Below are positions 1 to 64,000 of a stretch of 64,000 nucleotides of DNA, piece by piece. The DNA lies in contig DJSW01000009.1 of assembly GCA_002439085.1 (NCBI GenBank), positions 42,192-106,191 of the forward strand, in the 5' to 3' direction. The notes below the pieces were generated by a model. It did no database searches. It had not been told where the DNA came from and was given only the letters and a program-made list of their open reading frames with translations. How positions within the stretch are numbered: the first letter of the stretch is position 1; each line of letters begins with the position of its first letter. Position numbers and translations under genes: made by a program. Source of the DNA: Alphaproteobacteria bacterium UBA6324. Lineage in GTDB: Bacteria > Pseudomonadota > Alphaproteobacteria > CAAGCB01 > CAG-977.

Positions 1-524
1 GAAGCGATGCCGAACAGGCGAATCGTGTGCGGCGCGATGCGGAAAACGTCGGCCGCGACAATCGACGCGATGTGGCCCTTGACCACTTGCGGAATCTGCA
101 TGGATTGCGGCGCGTTTTTCATGTCGGGCGGCAATCCGACCATGGCTTCGGCGGGCAGGGGCTGCGCCGGATCGGGTACGGGAACGGCGACGGCGACCGT
201 GTCGGGATCAACCGCCGGAACGGTTTCCTCGACGGCGGCGGGCTGGTCGGATTTGTTCAAAAATCCGCCGATCGCGCCTTTGATCATATCGGATCCCGAC
301 ACCAAAAAGAAAATGACGGCGACGATGACGGCCATTAAAATGAACGTGGACATACATCCCAAAAAACGCCACAACCCTTTGCCCAAAAAGAAAAAGCACA
401 GCATGGCAATCAGCAGGGCTACACCGCCGGTCGCTATGTCGGGAGCGGAACCCGTTTGAAAACACAAACTGCCGGCGTAAGAGGATACCAGGCCGATCAG
501 CAAAAGGGTCAATCGCAAAAACAC
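1..524 (-). CDS. Partial (C-terminus off the window) membrane-anchored protein. N-terminal signal/TM segments, a Pro-rich linker, and a possible SNase/thermonuclease-like C-terminal domain.
   Basis: The minus-strand frame is open from a GTG at 524..522 to the window edge, so the ORF track could not report it. AAGGA lies 7 nt upstream. The translation VFLRLTLLLIGLVSSYAGSL... has hydrophobic helices, then PAVDPDTVAVAVPVPDPAQPLP, then ...GHIASIVAADVFRIAPHTIRLFGIAS, which resembles the thermonuclease N-terminal motif. The + strand ORF 7..459 is low-complexity and was rejected. Confidence 0.4.
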   Translation of the reverse strand, partial: MFLRLTLLLIGLVSSYAGSLCFQTGSAPDIATGGVALLIAMLCFFFLGKGLWRFLGCMSTFILMAVIVAVIFFLVSGSDMIKGAIGGFLNKSDQPAAVEETVPAVDPDTVAVAVPVPDPAQPLPAEAMVGLPPDMKNAPQSMQIPQVVKGHIASIVAADVFRIAPHTIRLFGIA

Positions 525-564
525 GTCAAATTCCTTTTCGGATGAAAAAAAGCGTTACACCATT

Positions 565-614
565 AAAAATAAAGCAGCGGATAAAGTCAAGAATCCGCTG
601 CCGTATTTTTTTTT
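565..614. terminator. Bidirectional rho-independent terminator downstream of the minus-strand gene 628..1359.
   Basis: The stem gcagcggat/atccgctgc (574-582 / 593-601) is flanked by an A-run upstream and cgtattttttttt downstream. On the minus strand the same hairpin is followed by tttattttt. Confidence 0.5.
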
Positions 615-627
615 ATTTCAAGCGCGA

Positions 628-1359
628 TCAGCGCGTGTATTCGTCGCGTTTGCGAATACGCAGCGCCGTGCGTCCCGATTCCTGTTCGCGGCGTTTGGAC
701 ATCTGGTATTTTTTGGCGAAATCCGTGTCGCGTTTGGTAATGGCCTGATCCTTCTGCAATCCGCGCAGTTTACGCAATCTGGAAACGCTGATCTTCTGCC
801 CCTTGGCGTCGGTGATGTACAGTTCTTTTTTGGCTGTCTTTTCCAACTCTTTTTTGCGGTTGCGCTCGATTCTGGCGCGGGACAGACGGCGGCGGCGTTC
901 GGACGGCAACAGACGGCCGGCCGAATGGCGTTTGCGTTTGGTTTTGCCGCCCAATCCGCGCACGTCGCGCTTTTTCAATTCCATCGGTTTGCTGCGCCCG
1001 ACGTACAATCCGGATTCTTGCGCGCGGGAAATGTCGTCGAACGACAGCGCGCCTTCGATTCCCAAACGGCGTTCCTGACGCAACAGATTGTTGCGCACGT
1101 CGATTTTTTCGGCTTCGCGGCGGACGACTTCGCGGCGTTCCTTTTCGGCGTCGGAAACGCGCGGCTGGCGGTTCTGTTCGGCTTTTTCGGCATAGCTGCG
1201 ATCCTCGGCCTCTTTGGCCGCGCGCGCCGTGCGGTACAGGACGCTGTCGTCGCGCACCGTGTTGGAATGGACGCTTTTATCGCCGTGCCGCTGTTGCCAG
1301 ACCAAAGCGCTGTTGTCTGTCAGGCGGATGCGTTTTTTCTTGTTTTCTTCCATTTTCAT
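628..1359 (-). CDS. Hypothetical, extremely charged (Lys/Arg/Glu-rich) 243-aa protein.
   Basis: Complete ORF with an ATG start, followed by the terminator at 565-614. Composition is dominated by K/R/E (e.g. RRRRLSRARIERNRKKELEKTAKKE). No recognisable catalytic motif. An extended -10 (TGnTATAAT; revcomp of 1404-1411) lies upstream. Confidence 0.55.
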   Translation of the reverse strand: MKMEENKKKRIRLTDNSALVWQQRHGDKSVHSNTVRDDSVLYRTARAAKEAEDRSYAEKAEQNRQPRVSDAEKERREVVRREAEKIDVRNNLLRQERRLGIEGALSFDDISRAQESGLYVGRSKPMELKKRDVRGLGGKTKRKRHSAGRLLPSERRRRLSRARIERNRKKELEKTAKKELYITDAKGQKISVSRLRKLRGLQKDQAITKRDTDFAKKYQMSKRREQESGRTALRIRKRDEYTR

Positions 1360-1399
1360 GACCCCGATTCTGAAAAACCGAACCCTTTGTTATCACTTT

Positions 1400-1440
1400 T
1401 TTCATTATACAGCAAAGAAAACAAAAGGAAAGGGGTTTTG
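1400..1440 (-). promoter_or_regulatory. Putative sigma70 promoter with an extended -10 for the gene 628..1359.
   Basis: The minus strand reads ...ctttgctgTATAATg. The TG sits 1 nt upstream of TATAAT, about 40 nt before the ATG. Confidence 0.3.
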
Positions 1441-1494
1441 AAGAAAAAATCGACAAAAAAGCGCGCGGGTGCGGTGTCCGGAAAACGGCGAAAT

Positions 1495-3891
1495 TCAATG
1501 GACGGGCAGGGTGATTTGCGTTTTCTTCGCCCCGTTTTTGTCCGAAACGTTCAGCGTCCCGCCGTGCATTTCGATGAACCCGCGGATCAGGGACGCGGCG
1601 AATCCGTTTCGGGCGGCGAAATTCACCGTGTCGGATTCGTTTTTCACGTCCAGCGACGTTTCTTCGATCGCGACGATCAGGTTTTTGTCGCCGGTTTGAA
1701 CGGACAGGGACACGCCGCCGTCTTTGAACGCCGCGGCGACGGCGTTGTTGACAAGGTAGAACAGAACCTGTTTCAACCTTTTTTTATCCGCGACCAAAGT
1801 AGGCAGCTTGTCCGGACACGTCAGGTTCAGTGCGACGTTTTTCAGGCGCGCCTGTTCCTTGACCGCGTTCAAAACGCCGTTCAGCAACGCGCCAATGTCG
1901 ATGCATTCCAATTCCAAAACGGCCGATCCCGTTTCGATCAACGCCAGATCGACCATGTCGCCGAAAAGGTTTTTCAATTCGGCCGACGCGTCGAAAATCG
2001 TTTGCAGGCACGCTTTCTGCCGCCGGTTGAACCGCAGGTTTTCGCCGTCCGACAGTTTTTTGACGGTGTCGGTCAACGCGGACAGCTGCGGATTGATTTC
2101 GCGCCCCAGCTGTTCCAAAAACACGGCGCGCAGTTTTTCGGCCTGCACGGTCGTTTGTTTGAAACGGCTCAGCAACATTTCCTTTTCTTGCGCTAAAGAC
2201 GTGTTCCGTTCCTCTTCCGTCACGTCCAAAAACGAAACGAACACGCCGCCGTCGGGCAATCCGGCCGCGGAAAATTCCAACACTTTGCCGTCGGGGCGCA
2301 GAATCTGGAAAATTTCGCCCGTGTGCGCCGTCGCGACGCCCAGCAGCTGTTCTTTCAGCGTTTCCCAGTTGTCCTCGTTTTCAAAGAAAGGCTTTTGCTT
2401 TTCAATGACCTCAATGATGCTCAAAGGCGGATCGTTGAAATTTTGATCGCCGATCTGCCATAAATTCAGGTACGCCGCGTTCGCCAGACGCAGCCGCCCG
2501 TCGGAACCGAACAGCAAAACGGCTTCGCGCAGGTTGTTCAAAACGGTGTATTGCGTTTCGTTCAACATGGTCATCGACCGTTCCATGGTCAAATGCCCCG
2601 TCACGTCTTCGTAAGTGATCAGCAGGCCGCCTTGGGGGTGCGGGGTCAGCATACGGCGCAAAGTCACGCCGGACGGCAGGTGCAGGATGTCTTCGGTCGT
2701 GGACACCAGCGACGTGAAAAACTTTATTTCGCGGGTTTTATAGGCGTTGAAATCCCTGTTTTCCGGCAGCCGCCGTTTTTCGCGCAGCATATCCAGAATA
2801 TGGGAATACGTCGGCGATTTGTCCAGCCATTCGGCCTCCAAATCCCACAGGTTCATGAACGACGTGTTGTAGAATTGCAGCCGCATATCCGCGTCGAACG
2901 TGGCAATGGCCGTTTTCAGGTGTTCCAAAACGCCGTTGTGCGACGCGATGTGGTTTTTCAGGCTGTTTTCCAACTCCTCTTCCCGCGTGACATCGCGCAC
3001 AAACCCGATCGTGCCGCGTTTTCCCGACGCGCGGGCGGGCAGGGGGATTTCGGACGCCTCGACCCGCCGGCGTTTGCCGTCGATGACGACGAATTCGCTT
3101 GTTTTCTTTTCCTTGCCGGACGCGCGGGCGGCGGCGGCCAGCACTTTGGCTTCGCGCGGGGATTTTTCATACACCAACTCGCCGCCCAGCAAAACGGCCT
3201 GTTCGGGCGAACCGGCGCGCGCCGCCTTTGCGTAGGCGGGGTTGCACGCCGCGATCTGCAGGTCTTCGCCGCGCAGCCATACGGGAAAGGGCAGGGCGTC
3301 GAACGCCTGTTTCAACGTGGCGTTTTTGCGTTCCGCCTCTTCCGCCCGACCGGTCAAAGCGGCCAGCCGCGCGTTGCCGTCCGTCGTTTCCCGCACCCAC
3401 AGCGTATCCACCGCGCCCTTGTTTTCGTCCATGCGGGTTCTGAATCCGGAAACCAGAAAGCTGCGCGCCCCCGCCACGTCGCCCAGTTCCAGCGTGAACG
3501 GCCGGTCGTCGGCGCGCATGGCGTTGATCGCGCCGCTTAACGCTTCGGCGCCGGCGGCGGAAAAATGTTCCAGCAAAGCGTCAAAGGACGAATTGACGCC
3601 CTGCGACAAATCCATCATGACGGCCAGACGGCGCGAACAATGCGTTTCGCGCAAAAAACCGATCGAATCGAACACCCACGAATACCACCCGTCGGGAAAG
3701 CTTTCCAACGTTTCGCGCGCCGTGTCGCGCTTTTCGGCGTTCAAAACGGCCTGTCGCCGCCATTTCAAGGCGCACCGGACGCCCGCGGCCGACAGCAGGG
3801 CGAGCGCGATGAAAACGGCGCACAGCGCTTTCGGGTGGAAAAACGCCGATATCATCAGTTTGGTTAAAAGCGAATCGAATGCCGTTGTCAT
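1495..3891 (-). CDS. Membrane-anchored multi-PAS sensor histidine-kinase-like protein. The dimerization/phosphotransfer (DHp) region has no histidine and the G1 box is degenerate, so it is a DivL-like pseudokinase.
   Basis: 798-aa ORF with an N-terminal TM segment (AVFIALALLSAAGV), several PAS-like blocks, and a C-terminal HATPase_c-like region. The N box is LVNNAV and the G2 box is GFAASLIRGFIEMHGGTL. The expected H box reads FLEQLGREINPQLSAL, with Arg where His (or DivL's Tyr) should be. No His occurs anywhere in about 90 aa of the DHp region. Confidence 0.8.
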   Translation of the reverse strand: MTTAFDSLLTKLMISAFFHPKALCAVFIALALLSAAGVRCALKWRRQAVLNAEKRDTARETLESFPDGWYSWVFDSIGFLRETHCSRRLAVMMDLSQGVNSSFDALLEHFSAAGAEALSGAINAMRADDRPFTLELGDVAGARSFLVSGFRTRMDENKGAVDTLWVRETTDGNARLAALTGRAEEAERKNATLKQAFDALPFPVWLRGEDLQIAACNPAYAKAARAGSPEQAVLLGGELVYEKSPREAKVLAAAARASGKEKKTSEFVVIDGKRRRVEASEIPLPARASGKRGTIGFVRDVTREEELENSLKNHIASHNGVLEHLKTAIATFDADMRLQFYNTSFMNLWDLEAEWLDKSPTYSHILDMLREKRRLPENRDFNAYKTREIKFFTSLVSTTEDILHLPSGVTLRRMLTPHPQGGLLITYEDVTGHLTMERSMTMLNETQYTVLNNLREAVLLFGSDGRLRLANAAYLNLWQIGDQNFNDPPLSIIEVIEKQKPFFENEDNWETLKEQLLGVATAHTGEIFQILRPDGKVLEFSAAGLPDGGVFVSFLDVTEEERNTSLAQEKEMLLSRFKQTTVQAEKLRAVFLEQLGREINPQLSALTDTVKKLSDGENLRFNRRQKACLQTIFDASAELKNLFGDMVDLALIETGSAVLELECIDIGALLNGVLNAVKEQARLKNVALNLTCPDKLPTLVADKKRLKQVLFYLVNNAVAAAFKDGGVSLSVQTGDKNLIVAIEETSLDVKNESDTVNFAARNGFAASLIRGFIEMHGGTLNVSDKNGAKKTQITLPVH

Positions 3892-3924
3892 TTCTTTAAA
3901 ATAGCGCGGGCGCGGGAAAAGGCA

Positions 3925-3961
3925 AAATAAAAAACGCCGGAGTTTCCTCCGGCGTTTTGAA
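3925..3961. terminator. Rho-independent terminator downstream of the minus-strand gene 3976..4719 (bidirectional-looking).
   Basis: aaaaaacgccggagtttcctccggcgtttt: a GC stem with A/T runs on both sides. Confidence 0.5.
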
Positions 3962-3975
3962 AGTGTCGCGCGGGC

Positions 3976-4719
3976 TTAACGTTGCGCCTGTTTCGCCATG
4001 GCGGCAACCAGAATCGGTTTTTTCGCGCCGTTCTGGGGCGGGGCGAATTTTTCCAGTTCGCTTTTGCGCTGGGCGGCGTCGGCAACCTGTTTCGCCGTGT
4101 AAATCTTGGGATAATGGGACGCGTTGACGCGCGAAGCGTAATTCGGGTGCACCGGCTGGTTTTCCTTGGTGATGCCGAATTTTTTCGGGTCGTAGATCAT
4201 TTCGTCCGTCCACGGCAGCATGACTTCTTTTTTCTGTCCCGATCCCATGCAGTCCGCGATCTGCGGATCCAGCACGTCGTGGTGCCACTGGTCGTGCGGG
4301 TACAGCGGGGTCATGATGAAGTTGGAAAATTCGTTTTTGCCGCCGCCGTGCAAAGGCAGTTTGTGATGCACGTTGTACCCCGGAACGGAACGGCCTTTTT
4401 TCATCATCGCGATTTCGGAATCGGTCAGGCCGAGTTTGGCGCGCAATTCCGGTTCGTGTTCGTTGGCCAGCATTTTCAGGAATTTGGAACGCACGCCCTC
4501 TTTGCCGCCGGAACCGTTGAATTCGGCGCGTTTGGCTTCGCGTTCCGATTTGGACGGAACTTCGTAGGTGACCTTTTTCAGGCTCATCCCGTGGATGTTG
4601 TCAAAGTTGAACTTTCCGGCGCGCTGTTCGGCGGTGTAGCCCTGTTTCTGGCCTTTGTCCTTGCCGCCTTTGCCGTGGCTGCGTTTCTCGTGAACGTATT
4701 TGTAATCGATATCCAGCAT
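3976..4719 (-). CDS. Colicin E9/pyocin S-type HNH DNase-domain protein (paralog 1). It has a Lys/Gly-rich N-terminus and a conserved ~90-aa C-terminal extension.
   Basis: The motif ...KGRSVPGYNVHHKLPLHGGGKNEFSNFIMTPLYPHDQWHHDV aligns with the colicin E9 DNase core (KGYSPF...[32 protein letters not shown]). The N-terminal KRSHGKGGKDKGQK resembles the E9 DNase-domain start KRNKPGKATGKGKP. GGGGGA SD precedes the ATG, and a terminator follows. Confidence 0.75.
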   Translation of the reverse strand: MLDIDYKYVHEKRSHGKGGKDKGQKQGYTAEQRAGKFNFDNIHGMSLKKVTYEVPSKSEREAKRAEFNGSGGKEGVRSKFLKMLANEHEPELRAKLGLTDSEIAMMKKGRSVPGYNVHHKLPLHGGGKNEFSNFIMTPLYPHDQWHHDVLDPQIADCMGSGQKKEVMLPWTDEMIYDPKKFGITKENQPVHPNYASRVNASHYPKIYTAKQVADAAQRKSELEKFAPPQNGAKKPILVAAMAKQAQR

Positions 4720-4830
4720 GAATTCCCCCGTATGCTTTAAAGGACTCTGTTAAACTCAACATAGGAAAAATGGACAAAAAAATCAACAAAAATTTTATTT
4801 CTTTTTCAGATTTGTTTTTTCCGTATGTCA

Positions 4831-4872
4831 AAAAGGCGGAAAGCCGCGCCGGTTCCCGCCTTTTGTTTTTTT
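4831..4872. terminator. Rho-independent terminator between the two DNase paralogs.
   Basis: aaaaggcggaaagccgcgccggttcccgccttttgttttttt. On the minus strand the stem is followed by ttttt. Confidence 0.45.
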
Positions 4873-4883
4873 CGCGCCGGAAA

Positions 4884-5702
4884 TTATCCGCGCTGTCTGT
4901 CGCGCACGATCTGACGCAGAGCCGTTTTAACCGGCGTCTGTTTCTGCGTCTGCTTTTTCTGTTCGGCGTTTTTCGCGTCGATGGCCGCGTAAAATTCCTT
5001 CATATCCTTCTGCCGTTTGGCCACGCTGATATGTTCGGGCTTGTACAGCTTCGGATAGTTCGCCGGATCGACGTTGGACACATAGTTCGGCTTGACGGGC
5101 TGGTTTTCCTTGGTGAATCCGAACTGTTTCGGATCATAGATCATTTCGTCCGTCCAAGGGATTTTGATTTTGCGCGTTTCGCCTTCGCGGATGCCCAGCA
5201 GCTGCGCGTCCATCACGTCCTTGTGGAACTGGTCGTGCGGATACAGCGGGGTCAGGATGAAGTTTTTGAATTCGTTTTTGCCGCCGCCGTGCAAAGCCAG
5301 TTTGTGGTGGACGTTGAACCCGTTCGGCGTGTAGCCTTCGCGCATTCCCTGAATGTCGCGGTCGGTCAGTCCCAAACGGTCAACCAGTTCCTTTTCGTGG
5401 TCTTTGGCCAACATTTTCAGGAATTTGGAACGCACGCCTTCGACCAGAACGTTACCGTCTTCGTCGCGCACGCCGTTGAATTCCTCGCGTTTCGCGACGC
5501 GTTCGGCCTTTGACGGGACGGTGTATTCAACCTCTTTCAATTTCAACCCGTGGATCGTGTCGAAAGAGAAATTGCCCTCGCGCTGGTCGCGGTTGTGATG
5601 CCCTTCGGAATAAAAGCCGCCGTTTCCCTTGCCTTTGCCGTTGTTGTTGGAACGGCCTTTGCCGCTTTGGCGTTTGGCGTGAACGTACTTGTCATCAATC
5701 AT
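4884..5702 (-). CDS. Colicin E9/pyocin S-type HNH DNase-domain protein (paralog 2).
   Basis: GFNVHHKLALHGGGKNEFKNFILTPLYPHDQFHKDV. The C-terminal block PWTDEMIYDPKQFGFTKENQPV is shared with paralog 1. GGGAG SD lies 9 nt upstream of the ATG. Confidence 0.75.
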   Translation of the reverse strand: MIDDKYVHAKRQSGKGRSNNNGKGKGNGGFYSEGHHNRDQREGNFSFDTIHGLKLKEVEYTVPSKAERVAKREEFNGVRDEDGNVLVEGVRSKFLKMLAKDHEKELVDRLGLTDRDIQGMREGYTPNGFNVHHKLALHGGGKNEFKNFILTPLYPHDQFHKDVMDAQLLGIREGETRKIKIPWTDEMIYDPKQFGFTKENQPVKPNYVSNVDPANYPKLYKPEHISVAKRQKDMKEFYAAIDAKNAEQKKQTQKQTPVKTALRQIVRDRQRG

Positions 5703-5790
5703 CGCAAAATACTCCCGATAGAAAAAGCCGGAACGGCGTCAGGCCGTTTGTTGACAAAAATATACAAAAAAACGGAAAAGCTGTCCAGCG

Positions 5791-6132
5791 TTATTTGCGC
5801 CCGTCCGCCGTTTCGCCGTCGTTTTCCGGTTCGACCGGCGCGGGTTGGCAGCGGAAGTAAACCCTGTGGGGCAAAAACACGCGGCACGACCAGTATTTGT
5901 GGCCGTCATAGGCGGCTTCGCGGCCGGTGCGGGCGCATTCCTCCTGCGCCATTTTGAAAATTTCGGCCGCGTTGGTGGAATAGGCGTTGTAACAGATCGC
6001 CACGCGGTCGGGCGTCGATTCGCCCACGGTTTTTGAAAATCCGGCTTCGCGTCTGGAATCGACAAAAGGCTGCTGGACACATCCGGCCAGCGTCAGCGCA
6101 AACAGCAGCAACGATTTTTTCATGACGGTCAT
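5791..6132 (-). CDS. Small lipoprotein (lipobox LTLAGC) immediately upstream of the DNase pair.
   Basis: MTVMKKSLLLFALTLAGC is a signal peptide plus lipobox. The start could be either ATG 6132 or ATG 6123. Confidence 0.5.
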   Translation of the reverse strand: MTVMKKSLLLFALTLAGCVQQPFVDSRREAGFSKTVGESTPDRVAICYNAYSTNAAEIFKMAQEECARTGREAAYDGHKYWSCRVFLPHRVYFRCQPAPVEPENDGETADGRK

Positions 6133-6295
6133 ATCCGCCCCGCACAGTTATGTAAAGACGGTTCATCATCCACGAAACGCGGCGGATATTCAACACCGAA
6201 AACGTTTTTTTTTCATTTGTCAAAGCGACGGTTGATTTTAACGCCGGATTTCGCTTATCCTGATTGCGGCGAATAATGACGAGGGAGCGGTTTTC

Positions 6296-7222
6296 ATGCT
6301 GGCAAAAAAACGGTTGCTGACGCGCAGCGATTTCGACGGACTGGTCTGCGCGGCTTTGCTCAAAGAGTTGGACATTATCGACGAGATACGCTTTGTCCAT
6401 CCGAAAGATATGCAGGACGGGCGGATTTCCATCACCGACATGGATATCACCGCGAACCTGCCGTATGTGGACGGGGTGTATATCGCGTTCGACCACCACA
6501 TCAGCGAACTGTCCCGCATCATCAGCCCCCCGAACCACGTCGTTTATCCGAACGCCCCTTCCGCCGCCCGCGTCGTTTACGAATATTACGGTGCCGAGGA
6601 ACGGTTCAAAAACATTCCGCCCGCTTTGATGCAAGCCGTTGACATCGCCGATTCGGCCAAATACACGATTGACCAGATCATGAACCCGACGGGGTGGATT
6701 TTGTTGGCGTTCATCATGGACGCGCGCACGGGGCTGGGGCGGTTCAAAAATTTCCGCATCACGAACTATCAGCTGATGATGAAGCTGGTTGACCTGTGCC
6801 GCACGAAAAGCGTCGATGAGATTTTGCAGGACGAGGATGTCAAGGAACGCGTCGATTTGTATTTCGCACACAAGGATAAATTCGTCGAACAGCTGAAACG
6901 TTGCACCCGCATTCACAAAACGGCGGCGCACATCTATTTGCGCGACGAGGAAACAATTTACGCCGGCAATCGGTTCATGGTATATGCCCTGTTCCCGCAG
7001 ATCAACATTTCCGTACACGAAATTTGGGGCAAGAACAAGCGCAACGTCGTTTTCGCCGCCGGCAAGTCGATTTTCAACCGGACATCGAAAATGAACATCG
7101 GCGAATTCATGCTGCAATACGGCGGTGGCGGCCACATCGCCGCGGGGACGTGCCAAGTTCCCGTCGATCAGGCGGACAGAATCCGCGAAGAGATCATCAC
7201 CGCCATGGTTCAGGACGTGTAA
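6296..7222 (+). CDS. DHH/DHHA1 family phosphoesterase (NrnA-like nanoRNase / pAp phosphatase type), paralog A.
   Basis: RSDFDGLV (DxD), AFDHHIS (DHH) and GGGGHIAAG (the DHHA1 GGGH motif). GAGGGAG SD 8 nt upstream. Confidence 0.8.
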   Translation: MLAKKRLLTRSDFDGLVCAALLKELDIIDEIRFVHPKDMQDGRISITDMDITANLPYVDGVYIAFDHHISELSRIISPPNHVVYPNAPSAARVVYEYYGAEERFKNIPPALMQAVDIADSAKYTIDQIMNPTGWILLAFIMDARTGLGRFKNFRITNYQLMMKLVDLCRTKSVDEILQDEDVKERVDLYFAHKDKFVEQLKRCTRIHKTAAHIYLRDEETIYAGNRFMVYALFPQINISVHEIWGKNKRNVVFAAGKSIFNRTSKMNIGEFMLQYGGGGHIAAGTCQVPVDQADRIREEIITAMVQDV

Positions 7223-7227
7223 AGGCC

Positions 7228-8175
7228 ATGGTTGACGACAGATTCCGGTTGGTGACCCGCAGCGATTTCGACGGGCTGGTCAGCGCGATCCTGCTCAAAG
7301 AGCTGGATCTGATCGACGACATCAAATTCGTCCACCCCAAGGACGTGCAGGACGGTTTGGTCGATATCCGCGCGGGCGACATCCTGACGAACCTGCCGTA
7401 TTCCAAATCGGCGTCCTATGTGTTTGACCACCATATCAGCGAACTGGCGCGCGTCGGGAAAAAAAGCAACAACTTCATCAATCCGGACGCGCCGTCGGCC
7501 GCGCGCGTCGTGTGGGACACGTTTGGCGGAAAGGAACGGTTCCGCAACATATCCGAAGAAATGATGACCGCCGTGGATAAAGCCGACAGCGCCGATTACA
7601 CGATCGACGACATCCTGCATCCGACGGGGTGGACGCTGCTGAGTTTCATCATGGACGCGCGCACGGGGTTGGGGCGGTTCCACAATTTCCGGATATCGAA
7701 CTATCAGCTGATGATGAACCTGATTGATTTCTGCCGGTCGCACGACCCGTCCGAGGTTTTGGAAATGCCCGACGTTCAGGAACGCGTCGATCTGTATTTC
7801 GCCCAACAGGATAAATTTGTCGAACAGCTGAAACGCATTACGACCGTTCATAAAAATCTGGCTTATGTCGATATGCTGAACGAAGATGTCATTTACGCGG
7901 GCAACCGGTTTATGATTTATGCGATTCATCCGGAAATCAACGTTTCGATGCACGCAATGTGGCGCGTCAACGGCCAGCGCGTCGTTTACGCGGTCGGCAA
8001 GTCTATTTTGAAACGCACGAACATCATCAACATCGGCGAACTGATGTTGCAATACGGCGGTGGCGGACACGCGAACGTCGGAACGTGCCAGATTGATTTG
8101 GATCAAGCGGCGCGCGTCAAGGACGAGCTGATCGCCGTGCTGACCGATCCGCAATACACGGAAAAGAATCCTTAA
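7228..8175 (+). CDS. DHH/DHHA1 family phosphoesterase, tandem paralog B.
   Basis: Same motifs (TRSDFDGLV, VFDHHIS, GGGGHANVG). The ATG at 7228 follows the stop of paralog A. The track ORF 6901..8175 is an out-of-context 5' extension. Confidence 0.8.
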   Translation: MVDDRFRLVTRSDFDGLVSAILLKELDLIDDIKFVHPKDVQDGLVDIRAGDILTNLPYSKSASYVFDHHISELARVGKKSNNFINPDAPSAARVVWDTFGGKERFRNISEEMMTAVDKADSADYTIDDILHPTGWTLLSFIMDARTGLGRFHNFRISNYQLMMNLIDFCRSHDPSEVLEMPDVQERVDLYFAQQDKFVEQLKRITTVHKNLAYVDMLNEDVIYAGNRFMIYAIHPEINVSMHAMWRVNGQRVVYAVGKSILKRTNIINIGELMLQYGGGGHANVGTCQIDLDQAARVKDELIAVLTDPQYTEKNP

Positions 8176-8181
8176 GGTTTT

Positions 8182-8688
8182 TTATTTTTTGACCGAAACA
8201 TCCGCTTCAATCACGGCGGGCAACTGATCCAGCGCGTCATAGGATTCCAGCCGTCCGACGGGAACGCCGGCCGCGGGCAGCATCGGCGCGTCCGTCGTCA
8301 CGCCCGCGGGGGTCGGCCCGAACATCAGGCACAGCGCGTTGTTGCGCGGCATCAGGGCGACTTCACCCGCGCGATAAGCGCGCCTTTCGGGAACGCCCTG
8401 AACCTTTGATGCCGCTTTTTCGGGCAGGGGCGCGAAATACATTCCGTCGCCGCGGCGGCTCATCACCAGTTTTTTGGGCAGGGTTTTCGCCAAAGCGCGC
8501 GCCGCTTTGTTGTCGTACAGACGCAGAGTGAACACGGTGCTTTCCACCGTCAAAACGACGGGCGGCAAATCGGCGGCGACAACATCGCCGGCGCGTTCCA
8601 TACGGGAAACTTCGATATGTTCGTCAACGGCGATCGCAACGATCCCGATCGCAAACACCAGCAGAATGATCAGAAAGATTTTTTTCAT
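8182..8688 (-). CDS. Signal-anchored cyclophilin-like-fold (DUF369-type) protein.
   Basis: Starts MKKIFLIILLVFAIGIVA. GGAGG SD upstream of the ATG at 8688. Residues ...LRLYDNKAARALAKTLP... resemble the cyclophilin-like family. The longer track ORF start lacks an RBS. Confidence 0.5.
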   Translation of the reverse strand: MKKIFLIILLVFAIGIVAIAVDEHIEVSRMERAGDVVAADLPPVVLTVESTVFTLRLYDNKAARALAKTLPKKLVMSRRGDGMYFAPLPEKAASKVQGVPERRAYRAGEVALMPRNNALCLMFGPTPAGVTTDAPMLPAAGVPVGRLESYDALDQLPAVIEADVSVKK

Positions 8689-8806
8689 CGGCCGCGTTCC
8701 TCCGACAAAGCGAAAAACTGTTCGGGATTTTCCATAAAAGAGGGGGCGCGTCAATAAAAAAAAGCCCCCTTTCGCGTGAAAGAAGGCTTTTTTTTATCAA
8801 AACGTC

Positions 8807-9442
8807 TTATTCGATGCAGCAATCGACCGCTTTGCGTACAAACGCTTTCATTTTCGACAGCGCGGAGGCGGGCTTTTCGCCGTCGGCCGGTTCGGCGGCG
8901 ACGACCGTTTCCGCGGGGGCGGCGTCGGATTTTTCCGCCGCGGGCGTGATGTCCGCCTGTTCCAGTTTTTCTGAAATCTTCGCCATGTCTTCGCGTTTAT
9001 CTTCGATCCACTTGACATCCGCCGTGTCCAGCATATTCATGTTCAGTCCCCAGAACAGGCAGTAGAGTTCATAGGCGTGGTTGAACAGTTTGTACGCGTC
9101 TTCGCGGTGGCCGAGGCTTTGCTGTTTCGTGCCGACTTCCATCAACCGCATCGCCGACGCCAACAGGTGTTTGGAAATGCACCAAACTTCGCCTTCGTAC
9201 TGCGGAATGACCTTTTGCATCAGGGTCTTGCGCAGTTCGCGGACTTCCTCGATCAGGTCGTAGAACGAGTTTTTACCCGTTTTTGCGCCGCTGAACACCA
9301 GATGCTCCTCGATCGAAATCAGGTTCATGATCGCGATCGTCAGATCCTGATCCGACGACAGGTCTTTGGGGTTGACTTTTTTCGTCGCGTCGATTCGCTC
9401 GACGAATTCCTGAACGTCTTTCGCTTTTTTCATTGTGAACAC
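8807..9442 (-). CDS. Hypothetical cytoplasmic protein ending in ...VDCCIE.
   Basis: AAGGAG SD 9 nt upstream of the ATG. The start lies 3 bp after the stop of the upstream membrane protein. Confidence 0.55.
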   Translation of the reverse strand: MFTMKKAKDVQEFVERIDATKKVNPKDLSSDQDLTIAIMNLISIEEHLVFSGAKTGKNSFYDLIEEVRELRKTLMQKVIPQYEGEVWCISKHLLASAMRLMEVGTKQQSLGHREDAYKLFNHAYELYCLFWGLNMNMLDTADVKWIEDKREDMAKISEKLEQADITPAAEKSDAAPAETVVAAEPADGEKPASALSKMKAFVRKAVDCCIE

Positions 9443-9445
9443 TCC

Positions 9446-9967
9446 TTAGAACATCAACAGGTCGGGGTAATAGTTCAGCGCGACGCTGACCAAAACCAGA
9501 ACAACGACGGGCAGAACAACCTTTTCAAACGGGAAATGCGCGTGGCCGCCGTTGCGCGCTTTCATCCAAAAATACAGCTTTTCCGTATAGATGAACAGCA
9601 ACGCGCCCGCCAGCGTCCAGAACAGGAACGGATCCAGATACAGCACGAACAAAACCGGTTGCGGCACATACATCAAATCGCGCATATATATGAAGCCGAT
9701 GGATGACAGGGAAACAAGCATCAACAGAACGTCGCGCCCGTAAAAATGCCATTTCCTTTTATCAAACCACAAAATCAGCCAGTATCCCAGCAACGCCAAC
9801 AGCGCGCCCGCCCACAACCCGACAATGTTGTCGGCGACGCCGATCGCCCGCGCGATTTCCAACGACGCGCCGATCGCCACCGTGCAGACCGCGCACGCGG
9901 GATTCGCCAACGCCGGTTTCGCGGCGACGCCCAAAACGGCCAAGATCATTAAAAACAGTTTTTTCAT
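9446..9967 (-). CDS. Polytopic membrane protein with an N-terminal signal peptide and a CAVC motif.
   Basis: MKKLFLMILAVLGVAAKPALANPACAVCTV... followed by several TM helices. GGAGG SD 8 nt upstream of ATG 9967. Confidence 0.55.
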   Translation of the reverse strand: MKKLFLMILAVLGVAAKPALANPACAVCTVAIGASLEIARAIGVADNIVGLWAGALLALLGYWLILWFDKRKWHFYGRDVLLMLVSLSSIGFIYMRDLMYVPQPVLFVLYLDPFLFWTLAGALLFIYTEKLYFWMKARNGGHAHFPFEKVVLPVVVLVLVSVALNYYPDLLMF

Positions 9968-10094
9968 TCCGATACCTCCGACATACATATCAAAAACAAT
10001 ATGTATCATAATAGATATATATCAAACTTGTCAACAATTATGTTGGAAAGTTTTCCCTTTTTTGCTAGGTTAGAAAAAAAACGGGGGTTTGACA

Positions 10095-10715
10095 ATGCAA
10101 AAACAGTTGGATATCGCAACGATGGAAAAAGCGGTGCAAGGCGTGTACGACATCGCCCACCCCGTCCGGCTGCGCATTTTGGAATTTCTGGACGTCAACG
10201 GCGCGTCGTCGGTGTCGGCGATCGCGGACGGCATCGGTGAAGACCGGCTGACCGTGTCGCAAAGCTTGAAAAAAATGCGCGACGCGGAATTGGTGAAAAC
10301 GCGGCGCAAGGGCGTGTTCATCTATTATGAATTGAACGGCGATTATCCCGCCGGTCTGTTCGTGTGCGCGCGCAAGCTGTACGGGTATATGACGGACGAT
10401 TTTTCGTATTTGATCGACGGATGCAAAAAAATTCTGCCGCGTGATTTTACGACGATGACCGCCAACCACATCAAACTGTTCGCCCATATCGACAAAATGC
10501 GGATTCTGGAATGCCTGACACTGTTCGGAGAATGTTGCGTTTCCGACATCGTCGAAAAGACGGGCATTGATCAAATCAAAGTGTCGCAGTATTTGAAACG
10601 GATGCGCGACAACGGATTCGTCACGGCGCGCAGGGACGGACGGTTTGTTTTTTACAATATCACGGACGGCATTCACAAAACGGTCGTCAAGTGTCTGCAC
10701 CGTCATTTCAGCTAA
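10095..10715 (+). CDS. Tandem-duplicated ArsR/SmtB-type winged-HTH regulator. The second repeat carries an ECCV Cys pair in the metal-sensing helix position.
   Basis: Two ArsR-like repeats: HPVRLRILEFL...VSQSLKKMRDAELV and MRILECLTLFGECCVSDIVEKTG...VSQYLKRMRDNGFV. It is divergent from the membrane operon 9967->8807. Confidence 0.6.
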   Translation: MQKQLDIATMEKAVQGVYDIAHPVRLRILEFLDVNGASSVSAIADGIGEDRLTVSQSLKKMRDAELVKTRRKGVFIYYELNGDYPAGLFVCARKLYGYMTDDFSYLIDGCKKILPRDFTTMTANHIKLFAHIDKMRILECLTLFGECCVSDIVEKTGIDQIKVSQYLKRMRDNGFVTARRDGRFVFYNITDGIHKTVVKCLHRHFS

Positions 10716-10726
10716 CCTTTTTCCGG

Positions 10727-10757
10727 CTTGTTTCGCGGCGGTTTCGGGCTATAATGC
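10727..10757 (+). promoter_or_regulatory. Putative sigma70 promoter for gene 10795..11673.
   Basis: cTTGTTTcgcggcggtttcgggcTATAATg with 16-nt spacing. AAAGGA SD lies before the ATG at 10795. Confidence 0.35.
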
Positions 10758-10794
10758 GGCTGTCTTTTGATTTTTTTATGAAAGGATTTGCGAT

Positions 10795-11673
10795 ATGGCC
10801 ACGACAACGACGGGCGAGGAGTACAAGCTGCTGCATTCCACGCCGAAACTGGTGAAAATGGCGAAACTGTTTTCCCTGATCTGGATTCTGGCGGTGACGG
10901 TTCCCGCGCTTTATTTCGTTTCCGAATACGCGCAAAGCTTGAAAGAATACGCGGTCGTTCGGGCGGTCGGCGAAGCGAACGGCGTTCTGAGCGAGCAGTA
11001 CGACGCTTTTTCCGGCAAAGTGCTGAAAAGCGTTGACGTGAGCAAATACACCGCGAAAATCAAAGTGCCGGAGGTCAAGCTGGACAAGCAGGCGGCGCAA
11101 ATTGAAAAAACGACCAAAAAGACCAAGGACATCGCGTCCAAACTGGCCAAGCTGGGCGTCAAAGAGGCCGCCAAGGTCGAAAATTCGGCCGATATGCTGC
11201 AAAAACAGGTGGATAAGGTCAACAAACAGCTGAAAACGGCGACGGACGATTTGAAAACCGCTTTGAACAAAAGCGTGCAGGACGGGTTGAAAAAGGAAAT
11301 CGCGTCGCTGGCGGAAACGCAAATTCAAAAACAGCTGGCGCTGAGCGATTCGTCGTATAAAAAGCTGTCGGCCGGCAAATACGGTTTGACATCCGAATCC
11401 GGCCGCGCGGCGACCGCGACGATTTACAGGGAATTGGCGAAAAACAAAAAAGGCGTGTTTGCCGATGTCGTCAAAACCGTCGATAAAAACTTTCGTTACG
11501 GGTACTGGACGGTTTTGGCGTTGGTGCTGATCGTGTCCCTGATCCCGCCGTTCATCGTGACGAAGCTGGCAAAGAAATTTTCGGCGTTCTACACCCAATG
11601 CCCGTATTGCCAGAAGGTCTTCGTTTCCAAGAAAAACGCCTTTAACATCTTGAAAGTGTTGAAATTCTGGTAA
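10795..11673 (+). CDS. Hypothetical membrane protein with an internal coiled-coil region and a C-terminal CPYC motif.
   Basis: Two predicted TM segments (LFSLIWILAVTVPALYF and YWTVLALVLIVSLIPPFIV) and a Lys/Ala-rich helical middle. Preceded by a promoter and RBS. Confidence 0.6.
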   Translation: MATTTTGEEYKLLHSTPKLVKMAKLFSLIWILAVTVPALYFVSEYAQSLKEYAVVRAVGEANGVLSEQYDAFSGKVLKSVDVSKYTAKIKVPEVKLDKQAAQIEKTTKKTKDIASKLAKLGVKEAAKVENSADMLQKQVDKVNKQLKTATDDLKTALNKSVQDGLKKEIASLAETQIQKQLALSDSSYKKLSAGKYGLTSESGRAATATIYRELAKNKKGVFADVVKTVDKNFRYGYWTVLALVLIVSLIPPFIVTKLAKKFSAFYTQCPYCQKVFVSKKNAFNILKVLKFW

Positions 11674-11823
11674 TGACGTTGGGCAAACGTCGGACACCTG
11701 TGCCAACGCGTCAAAAAACAGCATTGTCGCCAAAGGCGTGAAAAGCGAATCGGTGAAAAGAAACGGACAAAGAAAAACGGGACTGTTTCCAGTCCCGTTT
11801 TTCCGTTTCCGATGAATTAAAAA

Positions 11824-12855
11824 TTACTTGTTGAGGACGGAGTTGATCGTCTTTCCGTTCAGGAACGAAACAATGCTGTCGTCCGCCGTTTTCAAAATAC
11901 GGTGCACGGCGTCAATCGAATTGAATGCGACGTGCGGCGTAATGATCACGTTCTTTAATTGAAGCATACGCAAATTTATCAAAGAACGCAACAGTGTATC
12001 TGATTCATGACGCTCGATTGCGGATAAATACAGGTCGTCGTGGATCAAAGGCGATTCGTATTCCAACACATCCAGCCCCGCGCCGTACACTTTTCCGCTC
12101 GACAACGCTTTGTACAACGCTTCGGTGTCGATCAATTCGCCGCGGGCGGTGTTGATGACGACGACGCCTTGTTTCATTTTCGCAAATGCCGAGTCGTCCA
12201 ACAGGTGGTAGTTTTCCTTGGTCAGCGGGCAATGCAGGGTGATGATGTCCGATTGCGTCAGCAATTCGTCCAACGAAACGTATTTGAAACCGTATTCGGC
12301 GGCGAATTTTTCGTTGGGATACGGGTCGAACGCCAGCAGGGTCATGTCAAAGCTTTTGGCGATTTTGGCGACATAGCGGCCGATCGCGCCCGTGCCGATG
12401 ATGCCGATCGTGCGGCCGCGCAGATCGAATCCCAGATAACGATCGGTGCTGACATGGCTTTCCTGAACGGCGCGGAAAGAACGGCTGATTTTGCGGGTCA
12501 CGTCAATCAACAGGCCGAACGTGTATTCCGCAACCGTCGAATCGCCGTAACCGGGGACGTTCGTGACTTCGATGCCGTGTTCGCGGCAATAAGCCAGATC
12601 GACGTTGTTGAAACCCGTCGAACGCAAAGCGACCAGCTTCAGGTTCGGGAATTGGGACAAAACGCGCGCGCCGACATCAACGGCGTGGACGAACACGGAA
12701 ATAACGTCCGCGTCGGCGACGGTTTTCAATTCGTCCTCGGTCAGGTCGGACGGGCTTTTTTCCATGAAAACGATTTGCGCGTCAACCGGCAGGGGATTCT
12801 TTTTGTAATAATCGCGGGCGATTTCCGAAACATTGAAGTAAACGATTTTTGTCAT
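11824..12855 (-). CDS. D-isomer-specific 2-hydroxyacid dehydrogenase (D-lactate dehydrogenase-like).
   Basis: GIIGTGAIGRYVA NAD-binding motif and a typical D-2-HADH catalytic region. AAAGGAG SD. Confidence 0.85.
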   Translation of the reverse strand: MTKIVYFNVSEIARDYYKKNPLPVDAQIVFMEKSPSDLTEDELKTVADADVISVFVHAVDVGARVLSQFPNLKLVALRSTGFNNVDLAYCREHGIEVTNVPGYGDSTVAEYTFGLLIDVTRKISRSFRAVQESHVSTDRYLGFDLRGRTIGIIGTGAIGRYVAKIAKSFDMTLLAFDPYPNEKFAAEYGFKYVSLDELLTQSDIITLHCPLTKENYHLLDDSAFAKMKQGVVVINTARGELIDTEALYKALSSGKVYGAGLDVLEYESPLIHDDLYLSAIERHESDTLLRSLINLRMLQLKNVIITPHVAFNSIDAVHRILKTADDSIVSFLNGKTINSVLNK

Positions 12856-12933
12856 TGAAGCACTCCTTTGAATGTACGCGAATGATATAGCGCGTTTGGC
12901 GGAAAAATCAATAGTCCGTTTGACGATACGCGG

Positions 12934-14151
12934 TCATTCCTGCCGGTATCCCGCCAAAAATTCCTTCAGCCGGAGCAACGCTTTTTCCAAATCGTCCGTG
13001 CGCGGCAGGAAAACGACGCGGAAATGATCCGGTTTGTCCCAGTTGAAACCCGTTCCGTTGACCAGCAGAATCCGTTTTTCCATCAACAGATCCAAAACGA
13101 ATTTCTGGTCGTCGTAAATGTTGAACTTTTCCGTGTCGATTTTAGGGAACATATACAGCGATCCCTTGGCTTTGACGCACGAAATCCCCGGAATGTCGTT
13201 CAGTAGCTTGTGGCACAGGGTGCGCTGTTCGTACAGCCTCCCCCCCGGTTTGACCAGATCGTTGATGCTCTGGTATCCGCCCAGCGCCGTTTGAATCGCG
13301 TATTGCCCCGGAACGTTGGAACACAGCCGCATATTGGCCAGCAGATCCAACCCGTCGATATAGTCTTCGGCCATTTTCTTGTTGCCGCTCAACACCATCC
13401 ACGCGGCGCGGAACCCGCAGGCGCGGTAGTTTTTGGACAATCCGTTGTAGGTGATGCAAAACGTGTCGTGAATCAACGACGCCAGCGACGTGTGCGTTGC
13501 GCCGTCGTACAAAATCTTGTCGTAGATTTCGTCGCAGAAAACGGCCAGCTTGTGCTTTTCGGCGATGGCGGCGATTTTTTCCAGCACTTCCTTAGGGTAA
13601 ACGGCGCCTGTGGGGTTGTTCGGGTTGATGACGACGATGCCCTTTGTCTTGGGCGTGATCTTGCTTTCCAGATCGTCCAGATCGGGATACCATTCGGATT
13701 GTTCGTCGCAAACGTAATGCACGGGTTTGCCGCCCGCCAGACAAATCGCCGCCGTCCACAGCGGATAGTCCGGCGCGGGGACGAGGATTTCGTCGCCGTT
13801 GTCCAAAAACGCTTCCATGCTGAGCAAAATCAGGTCGGAAACCCCGTTGCCCAGATAGATGTCGTTGATTTGGACGCCGTCGATCCCCTTTTGCTGGCAA
13901 TAGTGCATGACGGCCTTTCGCGCGGGAAAGATGCCCTTTGAATCCGAATATCCGTCGGCGAACGGCAGATTTAAAATCACGTCCTTGACGATTTCTTCGG
14001 GCGCGTTCAAATCGAAAACGGCGGGGTTGCCGATGTTCAGTTTCAGAATCTTGTATCCCGCTTCCTCCAGCTGGTTGGCGGCTTTCAGGACGGGGCCGCG
14101 GATTTCGTAGCGCACGCCGTTCAAACGCGATGATTTTTGGAATTCTTTCAT
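12934..14151 (-). CDS. alaA: PLP-dependent aminotransferase, alanine aminotransferase (AlaA-like).
   Basis: MKEFQKSSRLNGVRYEIRGPV...NIGNP...YSDSKG... shows AlaA-family motifs. AAGGAG SD 8 nt before ATG 14151. The track's longer N-terminal extension is Arg-rich junk. Confidence 0.8.
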   Translation of the reverse strand: MKEFQKSSRLNGVRYEIRGPVLKAANQLEEAGYKILKLNIGNPAVFDLNAPEEIVKDVILNLPFADGYSDSKGIFPARKAVMHYCQQKGIDGVQINDIYLGNGVSDLILLSMEAFLDNGDEILVPAPDYPLWTAAICLAGGKPVHYVCDEQSEWYPDLDDLESKITPKTKGIVVINPNNPTGAVYPKEVLEKIAAIAEKHKLAVFCDEIYDKILYDGATHTSLASLIHDTFCITYNGLSKNYRACGFRAAWMVLSGNKKMAEDYIDGLDLLANMRLCSNVPGQYAIQTALGGYQSINDLVKPGGRLYEQRTLCHKLLNDIPGISCVKAKGSLYMFPKIDTEKFNIYDDQKFVLDLLMEKRILLVNGTGFNWDKPDHFRVVFLPRTDDLEKALLRLKEFLAGYRQE

Positions 14152-14213
14152 TGACGAAACTCCTTGGTCGAATTTGCGGGCAGGATACCTCTTTGCGCCG
14201 GCGAAAGCAACCG

Positions 14214-15836
14214 TCATTCGGCGGTGTCGGGTTCGCTTTCGTCCGCCATGATCTTGTAGGCGCATCGCAGCCCGTCCGCGGCGGCCGACATGATCCCGCC
14301 CGCGTATCCCGCCCCTTCGCCGCACGGGTACAGCCCCGCGACGCTGACGCTTTGCAGCGATTCGGGGGAACGCAACATCCGGATCGGGGACGACGTGCGG
14401 GTTTCGGCCGCGGTCAAAATCGCGTCGTGAGCGGAAAAACACCGGATTTTGCGATCCATCTTTTTGAACCCCTCTTTCATCGTTTCGATGACATAGGGGG
14501 GCAGAACGGCGCGCATATCCGCCATTTCCACCCCCGGACGGTACGACGGGTTGACTTCGCCGAATTTGACGGTTTCCCGATCGCGCAGGAAATCAATGAC
14601 GCGCTGGACGGGCGCGCGGAACAAACCGCCGCCGGCGCGGAACGCGTTTTCTTCAATTTGGCGTTGAAATTCCATGCCGGCCAAAGGATGGTCGGAACCG
14701 AAATCGGCGGGCGTCACGTCCACCAGCAGCGCGCTGTTGGCGTTTTCGCCGTCGCGGGCGAACGTGCTCATCCCGTTTGTGACCAGTCGGCCGGCTTCGG
14801 ACGCCGCGGCGACGACCGTCCCCCCCGGACACATACAGAACGTGTAAAGCGACCGGCCGTTGTTCATGTGTACCGCCAGTTTGTAATCGGCGGGCCCCAG
14901 AACGGGGCGGGGTTTGACCATGCCGTATTGGCTTTTGTTGATGAAAGATTGCGGGTGTTCGATGCGCGCGCCGACGGCGAACGGCTTTTGAATCATTTGA
15001 ACGCCGCGTTCGTACAGCATTTCAAACGTGTCGCGCGCGCTGTGCCCGACGGCCAGAACGACGCAATCCGTCGCGATTTCCGCCGTTTCGCCCTGCGCGT
15101 TGACGGTTTTGACGCCGATCAGGCGGCCGTCCCTGATGATCAGGTCGGTCAGACGCGTTTCAAAACGGTATTCGCCGCCCGCCGCCATGATTTTGCGCCG
15201 CAGGTTGCCGACCATGTACCCCAGCTTGTCCGTTCCGATGTGCGGTTTCGCCAGATACAGGATTTCCGCGGGCGCGCCGGCGGCGACGAATTCCTGTAGC
15301 ACTTTGCGCGTCCACGCGTCCTTTTTGATGCCGGTCGTCAGCTTGCCGTCGGAAAAGGTTCCCGCGCCGCCTTCGCCGAACTGGACGTTTGAATTTTCGT
15401 TCAGCTCGCCGATTTTCCACAGCCGGTTGACATCCTTGCGCCGTTTGGAAACGGGTTTGCCGCGTTCCAGCAAAATCGGGTTCGCCCCCGCCTGTGCCAA
15501 AGCCAGACCGGCCATCAATCCGGCGGGACCCGTTCCGACGACGACGGGACGCGGGCGGTTGACGGCGCGCCACACGGGGGACGGCAGCGGTTCCGGTTCG
15601 TTCATGACGACAATGTCCTTGTACGGGCATTCGGCGGCGGCGGCGTTTTCATCGCCGTCCAAAAAAACGTCGAAAACGTACAGCAGGCACAGGTTTTCCT
15701 TTTTGCGGGCGTCAACGGATTTTTTCGCCACGCGCAGGGAAACGATGTTTTTGAAACCGGTCAGTTCCTCGATATAGGGTTTGAAATCGTCGGGAACGGC
15801 TTTGGGTCTGAATTTGACGTTGGATATTCTGATCAC
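14214..15836 (-). CDS. NAD(FAD)-utilizing dehydrogenase family protein (COG2509-like).
   Basis: VVVGTGPAGLMAGLALAQAG is an FAD-binding GxGxxG motif. GTG start with AAAGGA SD. Confidence 0.8.
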   Translation of the reverse strand: MIRISNVKFRPKAVPDDFKPYIEELTGFKNIVSLRVAKKSVDARKKENLCLLYVFDVFLDGDENAAAAECPYKDIVVMNEPEPLPSPVWRAVNRPRPVVVGTGPAGLMAGLALAQAGANPILLERGKPVSKRRKDVNRLWKIGELNENSNVQFGEGGAGTFSDGKLTTGIKKDAWTRKVLQEFVAAGAPAEILYLAKPHIGTDKLGYMVGNLRRKIMAAGGEYRFETRLTDLIIRDGRLIGVKTVNAQGETAEIATDCVVLAVGHSARDTFEMLYERGVQMIQKPFAVGARIEHPQSFINKSQYGMVKPRPVLGPADYKLAVHMNNGRSLYTFCMCPGGTVVAAASEAGRLVTNGMSTFARDGENANSALLVDVTPADFGSDHPLAGMEFQRQIEENAFRAGGGLFRAPVQRVIDFLRDRETVKFGEVNPSYRPGVEMADMRAVLPPYVIETMKEGFKKMDRKIRCFSAHDAILTAAETRTSSPIRMLRSPESLQSVSVAGLYPCGEGAGYAGGIMSAAADGLRCAYKIMADESEPDTAE

Positions 15837-15849
15837 GGCGCGCAGTCCT

Positions 15850-16323
15850 TTAGAGGTTGTTGTTGTTCAAATCGGCGGTGCAATGCGGGCATTTGACGGC
15901 ATGGGCGGGAATGTCCGAACAGCAGAACGGGCAGGTTTTCGTCGCGGGTTCCGCGGCGTCGGCGCTCAGCCGGTCGCGCAGGGTGTTCATCGCCTTGACC
16001 AGCAGAAAAACGGCGAAAGCGACGATCGCGAAGCTGATCACCGCGTTTAAAAAATTTCCGACGTTCAGCGTCACGGCGCCGGCGTTTTGCGCGGCCTGCG
16101 CCGAAACGTAGGGGGCGGCGGGCGTTCCATCCTTTAACACGAAATACAGGTTGGCAAAGTCGATTTTTCCCAAAACCAGCCCCAAGGGCGGCATCAATAT
16201 GTCCTTGACCAGCGAATCCACGATTTTCGTGAACGCCGCGCCGATGATGATGCCGACCGCCATATCCATGACATTGCCGCGCACTGCGAATTTTTTAAAT
16301 TCGGACAAAATGCTTTTAATCAC
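15850..16323 (-). CDS. mscL: Large-conductance mechanosensitive channel MscL with a C-terminal CxxC-x11-CxxC zinc-ribbon tail.
   Basis: N-terminus MIKSILSEFKKFAVRGNVMDMAVGIIIGAAFTKIV..MPPLGL is classic MscL. The C-terminus is TKTCPFCCSDIPAHAVKCPHCTADL. GTG start with AAGGGGGG SD. Confidence 0.85.
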   Translation of the reverse strand: MIKSILSEFKKFAVRGNVMDMAVGIIIGAAFTKIVDSLVKDILMPPLGLVLGKIDFANLYFVLKDGTPAAPYVSAQAAQNAGAVTLNVGNFLNAVISFAIVAFAVFLLVKAMNTLRDRLSADAAEPATKTCPFCCSDIPAHAVKCPHCTADLNNNNL

Positions 16324-16399
16324 GTTTTTCCCCCCTTGAATCCTTATTGTTTCGGGACACGCTATTTCTACCCCGTAAACTCCGCGCGATCAAGACCGA

Positions 16400-16432
16400 T
16401 GAAAAACAATTTGCGGTTTCGGGCTGACGCGC
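16400..16432 (+). promoter_or_regulatory. Putative sigma70 promoter in the 167-nt leader upstream of the hydrogenase-regulator/hydG operon.
   Basis: TTGCGGtttcgggctgacgcgcTATAGT with 16-nt spacing. Confidence 0.3.
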
Positions 16433-16490
16433 TATAGTGAAACCGTTCTGAGGCCAAAGGTTCGTCCTGCGGTTCAAGAAAGGAAACACA

Positions 16491-16733
16491 ATGGAAACAA
16501 GAGTCGCTTTGATCGGCATCGTTGTCGAAAATCCCGAATCCGTGATGACGCTGAACGCTTTGCTGCACGAATACGGCGCATACATCATCGGACGCATGGG
16601 CATCCCTTATCACAAACGCGGGATCAGCATCATCAGCGTGGCTATGGACGCCCCGCCCGACGTGATCAGCGCGCTGGCCGGAAAGCTGGGAATGCTGGAC
16701 GGCGTTTCGACGAAAACCGTTTATTCAAAATGA
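16491..16733 (+). CDS. TM1266-family small ACT-like 'iron-only hydrogenase system regulator'.
   Basis: 80 aa, METRVALIGIVVENPESVMTLNALLHEYGAYIIGRMGIPY...ISVAMDAPPDVISALAGKLG, typical of the HydG/HydE-associated TM1266 family. AAAGGAA SD. Overlaps the next gene by 4 bp. Confidence 0.6.
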   Translation: METRVALIGIVVENPESVMTLNALLHEYGAYIIGRMGIPYHKRGISIISVAMDAPPDVISALAGKLGMLDGVSTKTVYSK

Positions 16734-16780
16734 CATGGCTGACGGGCAGGGCGCGTCCCGACCCGAAAGGAGATAAAATA

Positions 16781-18190
16781 ATGTATGATCCCAAATCGTT
16801 AAAAGCGGAAGAGTTCATCAATCACGACGAAATTCTGGCGACGCTGGATTACGCCGAAAAAAACAAGCACAACGCGGCGTTGATCGACCAAATCATCGCA
16901 AAGGCGAAACTGTGGAAAGGACTGACTCATCGCGAGGCGTCCGTTTTGCTGGCCTGTGACCTGCCCGACCGGAACGATCAAATATTCAAGTTGGCGGAAC
17001 AGCTGAAAAAGGATTTTTACGGCAACCGCATCGTTTTGTTCGCGCCGCTTTACCTGTCGAACTATTGCGTGAACGGGTGCGTGTACTGCCCCTATCACGT
17101 TAAAAACAAACACATTCCCCGCAAAAAATTGACGCAGGAACAGATCAAGGCCGAAGTCGTCGCCCTGCAGGACATGGGGCACAAGCGGCTGGCGTTGGAG
17201 GCGGGCGAAGATCCCGTCAACAACCCGATCGAATACATCCTTGAAAGCATCAAGACCATTTATTCGATCAAGCATAAAAACGGCGCGATCCGCCGCGTCA
17301 ACGTCAACATCGCCGCGACGACGGTCGAAAATTACAAAAAGCTGCATGACGCGGGAATCGGCACCTACATCCTGTTTCAGGAAACCTATAACAGGGAATC
17401 TTATGAAAAGCTGCATCCGACGGGACCCAAGCACAATTACGCCTATCACACCGAAGCGATGGATCGCGCGATGCAGGGCGGAATAGACGACGTGGGGCTG
17501 GGCGTTTTGTACGGGTTGGAAAACTACGCCTACGAATTCGCCGGTTTGCTGATGCACGCCGAACATCTGGAGGCCGTCCACGGCGTCGGACCTCACACGA
17601 TTTCCGTGCCGCGCATCTGTCCTGCGGACGACATCGACCCCGCGTCGTTCAAAGACGCCCTGCCGGACGATATCTTCGCCAAAATCATCGCCTGCATCCG
17701 CGTTTCGACGCCCTATACGGGCATGATCATTTCCACCCGCGAAAGCCAGCGGATGCGCGAACGCGCCCTGCATCTGGGCATTTCGCAAATCAGCGGCGCG
17801 TCGTCCACGTCGGTCGGCGGGTACGTTGTGCGCGAAACGGAAACGGCGCAATTCGATCGCGCCGACACCCGCACGCTGGATGAAGTGATCAAATGGCTGA
17901 TGGACATGGGATACATCCCCAGCTTCTGCACCGCGTGCTATCGCGCCGGACGCACGGGCGACCGGTTTATGGATCTGTGCAAATCGAAACAGATTCTGAA
18001 CTGCTGCCACCCGAACGCGCTGATGACCCTGAAAGAATATCTGGAGGATTACGCGTCCCCCGAAACGAAAGCGGTCGGGTACGACCTGATCCGCCGCGAA
18101 TTGGGCAACATTACGAACCCGAAAGTCCGCGCGGTTTGCGAAGACCATTTGGAACACATCGCCGCGGGCGAACGCGATTTCAGATTCTGA
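16781..18190 (+). CDS. hydG: HydG-like radical SAM enzyme ([FeFe]-hydrogenase maturase tyrosine lyase family).
   Basis: GNRIVLFAPLYLSNYCVNGCVYCPY is a CX3CX2C radical SAM cluster in a HydG-type context. The C-terminus has a second Cys motif CTACx13Cx7CC. 469 aa. AAAGGAG SD 8 nt before ATG 16781. Confidence 0.7.
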   Translation: MYDPKSLKAEEFINHDEILATLDYAEKNKHNAALIDQIIAKAKLWKGLTHREASVLLACDLPDRNDQIFKLAEQLKKDFYGNRIVLFAPLYLSNYCVNGCVYCPYHVKNKHIPRKKLTQEQIKAEVVALQDMGHKRLALEAGEDPVNNPIEYILESIKTIYSIKHKNGAIRRVNVNIAATTVENYKKLHDAGIGTYILFQETYNRESYEKLHPTGPKHNYAYHTEAMDRAMQGGIDDVGLGVLYGLENYAYEFAGLLMHAEHLEAVHGVGPHTISVPRICPADDIDPASFKDALPDDIFAKIIACIRVSTPYTGMIISTRESQRMRERALHLGISQISGASSTSVGGYVVRETETAQFDRADTRTLDEVIKWLMDMGYIPSFCTACYRAGRTGDRFMDLCKSKQILNCCHPNALMTLKEYLEDYASPETKAVGYDLIRRELGNITNPKVRAVCEDHLEHIAAGERDFRF

Positions 18191-18204
18191 TCCCGATACC
18201 AAAC

Positions 18205-18238
18205 AAAAAAAGCCTTTCCCGACGAAAGGCTTTTTTTG
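18205..18238 (+). terminator. Rho-independent terminator after hydG.
   Basis: aaaaaaagcctttcccgacgaaaggcttttttt. Confidence 0.55.
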
Positions 18239-18258
18239 TGCGGGAAAACGCGCGAAAG

Positions 18259-18291
18259 AAAACCCCCGCCGTTTTTCGTTCCGGCGGGGGT
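18259..18291 (-). terminator. Rho-independent terminator after the minus-strand gene 18311..20656.
   Basis: The minus strand reads cccccgccggaacgaaaaacggcggggg followed by tttt. Confidence 0.5.
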
Positions 18292-18310
18292 GTTCTTTAA
18301 AGGTTGTTGC

Positions 18311-20656
18311 TTACCGCTGTTTCTGCGCGCTGAGCAGCATATCGAAAGCCGATTTCTTCTGTTCGACCTTGAACCCTTTCAGGTTCAGCGGCGAAGCGCG
18401 TTCCGCCGTTTTCAGCGTTTCGGCATATTTCGCCATGCTTTCAAACGTGCGCAGGTCTTTTTTCTTCAGCGCGGTGGCCGTCTGCGGGCTACCCGTGAAG
18501 GTTTCGACCAGATATTTGTGCGTTCCGGCGACTTCGTTGTACAGCGTGGCGGCGACGTTTTTGTCCATGTTGCCCGCGCTCATCTGGTACTGCGCCAAAG
18601 CGGCCGTCGGTTTCTGTTTGGCTTTCTGGTCGATCAGCATGGACAGAACGGGATCGGCGGACACTTTCGCCCACGTTTCCTTGTCCGAACGGATCGCGAA
18701 AGCGGCAACCTGCGTTTCTTTTTCGGCGATCAAAGCCTTTTTGAAATCCTTGCGTTCGGCGCGCAGCGAATCGATCGTGTCGTTGACCGTCATCTTTTCG
18801 GGTTCGCGCTGGTACGCTTTGATCAGCGCGTTCGACAGAGAGGTCGCGACGCGCAGTTCGTTTTTAATGAAATGGACGATCGCGGCGTCGCCGGAAACTT
18901 CGGTCGTCGATTTGATGTCGTCCAACTGTTTTTTGACCAAGCGGTTGGCGGTCAGCATGGCTTCGACGTTCGGTGCCTGTTCGATGACGGCGTCAACGAC
19001 TTTCAGCTTATCGCCGGCGAACTTGTCGTTGCCTTTGTCTTTGCGGCCTTCCAGACGCAGGGTTTCCTTTTCGTCGCCCAAAACGGCGTGCATTTCGGCG
19101 CGCGATTCGGTGGTGTCCAGTTTGTCCAGCAGATCAGCCTGATACTGCGCGACGCTGAGGGCGCGCTTGTTTTCCGTTTTGGTCGCGTTGGCGCGCTGGG
19201 CTTTCAGCTTCTTTTTCAATTCGGGCGAAAAGTCCGGCGTCGGCGCGGGCAGACCCAAATTGGCGTTCAGCTGGGCGGCTTCGTGATACGCGCTGAGTTC
19301 GCGCTGCAACTCGTATTCCTGTTCCAGCACTTTGTTGTCAACGGGCATATGGTCGCGGGACACCTGAACGCGTTCCATCATCTGTTCGTATTTCGGGTGT
19401 TTTTCGCCGGTCGCCAGAGCGATCGAGATTTCGGCCATCTGCTGACGGGTCAGACCGTAGGTTTCGGACATGACCTGCGCCTGTTTGATGACTTCCAGAT
19501 CCGACATTTTCTGCAGCGAACCGTCGGCCAGATGTTCCTTGGCGTATTTGACCGTGGCGTCGATAACGTCGGTCGTGTGGTACGCCAGCGGCGATCCCAG
19601 CTGTTTGATCGTGTTGGCGACGTTGCGGTCGGCCATCAACTGTTTGAATTTGTTTTCATAATCCGGATCGTTCGGATTCTGCGCCTGCGCCTTTTCTTCG
19701 GCTTCGCGAATCTGTTTGATGAAATCGGTGTCGTATTTCGTGTCGTCCATGCGGCGGTCAACGCACATACGCAAATATTCGATGCGGCAGTCGCCCCAGA
19801 TTTCGGCGCATTTCGTGTTGCCGAAATCGCGCGCCAGCTGCAGAACGGCGTGCGCGTCGGCGATGCATTCCGTGCGGTGGCGGCACATCACGTTGTCCAA
19901 TTCCGTTTCGGCGATTTTGTTGACCGAGTTATAGGCGGACGCGTAGTTGTGGTCGGTCGCGTGTCCCAATTCGTGATACAGAACCAGACGGCGGAATTCG
20001 TCGAAGGAAACGCCTTCTTTCTTGCGGCGTTCTTCGGCGCCGACCACCATGTCCAGAACGTTCGCGCTCATCGCGTCGGGGTTGTCGCCGACGACCAGAT
20101 TGACGTTGCCCAAACCGGCCAGATTTTCCATGGTCGGCGAAACGGCGGCGCGCATCGAAAACGGGTTGCGGTCGGTGATGCCGGCTTCGGAAACGGATTT
20201 CAGAATCTCGTCGTTCGTCAGGAACGTTTTGCCTTTGCCCGCGGCGGCTTTCTGCAATTTGTCCTCGACGTACATATACAGGGATTTGCCCAGCGAACGG
20301 TCGTCTTCGGTATCCAGCAGGTAACGCCCCTGAACCGCGTCGGGGTCGATGATGAACAGCGTGACGCCCGGCATGACCGTGCGGAAACGTTTTTCCATAT
20401 TGTCAAAGAATTGATGCGCTTCGGTGTCCAACGCGGGGGATTTTTCCAATTCGGCGGGCGTTCTGACCGTCAGCGTGTCAGCGGCGTCGCCTTTGGCGAT
20501 GACGGACGTTTGGCCTTTCGGCAGCAAATTGAAGAACGGGCGATCCTGCAAATGGTCGGGACGATCCAAGCCGCTTTCAAAAACCGTGATTTTGCCGGCC
20601 CGCATAAAGGCGTCCAGCAACGAAGAGGTTTTCGATTCTTTGTTTTCTTCAGTCAT
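18311..20656 (-). CDS. Large (781 aa) cytoplasmic-looking HExxH zincin-like protein (HELGH...ECIAD gluzincin-type motifs). No signal peptide.
   Basis: LVLYHELGHATDHNYA...ETELDNVMCRHRTECIADAHAV. AGGAAA SD lies before the second ATG (20656). Terminator downstream. The long antisense ORF 18236..20668+ is a shadow. Confidence 0.7.
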   Translation of the reverse strand: MTEENKESKTSSLLDAFMRAGKITVFESGLDRPDHLQDRPFFNLLPKGQTSVIAKGDAADTLTVRTPAELEKSPALDTEAHQFFDNMEKRFRTVMPGVTLFIIDPDAVQGRYLLDTEDDRSLGKSLYMYVEDKLQKAAAGKGKTFLTNDEILKSVSEAGITDRNPFSMRAAVSPTMENLAGLGNVNLVVGDNPDAMSANVLDMVVGAEERRKKEGVSFDEFRRLVLYHELGHATDHNYASAYNSVNKIAETELDNVMCRHRTECIADAHAVLQLARDFGNTKCAEIWGDCRIEYLRMCVDRRMDDTKYDTDFIKQIREAEEKAQAQNPNDPDYENKFKQLMADRNVANTIKQLGSPLAYHTTDVIDATVKYAKEHLADGSLQKMSDLEVIKQAQVMSETYGLTRQQMAEISIALATGEKHPKYEQMMERVQVSRDHMPVDNKVLEQEYELQRELSAYHEAAQLNANLGLPAPTPDFSPELKKKLKAQRANATKTENKRALSVAQYQADLLDKLDTTESRAEMHAVLGDEKETLRLEGRKDKGNDKFAGDKLKVVDAVIEQAPNVEAMLTANRLVKKQLDDIKSTTEVSGDAAIVHFIKNELRVATSLSNALIKAYQREPEKMTVNDTIDSLRAERKDFKKALIAEKETQVAAFAIRSDKETWAKVSADPVLSMLIDQKAKQKPTAALAQYQMSAGNMDKNVAATLYNEVAGTHKYLVETFTGSPQTATALKKKDLRTFESMAKYAETLKTAERASPLNLKGFKVEQKKSAFDMLLSAQKQR

Positions 20657-20915
20657 AGCGTTTCCTAACATATCTATGAAAACTATATTTATGTTCGCAT
20701 AGTGATACCGCCGTATCCCGAAGTCAAGATTTTTTTAGACAAACACGGAAATTTTTTCTGAAATTATTTTTCCGAACCCCTATTGTTTCCGCCAAATTGC
20801 CGGTTGAACCGTTTTAAAGAAAACCGTCCGGTTCCGGCTATTCGCCCCGTTTGAAAAAAAGATGGAGGCGGGGGCGCGAAAACGCTATCATAATAAAAAA
20901 GGCAAGGAGGCGGAA

Positions 20916-21878
20916 ATGGTCGCATTCAAACGGACGCTGGCGCGTTTTATTGATTATCTGCTGTGGTCGATGGCGATGGTGCTGATTCTGGGCGGGAAAA
21001 CGGGCGAAGAGGTTTTCTACCGTTCATGGCAGTTTTACGCGTCGTTCTGGGTATATGCCGCGGTGGAAGCCGCGCTGGTTTCCGTGTTTAAAACGACGGC
21101 GGGCAAAGCGATGCTGGGGATTTACGTTTGCGCCGCGGACGGGGGAAAATTGCGGTTTTCCGATTCCCTGAAACGGTCGCTGACGGTGTTCGCGGGCGGG
21201 ACGGGGTGCCTGCTGTCCTACGCGTCCCTCGCGCTGCCGCTGTACGCCGTGTACGGGATGCTGCGCCGCCGCCCGATGTTTTGGGACGAAAGCGCCCGCG
21301 ACAGGGTCGAGGTTGTGCCGATGACGCGCCTGACAAAGGGCGTTTTCGCGCTGTTCGTCCTGTTTATGCTGACCGGTTGGGTGTTGACGGTGCGTGTGCT
21401 GTATTTGTCCCGCACGCCGGATTTCGATGAAATCGAGGAACAAACGCTGGCCATGTATTACGAGGATGTCCGCCCGCGCCTGATCCGCGCGCTGTCCGAG
21501 GAATCGCCCCTGTCGCCGGACGCGGCCGTTCGGACGCTGGCGGAATTGGAGCGCGTTCAGAAAAAGCTGCAGGATCAAAGCGAGTATTTGACCGCGGCCA
21601 AGGCGGATTTTGAACGCCGGATCGACAAAATCCCCGTTCCTGCGATCCGTGCCGCGCGGCGAAAAAAGGCGGAAGAGGTGTTCGCCCGCGCCGACAGGAT
21701 GGTGTTTTTGCAAAGCATGATCGTCAGCCTGTTTGAAAACGCGCTGGGCGTTTTTACGACCCCGCGTTCCTACACCGTTTCGGACGGCGTTCCGGTTTTC
21801 GACGATCCGGAAATCAACGCGCGCTATGAAAAGTACATGAGGGTGCTGTATATGTTTCTGGCAAAGGATATGCTCTAG
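20916..21878 (+). CDS. RDD-family membrane protein with a C-terminal cytoplasmic helical domain.
   Basis: KRTLARFIDYLLWSMAMVLILG is the RDD signature. AAGGAGG SD before ATG 20916. Confidence 0.65.
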   Translation: MVAFKRTLARFIDYLLWSMAMVLILGGKTGEEVFYRSWQFYASFWVYAAVEAALVSVFKTTAGKAMLGIYVCAADGGKLRFSDSLKRSLTVFAGGTGCLLSYASLALPLYAVYGMLRRRPMFWDESARDRVEVVPMTRLTKGVFALFVLFMLTGWVLTVRVLYLSRTPDFDEIEEQTLAMYYEDVRPRLIRALSEESPLSPDAAVRTLAELERVQKKLQDQSEYLTAAKADFERRIDKIPVPAIRAARRKKAEEVFARADRMVFLQSMIVSLFENALGVFTTPRSYTVSDGVPVFDDPEINARYEKYMRVLYMFLAKDML

Positions 21879-23047
21879 GCCGCCCGCCGCGTTTCCGCTT
21901 TGCGGCGTTTGCGTTCGCGTGTGTAATACCGGCTGAGCACCGCGACGGATAAAACCGCGCCGGCGACGGACAAGGACAGCCCCCAACGCACGTCAAATCC
22001 CGCGCCGACGATCAAAGCCGCCAGCAACATGGACGACACCGCGCCGACATCCCACCCCAGTTCCGTGTAATAGGTGAAATACAGCGGATGCGACGCGCGT
22101 TTCGTCGCGTTGTAAACGGCGGTCATCAACCCCGTCATCGAAAAACAGTACGCGATCGCGGCGAAAAAGTCGCACGCGATGACGGCGGGGACGGAATAGG
22201 CGAAAAATCCGCGAACCGTCAGGATGACGATGTGCATCCCGTATCCGATATAGCAGATTTGCCGGCCTTTGCCTTTGTCAATCAGGCGGCCGAACACCAT
22301 TGATCCCAACGCGCGGAAAAATGCGGCCAAAGCCAGAATGAACCCGAAATTCTGATAGCTTTCGCCCAACAGCATGAACACGATCAGCGGCCAGATCGAT
22401 CCCGCCTGATAAAACAGCCCGTCGCCGATGAACGCGATGAAACCGAAATGGTCGATGTGTTTTCTTTCCTCGTGTGTCGCGGGGGCGGGCAAGGGCAGGG
22501 ACGGCGTTTTCAACAGCGGGAAAACGGCGACCAAAGTCAGCACGAACGGCATTGTGAACGCGTAAACGGCGTTGAACGACAGCAATATCCCGCCGACCAG
22601 CGGGCCGATGACGGCGACGACGGTCGCGATGGCGTCGCGGATGCCGACGCTGGCGCCGCGGTCGGATTCATCGCCGATCGAAGCGAAATAGTTGTGATAG
22701 GACACCCAGTACAAAACGTCCGCCAATCCGGAAATCACGATGAACGGGATCAAATTCCACGTCAACCCGTCAATCGGCAACATGGCGGGATAGCGCAGGG
22801 CGAACGCGACGGTGCCGACCGTCAGCGTCCAATGCACGCCTTTTTTCAAACAGCAGAACATCGCCAGCGGACGGGTCAGCGTGCGCGAAAACAAAACCGC
22901 GGCATACACCAGAAAGGTCAGTGTCAGGCTCAGCCCCTGTTTGTACAGATAGGCCAGAGTGAACATGGAACACATTTCCCATCCCATGGCGCGCAGGCCG
23001 TAATGGACGTTCAGCAGGTTCAGCTGTTTGTTCGAGAAAAAAGACAT
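21875..23047 (-). CDS. MFS transporter.
   Basis: About 12 TM helices, 390 aa. AAAGG SD. Confidence 0.8.
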   Translation of the reverse strand: MSFFSNKQLNLLNVHYGLRAMGWEMCSMFTLAYLYKQGLSLTLTFLVYAAVLFSRTLTRPLAMFCCLKKGVHWTLTVGTVAFALRYPAMLPIDGLTWNLIPFIVISGLADVLYWVSYHNYFASIGDESDRGASVGIRDAIATVVAVIGPLVGGILLSFNAVYAFTMPFVLTLVAVFPLLKTPSLPLPAPATHEERKHIDHFGFIAFIGDGLFYQAGSIWPLIVFMLLGESYQNFGFILALAAFFRALGSMVFGRLIDKGKGRQICYIGYGMHIVILTVRGFFAYSVPAVIACDFFAAIAYCFSMTGLMTAVYNATKRASHPLYFTYYTELGWDVGAVSSMLLAALIVGAGFDVRWGLSLSVAGAVLSVAVLSRYYTRERKRRKAETRRAA

Positions 23048-23059
23048 TGTTCAACGCCT

Positions 23060-23932
23060 TTAAAACGAGAGGGTTTTCAGCGCGGCTTTGAATTCGTCCG
23101 CCAGATCGGGGCGGTCGAGCGCGTATTCGACGTTGGCCATCAAAAAACCGATTTTGTTGCCGCAATCGAACCGCTTGCCCTCGAACCGCATTCCGTGGAA
23201 CGGCACGCGGTTCAACGTCGCCGCCATGGCGTCGGTCAGCTGGATTTCGCCTTTTGCGCCGGTTTTCTGCTTGTCCAGTTCGGCGAACACTTCGGGCGAC
23301 AGGATGTAGCGTCCCAAAATGGCGCACCGCGACGGCGCCGTTCCGGGGGCGGGCTTTTCAACCATGCCGTTGACGCGCACCAGCTTGCCGTCGTCGTTTT
23401 CAATGCTGAGGATGCCGTAACGCGACGTCTGTTCCTCCGGCACGTCCTCGATCGCGACCAGATTGCCGGCGGTTCGGGGGTATTCGTCAACCATTTGTTT
23501 CAAACACGGCGTTTTGCAATGGAACAGGTCGTCGGGCAGCAACACCGCGAACGGTTCGTCGCCGACCAGATCGCGCGCGCACCACACGGCGTGCCCCAAC
23601 CCTTTCGGTTCGCTTTGGCGGGTGTAGGAGATTTTGCCCGAATCCAGCGTGCAGTCTTTTAAGAAATTCAGCAGATCCGTTTTGCCGTCCCGTTCCAGCA
23701 GGCGTTCCAGCTGCGAATTGGTGTCGAAGTGGTCTTCGATCGCGGTTTTGCCGTGTCCGGTGACGAAAATGAAATGTTCGATGCCGGCGGCGACGGCTTC
23801 CTCCACGGCGTATTGGATCAGCGGTTTATCGACGACGGGCAGCATTTCCTTGGGCATCGCCTTTGTCGCGGGCAAAAAACGGGTACCCAACCCGCCGACG
23901 GGGAAAACGGCTTTGCGGATGCGGACGGTCAT
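23060..23932 (-). CDS. galU: UTP--glucose-1-phosphate uridylyltransferase.
   Basis: AVFPVGGLGTRFLPATKAMPKEMLPV is the GalU signature. AAGGAG SD. Confidence 0.85.
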   Translation of the reverse strand: MTVRIRKAVFPVGGLGTRFLPATKAMPKEMLPVVDKPLIQYAVEEAVAAGIEHFIFVTGHGKTAIEDHFDTNSQLERLLERDGKTDLLNFLKDCTLDSGKISYTRQSEPKGLGHAVWCARDLVGDEPFAVLLPDDLFHCKTPCLKQMVDEYPRTAGNLVAIEDVPEEQTSRYGILSIENDDGKLVRVNGMVEKPAPGTAPSRCAILGRYILSPEVFAELDKQKTGAKGEIQLTDAMAATLNRVPFHGMRFEGKRFDCGNKIGFLMANVEYALDRPDLADEFKAALKTLSF

Positions 23933-24135
23933 AACGGCTCCTTGAACGGTTTTGAATGAATGTCGTTTTTTCCCCTTTTACCCCATTCTTTAGAATAAAG
24001 AAAATACAAAAATGAATTGACAACGGCGCCGCGGCTTGCCAATTTAGGCGGGGTGGGAAAAAACCACAACAAAAGACCATATTCCTGATTAGGAAAACAG
24101 CCGGAAAAACCGAAAATAACCGAGGAGTTATTACC

Positions 24136-25320
24136 GTGAATTTTGTCTTTCTCTCTCCGCATTTTCCGTCACACTACGTGAATTTTGCGGACCGCCTGAA
24201 AAAAATGGGCGTAAACGTTTTGGGAATCGCGGACGCGTCCTATGATTCCCTGACCCCGCAGTTGAAGGAGTCGCTGACCGAATATTACCGCGTTGACAAC
24301 ATGGAAAACTATGACGAAGTCATGCGCGCGGTCGCTTATTTCATTCACAAATACGGCCGGATCGACCGTTTGGAATCCTTTAACGAATACTGGTTGGAAA
24401 CGGACGCCCGTCTGCGCACCGATTTCAACATCGAAGGGACAAGATATCCGGAAGTGCTGGAAAGCAAGCGCAAATACCTGATGAAGAACCACTTTGAAAA
24501 GGCGGGCGTTCCGTCGGCGCGCTGCCATTGCGTCACCACCCGCGAGGAAGGCGCAAAATTCGTCAAGGAAGTCGGCTATCCCGTGTTCGTCAAACCCGAC
24601 ATCGGCGTCGGCGCGTACGCGTCCTATTCGATCAAAAACGACGAGGAATTCAACCGTTTCTATGACAACTATCCCACCGTCCCCTATGTGATGGAGGAAT
24701 TCGTCAACGGTTTGATCGTCACGTTCGACGGCATCGCGAACTATCAGAACGAACCGATTTTCATGACCAGCCACATTTTCCCCGAAAACGTCGCGGAAAC
24801 GGTCAACGCGGGCGACGATCTGCGCTATTATTCGGTTTTGAAAATCGACCCCGCGCTGGAAAAGGCGGGGCGTGCCGTGCTGGCGTCGTTCAACACGACG
24901 GCGCGTTTCTTCCACTTTGAATTCTTCAAACTGTACGAAGACAAAAAAGGACTGGGCAAAAAGGGCGATTACGTCGCGCTGGAGGTCAATATGCGTCCGC
25001 CCGGCGGATGTATGCCCGAACTGATGAACTATGAACACGACACCGACGTCTATCAGATGTACGCCGACATGATCGTTCATAACAAAGTCTATCAGCCGAC
25101 CGAAAAGAAATACATCGGCATTTACGTCGCGCGCAAGGATTGCTTCAACTACGTTCATTCGCACGAAGAAATTCTGGAAAAGTACGGCGATTACCTGATG
25201 CAGTACAATCCGGTCGATGAAATCTTTTCCGCGGTCATGGGCGACCATATGTACCTGATGCGCGCCAAAACGCAGGAAAAGGCGAATGAAATCATGGACT
25301 TCGTTCAGGAAAAACGCTGA
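24136..25320 (+). CDS. ATP-grasp domain protein (carboxylate-amine ligase-like).
   Basis: GTG start with GAGGAG SD. ATP-grasp motifs GYPVFVKPDIGVGAY and EVNMRPPGG. The stop overlaps the start of the next gene (TGATG). Confidence 0.7.
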   Translation: MNFVFLSPHFPSHYVNFADRLKKMGVNVLGIADASYDSLTPQLKESLTEYYRVDNMENYDEVMRAVAYFIHKYGRIDRLESFNEYWLETDARLRTDFNIEGTRYPEVLESKRKYLMKNHFEKAGVPSARCHCVTTREEGAKFVKEVGYPVFVKPDIGVGAYASYSIKNDEEFNRFYDNYPTVPYVMEEFVNGLIVTFDGIANYQNEPIFMTSHIFPENVAETVNAGDDLRYYSVLKIDPALEKAGRAVLASFNTTARFFHFEFFKLYEDKKGLGKKGDYVALEVNMRPPGGCMPELMNYEHDTDVYQMYADMIVHNKVYQPTEKKYIGIYVARKDCFNYVHSHEEILEKYGDYLMQYNPVDEIFSAVMGDHMYLMRAKTQEKANEIMDFVQEKR

Positions 25321-26066
25321 TGAAAATCGAATACTACAACGAATATAGCCCGAATCTGGGGCGTCATATGGAATTGAAGGTCTATGGGCACGCGGGGAAA
25401 CCGGTTCTGGTTTTCCCGTCCCAATGCGGCCGGTTCTATGAATACGAAGGATTCGGCATGATCGACGCCGCTTCGGGTTTTATCGAAGCGGGACGCGCCC
25501 AGTTTTTCTGCGTTGACGGGTTGGATTGGGAAACGTTCGTCTGCGCCGGATGGCCGGGCGACCGTCTGTACCGTTTTGAACAGTATTTCAAATACGTTTG
25601 CGAAGAAGTCGTGCCTTGGGCGTTGGATATCAACGCGATGGGCAGCAACTATCGCGCGGGCGGCATGATGACGACGGGATGTTCAATGGGCGCGTTGCAC
25701 GCGGCGAATTTCTTTTTCCGCCGTCCCGATCTGTTTGACGCGATGATCGCGCAAAGCGGGCTGTACAGCTGCCGTTCGTTTTTCCCGAATTGCGACGAAG
25801 CCGGCGTTTATTTCAATTCGCCGATCGAATACCTGCCGAATATGAACGATCAGGGGACGCTGGATCTGTACAAACGTTCCGACATCATCGTTTCCGTCGG
25901 TCAGGGCGCATGGGAAAACGAATGTCTGAGCGACACGCGCGCTTTGGACGGCATCATGCGCGCCAAAGGCATCCCCGCGTGGGTGGATTACTGGGGTTAC
26001 GACGTGCCGCACGATTGGCCGGCGTGGCGCGTCCAGTTGCCGTATTTTCTGGAACACGTTTTGTAA
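25320..26066 (+). CDS. Esterase family (alpha/beta hydrolase, GCSMG nucleophile elbow) protein, translationally coupled to the ATP-grasp gene.
   Basis: Putative-esterase (PF00756-like) motif TTGCSMGALHAANFFF. 1-nt stop/start overlap. Confidence 0.7.
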   Translation: MKIEYYNEYSPNLGRHMELKVYGHAGKPVLVFPSQCGRFYEYEGFGMIDAASGFIEAGRAQFFCVDGLDWETFVCAGWPGDRLYRFEQYFKYVCEEVVPWALDINAMGSNYRAGGMMTTGCSMGALHAANFFFRRPDLFDAMIAQSGLYSCRSFFPNCDEAGVYFNSPIEYLPNMNDQGTLDLYKRSDIIVSVGQGAWENECLSDTRALDGIMRAKGIPAWVDYWGYDVPHDWPAWRVQLPYFLEHVL

Positions 26067-26082
26067 TAAACGGAAAACAAAC

Positions 26083-26116
26083 GAAAACCCCGCCGTCAAA
26101 AGCGGGGTTTTTATAT
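26083..26116 (+). terminator. Rho-independent terminator after the esterase gene.
   Basis: aaaaccccgccgtcaaaagcggggtttttatat. Confidence 0.55.
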
Positions 26117-26189
26117 GGAAAAAAGTTGTTGATTGAATTTTAATATACGATATGCTGTATTGGTTGATAATCCGAACGGGGAGGGAAAA

Positions 26190-28241
26190 ATGACCGGTTT
26201 GAAAGATTTAAAAGAAGGCATCGAAAAGGGTAAAATCGTTTTGCCGAATGTGCAGCGCGGATTCGTCTGGAAACCGTGGCAGATCGAAAACCTGTGGGAT
26301 TCGTTGATGCGCCGTTTTCCGGTCGGGTCGTTCGTCGGCGTTGAAAAAGACGGCAAGACGGAATTGCTGGACGGGCAGCAGCGGGCGACGGCGATCGCTC
26401 TGGCTTTTTTTGAACCGGACGGAACAGAAGACTCGCAGAACGTGCTGCGGTCTTCGACGGATCGGGTGCGACTGTTCATTGATTTGAAAAAGGGAACGGG
26501 GACTGATCGGAAATACATTTTCCGCGTCATTACGAAATCGCATCCGTGGGGATATCAAAAAAGCCGGAACGATCGGACGTTGAGCGCGGAAAACATTCGC
26601 CGCGCGTGCGAGGATTACAAAATGGCAGATAAAAACCCGTATGCGGAACCGTTGGGCAAATTCTGGCCTTATGACGCGTCGTTTCCCGTGCCGTTCGGTT
26701 TTTTCCTGAACGGTGACAATGCGGCAACCGTCCGTTCAAAAATCGAACGGTGGTGCGAACGGCATCATCAAAAGCCTTTTCCGACGGGGCCGGATTATTA
26801 CGGCATAAAAGAATTGCTTGATACCGTGCGAGATGTTTTGGGTAACACTTCTTTGCCGCTGTTGTTGGTGAGCGAACAGGTTTTGGACGCGGAAACCGGA
26901 TTGTCCGCGTCGGACGGCGAAACCGACACCGATGCGGATGACGGGGACGATGAAATCGAAAACCTGTTCATCCGGCTGAACGCGGGCGGGACGCCTTTGC
27001 GCGGCGAGGAATTGAATTATTCGATTTTGAAAACGAACATCGGTATTGATTTGCAAAAAAGGATTGAAAACGCCTGCGCGGGATTTATGCGTCCGGCGCG
27101 TTTCATCACCATCGCCTGCCGTTTGTACCAGAACCGGCCGGAAAAACCGACGGCCGACGCCGTGACGATGCGTATTCAACCCAAGCAGTTTCAAGGGATC
27201 ATTCGCAATGAAAAAGCGGGATTCATCCGATTCGTTGAAAAATTGCTGGATGCGGATTTTTTGGGGCGCGTGAAAACGGTTCTGCGTTACGATCCGGACG
27301 ACAACGCGTTCGGGCTGCCGGATTTCATCGTTTCGGAATTGGCGGACAGGGCGCCGGAAGTCATGTTGATGCTGATGCACCGTTTGCTTTATACGGATGA
27401 TGAAACGAAAATGACGGAGGAAACGCGCCGCAGGATGCTGGGCGTTGTCACGCTGCTGACGTGGTTCGGAAAGGGGCAGCGCGACCATGCGCCGCTGATC
27501 GGCCGGTTGTGGGAACAGGTCAGAAAAACAAAAGAGGCGGACGCTTTTTGGTCGGCCGGTTTGATGCGGACGGCCTGTGAGGAAAGGGAAAACGAAACCC
27601 TTTTTCCGGCGTTTCCGAAATTTAACGAATTGAAAAAAGGCATAAAAGCCCAAAAAAACATCCGCATAGATTCACTGTATCGCTGGAATTTTGAAAAGGT
27701 TCAACCGTTCTTGTCGCGGCTTTTTTATGAAAGAAGCCTGATCCTTTACGCCCAGCGCGACGCGTTGAACCTGTGGTTCAAAGATTGGCGGGATTTTGAT
27801 TTGGAAGACACGCTGTGTCCGTTCGATTGGGATCACATTTCGCCAGAAAATCTGATTTACCGCAAACGCCATATTCACGACGCGTTGAAAAGCTGGTACC
27901 AGACGAACGGCAATTTCCGCGCGTGGCCGTTTACGCTGAACCGGAAAGATCAAGATGTTGTGCCGAGTGAAAAGCTTTTGTGTTCAAAGAATGATTTCAC
28001 GGACATTTTAAAAAGCATCGGCGTGACGGATTATCCGTATAAATCCGACGTGTTGCTTGATTGGTCGAAATGCGCCAAGGCATGGAAAGAAATTGATTTT
28101 AACGACCTGTCGGAAAAAACGGATTCGCAGCACAAAAGAAACAAACAGCTGATCAACGCCATTATCAACCGCAATCTGGAATTGATCCGGACGTGGTATG
28201 ACGAATTGCGTATCAACGATCTTTGCCCGTCAGGCAAATGA
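26190..28241 (+). CDS. GmrSD-like type IV (modification-dependent) restriction endonuclease: an N-terminal DUF262 (ParB-like NTPase) domain fused to a C-terminal DUF1524 (His-Me finger) domain.
   Basis: DUF262 motifs: PNVQRGFVWKPWQIENLWDSL and LLDGQQRATAIALAFF, then an acidic linker DGETDTDADDGDDE, then FIRLNAGGTPL. DUF1524 motifs: FDWDHISPE and NGNFRAWPFTLNRKDQD. GGAGGG SD before ATG 26190. Confidence 0.8.
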   Translation: MTGLKDLKEGIEKGKIVLPNVQRGFVWKPWQIENLWDSLMRRFPVGSFVGVEKDGKTELLDGQQRATAIALAFFEPDGTEDSQNVLRSSTDRVRLFIDLKKGTGTDRKYIFRVITKSHPWGYQKSRNDRTLSAENIRRACEDYKMADKNPYAEPLGKFWPYDASFPVPFGFFLNGDNAATVRSKIERWCERHHQKPFPTGPDYYGIKELLDTVRDVLGNTSLPLLLVSEQVLDAETGLSASDGETDTDADDGDDEIENLFIRLNAGGTPLRGEELNYSILKTNIGIDLQKRIENACAGFMRPARFITIACRLYQNRPEKPTADAVTMRIQPKQFQGIIRNEKAGFIRFVEKLLDADFLGRVKTVLRYDPDDNAFGLPDFIVSELADRAPEVMLMLMHRLLYTDDETKMTEETRRRMLGVVTLLTWFGKGQRDHAPLIGRLWEQVRKTKEADAFWSAGLMRTACEERENETLFPAFPKFNELKKGIKAQKNIRIDSLYRWNFEKVQPFLSRLFYERSLILYAQRDALNLWFKDWRDFDLEDTLCPFDWDHISPENLIYRKRHIHDALKSWYQTNGNFRAWPFTLNRKDQDVVPSEKLLCSKNDFTDILKSIGVTDYPYKSDVLLDWSKCAKAWKEIDFNDLSEKTDSQHKRNKQLINAIINRNLELIRTWYDELRINDLCPSGK

Positions 28242-28244
28242 AAA

Positions 28245-29039
28245 TCAGACCAGCAGGCTGAACAGTTTTGAAGAGGAGCTTTGATTTTTTGCGGAACGCA
28301 GGGTCGCCATGTTCGTGTATCCAGTCGCCAGCAAATCGGCCGCCCCTTGTGCCGCCAAAACGCTGGCACTGGCGGTGACGGAACCTGATTCGGCTTCCGC
28401 TTTGGCCAAAGCGATGTCGCCGTCGGTCATATTCGTGTGGTCGATGGATTGTTCCTGCGTGACGTAATCGTGTTTATAGGTGTCGCCCAGCTGCACCTGC
28501 AAAGCGTACAGCGTGTCCTGATCCACCGCCTTGCCGTCCTTTGTCGTGACGTGGATGTAATAGGTGCCGGCCTTTTGCACTTTGTATTGGCCGCGCATCA
28601 GCTGGTCGAATGCGTCGGTCGCCTTGCCTTTGCCCTCTTCGTTCGTCGCGATCAGCGTTTGGCGGTTGTTGACGTATTGGTACAGTTCGACTTTCAGGCC
28701 TTGGCCTTTGAAACGTTCAATAGCTTTTTCAAAATTGCTGGACGCTTCCTCCAGCGCGTCGGAAGCCGTGGATTCGTCGGCGTCGGCCGTTTCGCTGTTC
28801 GCACTGAGGTTGATGGCGGTCAGACGCAGTTTTCCCCGCGATGTGACAGTGAAAGAAAACCAGTCTTCCTTTTCATTTTCGGACAAGGTCGTGATCATGT
28901 TCAACCGCGAATAATTCAGCCGCGCCTGTCCCATGTCGCGCGCGTTGCGGATCGAATCGGCGTATGTGTCCGTCGTCGTCTTTTCCCACGTTTTCACATT
29001 GGTCGATTTTGTTGTCGCGTCCAGAACCGTCGTAGCCAT
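28245..29039 (-). CDS. Hypothetical protein with PPC (pre-peptidase C-terminal)-like beta-sandwich motifs. No signal peptide.
   Basis: EDWFSFTVTSRGKLRLTAINLS ... AGTYYIHVTTKDGKAVDQDTLYALQV. It sits 89 bp downstream of the cyclase gene on the same strand. Confidence 0.45.
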   Translation of the reverse strand: MATTVLDATTKSTNVKTWEKTTTDTYADSIRNARDMGQARLNYSRLNMITTLSENEKEDWFSFTVTSRGKLRLTAINLSANSETADADESTASDALEEASSNFEKAIERFKGQGLKVELYQYVNNRQTLIATNEEGKGKATDAFDQLMRGQYKVQKAGTYYIHVTTKDGKAVDQDTLYALQVQLGDTYKHDYVTQEQSIDHTNMTDGDIALAKAEAESGSVTASASVLAAQGAADLLATGYTNMATLRSAKNQSSSSKLFSLLV

Positions 29040-29128
29040 TTTCTACCTCGCCCGTTCAATCCGTTGTTGCGGAAATTCTTTCCACTCGTTCAATATACCA
29101 CAACGCGCGCCGGAAATCAAAGCCGACG

Positions 29129-31093
29129 TTAAAATTCGGGCAAACTTTCCGACAGCTCTTTTTCCTGCGGCGGTTCGGCGGGCTTTTCCGGTTCCTTGGG
29201 CGGCTGTTTTTTGGGTTTTTCCTCTTCCCACACCACTTCGTACAGCGTTTGCGGGGTGTCGATTCCTTTCAGGTTGAATTCGCCTTTCGGAACAAAGATG
29301 TAATTCTTGCCTGCGGCCAGTTCCTTGACGACGGAGGAAACGTAGATTTGGTTTTTGCCGGCTTCGCCGCACACGCGCGACGCCAGCTGGACGGTCAGGC
29401 CGAACAGGTCGTTGTTTTCCACGATCGGTTCGCCGGCGTTCAACCCGATGCGGACTTCCAAAGCGACGGTCGGCGATTCGCGGTTGTACAGACTGACCGC
29501 TTTTTGAATGGCGATCGCCGCGTCGATCGCGTTGGACGCCCACATGAACGACGCCATGATTCCGTCGCCAGTTTGTTTGATCTCTTCGCCGCCGCAAGTG
29601 CTCAACGCCTGACGGACGATCGTGTTGTGCCGGTGGATCAGCTGCTGCGCCATGCGGTCGCCCAGCGTTTGCGTCATATGGGTCGATGACACGATGTCGG
29701 TGAACATGACCGTGCAGATGCCCGACGCGACCGTTTCCTTTTTCGGATTCAGCCAGTTGGCCATTGTTGTTTGGATCAATCCGACCAATTCGGGCGACGA
29801 TTTGTTGTTCAGATAGGTTTCCATGCCCTTGGAACCGTTTTCGATGACGGTCAGGTACTTGGGTTCCATCATGTATTCTTCGATTTTATCGAAAAACAGA
29901 TCGGCCAAAGTCGGGGCGCGCCCCAACAGTTCCAGCAAACCGGCCAGCATCACGCGGTTTTGCTGGGCGGAAAGGGATTTCGACCGGCACAGCCGTTCGC
30001 ACGCGCCGGATAAAAACAGCTCGATTCCGAAACGGGCGTAGGTGTTTAAGAGGGTGTTCTTTTCCTGCAGCACGCGCAAAATGATGGACAGGAACGTCGT
30101 CAGTGTCAGGTAGTCTTTTTCCAATTCCGGCGGGATTTCGGCGTGTCCGGTTTCTTTGGCGGGGGCGGGCGTTGTTTCACCGTTGCCGTTTTCATCCGTT
30201 TCCGCGTTCGCGGTATCGTCGGGCGCATCCGCAGGCGTTTCGGGGGCGGTTTGTTCGGTCTGTTCTTCGCCGGCTTTTTCCTCTTCCCGCTTTTTGCGTT
30301 CCTCGTCGGCGGCCTGTTCCTCCGCCTCTTGCTGTTCGGCCTTTTCCTGCGCGGCCTCTTCGGCCTCTTTCAATCGCTGGGTCAGCGTTTTGCGTCCGCT
30401 CAGCACGTCAAAGGCGTCAAAAACGCGGCGCACCATGCGGGAAACAAGGGAATCGGATTTGGGTTCGGGACGTTCCGAATCGATTTCGTACAACTCGCGT
30501 TTGGAATATTTGGCGTCGTCGTCGCTTTCCTTGGATGTCGGGTACAGAGCGGACGTTTTTGGCGATTCCTCTTCATCCGATCCCAACAGGTTTTCCCATT
30601 TGACCCATTTGATCGCCGTCGGGACGGATATCACCAAAAAGAAGAACGTGAACGTTCCCAAAACGAACTGGCCGGAAATGTCCTGTTGCGAAAAACCGGC
30701 CAATCCCATGACGCGCAAAGTCACCACCGTGATCATGCTGGACAGGATCATGGCAAAGATGATCGACAGAAAGATCATGATGACGCCTTCGGCCAGGCCG
30801 GATTTTTTCCGGTCGTTGCGTTTGACGGTCGTCGGGATCACGCTGTTGGCGTAAGGGGACGATTTCGGCGGTTGCGGTTTCGGTATTTCGCTGAGATAGA
30901 CCATCGCCTCTTGGAACATTTGCGTGTCCAGATCGTAAGTTTCGCGCACGACCTTTGTCGGTTTGCGTTCCGTGTTTTCAATGCTGCGCGCGTATTCGAT
31001 CGCCTTCGACCGCTGTTCGGACGAATAACGCCCCAGCAAATCCCACGCGCTGTTTTGATAAACATAGACTTCGTAATGTATGATCGCGGACAC
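29129..31093 (-). CDS. Membrane-bound class III adenylate/guanylate cyclase. It has an N-terminal TM region and an acidic E/K-rich linker before the C-terminal cyclase homology domain.
   Basis: VMFTDIVSSTHMTQTLGD...GDGIMASF...RIGLNAGEPIV matches the cyclase homology domain. GTG start. Confidence 0.85.
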   Translation of the reverse strand: MSAIIHYEVYVYQNSAWDLLGRYSSEQRSKAIEYARSIENTERKPTKVVRETYDLDTQMFQEAMVYLSEIPKPQPPKSSPYANSVIPTTVKRNDRKKSGLAEGVIMIFLSIIFAMILSSMITVVTLRVMGLAGFSQQDISGQFVLGTFTFFFLVISVPTAIKWVKWENLLGSDEEESPKTSALYPTSKESDDDAKYSKRELYEIDSERPEPKSDSLVSRMVRRVFDAFDVLSGRKTLTQRLKEAEEAAQEKAEQQEAEEQAADEERKKREEEKAGEEQTEQTAPETPADAPDDTANAETDENGNGETTPAPAKETGHAEIPPELEKDYLTLTTFLSIILRVLQEKNTLLNTYARFGIELFLSGACERLCRSKSLSAQQNRVMLAGLLELLGRAPTLADLFFDKIEEYMMEPKYLTVIENGSKGMETYLNNKSSPELVGLIQTTMANWLNPKKETVASGICTVMFTDIVSSTHMTQTLGDRMAQQLIHRHNTIVRQALSTCGGEEIKQTGDGIMASFMWASNAIDAAIAIQKAVSLYNRESPTVALEVRIGLNAGEPIVENNDLFGLTVQLASRVCGEAGKNQIYVSSVVKELAAGKNYIFVPKGEFNLKGIDTPQTLYEVVWEEEKPKKQPPKEPEKPAEPPQEKELSESLPEF

Positions 31094-31187
31094 GGGCTTT
31101 TATTCCATAAAACACTGTTTCATTTATTGTAAAAGAGGTTTTATAAAAAAACAGTAAAAAAATGTAACGGATTGAAAATCAAAGGAT

Positions 31188-31236
31188 TTCGGATATGAAA
31201 AAGGCGGCCTCACAATCTGTGAAAGCCGCCTTTTGA
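31188..31236 (-). terminator. Rho-independent terminator after rpmE.
   Basis: aaggcggcctcacaatctgtgaaagccgcctt; on the minus strand it is followed by tttttc. Confidence 0.5.
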
Positions 31237-31248
31237 AACCCGCAAAAA

Positions 31249-31473
31249 TTACTTTTTGCCCGTGAAAGCCGCGAAACGTTTGTTGAATTTCGCCAACTGG
31301 CCGCCGCTGTCAACCAAACGGTAAACACCCGTCCATGCCGGATGAGCCAGCGGGTCAATATCCAAGCGAATCGTATCGCCTTCCTTGCCCATCGTCGAAC
31401 GGGTCTTGAATTCGGTTCCGTCTGTCATAACCACGGTGATTTCATGGTAATTCGGATGAATATCTTTTTTCAT
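31249..31473 (-). CDS. rpmE: 50S ribosomal protein L31 (non-zinc-ribbon type).
   Basis: [22 protein letters not shown]...KFNKRFA. GGAG SD. The track's TTG-extended start was rejected. Confidence 0.85.
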
Positions 31474-31561
31474 AACTTCAGCTCCAGAATGCAACAAGTG
31501 TTTTTTCTATACTCTAAAAGATTCGGCTTTTCAAGCCTGTTTTCGGCAAAAGTTCAAAAAA

Positions 31562-32611
31562 TCACTTTTCCGTCAGCTTGAATTCGATCCGGCGGTTTTT
31601 GCGGCGCGCCGATTCCGTGTTTTTGCGGTCGATCGGCTGATATTCGCCGAACCCCGCGGCCACCAACCGGCGGGCGGGGACGCCCCGGTCGATCAGGTAT
31701 TGGACGACGGCGATCGCCCGATTCGCGGACAGCTGCCAGTTCGACGAATACAGTTCGTTGCGGATCGGCACGGTGTCGGTGTGGCCGTCCACGCGCAAAA
31801 CCCATTGGATGTTTTTGGGAATTTTGCGTTGCAGTTCCTTGACCGTTTTCGCCAGAACGTTCAGCTGTTTTTTGCCATTTTCCTCCAACGCGGCTGAACC
31901 GCTTTTGAAAAACAGTTCGGATTGGAACACGAAGCGGTCGCCGACAACGGTGATGTCGTCACGATCGGCCAAAACCTTGCGCAGCGTTCCGAAAAATTCG
32001 GAACGGTAGGAGGCCAGCTCGCCCGCTTTGGCGGCCAGCGCGCGATTCAGCTTTTTGCCCAAATCGACGATTTGCGCTTTTTGCGCCTTGTCTTTCTTTT
32101 CCGCCTGATCCAAAACGGCGCGAATCTTGGCCAGCTCGGCCGTCAGCTTTTCCGTCTGCGCGGTCAAAACGGCCAGATGCGCTTTTGCGTCCTGCGATAT
32201 TTTGCGTTCGGATTTCAGGTCTTTTTCCAATTCGGTTTTGCGCAGTTTCAACGCCTTGGCGTCCTGCTCCATCAACGCGATTTGCGCCAGCGCGCGCGTG
32301 TTTTCGTCCTTGACGCCGGCCAGCTCTCCGGCCAGTTTTTCCGTTTCCGCCAGCTGCGCGTTCAAACGGATCGTCAAATCGGCCGTCGATTTGCGTTCGG
32401 CGGACAGCTCGGTCGCCAAATCTTTCAACCGGATGTTCAGCAGATCGATTTCCGTGTTTTTGGTGTCCAGATTCCGCCCCATGAAATAGTGCGCCAAAAC
32501 GAACAGCAGCAGGAAAAACAACACGACGATCAACAGTGTTGACATCGCGTCAACAAAGCTGGGCCAGAAATTGTATCCGCTGGAGTTTCTGAAACGGCGC
32601 ATGGCGGTCAC
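31562..32611 (-). CDS. MotB-like protein. An N-terminal TM helix is followed by a ~200-aa coiled coil and a C-terminal OmpA-like peptidoglycan-binding domain.
   Basis: TM segment LLIVVLFFLLLFVL. Heptad-rich region LKDLATELSAERK...KIRAVLDQAEKKDKAQKAQI. OmpA_C motifs: NWQLSANRAIAVVQYL...NRRIEF. 4-bp overlap with the upstream MotA-like gene. Confidence 0.75.
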   Translation of the reverse strand: MTAMRRFRNSSGYNFWPSFVDAMSTLLIVVLFFLLLFVLAHYFMGRNLDTKNTEIDLLNIRLKDLATELSAERKSTADLTIRLNAQLAETEKLAGELAGVKDENTRALAQIALMEQDAKALKLRKTELEKDLKSERKISQDAKAHLAVLTAQTEKLTAELAKIRAVLDQAEKKDKAQKAQIVDLGKKLNRALAAKAGELASYRSEFFGTLRKVLADRDDITVVGDRFVFQSELFFKSGSAALEENGKKQLNVLAKTVKELQRKIPKNIQWVLRVDGHTDTVPIRNELYSSNWQLSANRAIAVVQYLIDRGVPARRLVAAGFGEYQPIDRKNTESARRKNRRIEFKLTEK

Positions 32612-33594
32612 TTGTCCTGTCCGGAAATCGTGCGCACCAGCAATTTGAACGAATCGCGAATCTCGCGCAACAGGATTTCCTGACGGGCTTCGGAACGTTT
32701 GTCGATCTGGTTGACGTTATGGTCGATGCGGCTGATGATGCGCAGCAGATCCATGTCCGTCTGGACGCGTTCCTGCGCGCCGGATTCGCCCTTTTTCAGC
32801 TGCAGCCGGATGTCCGCCAGACTTTCGACGACCTGTTCCAGCAAAGCGTTGGCGTACGCGCCGTTCGACGTGACGGAATCGTCACCGCTGCCGACGGACG
32901 ACGAATAGCGCGTCAACGACGCCAGATGTTCGTCCAAACCGTTGTAAAAATTGTTTTGCGCGCGGCCGGCCTGCAGATCCAGAAAACCGACGACCAAAGC
33001 CCCCGACAGCCCCAGCAGGGACGACGAAAAGGCCGTTCCCATGCCCGACAGCGGCAGTTCCAGCGAATTTTTGATCGTGTTGAACGCTTCGGTCGCCTCT
33101 TCGCCCGAAACGTTCAGGGATTTGATCACGGTCGCCACGGCGCCGACCGTGTCCATCAACCCCCAAAACGTACCCAGCAATCCCAGAAAAGTGGACAGTC
33201 CGATCAGGTATTTTGAAATGTCTCGACTTTCCTCCAACCGCATTTCGACGGAATCCAAAATGGTGCGGGCGATGGTCGGGGACAGGACGGCGTTGCCTTT
33301 GGCGCGGTTGTTTTTCAACACCAAGGCCAGCGGAGACAGCAGGCGCAGTTTTTGCAGATCCGCGTCGGTCAGCGACAGGGCGGGCGCCTTGATCCACCGG
33401 ATTTCACGGTACAGCGCGAACACGGAATGAAAGTTCATGCCGACGCCGAACAGGAAAACGACGGCGATCAGGCTGTTCAGCGCGGGATTGGTCAAAAAGG
33501 CGTTTCGCAGTGCCGGATACAAAACGGCACACGCGCCCGCGACCAGAATCAGAAACAAAAACATACGGGTCACATAGCGGTTCGGCAGTTCCAT
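32608..33594 (-). CDS. MotA/TolQ/ExbB-family proton-channel protein with a ~110-aa cytoplasmic C-terminal tail.
   Basis: LIGLSTFLGLLGTFWGLMDTV is the MotA_ExbB signature. AAAGGA SD. Confidence 0.75.
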   Translation of the reverse strand: MELPNRYVTRMFLFLILVAGACAVLYPALRNAFLTNPALNSLIAVVFLFGVGMNFHSVFALYREIRWIKAPALSLTDADLQKLRLLSPLALVLKNNRAKGNAVLSPTIARTILDSVEMRLEESRDISKYLIGLSTFLGLLGTFWGLMDTVGAVATVIKSLNVSGEEATEAFNTIKNSLELPLSGMGTAFSSSLLGLSGALVVGFLDLQAGRAQNNFYNGLDEHLASLTRYSSSVGSGDDSVTSNGAYANALLEQVVESLADIRLQLKKGESGAQERVQTDMDLLRIISRIDHNVNQIDKRSEARQEILLREIRDSFKLLVRTISGQDK

Positions 33595-33613
33595 GTTCCA
33601 ATCCTTTTGTTTG

Positions 33614-34849
33614 TTATTTTTCTTTGATCAAAATATCCGTTCTGTCCGGAATTTTCGATCCCGCGCCCTTTTGTCCGAACGAACGGATTTCCATGCGCAG
33701 ACTGTTGATCCCCTGTTGCGCCAGATACGACCGGACGGCCAAAGCGCGGCGCAGGGAATGCTGTCTTTCCCCGCCCGTGCGGACGGGATCGGGCGCGCTG
33801 TAGGAATACAGCAAAACCCGTTTCGACGGATATTTTTTCAACTGCTCCGCCATGGTGTCCAACGCCGTCTGCATTTCATCGTCCAGCCGGGTCGCGCCGG
33901 TTTCAAAAATGAAAATGTGGTAAAGGGCGCGGTTGTGTTTCAGCGCGGCCGCGGTGGCGGAATCCTGCGGGATTTCCTGCGCCAGCCGCGCGGATCGCTC
34001 TTCGGGCGTCAGTTTCGACGAAACGGGGAAAACCGAAAAACGGACGGGCTGTTTGACCGCGGTTTTTCCGGCCGGTGTTTCCGCGCCGCCCGCCGCTCGC
34101 AACAACGTTTTCGGCTGGACGGACAGCGTGTCCGGCGCCGTTTCCATTAACGGCCGCGGCTTTTCGGCGGGTTTCGCCTCCGCCTGTTTCACGGCCGGTT
34201 TTTCCGCGGCGGCGGCCGTTTCTTTTTCCTTTTCCTCGGCCTGCTGTTGTTCTTTCAGCCGTTCCTGTTCCAGAAAATGCTTGGACAGTTTCGGCGGACG
34301 GGCGGCGGTTTCGACCTCTTCCGTTTTATCGCGGCGCGAGCTGTCCTCCGTCGCCAGAATCTTGACTTTCGGCACGGGGTTTGCGCGCGGCTTCAAACGG
34401 TCGTGCTCGTCGCTTTGGGCGGATTCCTTGACGTGGAATTTTTCAACGGGTTTCGCGGCGGCCGTTTTTTTGACGGCCGGTTTCGCCGGTTTTTTAGGGG
34501 CGGACGCTTTTTTCGCGGCGGGCTTCGCGGCCGGTTTCGCAACCGGTTTCGGCTTTGCCGCCGCTTTTTTCTCCGTCGCGTTTTTAGCCGCGGCCGCGGG
34601 CTTTGCGGCCGACTGCTTTTCCTCTTTTTTCGGTTCTTTCTTTTCCGCCTGTTCCGCCGGTTTCGCCGGTTCGGGCGCTTTCAGCGCGACGCCCGCGTCC
34701 TCGATTTTCAACGGGGCGGAAGTCAGGGCATCCTTGGGAATGAAATCCTCGGTCAAAACGTCCAGATCGACCGTGATTTGAGCAAAAGCCGCCGTCGCCG
34801 CCAAACAAGCGGCGGCAAAACAGGCGGCGGCTTTCACTGCGTTTTTCAA
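33614..34849 (-). CDS. Secreted Ala/Lys/Pro-repeat protein with a C-terminal OmpA-like domain.
   Basis: TTG start with AAGGAG SD 7 nt upstream. Signal peptide KNAVKAAACFAAACLAATAAFAQ. Repeats AKPAAKPAAKKASAPKKPAKPAVKK. C-terminal HSLRRALAVRSYL..G fits OmpA_C-like. Confidence 0.6.
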   Translation of the reverse strand: MKNAVKAAACFAAACLAATAAFAQITVDLDVLTEDFIPKDALTSAPLKIEDAGVALKAPEPAKPAEQAEKKEPKKEEKQSAAKPAAAAKNATEKKAAAKPKPVAKPAAKPAAKKASAPKKPAKPAVKKTAAAKPVEKFHVKESAQSDEHDRLKPRANPVPKVKILATEDSSRRDKTEEVETAARPPKLSKHFLEQERLKEQQQAEEKEKETAAAAEKPAVKQAEAKPAEKPRPLMETAPDTLSVQPKTLLRAAGGAETPAGKTAVKQPVRFSVFPVSSKLTPEERSARLAQEIPQDSATAAALKHNRALYHIFIFETGATRLDDEMQTALDTMAEQLKKYPSKRVLLYSYSAPDPVRTGGERQHSLRRALAVRSYLAQQGINSLRMEIRSFGQKGAGSKIPDRTDILIKEK

Positions 34850-34871
34850 GGGACGACTCCTTTAAAGCTCC

Positions 34872-35930
34872 TTATTCCGCGGCGGCGATCTGTTTTTTGA
34901 ACGTGCCGAACAGATAGTCGTTGGACGCCAGAATCGAACCGTCGTTCAAAATGACGGCGGGGTCTTCGTCGCCTTTGAACGTGCAAAGACGTCCGCCTGC
35001 TTCCTTGACGATCAGCATACCCGCGGCGATGTCCCACGGTTTGATGTCCTCTTCCCAATAACATTCAAAACGTCCGGCCGCGACATAGGCCATGTCCAGC
35101 GACGCGGCACCCATGCGGCGGACGCCGGCCGTTTTCTGCATCATCGGCATCAGCTGGCGGACGAATTTGTCCGGATTGGAATGTCCCAGATGCGGAATGC
35201 CCGTCACAACGACCGATTCGTTCAGCGTGTTGCGGTTCGACACGTGCAGACGGCACGATCCCGTCGCCGTCAACGCCCACGCGCCGCCGCCTTTTTCGGC
35301 GTAGAACAGGTCGCCCGTGATCGGGTTGAAGATCACGCCCGCGATGATTTCGCGGTCTTCCTGCAAAGCCAGAGAAATCGCGAAATGCGGAATGGCGTGC
35401 AGGAAATTGCTGGTGCCGTCCAACGGGTCGATGATCCAGCGGTGCGACGTGTCGGAACCCGCCAGCGCGCCGCTTTCCTCTTGCAGGAAACCGTAGCGGG
35501 GGCGGACTTTCAACAGGTATTCGCGCAACGTCTTTTCGGAATTCATATCCGCCGAGGACGCAAAATCGGCCGCGCCTTTTTTTGACACCTGCAGCTTTTC
35601 CAGTTCGCCGAAATCGCGCGCCAATCCGCGGCCGGCCTTTTGCACGGCCTGAATCATCACGTTCAGGTTGGCTGACAGCGACGAAATGAACCGGTCCTGA
35701 CGGGATTCGCGGTACTGTTCGACGGGATCGGGTTTTCTGGCCGGAAACGGCGTTCTTTGGATGTGCGCCGCCTCTTCGGATTTCTTTTGCAGCAAATCAA
35801 TCGCCCGATTCTTGATTTCCGTTTTCTGCGCCCGATCCTTGCGTTCGGCCGACAGCGTTTCCGCCACGGCTTTGCGAACGGTCGTCCGGCGGAATGACGG
35901 ACGGGTCGGTCTGGTTGTCGGTTTTGGCAT
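34872..35930 (-). CDS. suhB: Inositol monophosphatase family protein (SuhB-like) with an ~85-aa basic N-terminal extension.
   Basis: IMPase motifs WIIDPLDGTSNF and WDIAAG. A shorter product from the internal GTG/ATG around 35670 cannot be excluded. Confidence 0.75.
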   Translation of the reverse strand: MPKPTTRPTRPSFRRTTVRKAVAETLSAERKDRAQKTEIKNRAIDLLQKKSEEAAHIQRTPFPARKPDPVEQYRESRQDRFISSLSANLNVMIQAVQKAGRGLARDFGELEKLQVSKKGAADFASSADMNSEKTLREYLLKVRPRYGFLQEESGALAGSDTSHRWIIDPLDGTSNFLHAIPHFAISLALQEDREIIAGVIFNPITGDLFYAEKGGGAWALTATGSCRLHVSNRNTLNESVVVTGIPHLGHSNPDKFVRQLMPMMQKTAGVRRMGAASLDMAYVAAGRFECYWEEDIKPWDIAAGMLIVKEAGGRLCTFKGDEDPAVILNDGSILASNDYLFGTFKKQIAAAE

Positions 35931-35950
35931 GGCCTGAGCCTTTCAATAAA

Positions 35951-36514
35951 TTATTTCGCGCGTTCGACGTAGGTGTTGTCGATGGTGGAAACGACGATCT
36001 TGTCGCCCGTCGCGACGAACGGGGGAACGCCGATGCGCAGACCGTTGTCCAAAACGGCCGGTTTGTAGGACGAGGAAACCGTCTGGCCTTTGATCACGGG
36101 TTCGGTTTCGACGACCGTCTGGATGACTTTGGCGGGCAGTTCGACGCCGACGGGGCGGCCTTCGATGAACTGGACGACGACCTCCATATTGTCCTGCAGG
36201 TACGCCGCGCGGTCGCCCAGCATATCCTTGGGGATCGTGAACTGGTCGTAGGTGTCCACCATCATGAACGTGTAATCCGAACCGTCGGAGAACAAATACT
36301 GGCAATCGCGGTCTTCGCTCATCAGTTTTTCGACGAAATCGGCGGTACGCCAACGCTGTTCCGTTTTCACACCCGTGGCGACGTCGCGCATTTTGACCTG
36401 AATGGTCGCGTTGCCCTTTCCGGGGATGACCAGTTCGTAATCAATGACGATGCACGGTTTGCCGTTGTATTCGATGACCCAACCCGGACGGATTTGGTTA
36501 GCTTGCATTTTCAT
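35951..36514 (-). CDS. efp: Elongation factor P.
   Basis: MKMQANQIRPGWVIEYNGKPCIVID..IPGKGNA, with the conserved modifiable Lys in the PGKG loop. AAGGA SD. The 120-aa upstream extension in the track was rejected. Confidence 0.9.
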   Translation of the reverse strand: MKMQANQIRPGWVIEYNGKPCIVIDYELVIPGKGNATIQVKMRDVATGVKTEQRWRTADFVEKLMSEDRDCQYLFSDGSDYTFMMVDTYDQFTIPKDMLGDRAAYLQDNMEVVVQFIEGRPVGVELPAKVIQTVVETEPVIKGQTVSSSYKPAVLDNGLRIGVPPFVATGDKIVVSTIDNTYVERAK

Positions 36515-36623
36515 GTGTTTTTTCCTTGTATATTGAAAGAAAGACAATAAAATTTGTGCAAAACCTAACAGATTAGCGTTCTGAACGCAAGAGTTCTGCG
36601 TTAAAAAACGGGAGTATTTTTTT

Positions 36624-37673
36624 ATGAACAACGGGATTCCTTTCTGGCATCCGGCCGAATATGCCCGCCGCCTGCCTTTTTTAAAGCAACGCGCGCGCAT
36701 CATCGAAACGATTCGCGAATTTTTCATCCGCCGCGATTTTTTAGAGGTGGAAACGCCCATTCTGCAGATTTCGCCGGGGCTGGAACCGCATTTGAAAGCG
36801 TTTAAAACTGAGCTGGTCGAACCGTTCGGACAGGCCGATCGCGAAATGTACCTGCACACGTCGCCCGAATTCACGATGAAAAAGCTGTTGGCCGCCGGAT
36901 TGCCGAAAATATTTCAAATGGCGCGCGTTTTCAGAAACGAAGAGCGTTCCAAGCGTCACCACCCCGAATTCATCATGCTGGAATGGTATCGGGCGAACGC
37001 GGATTACACGGTGTTGATGGACGACACGGTCGAACTGGTGCGCGCGTGCGCGGCGGCGTGCGGCGCAAAAGTTTTGAAAGACGGCGATTTGGAGGTTGAT
37101 CCGTTCAAGGAATGGGAACGCGTTTCGATCGCGGACGCGTGCCGCAAATACGCGGGGTTCGATTTGGAATCGACTCTGCCTGCCGAACCGACGTTGGAAC
37201 CCGATCCCGCGCCGCTGGCAAAGGTGGCGGAAAAGCTGGGGATTCAGGTGTCGCCCGACGACCGTTGGGACGATATCTATTTCCGCATCGCGTTTGAAAA
37301 AATCGAACCGAATCTGGGGCGCGGCGTGCCGACGATCCTGTACGACTATCCCGTGTGCATGGCGGCCTTGTCCCGCAAAAAAACGTCGGATCCGCGCTTT
37401 GCCGAACGGTTCGAGGTCTATGTCGGTGACACCGAGCTGGGCAACGCGTTTTCCGAATTGACGGACGCGGCGGAACAGCGCCGGCGGTTTGAATACGACA
37501 TGGATTTGAAAGAAAAGCTGTACGGCGAACGCTATCCGGTGGACGACGATTTCATCAACGCCGTCGCCGCGATGCCCGAAGCGGCAGGAATCGCCGTCGG
37601 CGTCGATCGGTTGGTCATGCTGATCACGGGGGCGAAACGAATCGAAGACGCGATGTGGGCGCCGGTCGCATGA
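36624..37673 (+). CDS. epmA: EF-P--(R)-beta-lysine ligase EpmA (PoxA/GenX, truncated LysRS paralog).
   Basis: Class II aaRS core motifs. Divergently adjacent to efp. Confidence 0.8.
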   Translation: MNNGIPFWHPAEYARRLPFLKQRARIIETIREFFIRRDFLEVETPILQISPGLEPHLKAFKTELVEPFGQADREMYLHTSPEFTMKKLLAAGLPKIFQMARVFRNEERSKRHHPEFIMLEWYRANADYTVLMDDTVELVRACAAACGAKVLKDGDLEVDPFKEWERVSIADACRKYAGFDLESTLPAEPTLEPDPAPLAKVAEKLGIQVSPDDRWDDIYFRIAFEKIEPNLGRGVPTILYDYPVCMAALSRKKTSDPRFAERFEVYVGDTELGNAFSELTDAAEQRRRFEYDMDLKEKLYGERYPVDDDFINAVAAMPEAAGIAVGVDRLVMLITGAKRIEDAMWAPVA

Positions 37674-38107
37674 CGCTTTTCAAAAGGCTGTTTCGTTCCG
37701 GCGTCGGGCTGGTCGTCAAAATCACGGGATTGTCGGAGCAATTCGTTTTGTTTCTGATCATGGGCGGCGTGAACACGGCGTTTTACTACGCGCTTTATTC
37801 CCTGTTGATCTATGCCGGCCTGCATTACGCGGCGGCGGTCGGAATCGCGACCGTCTGCGGCGTCCTGTTTAATTTCCAGACGTTCGGCCGCGTCGTGTTC
37901 AAGGATTTTCAAACCCGTTTGCTGGGGCGGTTCGCAGGCGTGTACGTTGTCGTTTATCTGGCGAATGTCGCGGGGTTGAAAGCGTTGGAGCTGGCAGGAT
38001 TGGCAAACAAATACATCGCGGGCGCGGCGCTGGTGCTGCCGGTCGCTTTGCTGGGATACGTTTTGAACAAAACGTTCGTTTTCAACCGTTCAGAACCGCG
38101 ACCTTGA
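37670..38107 (+). CDS. GtrA-family small membrane protein.
   Basis: Four TM helices with a GtrA-like pattern. The ATG overlaps the epmA stop (ATGA). Confidence 0.55.
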   Translation: MTLFKRLFRSGVGLVVKITGLSEQFVLFLIMGGVNTAFYYALYSLLIYAGLHYAAAVGIATVCGVLFNFQTFGRVVFKDFQTRLLGRFAGVYVVVYLANVAGLKALELAGLANKYIAGAALVLPVALLGYVLNKTFVFNRSEPRP

Positions 38108-38564
38108 AATCGGCGGCCGGCGACGGCGCGTCAAGGTTGAAATCGACGCACGGCACGGTGAACAGTTCGCTCCACCACCGTGTCATTTCCGCGGCGTTTT
38201 CGCCGTCGAACCCGATGTAGTCCGCGCCGGATTCGCCCGCGCGCATGGCTTCGTCGCGGGTGGCGCACATGACGCCCAGCGCAATGCCGTCCGTTTTGTC
38301 GCGAATCTTTTTAATATCGGGGGAATAGGCGACCTGAACGCCGTCCGCCCCCGTTTTCAGCGCGGTTTCGATGTCGTCCTTGACGATGAAAGCGACATCC
38401 GCGCCCTGAACGGCGTCCCTGAATTTCGCGATGCCGGCCGGTGCCGCGCCCGCCGGATCAAACAGCAACGCGTCGGGGGATTCGCGTTTCGCGTTGTTGA
38501 AAGCGGCGATCAGTTTTTCAATGTTTCCGCCCGCCGGCGCGATCAGATAAAGTCCCTGTTTCAT
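38082..38564 (-). CDS. ThiE/TenI-fold (thiamine-phosphate synthase family) protein.
   Basis: N-terminal GLYLIAP...; 160 aa. Convergent 26-bp overlap with the GtrA gene. Confidence 0.45.
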   Translation of the reverse strand: MKQGLYLIAPAGGNIEKLIAAFNNAKRESPDALLFDPAGAAPAGIAKFRDAVQGADVAFIVKDDIETALKTGADGVQVAYSPDIKKIRDKTDGIALGVMCATRDEAMRAGESGADYIGFDGENAAEMTRWWSELFTVPCVDFNLDAPSPAADFKVAVLNG

Positions 38565-38616
38565 GGCGATTCCCCCGTAAAATCCGTTTGCCTTATTACG
38601 TCAGAATCCTGCGCGT

Positions 38617-39321
38617 TTGTCAACAAAGGGCAAGAACGCTGTTGCACAAAAGGCGCAACGCCTTTATTCTGGACGCAAAGTTTTTAAAACGGGGAACAAA
38701 ACGGTGAGTTTACAGTCGGAGCTGCAATCCGCCTTGGAAAATTTGGCGCAGGCGGCGCAACGGTTGGAGCAGGCGGCGGAGGTCGTCGCCGCGAAACAGC
38801 GCGAGATCGAAACCTTGCGCGGCAAATGCGGCGATTTGCAATCCGCGTTGGACCGCGCGGGACAGGATTTGGAACGCGAACACAAAAACGAATCGGATTT
38901 CGAGCGTTTGCGCGCGGAACGCGACGAGCTGATCGCCGTGCGCAACCGGTTGATCGCGGAAAAGAACCAGCTGTTGGGCGAACGCGATCAGTTCAAAAAA
39001 TTCCGCGAGGGGTGGGCGCGTGAACGTCCCGCACTGATCAAAGCCAAAGAGGACGCCGAATCCGAGGTCAAGCGTCTGCAAAACGGCGCGGAAAACGGCG
39101 GCGGCGAACGAATCGCGGCTTTGGACGGCGAATTGGCCGCCCTGCGCGCCGAACGGGACGCCCTGAACAACGAAAAACAGGCGTTGACGGAGCAGAAGGA
39201 AAGCCTGTCCATCGAACTGGACGGCGTAAGGCAGGCCTATGACGAATTGAAGCGGACGGCGGCCGAAGCGTCGGAGCGGTTGGATTCGACACTGGAAGAA
39301 TTGAGGATTTTAAGGGGTTGA
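38617..39321 (+). CDS. Coiled-coil protein encoded immediately upstream of zapA (ZauP/ZapB-like). The start is uncertain: TTG 38617 or GTG 38704.
   Basis: Almost entirely heptad repeats, e.g. LQSALENLAQAAQRLEQAAEVVAAKQREIETLRGK. It abuts zapA with a 2-nt gap. Confidence 0.55.
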   Translation: MSTKGKNAVAQKAQRLYSGRKVFKTGNKTVSLQSELQSALENLAQAAQRLEQAAEVVAAKQREIETLRGKCGDLQSALDRAGQDLEREHKNESDFERLRAERDELIAVRNRLIAEKNQLLGERDQFKKFREGWARERPALIKAKEDAESEVKRLQNGAENGGGERIAALDGELAALRAERDALNNEKQALTEQKESLSIELDGVRQAYDELKRTAAEASERLDSTLEELRILRG

Positions 39322-39323
39322 CC

Positions 39324-39647
39324 ATGGCGGACGTGCAATTATCTGTCGGCGGCAAAAAATACACCGTTTCGTGTGGTGCGGGGCAGGAGGACAGTCTGCT
39401 GTCGCTGGCCGTCATGCTGGATGAAAAGGTGAATTTCATCAGATCCAGAATGCCCGTTTCCGAATCCATGGGGCTGGTGATGGGGGCGTTGCTGCTGGCC
39501 AGCGATCTGACCGAGAAAAACCGCGATCTGGCGGCCGCGCAGGCCGAAAGCGCCGTCGCGCCGGAAGTGTTGAGCCAAAGCGTCCGGCTGATGGAAAAAG
39601 TGGCCGAACGCATTTCAGTTGTTGCCGAACGCATGGAAAATGCGTAA
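39324..39647 (+). CDS. zapA: Cell division protein ZapA.
   Basis: MADVQLSVGGKKYTVSCGAGQEDSLLSLAVMLDEKV matches the ZapA family. Confidence 0.8.
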   Translation: MADVQLSVGGKKYTVSCGAGQEDSLLSLAVMLDEKVNFIRSRMPVSESMGLVMGALLLASDLTEKNRDLAAAQAESAVAPEVLSQSVRLMEKVAERISVVAERMENA

Positions 39648-39653
39648 TCTCTT

Positions 39654-39856
39654 TGACGGGGGGACGACTTCTCGATTCGTTAGAATCCCGCTGGTACTCG
39701 GGGCCAACGTTTTTATTATCGGGAGCTGTCCCTGCGGCGGGTGACGTTCTTTTTCTAGTTCGAAGCCTTGTCCGTATTTACGGCGCCCACCTATACAAAG
39801 CGGCCCACGCGACGCGTGTGTTGGTTCGACGGTCACAGAGGTTTCCCCCCTTTTTC
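39654..39856 (+). ncRNA. ssrS: Probable 6S RNA (SsrS).
   Basis: A ~200-nt non-coding gap sits in the conserved zapA - ssrS - 5-formyltetrahydrofolate cyclo-ligase arrangement. A 5' GGGGGG (39657-39662) pairs with a 3' CCCCCC (39845-39850), closing a long imperfect duplex that is followed by ttttt. Confidence 0.55.
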
Positions 39857-39873
39857 AATTCAACGGTGACGGG

Positions 39874-40446
39874 ATGGATTACACTTTTTTAAAAAGGCGG
39901 CTGCGCACCCAAGCGGTTCACAAACGATCCGAAATCGCTTTGGATCACGCGCTGTGGTGCGCGCAAGAGGTTGCACGCCGATTCCGCGATCTTCCTTTAC
40001 CCGAAAATCCGGTCGTTTCCGCCTATTGGCCGATGAAAACGGAGCTGGATTTGCGTCCGCTGATGGCGTCGTTGTACGCCAAGGACGTGCCCGTCTGCTT
40101 GCCCGTCGTCGCCGAAAAGGACGAACCGTTGCTGTTCCGCCGGTGGGAACCCGACGCGCGGCTGGTCGCGGGGCCTTACGGCACGGAACAGCCCGATGAA
40201 AAATACGAAACCGTCGTTCCGAACGTGCTGCTGCTGCCGTTGCTGGCGTTCGACCGGACGGGCGGACGGCTGGGGTACGGCGGCGGTTTTTACGACCGCA
40301 CGGTCGCCCGATTGCGCGAAACGGGAAATCCCGTCGTCGTCGGCGCCGCGTTCGCCGAACAGGAAATCGACTCCGTCCCGTCGGAAGACACGGACGAAAA
40401 AATGAATTTCATCCTGACGCAGGATGAAATCGTAAAGGGAATGTGA
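39874..40446 (+). CDS. 5-formyltetrahydrofolate cyclo-ligase.
   Basis: GYGGGFYDR motif of the 5-FTHF cyclo-ligase family. Confidence 0.8.
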   Translation: MDYTFLKRRLRTQAVHKRSEIALDHALWCAQEVARRFRDLPLPENPVVSAYWPMKTELDLRPLMASLYAKDVPVCLPVVAEKDEPLLFRRWEPDARLVAGPYGTEQPDEKYETVVPNVLLLPLLAFDRTGGRLGYGGGFYDRTVARLRETGNPVVVGAAFAEQEIDSVPSEDTDEKMNFILTQDEIVKGM

Positions 40447-41261
40447 TGCGCATTTTATTTTTAGGGGATGTCGTCGGCAAATCCGGCCGCCGTCTGGTCG
40501 CCGACACTCTGCCCGATTTCCGCCGCCGGTACAAGGTGGACTTCGCGATCGTCAACGGCGACAACGCCGCCCACGGTTTCGGGTTGAGCCAAAGCGTCCT
40601 GCGCGAATTGCGCGCGGCGGGCGCGGATGTCGTGACATCGGGCAACCACGGTTGGGTCGCCAAGGAAATGCAACCGCTTTTGGATACGGAAAACGACCTG
40701 CTGCGTCCCGCCAACTATCCCGCCGGAACCCCCGGAAAGGGCGCGGGGCTGTACCGTCTGCCCGACGGGCGCAGGGTCGCCGTGCTGCATTTGCAGGGGC
40801 GCGTGTATATGGACGCGATCGAAAATCCGTTCACAGTCGCCAAGCAATGGACGCAGGCCGTCCGGTTGGGGCGCGATGCGCAGGCGATGATCGTTGATGT
40901 TCACGCCGAAGCGACCAGCGAAAAAATGGCGCTGGGGCAGTATTTGGACGGATCGGTCAGTCTGGTCGTCGGCACGCACACGCACATTCCGACGGCGGAC
41001 GCGCAGATTTTGCCCAAAGGGACGGCGTATCTGACCGACGCGGGGATGTGCGGATGTTTCGATTCCGTGATCGGCATGAACAAGGTTGAACCCGTGTCGC
41101 GTTTCGTCACCAACAGGGCGAGCGAGAAATACACCCCCGAAAAGGGCGACGCGACCGTGTGCGGCGTCATGGTTGACACCGACGACGCGACGGGGGCGGC
41201 TGTGAAAATTCATATGATTCGTTACGGCGGGCGTTTACAGGAATCTTTACCGCCGCTTTAA
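40443..41261 (+). CDS. YmdB-like metallophosphoesterase (TIGR00282 family).
   Basis: MRILFLGDVVGKSGRR...IVNGDNAAHGFG...SGNHGW are metallophosphoesterase motifs. Confidence 0.75.
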   Translation: MMRILFLGDVVGKSGRRLVADTLPDFRRRYKVDFAIVNGDNAAHGFGLSQSVLRELRAAGADVVTSGNHGWVAKEMQPLLDTENDLLRPANYPAGTPGKGAGLYRLPDGRRVAVLHLQGRVYMDAIENPFTVAKQWTQAVRLGRDAQAMIVDVHAEATSEKMALGQYLDGSVSLVVGTHTHIPTADAQILPKGTAYLTDAGMCGCFDSVIGMNKVEPVSRFVTNRASEKYTPEKGDATVCGVMVDTDDATGAAVKIHMIRYGGRLQESLPPL

Positions 41262-41315
41262 ATGGTGCTAAAAGGGTATCGAAAATAGTTTTAACCGCAA
41301 AGACCGAGGAGTGTC

Positions 41316-42065
41316 ATGTCTGGTCATTCACAATTTAAAAACATCATGCATCGCAAAGGCGCGCAGGACAAAATCCGCGCTCGCACGTTTTCCAAACTGG
41401 GTCGTGAAATCACGGTAGCCGCGAAATCCGGCTTGCCCGATCCGGCTTACAACCCGCGTTTGCGCGCCGCCATCGCCGCCGCCCGCGCCGAAAATATGCC
41501 CAAGGACAACATCAAACGCGCGATTGAAAAAGCCGCCGCCGGCGACGGTGCCGACTATATGGAAATCCGTTACGAAGGTTTCGGCCCCGGAAACGTCGCC
41601 GTTATCGTCGAAGCGTTGACCGACAACCCCAAACGCACCGCGCCGATCGTGCGTTCCATTTTCGGCAAAGCCGGATGCGTCATGGGCGAAACCGGTTCCG
41701 TCGCGTTCAATTTCCAGCGCGTCGGGCTGATCGAATACCCCGCCGCCGTCGCCGAAGCCGACGCGATGTTCGAAGCCGCTTTGGAAGCCGGCGCGGACGA
41801 TGTCGAATCCGACGAGGAAACACACCGCATCCTGTGCGCCCCCGACGATCTGGGCGCTGTTCGCGAAGCTTTGGAAGCCAAATTCGACACCCCGACCGTC
41901 TGCCGTTTCGATTGGAAACCGCTGGTCGAAGCCGAACTGACCGACGCCGAAGTCGCCAAGAAGTTCTTTGATTTCGTTGAAACCTTGAACGACGAGGAAG
42001 ATATCCAGCGCGTCGCGTCGAACGTTTCCGTTTCCGACGAAATCATGGCGAAACTGGAAGGCTGA
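41316..42065 (+). CDS. yebC: YebC/PmpR family DNA-binding transcriptional regulator.
   Basis: [18 protein letters not shown]... is the canonical YebC N-terminus. Confidence 0.9.
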
Positions 42066-42066
42066 T

Positions 42067-42585
42067 TTGGGCAAAACCGTCAGAATTTTGGGGCTTGACC
42101 CCGGCTTGCGCCATACGGGATGGGCGGTGATCGATTCATGCGATTCCCGCCTGTCCTTTGTCGCGGCCGGCGTCGCCGATTCGACGGACGCGCTGTCTTT
42201 GGCGCAGCGTCTGGCCGAACTGCACCGACAGATCCGGACGGTCATCGCCGATTTCCAACCGGCGGAAGCGGCGATCGAACAGACTTTTGTAAACAAAAAC
42301 CCCGAATCGACTTTGAAACTGGGACAGGCGAGGGGCGCGGTTCTGCTGGCGCCCGCGATGGCGGAAATCCCCGTGTCGGAATACACGCCGAACCAAATTA
42401 AAAAGGCCGTCGTCGGCGCGGGGCACGCCGAAAAACGCCAAGTCGATATGATGGTGCATACTTTGCTGCCCGCGGCGGGAAAATTGCGCCCCGACGCGGC
42501 GGACGCTTTGGCAGCGGCAATCTGCCATTCCTATCTGCGCGTGACGGCGGAGCGGATGAAATTGTTGGCGGAGCTGGCAAAATGA
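42067..42585 (+). CDS. ruvC: Holliday junction resolvase RuvC.
   Basis: TTG start. ILGLDPGLRHTGWAV is the RuvC signature. Confidence 0.85.
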   Translation: MGKTVRILGLDPGLRHTGWAVIDSCDSRLSFVAAGVADSTDALSLAQRLAELHRQIRTVIADFQPAEAAIEQTFVNKNPESTLKLGQARGAVLLAPAMAEIPVSEYTPNQIKKAVVGAGHAEKRQVDMMVHTLLPAAGKLRPDAADALAAAICHSYLRVTAERMKLLAELAK

Positions 42586-43190
42586 TAGCAAAACTGCGCG
42601 GCGTGCTGGACAGTGTTGAGGACGGGTTCGTCATTTTGGATGTGAACGGCGTCGGATACCGTGTGTTCTGTTCGGCAAAAACGCAAATGAAAATGCCCCC
42701 GAAAGGACAGGTCGCGACCCTGTTGATCGAAACGCAGGTGCGCGAGGACGCGATTCACCTGATCGGGTTCGCGGACGCCGTTGAAAAAAGCTGGTATCTG
42801 ATGCTCAGCGGCGTGCAGGGCGTGGGGACGAAGGTCGCTTTGGCGATTTTGTCGGTTTTAAGCGCGGACGAACTGTCCATGGCGATCGCTTCGGGTGATT
42901 CAAAGGCGGTCACGCGCGCCCCCGGCGTGGGGCCGAAGCTCGCCGTCCGCATTGTCACGGAATTAAAGGGCAAGGTCGGCAAAATTTCTTTGTCCGGCGC
43001 GGACACGCCCGCGGGTGAAATCGCGCAGGCCAAAGGTTCTGCCGTTGACGACGCGGTGTCGGCTTTGGTGAATTTGGGATACGCCCGCATGGATGCCGCG
43101 ATGGCGGTGGCCAAATCGTTTAAACAACGCGGCGAATCGGCGCAGGTCGGCGATTTGATCCGCGACGCTTTGAAAGAATTCGCCCCATGA
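42582..43190 (+). CDS. ruvA: Holliday junction branch-migration protein RuvA.
   Basis: [28 protein letters not shown]. Confidence 0.9.
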
Positions 43191-44215
43191 CCGAAGACAG
43201 GATCATCAGCCCCGCCAAACGCAGCGGCGACGAGGATTTCGCCAATATGCGCCCGAAATCGCTGGCCGATTTCACGGGACAGCGGAGCGTTTGCGAAAAC
43301 CTGAAGGTATTTATCACGGCGGCATTGACCCGCGGCGAAGCGTTGGATCACATCCTGCTGTTCGGCCCCCCGGGATTGGGCAAAACGACGTTGGCGCAGA
43401 TCGTGGCGCACGAATTGGCGGTCGGTTTCCGCGCGACATCCGCCCCCATGATTTCCAAAGCGGGCGATCTGGCGGCGATTTTGACGAATTTGGAAAAGAA
43501 CGACGTTCTGTTCATTGACGAAATCCACCGCCTGAATCCCGCGATCGAAGAGGTTCTGTACGCCGCGATGGAGGATTTCCAGCTGGATCTGATCATCGGC
43601 GAAGGGCCCGCCGCGCGGTCGGTGCGCATTGATTTGCAGCCGTTCACCCTGATCGGGGCGACGACGCGGTCGGGGTTGCTGACCCAGCCGTTGCGCGACC
43701 GCTTCGGGATTCCCTTGCGGCTGGATTTTTACGATCCCGCCGATTTGGAAAAGATCGTGATACGCGGCGCGGGCGTGCTGAACACCGCCATTACCGCGGA
43801 CGGCGCGCGCGAAATCGCCAAACGGGCGCGGGGGACGCCGCGCGTGGCGGGGCGGCTACTGAAACGCGTGCGCGACTTTGCCGCGTTTGAGGGGAAAAAG
43901 GAAATCGACGCCGACATCGCCGACCGCGCGTTGAAACGGCTGGACGTGGACAAGCAGGGGCTGGACATGATGGATCGGCGATACCTGAACTGCATCGCGC
44001 AAAAATACGCGGGCGGACCCGTCGGCGCGGACACGTTGGCCGCCGCTTTGTCCGAAGAGCGCGACACGATTGAGGAAGTCATCGAACCCTATTTGTTGCA
44101 ACAGGGGTATTTGCAGCGCACGCCGCGCGGCCGCGTTTTGACCGCGCTGGGGTACAAGCATCTGGGATTGCAGCCGCCCGCCGGCGACGCGGCCGACCTG
44201 TTTGCAAACGCGTAA
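43187..44215 (+). CDS. ruvB: Holliday junction DNA helicase RuvB.
   Basis: Walker [12 protein letters not shown] and the RuvB family signature. Confidence 0.9.
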
Positions 44216-44372
44216 AACTCTTCGCTTTTCTATTTTCCGGCAGTTTTCTCCGTCCGGCGCGAAGTGTGATTTTTGTCATTGCTGATTTTAATTCTTCCAA
44301 TTCGCATTTTTATTGAAAGACGGCACGCTTTCCTTTATACCTTTTAATTAGAAACATTAAAAGGAATAAGAA

Positions 44373-45026
44373 GTGACCTTGACCCTTTCCGCGTCCGGTC
44401 TGTCCAAGAAGGAAACGACCGAACGGCTTTTGGCAAAATATTTGCGCGGCGCCGTTCACGAAATGCACCGCGTTGACGCCGTGACGCGCCATTTCGGCAA
44501 AGAACCGAATCGCGGCGTCGAAGAACGCGCGGCCGAAAAATATATGAAACGGCATCCTTTGCGTGTCCCCGATCAAGCGGCGGCGTTGGCGTTTGTGGAT
44601 GGTGCGGAAAAACATTACGCCGCCGAAGCGAAAAAGGCGCCGCTGCACACAAAATTGCATTACGCGATCGGGCAGGTCGGCAAAGCGCGGGTCAAAGCGG
44701 CCGTCGTTTGCGGCATCGCCGCGGCGGTCGGATGCGTCGCCGTCGCGCACGGCGCGGATGTCAAGGTTGTTCCGGCCGTTGTGGCCGTCGCGGGCGGCGC
44801 GTATATGGCGGCAGATTATTTGCGGATGTCTTTTGAACCGAAAAAATACGGCGACGACGTTTTGCGTAAAAAGGAAATACTGGCGGATTACACGCGCGCG
44901 AAACAGGCTCTGTTCGTTTTAAAGCGGATGAAACAAAGCTTGAAACATCAAAAGGACGCGCCCGAACCGGCAAAGGCGACGCCCGATCTGTCGTTTCTTT
45001 TATCCAAAAAGGGGACGGCGCGGTAA
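44373..45026 (+). CDS. Hairpin-family paralog 1. Small protein with a central Gly/Ala-rich bilobed hydrophobic segment and a basic amphipathic C-terminus.
   Basis: GTG start with AAGGAA SD. Family signature: KYLRGAV...YMKRHPLRV...HYAAEAKKAPLHTKLHYAIG...hydrophobic AAVVCGIAAAVGCVAVAHG...ALFVLKRMKQSLK. Confidence 0.65.
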   Translation: MTLTLSASGLSKKETTERLLAKYLRGAVHEMHRVDAVTRHFGKEPNRGVEERAAEKYMKRHPLRVPDQAAALAFVDGAEKHYAAEAKKAPLHTKLHYAIGQVGKARVKAAVVCGIAAAVGCVAVAHGADVKVVPAVVAVAGGAYMAADYLRMSFEPKKYGDDVLRKKEILADYTRAKQALFVLKRMKQSLKHQKDAPEPAKATPDLSFLLSKKGTAR

Positions 45027-45099
45027 AAATAAAAAAACAGCTTGAAAATTGGACAAAACGGACTACACTTTTCTGACAGAGTTTCAGGAGGGTGAAGCA

Positions 45100-64000: not shown

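Follow-up and report, generated by a model that had tools for sequence, protein, structure and literature searches.

A probable DivL ortholog with arginine at the phospho-acceptor position in an uncultured rumen alphaproteobacterium

The window, by which we mean the whole 64-kb stretch of DNA that was analyzed, carries a complete open reading frame at positions 1495..3891 on the minus strand. It encodes a DivL-family pseudo-histidine kinase of 798 aa, as assigned from the ORF list and from homologs of equal length. The reading frame is open through all 798 codons, and in a homolog search we found proteins of the same length, 798 aa, in independent assemblies. The exact same protein is present on 6 public contigs. 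In the homolog alignments, the motif LG[RKQ]EINPQL recurs in dozens of independent assemblies at 66 to 96% identity. Upstream of the gene, we read from the sequence a putative terminator-like hairpin (aaaacgccgg/ccggcgtttt) with a T-run at 3929..3958 on the minus strand. It lies in the gap that separates the upstream gene, whose stop codon is at 3976-3978, from the start codon (ATG) of the divL-type gene.

The sequence-only reading of this DNA had described the full architecture of a sensor kinase. We found that the anchor, PAS blocks, DHp, CA domain, and N box of that description stand. The G2 box, which had been called recognizable, is not really so. A hydrophobic N-terminal segment, ALCAVFIALALLSAAGVRCAL (residues 22-42; 3766..3828, minus strand), was read from the sequence as a membrane anchor and falls inside a long N-terminal helix of the model. 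Domain A (residues 68-168; 3388..3690, minus strand) has a PAS-like fold according to the secondary structure of the model and is the least conserved sensory domain, with 54 to 65% identity to clade relatives versus 87 to 92% for PAS-C. Pfam and the model together define the next three domains, all on the minus strand. PAS-B (residues 204-300; 2992..3282) matches PAS_4 and ends in a D300-V-T motif, of which D300 is invariant. PAS-C (residues 328-429; 2605..2910) matches PAS_7 and is the most conserved part of the protein, with densely clustered invariant residues and 92% identity to relatives that are only 72 to 77% identical overall. PAS-D (residues 457-558; 2218..2523) also matches PAS_7 and ends in the signal-transmission motif D556-V-T558, of which D556 is invariant.

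A signaling helix and DHp hairpin follow (residues 558-653; 1933..2220, minus strand), placed by the helices of the model and by alignment with DivL and HK853. The C-terminal part is a degenerate, HATPase_c-like CA domain (residues 661-796; 1504..1911, minus strand), placed by Pfam, box comparison, and the model. The AlphaFold model (pLDDT 82) has four PAS folds; its DHp consists of two helices, 558-615 and 623-653, and its CA domain, at 661-796, is of the alpha/beta type. The Pfam matches were PAS_4, two stretches of PAS_7, PAS_8, and HATPase_c, the last of them marginal at 28.5 bits (cutoff, 26.4). By Pfam and AlphaFold, the order of anchor, domain A, three PAS domains, DHp, and CA is the DivL layout, which has been described for Caulobacter DivL (10.1101/812529).

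We found that Arg597 (codon CGC, 2101..2103, minus strand) occupies the phospho-acceptor column in four independent alignments, as had been claimed from the letters. When we searched the PDB with phmmer, VSYELRTPL of DivL and ISHELRTPL of HK853 both paired with LGREINPQL of the query. R597 also falls in the acceptor column in a MAFFT alignment of 120 homologs, in an hmmalign alignment of 149 library representatives (His in 104, Tyr in 23), and in the alignment of the family profile with DivL 4q20. Profile alignment had been suggested for confirming the position; HisKA-type Pfam models gave no match to the 798-aa protein even at an E value of ≤10, and it is the PDB, family, and representative alignments that place R597 there. 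The counterpart of Arg597 is His in kinases and Tyr550 in Caulobacter DivL, so the substitution does differ from that of DivL, as first stated. The claim that His and Tyr are absent from the surrounding ~90 residues also held. Going outward from R597, the first His residues are at 523 and 776 (none in 524-775) and the first Tyr residues at 474 and 712 (none in 475-711). In addition, ELRTPL has become EINPQL, with the Pro moved by one position. The protein has neither the acceptor His of a canonical H box nor the Tyr that is the classical hallmark of DivL, and it shares with DivL an acceptor that is not His.

The G1 box had been read as degenerate, and the family box comparison confirmed this. 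It reads IEETSLD (residues 742-748; nt 1648-1668, minus strand) in place of DxGxG, while relatives that retain the box read ADTGxG; in the query, the Asp and the two glycines of G1 are missing. G2 reads NGFAAS (nt 1591-1608, minus strand), where relatives that retain it read GLGLSL(V), and all of its glycines except one are lost. The query therefore has neither the G1 (DxGxG) nor the G2 (GxGxG) signature of a canonical kinase. The N box LVNNAV (residues 713-718; nt 1738-1755, minus strand) is retained with Asn715 conserved, as is an HGG motif at 776-778. The Bergerat fold is also present, with HATPase_c just over its cutoff and a modeled fold that matches kinase CA domains. The lid loop (residues 748-762) is disordered, and AlphaFold modeled the ATP-lid region without confidence. 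Within the query's clade, G1 and G2 are conserved in this degenerate form. With these glycine signatures lost, normal ATP binding is probably impossible, and with Arg597 at the acceptor position, the DHp is predicted to be unable to accept a phosphoryl group. Every sequence-level test (Arg acceptor, loss of G1 and G2, no HisKA match) supports the earlier prediction of a pseudokinase.

The protein had been proposed to be analogous to DivL. We found that it is indeed a DivL-like pseudokinase, but collinear homology, profile, and spacing show a relation by descent and not analogy. The novelty is therefore lower: the protein is a diverged but ordinary member of the known DivL family, not a new kind of protein. 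Its best match among solved structures, in a single-protein phmmer search of the PDB, was Caulobacter DivL 4q20 (E = 2.3e-12). With the family profile, DivL 4q20 scored E = 2.7e-43 and the next kinase 1.1e-33, a difference of ten orders of magnitude. The query is 35% identical over 98% of its length to a protein of Paramagnetospirillum magneticum (P0073; E = 3e-133). P0073 has Ala in the acceptor column, and the M. magneticum DivL has been described as the sole exception to the acceptor Tyr (PMC4211667). With collinearity defined as at least 300 aligned aa, 20 of the 23 Tyr-type proteins are collinear with the PAS region (residues 1-560), versus 5 of the 104 His-type kinases. Homology to accepted DivL proteins, namely, P0073 and the Tyr-type PAS regions, is thus collinear and extends over the full length.

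The spacing between PAS-D and the acceptor agrees with this assignment. In Caulobacter DivL, the PAS-D signal-transmission motif is described as D516/T518, and D516 lies 34 residues from Y550. In the query, the spacing from D556-V-T558 is 41, which is Caulobacter's 34 plus one heptad, and the coiled-coil linker is in register with the DHp. Across the family, the distance from D-x-T to the acceptor takes only two values, exactly 34 (56 sequences) and exactly 41 (57 sequences). The gene order divL, tsaE, APH, nucleotidyltransferase, addB is common to 35 to 38 of 79 loci, down to 35% identity. Nearly every locus-bearing genome has a single locus; one MAG has two. The genome closest to the query is a MAG labeled Rhodospirillales. 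We favor the reading, with a probability of roughly 65%, that the gene is the DivL ortholog of an uncultured rumen Rhodospirillales-type alphaproteobacterium and encodes a predicted nonphosphorylatable modulator of CckA. The correct annotation would then be DivL-type pseudokinase, in place of "sensor histidine kinase" or "PAS domain protein."

Conservation of the Arg among orthologs had been raised as a further point to examine. We compared the relatives and found that Arg is not a special conserved replacement. At 66 to 77% identity to the query, the acceptor is R, K, Q, H, or D. Over 79 species loci, the column contains A in 30, Y in 10, C in 6, R in 5, G in 5, and F in 4, plus others, so that Tyr is a minority, and the wider family has A, Y, C, R, K, Q, G, F, S, D, E, T, and others. 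In Rhodospirillales-type lineages, the acceptor column holds a dozen or more different residues, with Ala the commonest. The alignments indicate that the acceptor Tyr marks a Caulobacter/Rhizobiales subgroup and not the whole DivL family, a modest correction to the textbook view of a conserved acceptor Tyr in DivL. A free acceptor combined with a linker fixed at 34 or 41 residues fits a DivL DHp that works as both a conformational relay and a docking surface, not through acceptor chemistry.

Caulobacter crescentus DivL (769 aa; DHp-CA structure 4q20) has the same anchor, domain A, PAS-B, PAS-C, PAS-D, DHp, and CA. It too has a non-His acceptor with a PAS-D D-x-T motif a heptad-equivalent distance away, and it is the query's top PDB match by sequence and by family profile. 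In contrast to Caulobacter DivL, which has Tyr550, a 34-residue linker, ELRTPL, and all boxes, the query has Arg, 41 residues (one extra heptad), EINPQL, and degenerate G1 and G2. R553, Y562, and H579 are not conserved, and identity over the DHp-CA is only about 21 to 22%. Magnetospirillum magneticum DivL resembles the query as a full-length homolog (35%, 98% coverage) with a nonphosphorylatable, non-Tyr acceptor. The M. magneticum type keeps SAEVRKPL, G1 DTGTG, G2 GIGLAL, and the 34-residue spacing, whereas the query has lost the boxes and has a spacing of 41.

DivL is a catalytically dead "histidine kinase" known to steer the cell-cycle relay of alphaproteobacteria. It has neither kinase nor phosphatase activity; its DHp binds DivK~P, and the protein controls CckA (PMC4211667; PMC9430884). 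By extension from DivL of Caulobacter and Rhizobiales, the protein encoded here would be a dimeric, membrane-anchored pseudokinase that contacts the hybrid kinase CckA through its PAS domains, which would set CckA's kinase/phosphatase balance. CtrA activity would be controlled through this balance. According to this model, the dead DHp-CA would be the input and dimerization module. Docking of a phosphorylated DivK-type single-domain response regulator would most likely trigger a conformational change in the DHp-CA, and this change would be passed back along the coiled-coil helix and the D-V-T motif to the PAS domains ("reverse signaling"). The gene also suggests that a CckA-CtrA relay is probably retained in uncultured rumen and gut alphaproteobacteria.

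The DivL reading is weakened because the DivK-contact residues and ELRTPL have diverged and no partner gene lies in the window. Mutation of R553, T557, Y562, H579, or A601 in Caulobacter DivL weakens DivK~P binding (PMC4211667). We found that three of the five are changed in the query (R553 to N600, Y562 to T609, and H579 to C628); of the other two, T557 corresponds to S604 and A601 is kept as A650. No CckA, ChpT, CtrA, DivK, PleC, or DivJ gene was found within the 64-kb window, and a Pfam scan of about 40 window ORFs found no receiver domain, kinase, or CtrA-like protein. The CtrA box TTAA-N7-TTAA had 0 matches in the window versus 0.49 expected by chance. The reading is also weakened because close gut relatives have deleted or lost the DHp-CA, a state linked in the literature to loss of DivK. 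Among these close gut relatives, L008-L015 have an internal DHp deletion, and the gut relatives L016 and L023 have no DHp-CA at all.

The same observations bear on an alternative in which the protein is a DivL ortholog from a lineage that has lost DivK. The DHp-CA would then sense no regulator and serve only dimerization or structure for the CckA-activating PAS geometry, and the query would be an evolutionary intermediate towards a short, PAS-only DivL. The diverged docking motif and contact residues, the failure of Pfam HisKA to recognize the DHp, and the internally deleted or fully truncated sister lineages are all consistent with this, as are published reports that DivK is absent from several Rhodospirillales and that a "large DivL with degenerated HK and CA domains" occurs after DivK loss in Oceanicella and Albimonas (PMC9430884). 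DHp-CA retention, however, is reported to accompany DivK presence (Brilli et al.; Childers et al.), the linker stays in strict heptad register with an invariant signal-transmission motif, and members of the clade share the degenerate G1 and G2. We also found that the dead DHp-CA module is kept under purifying selection in the query's clade, with dN/dS values of 0.04 to 0.18 for DHp and 0.07 to 0.18 for CA, similar to those of PAS-B and PAS-D; these values rest on the L006 and L002-L004 comparisons, several others being saturated (dS > 1.5 or undefined). Selection at this level exceeds what a bare dimerization helix would seem to require, especially in the CA. We consider it unlikely, although a serious contender, that the module no longer senses a regulator.

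Erosion of the DHp-CA with the PAS domains kept is also seen in the long DivL proteins of Oceanicella actignis and Albimonas pacifica, which have degenerated HK and CA domains, and in the short, PAS-only DivL of Rhodobacterales (PMC9430884; PMC2877005). The query's relatives show the whole erosion series, as in this trend from long to short DivL. Unlike those proteins, the query belongs to a different alphaproteobacterial order (gut and rumen Rhodospirillales-type MAGs), and its eroded module is demonstrably under purifying selection. The gut clade is a natural series (long-degenerate, internally deleted, and truncated) for studying the loss of a pseudokinase module.

A more speculative idea, which we regard as quite improbable, is that the dead DHp-CA of the gut and rumen clade may have a distinct selected function and not simply be eroding, with the acceptor residue or the former ATP pocket providing an input to the CckA-CtrA relay. 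An R, K, Q, or H acceptor, which is long and polar or basic and largely so in the closest relatives, could clamp the phospho-aspartate of a partner regulator. Alternatively, in DivK-less organisms, the former ATP pocket (EExSLD / NGFAAS), remodeled yet conserved, could accommodate a new ligand or partner. If either were true, the relay of anaerobic gut alphaproteobacteria would run on a new input logic.

It is very unlikely that the protein is instead an unrelated multi-PAS histidine kinase paralog that lost its acceptor His independently and is decaying. The classical Tyr is missing, and Foldseek of the full-length model against the PDB returned generic PAS-kinase structures and did not separate DivL 4q20 from HK853, ZraS, or RetS. 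Among characterized kinases, the DHp-CA is closest to DivL; against the whole library, the isolated module is no nearer to Tyr-type proteins than to ordinary kinases. When we searched 1.84 billion representatives with the DHp-CA alone, ordinary His-type hybrid kinases, which made up most of the matches, and Tyr-type proteins scored alike after the query's own clade. This search was uninformative, and we therefore argued orthology from the PAS region and the family profile. An unrelated, decaying paralog is largely refuted by full-length collinearity with the literature-named M. magneticum DivL and Tyr-type proteins, the family profile, the motif-to-acceptor spacing, the conserved synteny at a nearly always single locus, and the low dN/dS, which speaks against decay.

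Catalytic activity through a non-canonical acceptor, phosphorylation in trans, or nucleotide binding in an altered pocket is still less probable. Asn715 and the HGG motif are retained, the clade relatives P0031, P0038, and P0043 have His in the acceptor column, and Caulobacter DivL Y550H can accumulate phosphate when DivK~P is present (PMC4211667). Against an active kinase stand the His- and Tyr-free stretches around R597, the lost residues of G1 and G2, the poorly modeled ATP lid, and an acceptor column that changes freely between close relatives. Even Caulobacter DivL, with its boxes intact, is without autokinase activity and binds a nucleotide analog weakly (PMC4211667). The Arg codon CGC is one base from the His codon CAC, but a sequencing or assembly error or a pseudogene has a negligible chance of explaining the missing H box and is refuted by the identical protein on 6 contigs, the motif in independent assemblies, the intact frame, and dN/dS well under 1; the frameshift or error restoring an H box that the sequence-only reading had named as its own possible undoing was not found in 1495-3891, where the alternative frames are interrupted by stops and lack an H box.

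Pseudomonas RetS and Streptomyces PsmA likewise reuse a kinase fold for protein-protein regulation in place of autophosphorylation. RetS was among our sequence and fold matches, with no specific relationship to the query; the likeness is generic to DHp-CA domains.

The minus-strand ORF at 1495-3891 was real in the ORF list and encodes a 798-aa protein. Six public contigs carry an identical called protein, and homologues of this length are abundant. We found the sensor-kinase layout that the sequence-only reading had described. Pfam matched PAS_4 (residues 197-305), PAS_7 in two stretches (the best at residues 451-563), PAS_8, and, marginally, HATPase_c (28.5 bits; cut-off, 26.4). HisKA-type models gave no Pfam match to the protein even at E ≤ 10; NCBIfam kinase models still aligned residues 564-758. 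An AlphaFold2 model built from 91 homologues (mean pLDDT, 82) contains a hydrophobic segment (residues 22-42) inside an N-terminal helix, four PAS-like folds (residues 68-168, 204-300, 328-429, and 457-556), a helical hairpin (residues 558-615 and 623-653), and an alpha/beta domain (residues 661-796) in which the lid loop (748-762) was not confidently modeled.

Arg597 (LGREINPQL; codon CGC) fell in the phospho-acceptor column in four independent alignments. In a phmmer search of PDB chains, it paired with Tyr550 of Caulobacter DivL (VSYELRTPL) and His260 of HK853 (ISHELRTPL). It occupied the same column in a MAFFT alignment of 120 homologues, in an hmmalign alignment of 149 representatives (His in 104 and Tyr in 23), and when the family profile was aligned to 4q20, the structure of Caulobacter DivL DHp-CA. 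None of these alignments moved a His to the position; the closest His on either side is at residue 523 or 776, and the closest Tyr at 474 or 712. G1 reads IEETSLD in place of DxGxG, as had been reported. The N and G2 boxes had both been called recognizable. We found that Asn715 of the N box is retained and that G2 (NGFAAS; GLGLSL in relatives) is more degenerate than judged. Taken together, the four alignments, the nearest His and Tyr residues, and the box readings confirm an Arg at the acceptor position with neither His nor Tyr around it. We tested the protein for the canonical histidine kinase features His, G1, and G2 and found none of them. It falls outside the canonical histidine kinases: the glycine signatures for ATP binding are absent, the kinase fold is retained, and the canonical DHp site is predicted to be nonphosphorylatable.

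The sequence-only reading had called the protein analogous to DivL. We went further and concluded that it is a DivL-family orthologue, based on structure matches, a full-length homologue, PAS collinearity, synteny, and D-x-T spacing. Its best solved-structure match was Caulobacter DivL (4q20; E = 2.3e-12), and the family profile also ranked 4q20 first (2.7e-43, 151 bits), ahead of GacS (1.1e-33) and HK853 (~1e-28). The Paramagnetospirillum magneticum homologue P0073 aligned over its full length (35% identity, 98% coverage, E = 3e-133) and has Ala at the acceptor (ANVSAEVRKPL). Childers et al. 2014 (PMC4211667) name M. magneticum DivL, with its nonphosphorylatable Ala, as the exception to Tyr conservation. 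We compared PAS regions (query residues 1 to 560; collinear over at least 300 aa) using representatives chosen by DHp-CA similarity alone, and found collinearity with 20 of 23 Tyr-type proteins (E = 1e-51 to 1e-94) and 5 of 104 His-type kinases. The order divL, tsaE, APH-type kinase, nucleotidyltransferase, addB is common to 35 to 38 of 79 loci, including relatives of ~35% identity. Of the DivL-family features that we tested, the only one that the protein lacked was Tyr at the acceptor, which our survey of the family shows to be a subgroup trait.

The PAS-D signal-transmission motif of Caulobacter DivL is D516/T518 (bioRxiv 10.1101/812529). The query has D556-V-T558, and D556 is invariant. The distance from this Asp to the acceptor was 34 residues in 56 family members and 41 residues (34 plus one heptad) in 57, with no other value. 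The linker is 34 residues in Caulobacter (D516 to Y550) and 41 residues in the query, the latter being a mark of the gut and rumen clade. The coiled coil from PAS-D to DHp is held in heptad register. As a separate observation, P0174, P0144, P0231, P0234, and P0177 pair an acceptor His (SHE[IV]RTPL) with a PAS region that is DivL-like, being collinear over 300 aa or more; these may be active-kinase relatives or represent an ancestral-like DivL state.

Caulobacter DivL has neither kinase nor phosphatase activity; when free it stimulates CckA kinase, and DivK~P bound to its DHp turns CckA towards phosphatase (PMC4211667, PMC9430884). The signal runs "backwards" through the signaling helix and D-x-T motif into PAS-B and PAS-D (10.1101/812529). 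By analogy, in the reading that we favor (probability of roughly 65%), the free form of the query protein would stimulate CckA kinase, docking of a response regulator on its DHp would switch CckA towards phosphatase, and the docking signal would run backwards through the signaling helix and D556-V-T558 into the PAS domains. The scheme is weakest at the docking regulator: which protein it is, and whether there is one at all. Of five Caulobacter residues at which mutations reduce DivK~P binding (PMC4211667), A601 is kept (A650) and T557 is Ser604 in the phmmer alignment; R553, Y562, and H579 are Asn600, Thr609, and Cys628, so three of the five differ. ELRTPL has become EINPQL. A Pfam scan of about 40 ORFs found no two-component partner within the 64-kb window, and no CtrA box was present there. 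The main alternative is that the DHp-CA persists only as a dimerization or structural element after DivK loss. Because the DivK~P contacts have diverged and the window holds no partner, we still give this alternative appreciable weight, and we consider it unlikely.

Whichever role it has, the DHp-CA module is not a decaying remnant. We calculated dN/dS (Nei-Gojobori) per region for the window gene against its orthologues, using the less saturated comparisons (divL loci L002 to L004 and L006, the last from a 96%-identical rumen MAG). Values were 0.04 to 0.18 for DHp and 0.07 to 0.12 for CA; those for PAS-B, PAS-C, PAS-D, and Domain A were 0.10 to 0.30, 0.04 to 0.07, 0.07 to 0.15, and 0.15 to 0.31, respectively. 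These low values indicate that the DHp-CA is under purifying selection comparable to that on the PAS domains, and the gene is under selection throughout. Conservation peaks in PAS-C, with 92% identity to relatives whose overall identity is 72 to 77%.

An assembly artefact was ruled out, since dozens of independent assemblies share the acceptor motif, and no alternative reading frame of the query restores an H box.

Returning to the protein as a DivL orthologue, we found relatives in at least 526 GTDB species genomes. The closest genome is the rumen MAG "uncultured Rhodospirillales bacterium RUG12246" (96% amino acid identity); other near relatives are in human-gut, ruminant, and horse MAGs labeled Alphaproteobacteria or Rhodospirillaceae. 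The Arg is not conserved among orthologues; the acceptor column is highly variable. Among 120 homologues, we counted R30, A17, D11, Q8, G8, E8, T7, S7, Y6, H3, K2, N2, C2, F1, and V1. Among 79 GTDB species loci (9 unscorable), the counts were A30, Y10, C6, R5, G5, F4, S3, E3, Q2, K1, and D1, with no His. The query's clade has mostly R/K/Q/H, Magnetospirillum-type proteins have A/C/S, and other lineages have D/E or Y/F. The published rule, a conserved Tyr with a single Ala exception, fails for Rhodospirillales-type lineages, where Ala is commonest. G1 and G2 are intact in members with S[AYC]E[VL]RTPL and gone in many other lineages, including the query's, inside which the degenerate boxes are themselves conserved (EExSL[DN] and NGFAASLIRxFIEMHGG).

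Close gut relatives L008 to L015 and P0046 to P0050 have an internal DHp deletion. In L016 (8001-9482) and L023 (8001-9623), from human-gut and horse-faeces MAGs, DivL is PAS only: the reading frame stops after PAS-D, and nothing of the DHp-CA is left downstream. This erosion mirrors a published series: DivL without a kinase module is found in organisms that lack DivK (Brilli et al. 2010, PMC2877005; PMC4211667), and Oceanicella and Albimonas have an intermediate "large version of DivL with degenerated HK and CA domains" (PMC9430884). Nonphosphorylatable, non-Tyr, degenerate long, and truncated DivL proteins have all been described before. Modestly new, at the family level, are the hypervariable acceptor in Rhodospirillales-type lineages and the linker quantized at 34 or 41 residues. 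The query itself combines Arg at the acceptor with one additional heptad and with ATP-binding boxes that are eroded yet conserved. Several alphaproteobacterial divL loci (L008, L024, L032, L050, L053, L058 to L060, L063, L066, L068, L069, and L080) carry the public labels Limosilactobacillus gorillae, Patescibacteria, Sulfotelmatobacter, Actinomycetota, and Marinimicrobia, likely from mislabeled or contaminated bins.

Directly upstream of divL lie tandem paralogues of 247 and 272 aa at 3976-4719 (-) and 4884-5702 (-). They have no Pfam match and share the His-rich motif HHKLxLHGGGKNEFxNFIxTPLYPHDQ[WF]H, which is similar to the core of His-Me/HNH-type nucleases. Of the 79 related loci, L006 alone has them, which suggests a recent insertion. 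Between the stop codon of the upstream gene and the divL ATG is a GC-rich, terminator-like hairpin with a T-run, at 3929-3958 (-); a promoter and ribosome-binding site would have to fit into only ~37 bp. Another tandem pair of paralogues (308 and 315 aa) at 6296-7222 (+) and 7228-8175 (+), also without a Pfam match, have common N termini (RSDFDGLV..LLKELD); homologues of ~60% identity near divL in the Magnetospirillum-type loci L038, L040, and L057 hint at an older linkage. Between divL and tsaE, which are directly adjacent in more distant relatives, the gut/rumen clade alone (13 to 15 of 79 loci) carries inserted genes for a very basic, Lys/Arg/Glu-rich 243-aa protein at 628-1359 (-) and a 313-aa protein in L001 (3831-4772), neither with a Pfam match.

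Three long ORFs of 732 to 908 aa without a Pfam match, at 18236-20668 (+), 45840-48038 (+), and 61130-63856 (-), have third-position GC of 0.59 to 0.61 versus ~0.7 in neighbors; they may be foreign DNA, or real genes may lie on the opposite strand and these ORFs be only their shadows. The product of 26133-28241 (+) has a GmrSD-type restriction endonuclease N-terminal domain, and the 654-aa product of 29129-31093 (-) has an adenylate/guanylate cyclase catalytic domain. The window otherwise contains housekeeping genes (MscL, RuvAB, Tol-Pal, TilS, and YmdB).

Follow-up and report, generated by a model that had tools for sequence, protein, structure and literature searches.

Stand-alone HNH nucleases of a gut/rumen alphaproteobacterial lineage as candidate DNase effectors with a shared C-terminal tail and a SUKH-1 partner encoded elsewhere

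In the 64-kb stretch of DNA analysed here ('the window'), we find two adjacent genes, HNH_A and HNH_B, whose products are shown by sequence comparison and structure prediction to possess a nuclease fold with intact catalytic residues; that they are active, metal-dependent His-Me-finger (HNH) DNases is the best explanation of these predicted features. In our preferred reading, held with belief and doubt in about equal measure, both act as DNase effectors, against which the producing cell is protected in trans by an acidic SUKH-1 protein, and which reach their destination by means of a C-terminal tail. A toxin domain would thus have become stand-alone and expanded in a gut/rumen alphaproteobacterial lineage, its members being exported or targeted via the common tail (hydrophobic, basic and ending in Gly-Arg); once exported, the DNases would degrade the DNA of competitors, or extracellular DNA. 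Of three explanations put forward in a preliminary description of this locus, the best fit is an effector whose secretion system is unlinked: the core domain ends Rhs, PAAR and LXG toxins elsewhere and the tail is common to other hydrolases; secretion-system genes themselves are absent from the 64-kb window.

HNH_A and HNH_B are tandem paralogs on the minus strand (247 and 272 aa), with the boundaries originally assigned to them (Table 1), and are 53% identical across 238 aa (E 4e-88). Their coding GC pattern is the same as that of the real genes of the window, and a sequence search returned 137 homologs of HNH_B. As first described, each gene has its own expression signals: RBS-like sequences (GGGAG and GGGGGA) lie 5' of the starts, a terminator follows each gene, and the intergenic space of 164 bp contains the terminator hairpin of HNH_B, a 66-nt stretch here folding at -24.6 kcal/mol (z -2.15). 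Measured against the relative L004, dN/dS is 0.06 for HNH_B and 0.10 for HNH_A at a dS of ~0.1; both genes are under purifying selection. A histidine kinase gene lies 3' of the pair and the other neighbours are ordinary chromosomal genes, for example PggH-like phosphodiesterases. Functional coupling to the divergent tandem genes of ~308 aa was set aside, these being PggH-type pGpG phosphodiesterases.

Table 1. Positions of the features discussed in the text (numbering of the window)
Feature	Position	Strand	Description	Basis
Terminator after HNH_A	3931..3958	-	Intrinsic terminator	12-bp stem + T-run
HNH_A	3976..4719	-	247-aa paralog of HNH_B	ORF, pairwise comparison
Tail of HNH_A	3979..4020	-	C-terminal tail, KPILVAAMAKQAQR	Same tail type as HNH_B
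Catalytic motif of HNH_A	4282..4374	-	aa 116-146, NVHHKLPLHGGGKNEFSNFIMTPLYPHDQWH	Paralog comparison, invariant columns
Terminator after HNH_B	4831..4864	-	Intrinsic terminator, hairpin + U-run	RNA fold
HNH_B	4884..5702	-	272-aa stand-alone HNH/His-Me-finger DNase (predicted), long form with C-terminal extension	ORF, AF2, homologs
Tail of HNH_B	4887..4928	-	C-terminal tail, KTALRQIVRDRQRG	Hydrophobic stretch, basic residues, terminal R/G
Extension of HNH_B	4929..5129	-	Lineage-specific C-terminal extension, aa 192-258	Conservation, AF2, pI
Catalytic motif of HNH_B	5223..5315	-	beta-beta-alpha-Me motif, aa 130-160, NVHHKLALHGGGKNEFKNFILTPLYPHDQFH	Invariant columns, hhalign, secondary structure
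N-terminal motif of HNH_B	5670..5687	-	Conserved Y-V-H-x-K-R	Consensus
Promoter 5' of HNH_B	5759..5787	-	Sigma-70-like, TGGACA-17-TATATT	Consensus match only
Lipoprotein gene	5791..6132	-	113 aa, syntenic neighbour	Lipobox LTLAGC
786-aa tail-bearing protein	18311..20671	-	Tail SAFDMLLSAQKQR	Matrix score 11.7
Block of six tail-bearing genes	45840..52541	+	One block	Matrix scores 9.2-13.2

The AF2 model of HNH_B (mean pLDDT 89.6) has a compact domain spanning residues ~30-250, within which the beta-beta-alpha element is made up of two strands (129-133 and 148-152) and a helix (153-168). The pattern HH...GG...N...N...H-x3-H is without variation across 44 homologs (in HNH_B: H132, H133, G140, G141, N143, N147, H156, D157 and H160), and 147 of 150 family ORFs retain it whole, which bears out the early observation that the HH...N...H catalytic residues are conserved. 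[quoted passage not shown] Close to the N-terminus, the motif Y-V-H-x-K-R precedes a linker that is disordered, basic and rich in Gly/Lys (aa 12-44 of HNH_B, pLDDT ~50). This motif scarcely occurs outside the HNH family, with 82 of its 90 occurrences in the loci falling in family members, and the idea that it marks other cargo as a modular signal is not supported.

A profile search with the core domain gave 790 matches, long proteins that have the core at their C-terminal end; the domains present among 64 of those matches are LXG, Tox-PAAR-like, PT-TG, PT-HINT, RHS and prePAAR. A Photobacterium locus reads Hcp, VgrG, Rhs-HNH (by Pfam) and then a SUKH-family protein; an LXG locus of Sporolactobacillus combines an HNH cassette with a SUKH-like protein (Pfam); and in SZUA-500 the order is HNH, HNH, SUKH in tandem. 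Judged by profile, the window family is shown to belong to the polymorphic-toxin HNH superfamily, whose core domain elsewhere forms the 'warhead' at the C-terminal end of T6SS (Rhs, PAAR) and T7SS (LXG) toxins, where SUKH proteins would neutralise it. HNH toxin domains and SUKH immunity proteins have both been described in polymorphic toxin systems (Zhang, Iyer and Aravind 2011, PMC3113570; Zhang et al. 2012, PMC3482391). As already remarked in the preliminary description, delivery domains are missing from the two window proteins: Pfam, NCBIfam and PADLOC detect no domain at all in either, trafficking domains (Rhs/PAAR, LXG, CDI or MuF) included, there is no receptor-binding or translocation domain, the N-terminus consisting of only 44 disordered aa, and neither protein has a Sec signal or known effector marker. 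A phage or defence origin was rejected: a PHROG search gave matches to just two families of unknown function, the IMG/VR contigs contained no relative, a BFVD fold search returned generic HNH matches only (E > 0.1), and PADLOC gave no defence match.

Genomes of the lineage encode about six HNH paralogs, all stand-alone: the long-form tandem pair of the window, a trio of short copies in tandem at another locus, and one further copy followed by SUKH-1. Some relatives have two or three HNH domains fused in one protein, a number of these domains being degenerate, which suggests that HNH_A and HNH_B may form heterodimers. There is no immunity-like ORF beside HNH_A or HNH_B, nor a SUKH match anywhere in the 64-kb window, and the possibility that relatives have an immunity gene in the gaps of these loci was rejected, the inserts reading as PfkB/pyridoxal-kinase-like and MFS-like membrane protein genes. 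At a further locus, in a near-identical MAG (all genes shared with the window 96-99% identical), an ORF lying 73 bp 3' of paralog S4 matches SMI1_KNR4 above the Pfam cut-off; the reported lack of an immunity gene therefore holds only locally. A SUKH-1 gene lies at 341-781 of locus L035 (RUG12246 contig 9). SUKH matches are present in 27 loci, and in every case where positions were compared the match lies directly next to an HNH gene. Across most of the lineage's genomes SUKH is 84-92% identical, as against 46-78% for the HNH paralogs, and is better conserved than its own housekeeping neighbours; two genomes that do not have S4 still keep it, at 90-91% identity. The calculated charges are opposed, with a pI of 4.05 for SUKH-1 and 9.5-10.3 for the HNH paralogs. 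From these comparisons, SUKH-1 is likely the cognate immunity-type partner of the family; a single acidic protein would then protect the producer in trans against all of the paralogs, by masking the basic face on which the DNases bind DNA and have their active site.

All paralogs carry a tail of ~14 residues, formed from a hydrophobic stretch, K/R/Q residues and a C-terminal Gly-Arg, with the terminal Arg present in 124 of 150 HNH family ORFs; in the AF2 model of HNH_B it appears as a flexible helix (259-271, pLDDT ~65). With a matrix trained on HNH tails, seven unrelated genes of the window score at least 9.2, a value to be read against internal 12-mers, which reach 8 at a frequency of 0.03%. 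In the block of six such genes, one product is an HExxH protein of 732 aa, three are small paralogs (of 194, 207 and 215 aa), and the remaining two, of 375 and 390 aa, are putative metallopeptidases assigned to DUF6782 by Pfam; the 786-aa tail-bearing protein has no Pfam match. Among DUF6782 homologs, 34 of 36 have the terminal Arg after a hydrophobic stretch, and the same tail is found on divergent beta-CASP nucleases of the lineage (E ~1e-24 to RNase J, 37% identity between each other). The idea that the tail is a repeated DNA element was rejected. A sequence, TTTTTGTCMA, has four exact matches (0.95 expected), three of them just 5' of tail-bearing genes, and 31 matches (21 expected) when one mismatch is allowed; it probably represents a promoter element of the -35 type and not a specific operator. 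Nothing useful emerged from literature searches for the host lineage or for DUF6782. That unrelated degradative enzymes have the tail in common hints at a common export or targeting route. We tentatively propose, as a possibility and short of a probability, that the tail is an undescribed export or targeting signal defining the substrates of a secretion pathway, with SUKH-1 providing pan-immunity for the whole DNase family; the cargo would take in the six HNH DNases, the DUF6782 and HExxH peptidase-like proteins, the beta-CASP nucleases and the small membrane proteins.

Alternatively, the enzymes could stay in the cytoplasm, with the tail serving as a degron or as a helix that directs them to a membrane or a partner. 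The six HNH paralogs would then be intracellular nucleases and SUKH-1 their cytoplasmic inhibitor, functioning for example in DNA turnover or salvage, in stress- or phage-triggered degradation of self or invader DNA, or as a toxin-antitoxin-like module. We judge this doubtful, if still a serious contender. Toxin genes are usually under diversifying selection beside their immunity gene; the strong purifying selection on this family, together with its stable synteny and apparently vertical inheritance, also fits a housekeeping role. Also in favour are the lack of secretion genes in the window and of export or effector marks on the proteins, the conservation of SUKH beyond that of its housekeeping neighbours, and the relationship of the tail-bearing beta-CASP proteins to RNase J, normally a cytoplasmic enzyme. 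Against this, wherever the context elsewhere is informative the domain is the warhead of a secreted polymorphic toxin; PADLOC recognises no defence system; the beta-CASP proteins are divergent paralogs and not canonical RNase J; and the tail-bearers as a set are mixed, expanded hydrolase families clustered in islands, as is typical of effector repertoires.

A second suggestion, and the first option of the preliminary description, is that the DNase is self-contained, carrying in its C-terminal extension a fused immunity or regulatory domain that acts within the molecule; we consider this improbable. The extension exists, its length having been put at ~90 aa where we find ~80 (192-272); residues ~166-191 of HNH_B are part of the core domain common to distant toxins. 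It consists of a conserved coil (PNY..V.P..YP..Y.PEH) and then a long helix; the AF2 model places its conserved portion (aa 192-250) against the core with high confidence (pLDDT 93-98 for residues 190-250), an arrangement that, together with the lack of an adjacent immunity gene, would suit a built-in inhibitor. A fused immunity-like C-terminus is nevertheless disfavoured, because the extension is basic (pI 9.2 and 10.5) where the SUKH candidate is acidic, and because four short paralogs dispense with it whilst retaining every catalytic residue; the genome, moreover, already has a dedicated SUKH-1. In the long forms, a basic extension would more likely add contacts to DNA or to the envelope than inhibit the enzyme.

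The relationship to colicins proved more distant than first thought. Both proteins had been aligned, along their first ~165 aa, with the complete DNase domain of colicin E9, Gly/Lys-rich start included; the kinship of a toxin-type HNH DNase with colicin and pyocin enzymes stands, its closeness and completeness do not. For HNH_A and HNH_B, Pfam gives no Colicin-DNase or Col-Pyo_DNase match at E up to 1, NCBIfam gives no colicin match and phmmer against the PDB finds no colicin, and direct membership of the colicin families (PF21431 / PF12639) was rejected on these three results; paralog S3 scores 18.8 bits against Col-Pyo_DNase, below the cut-off of 27. In hhalign, the family profile reaches a probability of 7.6% against E9 alone and 12% against a colicin profile. 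The only comparison to link the two employs a diverse superfamily profile (92.7%, E 4.3e-7, 73 columns); it reaches no further than residues 48-132 of E9, set against 73-162 of HNH_B with an 11-residue deletion, and places H132/H133, N147, H156 and H160 of HNH_B opposite H102/H103, N118, H127 and H131 of E9. No method aligned the Gly/Lys-rich N-terminal region. Pyocin AP41 and colicin E9 are also the top Foldseek matches in the PDB, at weak E-values (0.027-0.9), superposing over ~82 residues at 2.4 A with a target-normalised TM of ~0.43. The window DNases thus appear, from profile and predicted fold, to be remote and partial relatives of the colicin/pyocin DNase domain.

That remote homology is one argument for a colicin-type nuclease bacteriocin operon, in which the lipoprotein encoded just upstream (a 113-aa ORF with lipobox LTLAGC, as previously recorded) would be the lysis or release protein; another is that the lipoprotein gene is a conserved neighbour, keeping its position at 61-78% identity in most relatives. 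Such an operon is highly improbable, however. The Pfam family threshold is not reached and there are neither receptor-binding or translocation domains nor an Im-type immunity gene; the lipoprotein gene lies upstream, with a promoter-like site and hairpin between it and HNH_B, and in relatives an unrelated gene (PfkB-like by reading) intervenes. Colicin release lipoproteins are ~45-50 aa as precursors, and the lipoprotein here is far longer. Least credible of all are silent orphan cassettes retained so that they can recombine into a large gene of the polymorphic-toxin type: the family is found as orphan cassettes 3' of the LXG toxin in Sporolactobacillus, but here the ORFs are full-length with start codon, RBS, promoter-like site and their own terminators, share an N-terminal motif that is conserved and particular to the family, show a dN/dS no higher than 0.1, and have no large toxin gene upstream, their neighbours being the ordinary phosphodiesterase and histidine kinase genes.

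Returning to DNase effectors protected in trans, what was known is that HNH-SUKH pairs are modules of large secreted polymorphic toxins; what is new is a small, free-standing warhead, in about six stably inherited copies, with one unusually conserved immunity gene, sited elsewhere, that seems to serve all of them. Protection by SUKH in trans, if real, would make for a one-to-many arrangement of toxins and immunity, and would advise caution in calling toxins 'orphan' on local gene context alone. The tail, in turn, provides a concrete and testable handle on how an uncultured, widespread gut/rumen lineage exports or targets its degradative enzymes, and the family widens the detectable sequence neighbourhood of the colicin and pyocin DNases.

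Among known systems, the tail invites comparison with type IV secretion. It is positively charged, almost without acidic residues; VirB/D4 substrates likewise have positively charged C-termini, and the XVIPCD is a domain of ~120 aa, compared with the ~14 residues of the tail. Effector sets with a shared C-terminal signal include the Xanthomonas X-Tfe (XVIPCD) and the VirB/D4 substrates (PMC8740702, PMC6536674). The likeness lies in several hydrolase families of a single genome, unrelated to each other and without Sec signals, that have a C-terminal element in common; T4SS genes are absent from the window and from the annotated loci.

Tox-REHH (Rehh/RehhI) is a DNase toxin of deeply divergent HNH type, in which the pocket of the active site is basic; it is neutralised by acidic immunity proteins, SUKH included, that are proposed DNA mimics, SUKH being predicted to bind through its acidic surface (bioRxiv 10.64898/2026.09.22.753552), a precedent for the pairing proposed here. 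Its residues R46, H52, E53, H102 and H121, as described in that paper, differ in spacing from those of the window family, and it has no detectable HNH sequence similarity, whereas the window family has a canonical, profile-detectable HNH motif; identity with Tox-REHH was rejected on motif and spacing.

With the Col-Pyo_DNase family (colicins E9/E7/E2, pyocins S2/AP41) the window DNases share five catalytic and metal-binding residues, H-H...N-x8-H-x3-H with equal spacing after the Asn, in a co-linear alignment that takes in the preceding helix and the 'G-Y-x-P' segment; both are basic. They differ in that the window family does not have the 11-residue colicin hairpin, leaves the N-terminal third of the colicin domain unmatched, and folds over ~220 aa instead of 134, with extra N-terminal strands, a C-terminal strand and the extension (AF2); its candidate partner is SUKH-1, where colicins use a four-helix protein of the Im7/Im9 type.

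The polymorphic HNH toxins, finally, are of the same superfamily by profile. There, the core ends Rhs, PAAR, LXG, PT-TG and PT-HINT proteins and a SUKH-family gene directly adjoins the HNH gene; the window proteins, in contrast, stand alone without a trafficking domain, and their lineage has about six paralogs to one SUKH gene. The window family is further set apart by apparently vertical inheritance, stable synteny and purifying selection, by its H-x3-H, in place of which a single His is found in the Rhs and LXG relatives, and by an N-terminal motif and C-terminal tail of its own.

The two ORFs, termed here HNH_A and HNH_B, are both encoded on the minus strand in head-to-tail order and are, as the preliminary description had it, tandem paralogs (53% identity over 238 aligned residues, E 4e-88). 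Both match the real genes of the window in how GC is distributed over codon positions, and each has expression signals of its own, as had also been claimed: an RBS-like purine run precedes either gene; a terminator with a 12-bp stem lies 3′ of HNH_A, and RNA folding places a strong hairpin, then a U-run, in the 164-bp spacer 3′ of HNH_B, which has a sigma-70-like site upstream. The lipoprotein gene reported upstream of HNH_B is a 113-aa ORF with a lipobox; the downstream neighbour of the pair encodes a PAS histidine kinase. We find the full catalytic motif intact in 147 of the 150 family ORFs present in loci fetched from relatives' genomes (numbered with the prefix L) and, against the closest genome, dN/dS values of 0.06 for HNH_B and 0.10 for HNH_A (dS about 0.1), with 0.04 for the neighbouring PggH homolog. 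Silent cassettes or pseudogenes are thus ruled out by the kept motif, the low dN/dS and the genes' own expression signals.

A terminator-like hairpin with a T-run (5732–5748, minus strand) sits between the promoter-like site and the start codon of HNH_B; from this position it may be a 5′-UTR attenuator, with termination of the lipoprotein gene an equally good reading. The motif TTTTTGTCMA occurs four times in the window versus 0.95 expected, three copies being just upstream of genes that bear the C-terminal tail described below (HNH_A, HNH_B and a 207-aa gene); allowing one mismatch removes almost all of the enrichment.

Coordinates of the HNH genes, their candidate immunity gene, tail-bearing genes and the repeated motif
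Feature	Sequence	Position	Strand	Remarks
HNH_A	window	3976-4719	-	247-aa ORF
HNH_B	window	4884-5702	-	272-aa ORF
TTTTTGTCMA copies	window	4771-4780, 5751-5760, 48876-48885, 18558-18567
Tail-bearing protein	window	18311-20671	-	786 aa, no Pfam match
Tail-bearing contiguous block	window	45840-52541	+	732-aa HExxH protein, three small paralogs, two DUF6782 putative metallopeptidases
SUKH-1 (SMI1_KNR4)	L035	341-781	-	146-aa ORF, 73 bp 3′ of S4
S4, fourth short paralog	L035	855-1499	-	few kb from S1-S3
S1-S3, three tandem short paralogs	L035	7216-9140	+	about 196-223 aa
Tail-bearing beta-CASP/RNase J-like metallo-beta-lactamase nuclease	L023	9231-10892	+	MAG UBA2903
Tail-bearing beta-CASP/RNase J-like metallo-beta-lactamase nuclease	L056	13886-15544	-	MAG UBA2903

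A word-indexed search found 137 relatives, mostly of about 190–340 aa and none with a precomputed Pfam domain; every one with a named source comes from an Alphaproteobacteria MAG. By exhaustive profile search we matched 790 proteins, in many of which, long ones, the core (profile positions ~50–190) is the C-terminal domain; some of 64 such long proteins carry LXG, Tox-PAAR-like, PT-TG, PT-HINT, RHS, PAAR or prePAAR, and one matches a Mu portal family. Among the loci taken from GTDB genomes, that of Photobacterium lutimaris encodes Hcp, VgrG and a 1,411-aa Rhs protein with a C-terminal HNH core, followed by a SUKH-family gene; in Sporolactobacillus shoreae, an LXG-EndoU toxin locus contains an HNH cassette with a SUKH-like gene after it. 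Given this C-terminal placement and these neighbours, the HNH core is a polymorphic-toxin warhead and its usual partner a SUKH immunity protein, a pairing known from the work of Zhang and colleagues (PMC3113570, PMC3482391). HNH_A and HNH_B themselves lack delivery domains, as first proposed (Pfam, NCBIfam). Identity with the recently described Tox-REHH was rejected, the published residue description setting that family apart in catalytic residues and spacing.

Certain relatives (P0128 and P0149; also P0133, P0142, P0173 and P0204), from Alphaproteobacteria or Pseudomonadota MAGs where the source is named, have two or three HNH domains per polypeptide, and in P0128 and P0149 some copies are catalytically degenerate (RH, HY or GY replacing HH); this sequence arrangement hints that the tandem HNH paralogs may act as (pseudo)dimers.

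Genes shared between the window and contig 19 of rumen MAG RUG12246 (L004) are 80–99% identical at the protein level, those of the HNH locus 96–99% and HNH_B 98%. Records of the lineage, from gut and rumen, are named ‘uncultured Rhodospirillales/Alphaproteobacteria’ or ‘Acetobacter sp. CAG:977’. Most of these genomes keep one gene order: two PggH-like genes and, divergently, the lipoprotein gene with HNH_B, which is of the long form (with a C-terminal extension); the closer relatives (L001–L016, L029) retain HNH_A as well. Four short paralogs occupy a second HNH locus, in RUG12246 L035, with three in tandem and one apart, an arrangement recurring in L048 and others; with the long-form pair, each genome thus has about six members of the family. 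Where the tandem locus of relatives is interrupted, the intervening ORFs read as PfkB/pyridoxal-kinase-like and MFS-like membrane protein genes.

The statement that there is no immunity gene holds locally, no small ORF fit for that role adjoining HNH_A or HNH_B, but only locally, since elsewhere in the lineage a SUKH-1 gene lies beside paralog S4. Its product scores 26.4 bits for SMI1_KNR4 against a Pfam cut-off of 25.4, and its relatives are present in 27 fetched loci, directly beside an HNH gene wherever positions were compared, with only two exceptions found (L044, L062); in Rhodospirillales SZUA-500 two consecutive HNH genes precede SUKH. No other gene of the locus is as conserved as SUKH, at 84–92% identity in most lineage genomes and 73–75% in two, compared with 68–87% for the adjacent DTW gene and 46–78% for the HNH paralogs. 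L044 and L062 have lost S4 yet still carry SUKH at 90–91% identity, and the gap examined in these two genomes holds no HNH remnant. With a pI of 4.05 SUKH is a strongly acidic protein; the pI values of the six HNH paralogs, 9.5–10.3, make every one of them basic. We infer that one SUKH-1 protects in trans against all HNH paralogs. The suggestion that the C-terminus itself is immunity-like fares poorly: the long-form extension (residues 192–272) is basic and absent from the short paralogs, which argues against an immunity-like inhibitor.

Several neighbouring features may be recorded here. The tandem PggH-like paralogs of the window (6296–7222 and 7234–8175, plus strand; about 60% identical to each other) have no Pfam match at E below 1e-3 and are close homologs of PggH, a DHH-family pGpG phosphodiesterase (PDB 7d62, E 1.7e-122). 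T2SSE and T2SSF ATPase/platform genes adjoin HNH loci in some relatives (L001–L003, 1–4423; L048, 9095–16474), alongside giant proteins of 2,461 aa and of 1,024 aa, the latter with a prepilin-like N-terminus; this set has no equivalent within the 64-kb window and the association may be coincidence. Contigs of an assembly labelled ‘Limosilactobacillus gorillae’ (CAVCSV01; L021 and L057) show the alphaproteobacterial synteny of HNH, PggH and SUKH described above; this database entry is probably mislabelled or else a contaminated bin. The window gene at 26133–28241 (plus strand) encodes 702 aa including a GmrSD_N domain, matches PADLOC HEC-05 models (E 1e-20) and is likely a type IV restriction or defence gene.

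Every HNH paralog, long or short, ends in a tail of about 14 residues comprising a hydrophobic stretch, basic/Gln residues and usually Gly-Arg, the terminal Arg being found in 124/150 family ORFs. A position matrix trained solely on HNH tails of other genomes gives seven unrelated, non-HNH genes of the window scores of 9.2–13.2; internal 12-residue windows reach a score of 8 at a frequency of 0.03%. The tail score at window 628–1359 (minus strand) is weak. The contiguous tail-bearing block lies between a Pfam-confirmed ruvB and a thioesterase gene then TolB, a run that reads as ybgC-tolQRA-tolB-pal, and from this setting looks like an inserted island. The 36 DUF6782 homologs all belong to this lineage, and in 34 of them a hydrophobic stretch precedes a C-terminal Arg. 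In L022, three tail-bearing DUF6782 genes (2874–6764) cluster less than 5 kb away from a long-form HNH gene (8001–8726); tail-bearing genes therefore form islands in some genomes. Both beta-CASP nucleases of UBA2903 are divergent and near HNH loci, with 37% mutual identity and a canonical RNase J match of about E 1e-24. At the DNA level only the tails of two recent paralogs resemble each other; the tail of HNH_B is modelled as a low-confidence terminal helix. Since several expanded hydrolase families in which we see no obvious Sec signal by eye share it, the tail is best read as a signal for export or targeting that these families have in common; it might, less probably, be a degron or membrane-targeting helix.

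HNH_A and HNH_B would be best explained as stand-alone DNase effectors of the HNH–SUKH polymorphic-toxin superfamily, the shared tail routing them and a single conserved SUKH-1 shielding the producer in trans. No secretion system genes are encoded in the 64-kb window. The main rival is that these are intracellular nucleases kept in check by SUKH-1. Most deserving of further work are the tail and the pairing of one immunity protein with many toxins.

The preliminary description, largely right in outline on tandem, seemingly active HNH DNase paralogs of toxin type that lack delivery domains and a neighbouring immunity gene, overstated the comparison with colicin E9, whose ‘complete’ DNase domain it had recognised in both proteins. 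Neither matches Colicin-DNase or Col-Pyo_DNase in Pfam, the sole Pfam match being a sub-threshold generic HNH on HNH_A (E 0.16); NCBIfam gives no match, and no colicin is among the phmmer matches in the PDB. Our 44-sequence family profile matches Cas8f-HNH (E 1.3e-3) and a group II intron maturase at their HNH domains, and no colicins. The confident AlphaFold2 model of HNH_B (mean pLDDT 89.6, pTM 0.83) folds residues from about 30 to 250 into a single compact domain, in which residues 129–168 form a beta-beta-alpha element; Foldseek ranks pyocin AP41 and the colicin E9/E7 DNases top in the PDB, at E values of only 0.027–0.9, superposing about 82 residues at 2.4 Å. In hhalign the family profile reaches 7.6% probability against E9 alone (query equal to 1bxi_B over all 134 residues) and 12% against a 17-sequence colicin/pyocin profile; a profile of 64 diverse superfamily cores reaches 92.7% (E 4.3e-7, 73 columns), aligning HNH_B residues 73–162 with E9 residues 48–132 and placing H132, H133, N147, H156 and H160 on H102, H103, N118, H127 and H131. 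In the PDB, the latter profile also picks up pyocin AP41 at 8e-5 and, over some 80 residues, colicin E7 at 0.02, and one short paralog has a below-threshold Col-Pyo_DNase match. The Gly/Lys-rich N-terminus, said to resemble colicin, is aligned by none of the methods. With no colicin match to either protein from Pfam, NCBIfam or phmmer and the profile alignment partial, we reject colicin DNase family membership and a complete E9 domain. HNH_A and HNH_B have a genuine HNH nuclease fold and are real but remote relatives of the colicin DNase domain over about its C-terminal two-thirds; colicins differ, in the superfamily alignment, by an 11-residue hairpin of their own that the HNH family lacks.

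Follow-up and report, generated by a model that had tools for sequence, protein, structure and literature searches.

The locus described here lies within a 64-kb window, by which we mean the whole stretch of DNA that was analyzed. It contains an open reading frame of 683 codons which, in the translation of the window, runs from 26190 to 28241 on the forward strand without an internal stop. The gene and its associated features are:

26084..26111, no strand assigned: hairpin with an 11-bp stem that includes six G-C pairs, located between an A-run and a T-run
26177..26184, forward strand: Shine-Dalgarno-like sequence GGGGAGGG, 5-12 nt 5' of the ATG at 26190, found by sequence inspection
26190..28241, forward strand: gene of a predicted GmrSD-family (BrxU-like) single-polypeptide nuclease of 683 aa
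26205..27014, forward strand: DUF262 / GmrSD_N ParB-like NTPase domain, aa 6-275 in Pfam, further supported by hhalign and invariant motif columns
27090..27686, forward strand: all-helical middle region, about aa 301-499, that joins both catalytic domains
27687..28238, forward strand: divergent DUF1524 / GmrSD_C His-Me-finger (HNH) domain, about aa 500-683

Upstream of the nuclease gene, an NTP-transferase, an ATP-grasp enzyme and an esterase are encoded, and downstream a 264-aa protein, a membrane class III nucleotide cyclase, ribosomal protein L31 and a MotA/MotB/OmpA-like cluster follow. The rest of the window comprises RuvAB, Tol-Pal, tRNA synthetase, MscL and similar genes. An earlier note on this DNA, which was made from the sequence alone, considered the neighbors of the nuclease gene unrelated. 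They are housekeeping genes; the label 'PPC-like' that the note gave to the downstream 264-aa gene is sub-threshold (22.1 vs. 25.9 bits). The closest genome is that of RUG12246, an uncultured rumen Rhodospirillales MAG, which is collinear with the window from 18253 to 38230 at 95% nucleotide identity.

The open reading frame is a real gene and did not arise by chance, because it has 374 homologs in a database clustered at 90%, because a search of 1.84 billion sequences yields 399 representatives at E<=1e-30, and because a codon-aligned comparison with its counterpart in L002, a 95%-identical relative, gave a dN/dS of 0.28. Since L002 possesses a TTG start codon at the same position and an identical Shine-Dalgarno sequence upstream, the start site is conserved. 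The G+C-rich hairpin lies 18 nt past the stop codon of the esterase gene and is also kept in L002. It is likely the terminator of the ATP-grasp/esterase operon and parts this operon from the nuclease gene. The stop codon of the nuclease gene lies 3 nt from that of the convergent gene downstream. Judged from these signals, the nuclease gene is predicted to be transcribed alone, after a terminator and with a ribosome-binding site of its own; the earlier note had proposed the same arrangement, and both GGGGAGGG in front of the ATG and the hairpin were indeed found. Likewise, all peptide strings it had listed are present, namely VQRGFVW (aa 21-27), DGQQR (61-65) and FIRLNAGGTPL (260-270) in the N-terminal part and DWDHISPE (546-553) and GNFRAWPFTLNRKDQD (574-589) in the C-terminal part of the protein.

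The N-terminal domain is readily assigned. Pfam GmrSD_N (PF03235) matched aa 6-275 with 84.5 bits (cut-off 33.2) and was found in all 44 relatives scanned. The sole meaningful match by sequence in the PDB was BrxU (7p9k, E 1.4e-6), and hhalign of a profile of 63 relatives against BrxU gave a probability of 99.2% over aa 3-76. For residue conservation we employed two alignments, one of 63 close relatives and one of 44 more distant relatives. The motifs of the domain are QR (22-23), NLWDS (34-38), DGQQR (61-65, preceded by L60) and FIRLN (260-264), and Q22, R23, D61-R65, F260, and N264 are invariant across both alignments. Machnicka et al. defined QR, (I/V)DGQQR and FxxxN as the motifs of GmrS (PMC4619093). 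The remaining motif, N34-L-W-D-S38, aligns with R38-L-F-D-S42 of BrxU, with N instead of R as its first residue; W36, D37, and S38 are invariant among the close relatives, and among the more distant ones S38 is invariant and W36 and D37 are conserved to at least 90%. RLFDS is the nucleotide-binding motif of BrxU (PMC8565348), and a motif of this type was reported to be absent from GmrSD, SspE, and HEC-06 (10.1101/2024.01.29.577857). The ParB-like NTPase domain thus carries the full set of motifs for nucleotide binding and hydrolysis in intact form. The 'acidic linker' of the earlier note is present as well, but it does not connect the domains: aa 236-256 form a loop within DUF262 (Pfam aa 6-275), which has a pLDDT <50, is predicted to be disordered and varies in length among relatives.

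The C-terminal domain required more lines of evidence. Whereas the Pfam search recovered DUF262 as the earlier note had expected, PF07510 (DUF1524/GmrSD_C) was not found in the full protein, and the isolated C-terminal fragments of 379 and 177 aa gave nothing relevant in Pfam even at E<=10. An NCBIfam search of the protein delivered no match either. Formally, the absence of DUF1524 from the Pfam result is the outcome that the earlier note had named as refuting its reading. However, BrxU, employed as positive control, reached only 17 bits with PF07510 at a cut-off of 23. The miss is indecisive, because a validated enzyme of the GmrSD family also falls below the threshold, and PF07510 is too insensitive to settle the DUF1524 question. 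Among relatives, the model was matched in 16 of 44 at E<=0.01 (best E 2.3e-7), and in the family members P0035 and P0049 it scored 22.4 and 21.4 bits in a region that aligns with aa 520-610 of the window protein. The predicted catalytic residues of the domain are D548, H549, N575, and N584, which together with D546 are invariant in the 63 close and the 44 more distant relatives. The earlier note had tied its reading to retention of the catalytic histidine in the DHISPE motif; this is H549. PFDWDHISP aligns with HFHVDHIYP of BrxU, so that D548-H549 correspond to BrxU D474-H475, and the two asparagines are spaced by 9 residues, equal to N509-N518 of BrxU. The BrxU substitutions D474A and H475A abolish DNA cleavage and defence, and its DGQQR mutants lose defence (PMC8565348). 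The four predicted catalytic residues also reproduce E/D-H-N-N, the nuclease motif of GmrD (PMC4619093). The full-length hhalign of the family profile against BrxU gave the N-terminal match only, and that of the C-terminal part against the HNH region of BrxU, which aligned the DH motif, was weak (E 1.3e-3, probability 18%).

Structure prediction points in the same direction. The AlphaFold2 model, built on 63 sequences, is confident (pLDDT 85, pTM 0.84) and comprises a strand at 545-549 and another at 576-580, followed by short helices at 592-595 and 600-609, and its C-terminal half resembles solved DUF1524 domains in fold. The model has only four strong structural matches: BrxU, SspE (7dri, 6jiv), and DndI (9jfl). 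In global comparison with BrxU, the model reaches low TM-scores (0.26-0.29). This is to be expected, because AlphaFold fails to reproduce the relative domain positions in these flexible, intertwined dimers (10.1101/2024.01.29.577857). Taken together, the N-terminal Pfam match, the transitive C-terminal Pfam match, the invariant motifs and the structural matches bear out the DUF262 plus DUF1524-type architecture that the earlier note had put forward, and they support the C-terminal domain as a divergent member of the DUF1524 His-Me (HNH) nucleases in which the D-H-N-N motif is intact.

Within this architecture, BrxU of Escherichia fergusonii pEFER (PDB 7p9k/7p9m; HEC-05 in PADLOC) is among the closest known systems, yet the window protein differs from it in several aspects. 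Overall identity is about 16%, and similarity by sequence is limited to aa 5-76 and 248-280 of the window protein, which is about 100 aa longer and carries a large insert in DUF262 (aa 76-235) with an invariant SHPWGY. The H-to-N spacing is 26 residues compared to 34 in BrxU, and the window copy is solitary, whereas BrxU is embedded in BREX. The PADLOC HEC-05 model scored 71.5 bits for a matched stretch of aa 5-49 only, PADLOC models as a whole (HEC-05/BrxU and others) match only aa 5-75, and no curated defence model covers the protein. With GmrSD (E. coli CT596/UT189, Eco94GmrSD), the founding type IV enzyme against glc-hmC DNA, it shares the fusion of DUF262 and DUF1524, the DGQQR, QR, FxxxN, and E/D-H-N-N motifs (PMC4619093) and the organization as a single-gene system without a methyltransferase. 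The GmrD motifs (I/L/V)(E/D)H(I/L/V)xPQ and L(G/A)NLxLLxxxN are loosely kept as WDHISPE and NGNFRAWPFTLN, respectively; unlike in GmrSD, PF07510 is undetected. HEC-06, which occurs within Hma systems, is likewise GmrSD-like and embedded in other defence systems, and requires DGQQR and (E/D)H for defence (10.1101/2024.01.29.577857). However, the HEC-06 models of PADLOC match the window protein weakly (E 2e-5 or worse) and at the N-terminus only, and HEC-06 lacks the RLFDS-type motif of which the window protein keeps a version.

The genomic surroundings offer no partner for the nuclease. A PADLOC scan of the 68 ORFs of the window at E<=1e-6 matched the nuclease itself, the MotAB/OmpA-like genes (weak ZorA/ZorB) and the cyclase (weak PycC), and revealed no components of restriction-modification (R-M), dnd/ssp or BREX systems within the 64 kb. 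To this extent the earlier statement that no methyltransferase, dnd/ssp or BREX partner is nearby proved correct. The term 'compact anti-phage island', in contrast, is too strong for a single gene amid housekeeping genes. Neither an integrase nor tRNA genes were found in the window, and no convincing direct or inverted repeats flank the nuclease gene. Its composition deviates mildly, with a GC content of 50.7% compared to 56.5% (z -1.85) and a GC3 z of -0.74. Two further defence candidates were considered among the neighbors and rejected. The first is a Pycsar system formed by the cyclase and the 264-aa gene: the PycC match reaches a weak 27.6 bits, the cyclase belongs to the membrane class III enzymes and measures 654 aa, and the 264-aa protein has, judged by eye, no hydrophobic transmembrane stretch. 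The second is a Zorya system comprising the MotA/MotB-like pair: ZorC and ZorD are absent, the ZorA-like protein is short, and NCBIfam points to the PRK09039 peptidoglycan-binding family.

Nevertheless, the gene is not a fixed part of its neighborhood. Metagenome contigs of relatives with 80-85% nucleotide identity retain the NTP-transferase, ATP-grasp and esterase genes, but their homology to the window stops at 26047-26069, exactly at the esterase stop, and the nuclease gene is missing at this site. What follows the esterase instead differs among them: Slam, an Fe-S protein, a small-molecule methyltransferase, GNAT, a histidine kinase, IS110 or a secretin. Since homology ends at the esterase stop and each relative has different genes downstream, a recurrent synteny breakpoint marks the site of the nuclease gene, and the gene occurs here in the closest lineage only. 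It counts among the accessory genes of a rumen/gut Rhodospirillales lineage. The idea that this site is a defence hotspot was rejected, because the genes which relatives carry downstream of the esterase are non-defence genes. Compared with L002, the nuclease protein is 89% identical, while the products of the flanking genes are 95-100% identical. With similar dS, dN amounts to 0.056 for the nuclease gene and to 0-0.014 for the flanks, a difference of 4 to 50 times, and variation is highest in the C-terminal tail (omega 0.48). The gene is thus under purifying selection with accelerated protein evolution, which is compatible with a defence gene.

When neighbors in 78 genome loci were grouped by a crude procedure (greedy ORF calling, single-linkage clustering) and recurrent clusters were annotated by Pfam, the following emerged for the relatives: defence-associated recurrent genes were found no more than five ORFs away in 38 of the 63 informative loci. 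Type I R-M occurs at 13 loci, in the order HsdM, HsdS, nuclease relative, GIY-YIG, HsdR, and WYL/WCX (BrxR-like) regulators adjoin relatives at 20 loci. BREX is present at three loci, with the relative located between PglX and PglZ in two of them (L008, L017), and at two others (L009, L015) a DISARM-like cluster of helicase, SNF2 and methylase genes holds the relative. A relative of 38% identity resides on a serine-recombinase island with a type II R-M system and two C5-methyltransferases, whereas one of 50% identity is solitary amid housekeeping genes, as is the window copy. Thus, a large conserved subfamily is repeatedly embedded in other defence loci. It is marked by the invariant motifs SHPWGY, LYAQR and GNFRAWP, with PFDWDHISP as a further signature. 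Plasmid sequences gave two distant tblastn matches, and a phage collection contained no member of the subfamily. As a side observation, SMODS genes lie near some relatives.

Based on this evidence, we consider it likely that the nuclease is a type IV restriction enzyme of the GmrSD family which resembles BrxU and stands alone. Transferred from BrxU and GmrSD, its mechanism would involve a dimer, in which binding and hydrolysis of NTP by DUF262 would license the HNH domain to cut DNA. The target would be incoming DNA with a base modification foreign to the host, for example a hypermodified cytosine, while host DNA without that mark would be spared. A methyltransferase partner would not be needed, because host DNA would carry no targeted modification. 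Both the modification-dependence and the candidate targets, glc-hmC or phosphorothioate, are carried over from the family and should be read as such. With approximately 400 representatives at 50% clustering, the subfamily constitutes a distinct GmrSD-like clade, and one might further speculate that its recognized modification or regulation could differ from the cytosine hypermodifications of GmrSD and BrxU. We regard this as possible, though somewhat doubtful; if true, it would represent a new type IV specificity that BREX, DISARM-like and type I R-M loci have acquired time and again.

Other explanations fare worse than a BrxU-like type IV enzyme. The protein might be an effector of the SspE/DndI type, i.e., a nickase that senses the phosphorothioate marks with which ssp or dnd genes at another place in the genome would label host DNA, and that nicks unmarked foreign DNA. 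SspE and DndI account for three of the four strong structural matches, and they share the two-domain architecture and the DGQQR motif (PMC11662687). However, both sequence and structure agree better with BrxU, and NLWDS is the counterpart of the BrxU motif that is reportedly missing from SspE. The HNH domain of SspE and DndI is a beta-beta-loop variant (PMC11662687), whereas the window model has helices after its second strand. Furthermore, these phosphorothioate-sensing DUF262-DUF1524 nickases need ssp/dnd modification genes; no model of such genes matched in the window, and none are among the annotated recurrent neighbor families of relatives, which instead reside in BREX, type I R-M and DISARM-like loci. 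DndI is moreover toxic without phosphorothioate modification (PMC11662687). Given the better match to BrxU, the presence of NLWDS, the lack of dnd/ssp genes nearby and the toxicity of DndI, we judge this reading unlikely.

Similarly improbable, in our view, is a GmrSD-fold NTPase-nuclease with another target, which would act on unmodified DNA under some other control or serve in DNA repair or recombination of the host. The solitary position amid housekeeping genes would fit such a role, and so would the recBCD-like genes that adjoin three relatives, each from a different phylum, and the fact that the subfamily has its own invariant motifs and no curated model. Against it stand the defence loci that make up the majority of informative contexts, the accessory nature of the gene, which is missing here in relatives as close as 80-85% nucleotide identity, and its evolution at a faster pace than the flanks. 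In addition, the characterized proteins with this architecture are all defence nucleases (10.1101/2024.01.29.577857; PMC8565348; PMC11662687).

Finally, the gene might be a shortened form that is decaying or inactive: among the 63 aligned relatives, 39 possess an extra C-terminal segment of 90-179 aa, mostly about 150 aa, which the window protein has lost or never had. This is very hard to believe, since the catalytic motifs of the window protein are all intact, its dN/dS of 0.28 indicates constraint, short forms are numerous in several lineages (e.g., P0004-P0007, P0016, P0035, P0049) and the ORF ends cleanly just before the stop codon of its convergent neighbor. The extension of the long forms folds confidently (pLDDT 81), but neither Pfam nor PDB sequences matched it, and by fold it has no convincing counterpart.

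Taken together, the assignment to the GmrSD family is solid, while solitary GmrSD-type genes are common and the anatomy of this one is unsurprising. What the locus adds is a confidently assigned, yet divergent branch of the GmrSD/BrxU type IV restriction family, represented by a member from an uncultured gut or rumen alphaproteobacterium. The Pfam DUF1524 model misses this branch, and at its curated threshold BrxU itself, and the matches of PADLOC models do not extend beyond the first ~75 residues. Consequently, pipelines that rely on such models may under-call these genes or name them no more than 'DUF262 protein'. If the modification specificity turns out to be that of known enzymes, the gene is an ordinary defence gene. 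If it is new, the enzyme could become a reagent for mapping modified DNA and could give insight into the dynamics between phages and their hosts in the gut.

The surroundings of the nuclease gene comprise the following features of the window:

24136-26066, plus strand: ATP-grasp ligase and esterase genes
26047-26069: end of homology to relatives (in L090, L093, L096, L098 and L100, metagenome contigs compared with the window, downstream of about 8750)
28245-29039, minus strand: gene of a 264-aa protein, after the cyclase gene
29129-31093, minus strand: 654-aa membrane-anchored class III adenylate/guanylate cyclase
31562-34849, minus strand: three-gene cluster (MotA/ExbB-like, MotB-like, OmpA-like)

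The ATP-grasp ligase and esterase genes share an overlapping stop/start at 25320. Most of the 80 metagenome loci that were retrieved with the esterase keep the two genes together as a conserved module, which may serve to modify a small molecule or peptide or to break it down. Homology of the window to congeneric metagenome contigs (80-85% nucleotide identity) ends exactly at the esterase stop codon, and the genes beyond it differ in each relative, an IS110 transposase being one of them. L098 carries, downstream of the breakpoint, DNA that corresponds in inverted order to positions 9036-9913 and 59673-64000 of the window. Position 26047-26069 marks a recurrent rearrangement point.

Downstream of the nuclease gene, two further defence systems were considered. 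The cyclase contains a long acidic low-complexity linker, and the sole match of the 264-aa protein, to PPC, was sub-threshold. The similarity of the cyclase to PycC is weak (27.6 bits) and insufficient to call Pycsar for this gene pair. The three-gene cluster encodes a MotA/ExbB-like protein of 328 aa, a MotB-like protein that carries an OmpA domain (NCBIfam NF006543 'peptidoglycan-binding protein', 388 bits) and a second OmpA-like protein. PADLOC gave weak ZorA/ZorB matches and found neither ZorC nor ZorD with it. Since both are absent and the ZorA-like protein is short, the cluster is probably not Zorya.

Relatives of the nuclease occur in other settings:

L019 1613-9935, L067 6727-9906 and L078 12530-21841: RecBCD-like genes with a GmrSD-like gene
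L084-L086, 1909-8716: island around P0049, a relative of the window protein

In the first three loci, from different phyla (hosts Mucilaginibacter, Acidocella and Nitrosomonas), RecC-, RecB/UvrD- and RecD-like genes directly adjoin the GmrSD-like gene. The adjacency could be coincidental, could mark a hotspot or could point to a functional connection with RecBCD.

P0049 shares 38% identity with the window protein, and its island comprises a serine recombinase, two C5 cytosine methyltransferases, Vsr and a MvaI/BcnI-type endonuclease. It follows that P0049 tolerates host 5-methylcytosine to at least some extent.

Follow-up and report, generated by a model that had tools for sequence, protein, structure and literature searches.

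The closest described relatives of the locus analyzed here are the motors of the 5:2 MotAB/TolQR/ExbBD/ZorAB superfamily, among which SiiAB is also counted (PMC12204202). In type I Zorya of Escherichia coli, the tail of ZorA is a pentameric cytoplasmic coiled coil of ~507 aa and ~70 nm (PMC11946911). A second point of reference is Komagataeibacter hansenii, a bacterium without flagella (PMC6570709), whose "MotA/MotB" were engineered by Jacek et al. (PMC6570709, PMC6315621; review, PMC7347698). Overexpression of motA/motB gave longer cells, and overexpression of either gene gave a ~3-fold wider spread on 0.3% agar and looser cellulose (PMC6570709); disruption mutants were viable, with denser cellulose (PMC7347698). 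In these papers, the proteins are treated as motility proteins without architecture or mechanism, and the phenotypes, which concern the length of cells, the spread of colonies, and the texture of cellulose, are indirect.

Our window, the whole 64,000-nucleotide stretch of DNA that was analyzed, contains a tightly packed minus-strand trio at 31562-34849, encoding a secreted protein (P1), a channel subunit (A), and a MotB-like subunit (B) (Table 1). The ORF list agrees with the preliminary description of three co-directional genes with a 19-bp gap between P1 and A and a 4-bp overlap (GTGA) between A and B. P1 has a TTG start with a GGAG Shine-Dalgarno sequence 7 nt 5' of it, and A has an ATG start with AAGGA upstream. 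Since public gene models of B use an ATG 9 nt downstream of the GTG, the overlap may instead be a 5-nt gap. A and B are translationally coupled. The co-directional packing extends upstream of P1, with the suhB stop codon 22 bp before it. Within the window, none of the genes next to the trio is flagellar, Tol, or Ton, and a complete tolQRAB-pal-cpoB operon lies separately in the window at 52542-58569, both as previously described. A GmrSD restriction gene is located 3.3 kb from the trio.

TABLE 1 Features of the P1, A, and B genes, in window positions
Feature	Position	Strand	Basis
P1, secreted accessory protein, 411 aa	33614..34849	-	ORF; Pfam OmpA; composition; orthologues
P1 predicted signal peptide, aa 1-24, MKNAVKAAACFAAACLAATAAFA, followed by Q	34778..34849	-	Sequence reading
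P1 conserved N-terminal box ITVDLDVLTED, at predicted mature N-terminus	34745..34777	-	Orthologue comparison
P1 low-complexity linker with AKP/KPA repeats, about aa 45-300	33950..34717	-	Composition
P1 OmpA-like domain, aa 315-394	33668..33907	-	Pfam; alignment with the window's Pal and B
A, TolQ/ExbB/ZorA-like channel subunit, 328 aa	32608..33594	-	Pfam; PADLOC; AF2; Foldseek
A predicted TM helices 1 and 2 (N-terminal pair), aa 5-24 and 37-58	33421..33582	-	AF2 helices 5-24, 37-69
A channel core, aa 128-207	32974..33213	-	Invariant columns, 47 sequences; translation
A cytoplasmic tail (predicted), aa 208-328, heptad-periodic helix	32611..32973	-	Periodicity; AF2 helix 243-325; conservation
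B, MotB-like subunit, 349 aa (GTG 32611) or 346 aa (ATG 32602)	31562..32611	-	NCBIfam
B TM helix, aa 16-40, WPSFVDAMSTLLIVVLFFLLLFVLA	32492..32566	-	Invariant residues, 23 sequences; translation
B invariant TM Asp21	codon 32549-32551	-	23-sequence alignment
B membrane-proximal segment, aa 41-56, HYFMGRNLDTKNTEID	32444..32491	-	Conserved F42, F43, G45, L48
B periplasmic heptad coiled coil, aa 46-216	31964..32476	-	Periodicity; AF2 helices 16-134, 140-214; indels
B MotB-type peptidoglycan-binding (OmpA-like) domain, aa 220-348	31568..31954	-	Pfam; Foldseek; PDB profile

A is a TolQ/ExbB/ZorA-fold subunit with invariant polar TM3/TM4 motifs and a short heptad tail. It matches Pfam MotA_ExbB (27.2 bits; cut-off, 22.9), and its earlier assignment to the MotA/ExbB/TolQ channel family, with a tail extending into the cytoplasm, is supported. 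The best sequence matches are the ZorA profiles of PADLOC (ZorA1, 7.8e-14; ZorA3, 3.9e-13); with NCBIfam ZorA_4, it scores 25 bits, below the cut-off of 500, and neither a MotA model (at E <= 0.01) nor the TolQ/ExbB equivalog of NCBIfam matches it. The AF2 model, of moderate confidence only (pLDDT 71.5), has TolQ, ExbB, and ZorA chains as its top Foldseek matches, no MotA chain in the top 50, and TM-scores of 0.4-0.54 with known A subunits. Four TM helices with the N-terminus inside are predicted, as read by hand from hydrophobicity and the positive-inside rule rather than with a predictor. The cytoplasmic loop of ~65 aa aligns with no MotA model. TM3 carries FLGLLGTFWGL, including T142, invariant in 47 sequences, followed by a periplasmic loop of ~35 aa and TM4 with GTAFSSSLLGL...GF.DLQ. 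A and the window's own TolQ have the LGLLGT.WG TM motif in common, and only 24 columns align between them, confined to the channel core. The ~120-aa tail is heptad periodic (z = 4.3 to 6.4), with an invariant base motif, Y247-A250-LLE(Q), and a conserved tip (R313, L319, and T322).

From N- to C-terminus, B has a TM helix with an invariant Asp, a membrane-proximal segment that is conserved, a ~170-aa coil, and an intact MotB-type predicted peptidoglycan-binding domain. It passes the NCBIfam model NF006543 (PRK09039, "peptidoglycan-binding protein") with 388.4 bits (cut-off, 305), stays below the cut-off of MotD (106 versus 283 bits), and matches PADLOC ZorB3 at 1.3e-26. Residues W16, P17, F19, V20, D21, L26, and L27 of the TM helix are invariant among 23 sequences, and from its position, the segment that follows would correspond to the MotB plug. 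The 3.5-residue hydrophobic periodicity of aa 46-216 has z = 8, with none of 2,000 shuffles as high; a single heptad register runs from about residue 41 to 170, and homologues differ by 7- and 14-aa indels within the coil. Thus, the MotB-like protein with an unusually long coil noted previously is confirmed, its length being ~170 aa and not ~200. The stalk may fold back as a hairpin, since the helix of the AF2 monomer is interrupted at residues 135-139. Relatives have stalks of ~120 to ~590 aa, or ~18-87 nm if extended, versus an inner membrane-to-wall distance of ~9 nm in E. coli (PMC11946911), so the stalk cannot simply link the two perpendicularly. In the wall domain, the GHTD and SNW.LS..RA motifs are intact; aa 234-340 score 74.4 bits with Pfam OmpA, Foldseek retrieves MotS, MotB, and PomB at E values of about 1e-9, and the PDB sequence profile gives MotB at 3e-24 and ZorB at 5.5e-6.

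P1 is composed of a signal peptide (judged by eye from the sequence, without a predictor), an N-terminal box, an Ala/Lys/Pro/Glu-rich linker, and a degenerate OmpA-like C-terminus. In one orthologue, the signal peptide ends with ...APAYA and the mature protein starts with QITLNLDVL; a V-T-V-D-L-S-V-L-D-type motif directly follows the signal peptide in distant orthologues, at 11 loci. Ala makes up 20% of the mature protein, Lys 16%, and Pro and Glu 11% each, with 8 AKP, 8 KPA, and 13 KP occurrences, and a weak 12-nt tandem repeat lies at 34512-34551 within the linker. Together with 44.3 bits for Pfam OmpA (cut-off, 27.2), this bears out the AKP-repeat OmpA-like protein first described. In alignment with the window's Pal and B, however, the Asp of GHTD is replaced (YSYSAPD) while the Arg is retained (SLRRALAV), leaving the domain without the canonical peptidoglycan-binding Asp. 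Of 79 loci, 41 have a P1 orthologue upstream of A; Kordiimonas, Roseibium, Devosia, Defluviicoccus, Sinorhizobium meliloti, and all gamma- and betaproteobacterial loci examined lack P1 but still have A and B. Since P1 occurs in only about half of the related loci, what is conserved is the A+B pair, not the whole three-gene cluster first described. P1 is a lineage-restricted accessory outside the universal core, a periplasmic protein of Rhodospirillales-like lineages with a beta-strand-like N-terminal box and a long, flexible AKP linker.

The gene neighborhood, to which the preliminary description had drawn attention, is conserved. At 75 of the 76 related genome loci, the gene next after A is B, and among 58 loci, suhB is upstream in 43, efp upstream in 40, and rpmE downstream in 26. 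The usual site in Alphaproteobacteria lies between efp-suhB and rpmE and is syntenic across orders; the S. meliloti chromosome annotation has the same A+B arrangement, and in gamma- and betaproteobacterial loci, conservation is limited to A+B. The A family comprises 929 clusters at 50% identity (E <= 1e-30), and the housekeeping block with A+B is found in Alphaproteobacteria of great diversity, a lineage of human-gut MAGs among them. A+B is probably a separate, vertically inherited alphaproteobacterial family; it is already catalogued via the B model PRK09039. The primers used for K. hansenii encode termini of this family (MTRPTTY; MARRSRR ... EFRLTDR and stop), and the sizes of 348 and 321 aa and the adjacency of the genes fit it as well; this agreement, compared at the termini, indicates that K. 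hansenii "MotA/MotB" belong to the A/B family. The function, previously called undefined, is nearly so, apart from the catalogued B family and the K. hansenii orthologues manipulated as MotAB. We found no orthology to a mechanistically characterized system, and no function is assigned to the family.

Compared with Zorya, A likewise has a TolQ/ExbB-like core with a C-terminal alpha-helical tail, and B shares with ZorB a TM Asp and a peptidoglycan-binding domain resembling that of MotB. However, ZorA has three TM helices instead of the four predicted for A, and the wall domain of ZorB is fused to its TM helix without the linker that the coil of B provides. In concept, A+B resembles TolQR-TolA-Pal, with a motor, a long periplasmic helical spacer, and an OmpA-like wall binder, the last two fused in B; the predicted fold of A best matches TolQ and ExbB chains, but B bears an OmpA-like domain unlike TolR and ExbD, and the trio lacks TolB and a TM-anchored transducer of the TolA/TonB type. 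MotB shares with B the TM signature W..F.D....L, the segment at the plug position, and, with MotS and PomB, the closest C-terminal domains, but it has a short flexible linker where B has a coiled coil. A is predicted to have four TM helices with the N-terminus inside, as in MotA, but lacks the cytoplasmic torque domain of MotA. Distinctness from flagellar MotAB, TolQR, and ExbBD holds as first claimed, and A+B is neither a flagellar nor a Tol or Ton system. SiiA of the Salmonella SPI-4 T1SS is also MotB-like, with a periplasmic helical dimerization segment followed by a peptidoglycan-binding domain, as in B, but its helix is short, and SiiAB is encoded alongside the T1SS and a giant adhesin. 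The trio locus has no T1SS genes, and no SiiA chain is among the 60 PDB sequence matches listed of 73 for B.

The trio probably represents a peptidoglycan-anchored proton-driven motor of the 5:2 superfamily, forming a family of its own. By homology, from which stoichiometry, rotation, and ion flow are taken, five A subunits would surround one parallel B dimer, which would run on as a coiled-coil stalk and whose C-terminal domains would anchor it in the wall; protons passing via Asp21 would turn the A pentamer and its tail bundle around B. Such a layout would be Zorya inverted, with a short cytoplasmic tail and a long periplasmic stalk. Because the tail base and tip are conserved noncatalytic surfaces while stalk sequence and length vary freely, we tentatively place the output on the cytoplasmic or inner-membrane side, where it might feed envelope or cell-length homeostasis and not motility or immunity. 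A periplasmic output seems somewhat unlikely.

One form of the latter is a Tol-Pal-like trans-envelope force transducer acting via P1, which we regard as unlikely: the rotating A pentamer or B stalk would engage P1, whose N-terminal box might dock on the motor and whose AKP linker, by analogy with the Pro/Lys/Ala-rich spacers of TolA/TonB, might pull on the wall or outer membrane through the OmpA-like domain. The tight packing of the three genes, the immediate upstream position of P1 with its conserved box, linker, and C-terminal motif, the TolQ/ExbB-like fold of A, and the elongation of K. hansenii cells, which has a parallel in tolQ/tolR overexpression in E. coli as cited in PMC6570709, are consistent with it, but A+B is kept without P1 in many lineages, the P1 signal peptide is cleavable and no TolA/TonB-type TM anchor, its domain lacks the canonical Asp, and the same genome already has a full Tol-Pal system. 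The K. hansenii spreading and cellulose phenotypes could also point to a nonflagellar stator powering gliding or spreading, as AglRQS does in Myxococcus. We consider this improbable, since longer cells and altered cellulose confound the colony spreading, none of 80 loci has adjacent gliding-apparatus genes, the family sits in a housekeeping block, and anchoring in the wall, as for B, is typical of static stators; nothing connects A/B to the AglRQS or gliding module suggested earlier. Polar MotB-GFP foci in K. hansenii may be an artifact because a C-terminal fusion would be periplasmic.

The Zorya module also suggested earlier did not stand, and we reject Zorya identity for A/B: ZorA_4 is far below its cut-off, the tail is ~120 versus ~500 aa (507 in EcZorA), ZorB is linkerless, suhB and rpmE and not ZorC/D/E/F/G effector genes flank the trio, the efp-suhB-rpmE synteny across orders is unlike a mobile defense island, and the wall domain of B is far nearer MotB than ZorB. 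Despite the PADLOC matches of both subunits, the ZorA chains among the Foldseek matches, and the GmrSD gene nearby, it is thus very unlikely that envelope perturbation activates an anti-phage sensor whose tail recruits effectors. A flagellar or spare stator displaced from flagellar genes is hardly credible; many A homologues are named "flagellar motor protein MotA" in database records and the C-terminal domain of B is most like MotB, MotS, and PomB, but A matches no NCBIfam MotA model at E <= 0.01 and no MotA chain within the top 50 Foldseek matches, its loop aligns with no MotA model, B is below the MotD cut-off, flagellar genes are not adjacent, and the family occurs in flagellum-less Komagataeibacter (PMC6570709). 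A static structure no longer active as a motor, either a tether between inner membrane and wall or a scaffold in the periplasm, would fit a long coil of very variable length and the lack of a known partner or effector. This too is quite unlikely: D21 of B and T142, P181, and the G/T/S-rich TM3/TM4 motifs of A are strictly invariant in 23 to 47 diverse sequences, and such conservation of catalytic-type residues argues for a working ion pathway.

All three minus-strand ORFs of the cluster lie where the preliminary description had placed them: P1, for a secreted Ala/Lys/Pro/Glu-rich protein with an OmpA-like C terminus; A, for a TolQ/ExbB/ZorA-like channel subunit; and B, for a MotB-like subunit with a long coiled coil and a wall-binding domain. 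P1 begins with TTG, preceded by GGAG 7 nt upstream, 22 bp after the suhB stop; 19 bp separate its own stop from the start of A, which follows AAGGA, and the GTG of B overlaps the TGA of A (GTGA). Identical B proteins in public gene models start at an ATG 9 nt later (346 aa), which would leave a 5-nt gap between A and B. These start signals, short gaps and overlap indicate that the ORFs are real and tightly coupled, and the close packing reaches upstream as far as suhB. Upstream of the cluster come epmA, efp and suhB; downstream it is followed by rpmE and a gene for a membrane class III cyclase. Neither flagellar nor Ton genes, nor any for Zorya effectors, were found beside it. An Rfam scan of the whole window gave no match, and a promoter and terminator scan performed no better than chance, with only a weak hairpin between B and rpmE to show.

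Positions of the cluster genes and of other features in the window
Feature	Position	Strand	Description
P1	33614-34849	minus	ORF, 411 aa
A	32608-33594	minus	ORF, 328 aa
B	31562-32611	minus	ORF, 349 aa from GTG
Hairpin	31525-31537		weak; B-rpmE interval
suhB-like ORF	34872-35930	minus	inositol monophosphatase, 352 aa
Cyclase gene	29129-31093	minus	class III adenylate/guanylate cyclase, 654 aa
264-aa protein gene	28245-29039	minus	between GmrSD-like and cyclase genes
GmrSD-like gene	26133-28241	plus	702 aa
Atypical composition	26001-28000		unusual GC skew (0.148), lower GC (0.508)
ybgC-tolQ-tolR-tolA-tolB-pal-pal2-cpoB	52542-58569		complete Tol-Pal operon
Genuine tolQ, tolR, tolB, pal, cpoB	52991-58569		within the operon
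DUF6782 gene	51369-52541	plus	putative metallopeptidase
tolA-position gene	54231-55187	plus	318 aa
First Pal-like gene	56606-57073	plus	lipoprotein
Second Pal-like gene	57150-57578	plus	lipoprotein

Subunit A matches Pfam MotA_ExbB (PF01618) weakly but above threshold (27.2 bits versus a cut-off of 22.9), and no TolQ, ExbB or MotA equivalog of NCBIfam (MotA at E ≤ 0.01). Its top sequence matches are the PADLOC ZorA profiles (7.8e-14), and searching every PDB sequence with an A profile returned coiled-coil noise only (E > 0.04). A is therefore not tied to any solved motor by sequence alone, and a fold search was needed. The AlphaFold2 monomer model (47-sequence alignment, mean pLDDT 71.5) is all-helical, with helices at 5-24, 37-69, 106-159, 167-233 and 243-325, and Foldseek matched it to TolQ, ExbB and ZorA chains in the PDB at probability 1.0. 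Alignment with the window's own TolQ (hhalign) covers 24 columns, the TM motif only. By the Foldseek matches, the null PDB profile and this short alignment, A belongs to the TolQ/ExbB/ZorA fold but has diverged deeply within it. Judged by its hydrophobicity and by the positive-inside rule, A is predicted to have four TM helices with the N terminus inside, followed by a tail of ~120 aa. The TM3 motif FLGLLGTFWGL (T142) is invariant across 47 homologs, as are several positions of the TM4 motif GTAFSSSLLGL...GF.DLQ, others being nearly so. The tail (aa 208-328) is heptad-periodic (z = 4.3 to 6.4), and conserved noncatalytic surfaces are found at its base (Y247, A250-LLE-Q) and tip (R313, L319, T322). 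No paralog of A was found elsewhere in the window.

Subunit B passes NCBIfam NF006543 (PRK09039.1-2, "peptidoglycan-binding protein") with 388.4 bits against a cut-off of 305, its residues 4-348 spanning profile positions 5-349 of 350, which places it in the PRK09039 family; it has no TolR or ExbD match in NCBIfam. In the AlphaFold2 monomer model (pLDDT 76.7), residues 16-134 form one long helix, which is interrupted with low confidence at 135-139; another helix spans 140-214, and residues 220-348 fold into an OmpA-like domain (Pfam OmpA match, 234-340). The fold of this C-terminal domain is nearest those of flagellar MotB, MotS and PomB (Foldseek E ~1e-9). With sequence matches to MotB 6ysf at 3e-24, PomB at ~1e-18 and ZorB at 5.5e-6, the wall-binding domain is much nearer to flagellar MotB/MotS/PomB than to ZorB. 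Among 23 B homologs, W16, P17, F19, V20, D21, L26 and L27 are invariant; D21, in the motif W16-P17-x-F19-V20-D21, sits in the single N-terminal TM helix and corresponds to the Asp that is essential in MotB, TolR, ExbD and ZorB. Residues 41-56 are conserved as well and lie at the position of the MotB plug, which by position alone suggests a plug role. Residues 46-216 show a 3.5-residue hydrophobic periodicity (z = 8) that none of 2,000 shuffles reached and that is missing from the OmpA domain; a single heptad register holds between about residues 41 and 170. Length differences of 7 or 14 aa set close homologs apart (346, 353, 339, 332 and 360 aa), and 7 of the 17 short distinct alignment gaps among homologs measure 7 or 14 aa. 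The long heptad coiled coil first proposed at ~200 aa is thus present, since the periodicity and the 7- or 14-aa steps argue for it, at a length of ~170 aa. Further Pfam matches on B homologs were spurious coiled-coil matches below cut-off.

The A-B pair is widespread. A has at least 7,979 matches among database proteins at E ≤ 1e-5, and an exhaustive HMM search found 929 clusters at 50% identity matching at E ≤ 1e-30 and 2,292 at E ≤ 1e-10. Within 80 related genome loci, B follows A within 900 bp downstream in 75 of the 76 that could be tested, flanked upstream by suhB (43/58) and efp (40/58) and downstream by rpmE (26/58), a synteny that persists across orders. Hosts include Rhodospirillales, Acetobacteraceae, Hyphomicrobiales, Kordiimonadales and marine MAGs, with a few gammaproteobacteria (Dokdonella and Chiayiivirga) or betaproteobacteria (Azoarcus and Denitromonas); in these gamma- and betaproteobacterial loci, a search for conserved neighbors as functional clues found the A-B pair alone to be shared. 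The nearest genome is a human-gut alphaproteobacterial MAG (A, 72% identity). This wide host range, the linkage of the pair and the efp-suhB-rpmE synteny point to a vertically inherited housekeeping module, not a defense island.

Both subunits carry features of the 5:2 motor superfamily of five A-type and two B-type subunits: a MotA_ExbB domain and fold in A and an N-terminal TM helix with a conserved Asp in B. A wall-anchored 5:2 proton motor is the best-supported reading of the pair, and membership tests exclude flagellar MotAB, TolQR, ExbBD and Zorya. B resembles flagellar stators in its MotB-type peptidoglycan-binding C-terminal domain; its whole-protein score is below the equivalog cut-offs (106 versus 283 bits), and A has no match to a MotA-type torque domain (NCBIfam at E ≤ 0.01; no flagellar MotA chain among the best 50 Foldseek matches of its model). 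The neighbors, moreover, are efp, suhB, rpmE and the cyclase gene, and the family also occurs in flagellum-less Komagataeibacter hansenii. The pair is not the TolQR of this genome: it has no TolQ or TolR match, only those 24 columns align to the genuine TolQ (286 bits), and, as had been noted at the outset, a complete Tol-Pal operon lies elsewhere in the window. Nor is it ExbBD-TonB, as ExbB and ExbD matches are absent, B ends in an OmpA-like domain and no TonB-like gene is adjacent. Zorya differs in architecture. The EcZorA tail comprises residues 223-729 and measures 70 nm, and ZorB has no linker between TM helix and wall-binding domain (PMC11946911), whereas the A tail is only aa 208-328 and the two parts of B are separated by the ~170-aa coiled coil. 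Under the NCBIfam ZorA model NF033917, A reaches 25.2 bits where 500 are required, its PADLOC ZorA1 match covers only profile positions 104-271 of 683, and suhB and rpmE flank the cluster in place of ZorC/D, ZorE or ZorF/G. What survives of the preliminary interpretation is a distinct system, proton-driven by homology; the Zorya- or Agl-like possibility does not, the short tail, the failed ZorA cut-off, the missing effectors and the housekeeping synteny all standing against a Zorya-like module.

P1 contains a Pfam OmpA domain (PF00691) at 315-394 (44.3 bits versus a cut-off of 27.2). Its N terminus reads as an A-rich signal-like stretch ending in AFA|Q, and the mature region is rich in Ala (20%), Lys (16%), Pro (11%) and Glu (11%) and contains the tripeptides AKP and KPA 8 times each. 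Right behind the signal peptide, orthologs share a V-T-V-D-L-S-V-L-D motif, beyond which comes a Pro/Ala-rich linker. A P1-like gene with the C-terminal signature RR.SL.RALAVR..L...G..STRIDVRALG...DRVD lies upstream of A in 41 of 79 loci; it is missing where suhB directly adjoins A and in the gamma- and betaproteobacterial loci. In an alignment with B and the window's Pal, P1 retains the Arg (SLRRALAV) of the canonical Asp/Arg pair by which such domains bind the diaminopimelate moiety of peptidoglycan, reads YSYSAPD at the GHTD Asp position (AYA[AG] in orthologs) and lacks a nine-residue helix segment. PADLOC gave no match to P1. The 41/79 distribution, the replaced Asp and the missing segment mark P1 as a genuine but lineage-restricted accessory whose wall binding is uncertain.

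Across 73 loci, A ranges from 310 to 431 aa and B from 329 to 799 aa (median, 383). The ends of B are constant in length, and the coil would therefore vary from ~120 to 590 aa, or ~18-87 nm if extended (computed at 0.15 nm per residue). In Escherichia coli, the inner membrane lies ~9 nm from the wall (PMC11946911), so the stalk cannot be a simple perpendicular ruler. The longest B homologs (~640-800 aa; L059, L045 and L057) have coiled-coil spacers of ~430-590 aa, and the NCBIfam subfamily model NF006542 spans 627 positions. One uncultured alphaproteobacterial MAG (L019) has a second, longer B-like ORF just downstream of the pair (9858-11741, plus strand). The lengths of A and B covary although tail and stalk lie in different compartments (Spearman rho = 0.45, p = 8e-5, 73 loci), a correlation that ignores kinship and, lacking phylogenetic correction, is not counted as evidence.

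The literature, searched under several family names, held nothing mechanistic besides work on K. hansenii. Keyword searches of a FIT/GIT survey of stator relatives (PMC12505986) and a force-transducer survey (PMC12204202) gave no mention of Alphaproteobacteria or coiled coil. In flagellum-less K. hansenii, a single "motA" (348 aa) lies next to a single "motB" (321 aa) (PMC6570709). The published primers encode MTRPTTY for MotA and an MARRSRR start and EFRLTDR-stop for MotB, matching the family termini M.RP.R[FY] of A and M.RR.R ... RRIEFKLTER of B; by these primer-encoded termini only, we provisionally equate the K. hansenii proteins with the A/B family. On overexpression the cells were elongated, colony spreading increased threefold and the cellulose network was looser (PMC6570709), and disruption mutants were viable with denser cellulose (PMC7347698). 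The GFP fusions in the MotA/MotB work were polar; since GFP attached to the C terminus of MotB would lie in the periplasm, the foci may be aggregates.

We infer A5B2 stoichiometry, rotation, wall binding and a physiological role for the pair. A parallel B dimer, carrying D21, would continue into a coiled-coil stalk that ends in MotB-type wall anchors, and an A pentamer would rotate around it, carrying along a short tail bundle; the layout mirrors that of Zorya, with its 70-nm tail and no B linker. Because the base and tip of the A tail are conserved and the stalk is freely variable, we favor a cytoplasmic or inner-membrane output that affects envelope or cell-length homeostasis. The main rival is a Tol-like periplasmic output through P1, a secreted protein with an OmpA-like domain that is encoded in about half of the loci. 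Other roles are less likely: motility would fit the colony spreading of K. hansenii, which comes with cell elongation and cellulose changes; immunity would fit the ZorA profile matches of A, which come with a housekeeping synteny; a flagellar role would fit the wall-binding domain of B, accompanied by an A without torque-domain match; and a static tether would fit the long, length-variable stalk, in a protein with an invariant TM Asp. Beyond the proton motor itself, a functionally distinct, undescribed "inverse Zorya" class of 5:2 motors, vertically inherited as a housekeeping module across the Alphaproteobacteria, is a tentative proposal, possible rather than probable. Such a motor would combine a short rotating cytoplasmic tail with a long, length-variable periplasmic stalk ending in a wall anchor and would tie cell elongation or envelope homeostasis to the proton-motive force and to the state of the wall or periplasm; some lineages would add P1, a TonB-like but signal-peptide-exported accessory.

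Few jobs of 5:2 motors are known: flagellar rotation, Ton uptake, Tol-Pal envelope maintenance, gliding and type IX secretion, SiiAB type I secretion and Zorya immunity. The A-B family is already catalogued and widespread, and mechanistically uncharacterized. A near-ubiquitous, syntenic family in Alphaproteobacteria, which take in rhizobia, acetic acid bacteria, magnetotactic and marine groups and gut lineages, would imply an unrecognized proton-motive-force-dependent envelope housekeeping process, and the mirrored architecture and freely varying stalk length offer experimental handles. Family members are routinely misannotated as "flagellar motor protein MotA," and conclusions on motility drawn from genomes are distorted as a result; manipulating the family has already altered bacterial cellulose texture in Komagataeibacter.

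Several neighboring genes deserve mention. In the Tol-Pal operon, tolB is followed by a tandem pair of genes for Pal-like lipoproteins, one passing the Pal equivalog (144.5 versus 125 bits) and the next falling below it (101.7 bits). The gene at the tolA position has no Pfam or NCBIfam match at the thresholds used and would be a very divergent TolA, and a DUF6782 putative metallopeptidase gene (140 bits) lies directly upstream of ybgC-tolQ. Nearer the cluster, the cyclase is a membrane protein with a C-terminal cyclase domain and a Glu/Lys/Ala-rich low-complexity region; its gene travels with the cluster, as a homolog lies downstream of rpmE in several Rhodospirillales loci (e.g., L001, L002, L007, L018, L020, L031, L037 and L044). 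The 264-aa protein has a subthreshold PPC (pre-peptidase C-terminal) domain (22.1 versus 25.9 bits) and no NCBIfam match, and the adjoining gene, 3.3 kb from the cluster, is likely a type IV restriction gene, its 702-aa product starting with a restriction-endonuclease domain of the GmrSD_N (DUF262) type (84 bits). The suhB-like ORF carries ~85 aa of extra, basic N-terminal sequence, and resemblance to other SuhB proteins sets in at about residues 60-90; the added sequence represents either a mis-extended start or a clade-specific extension.
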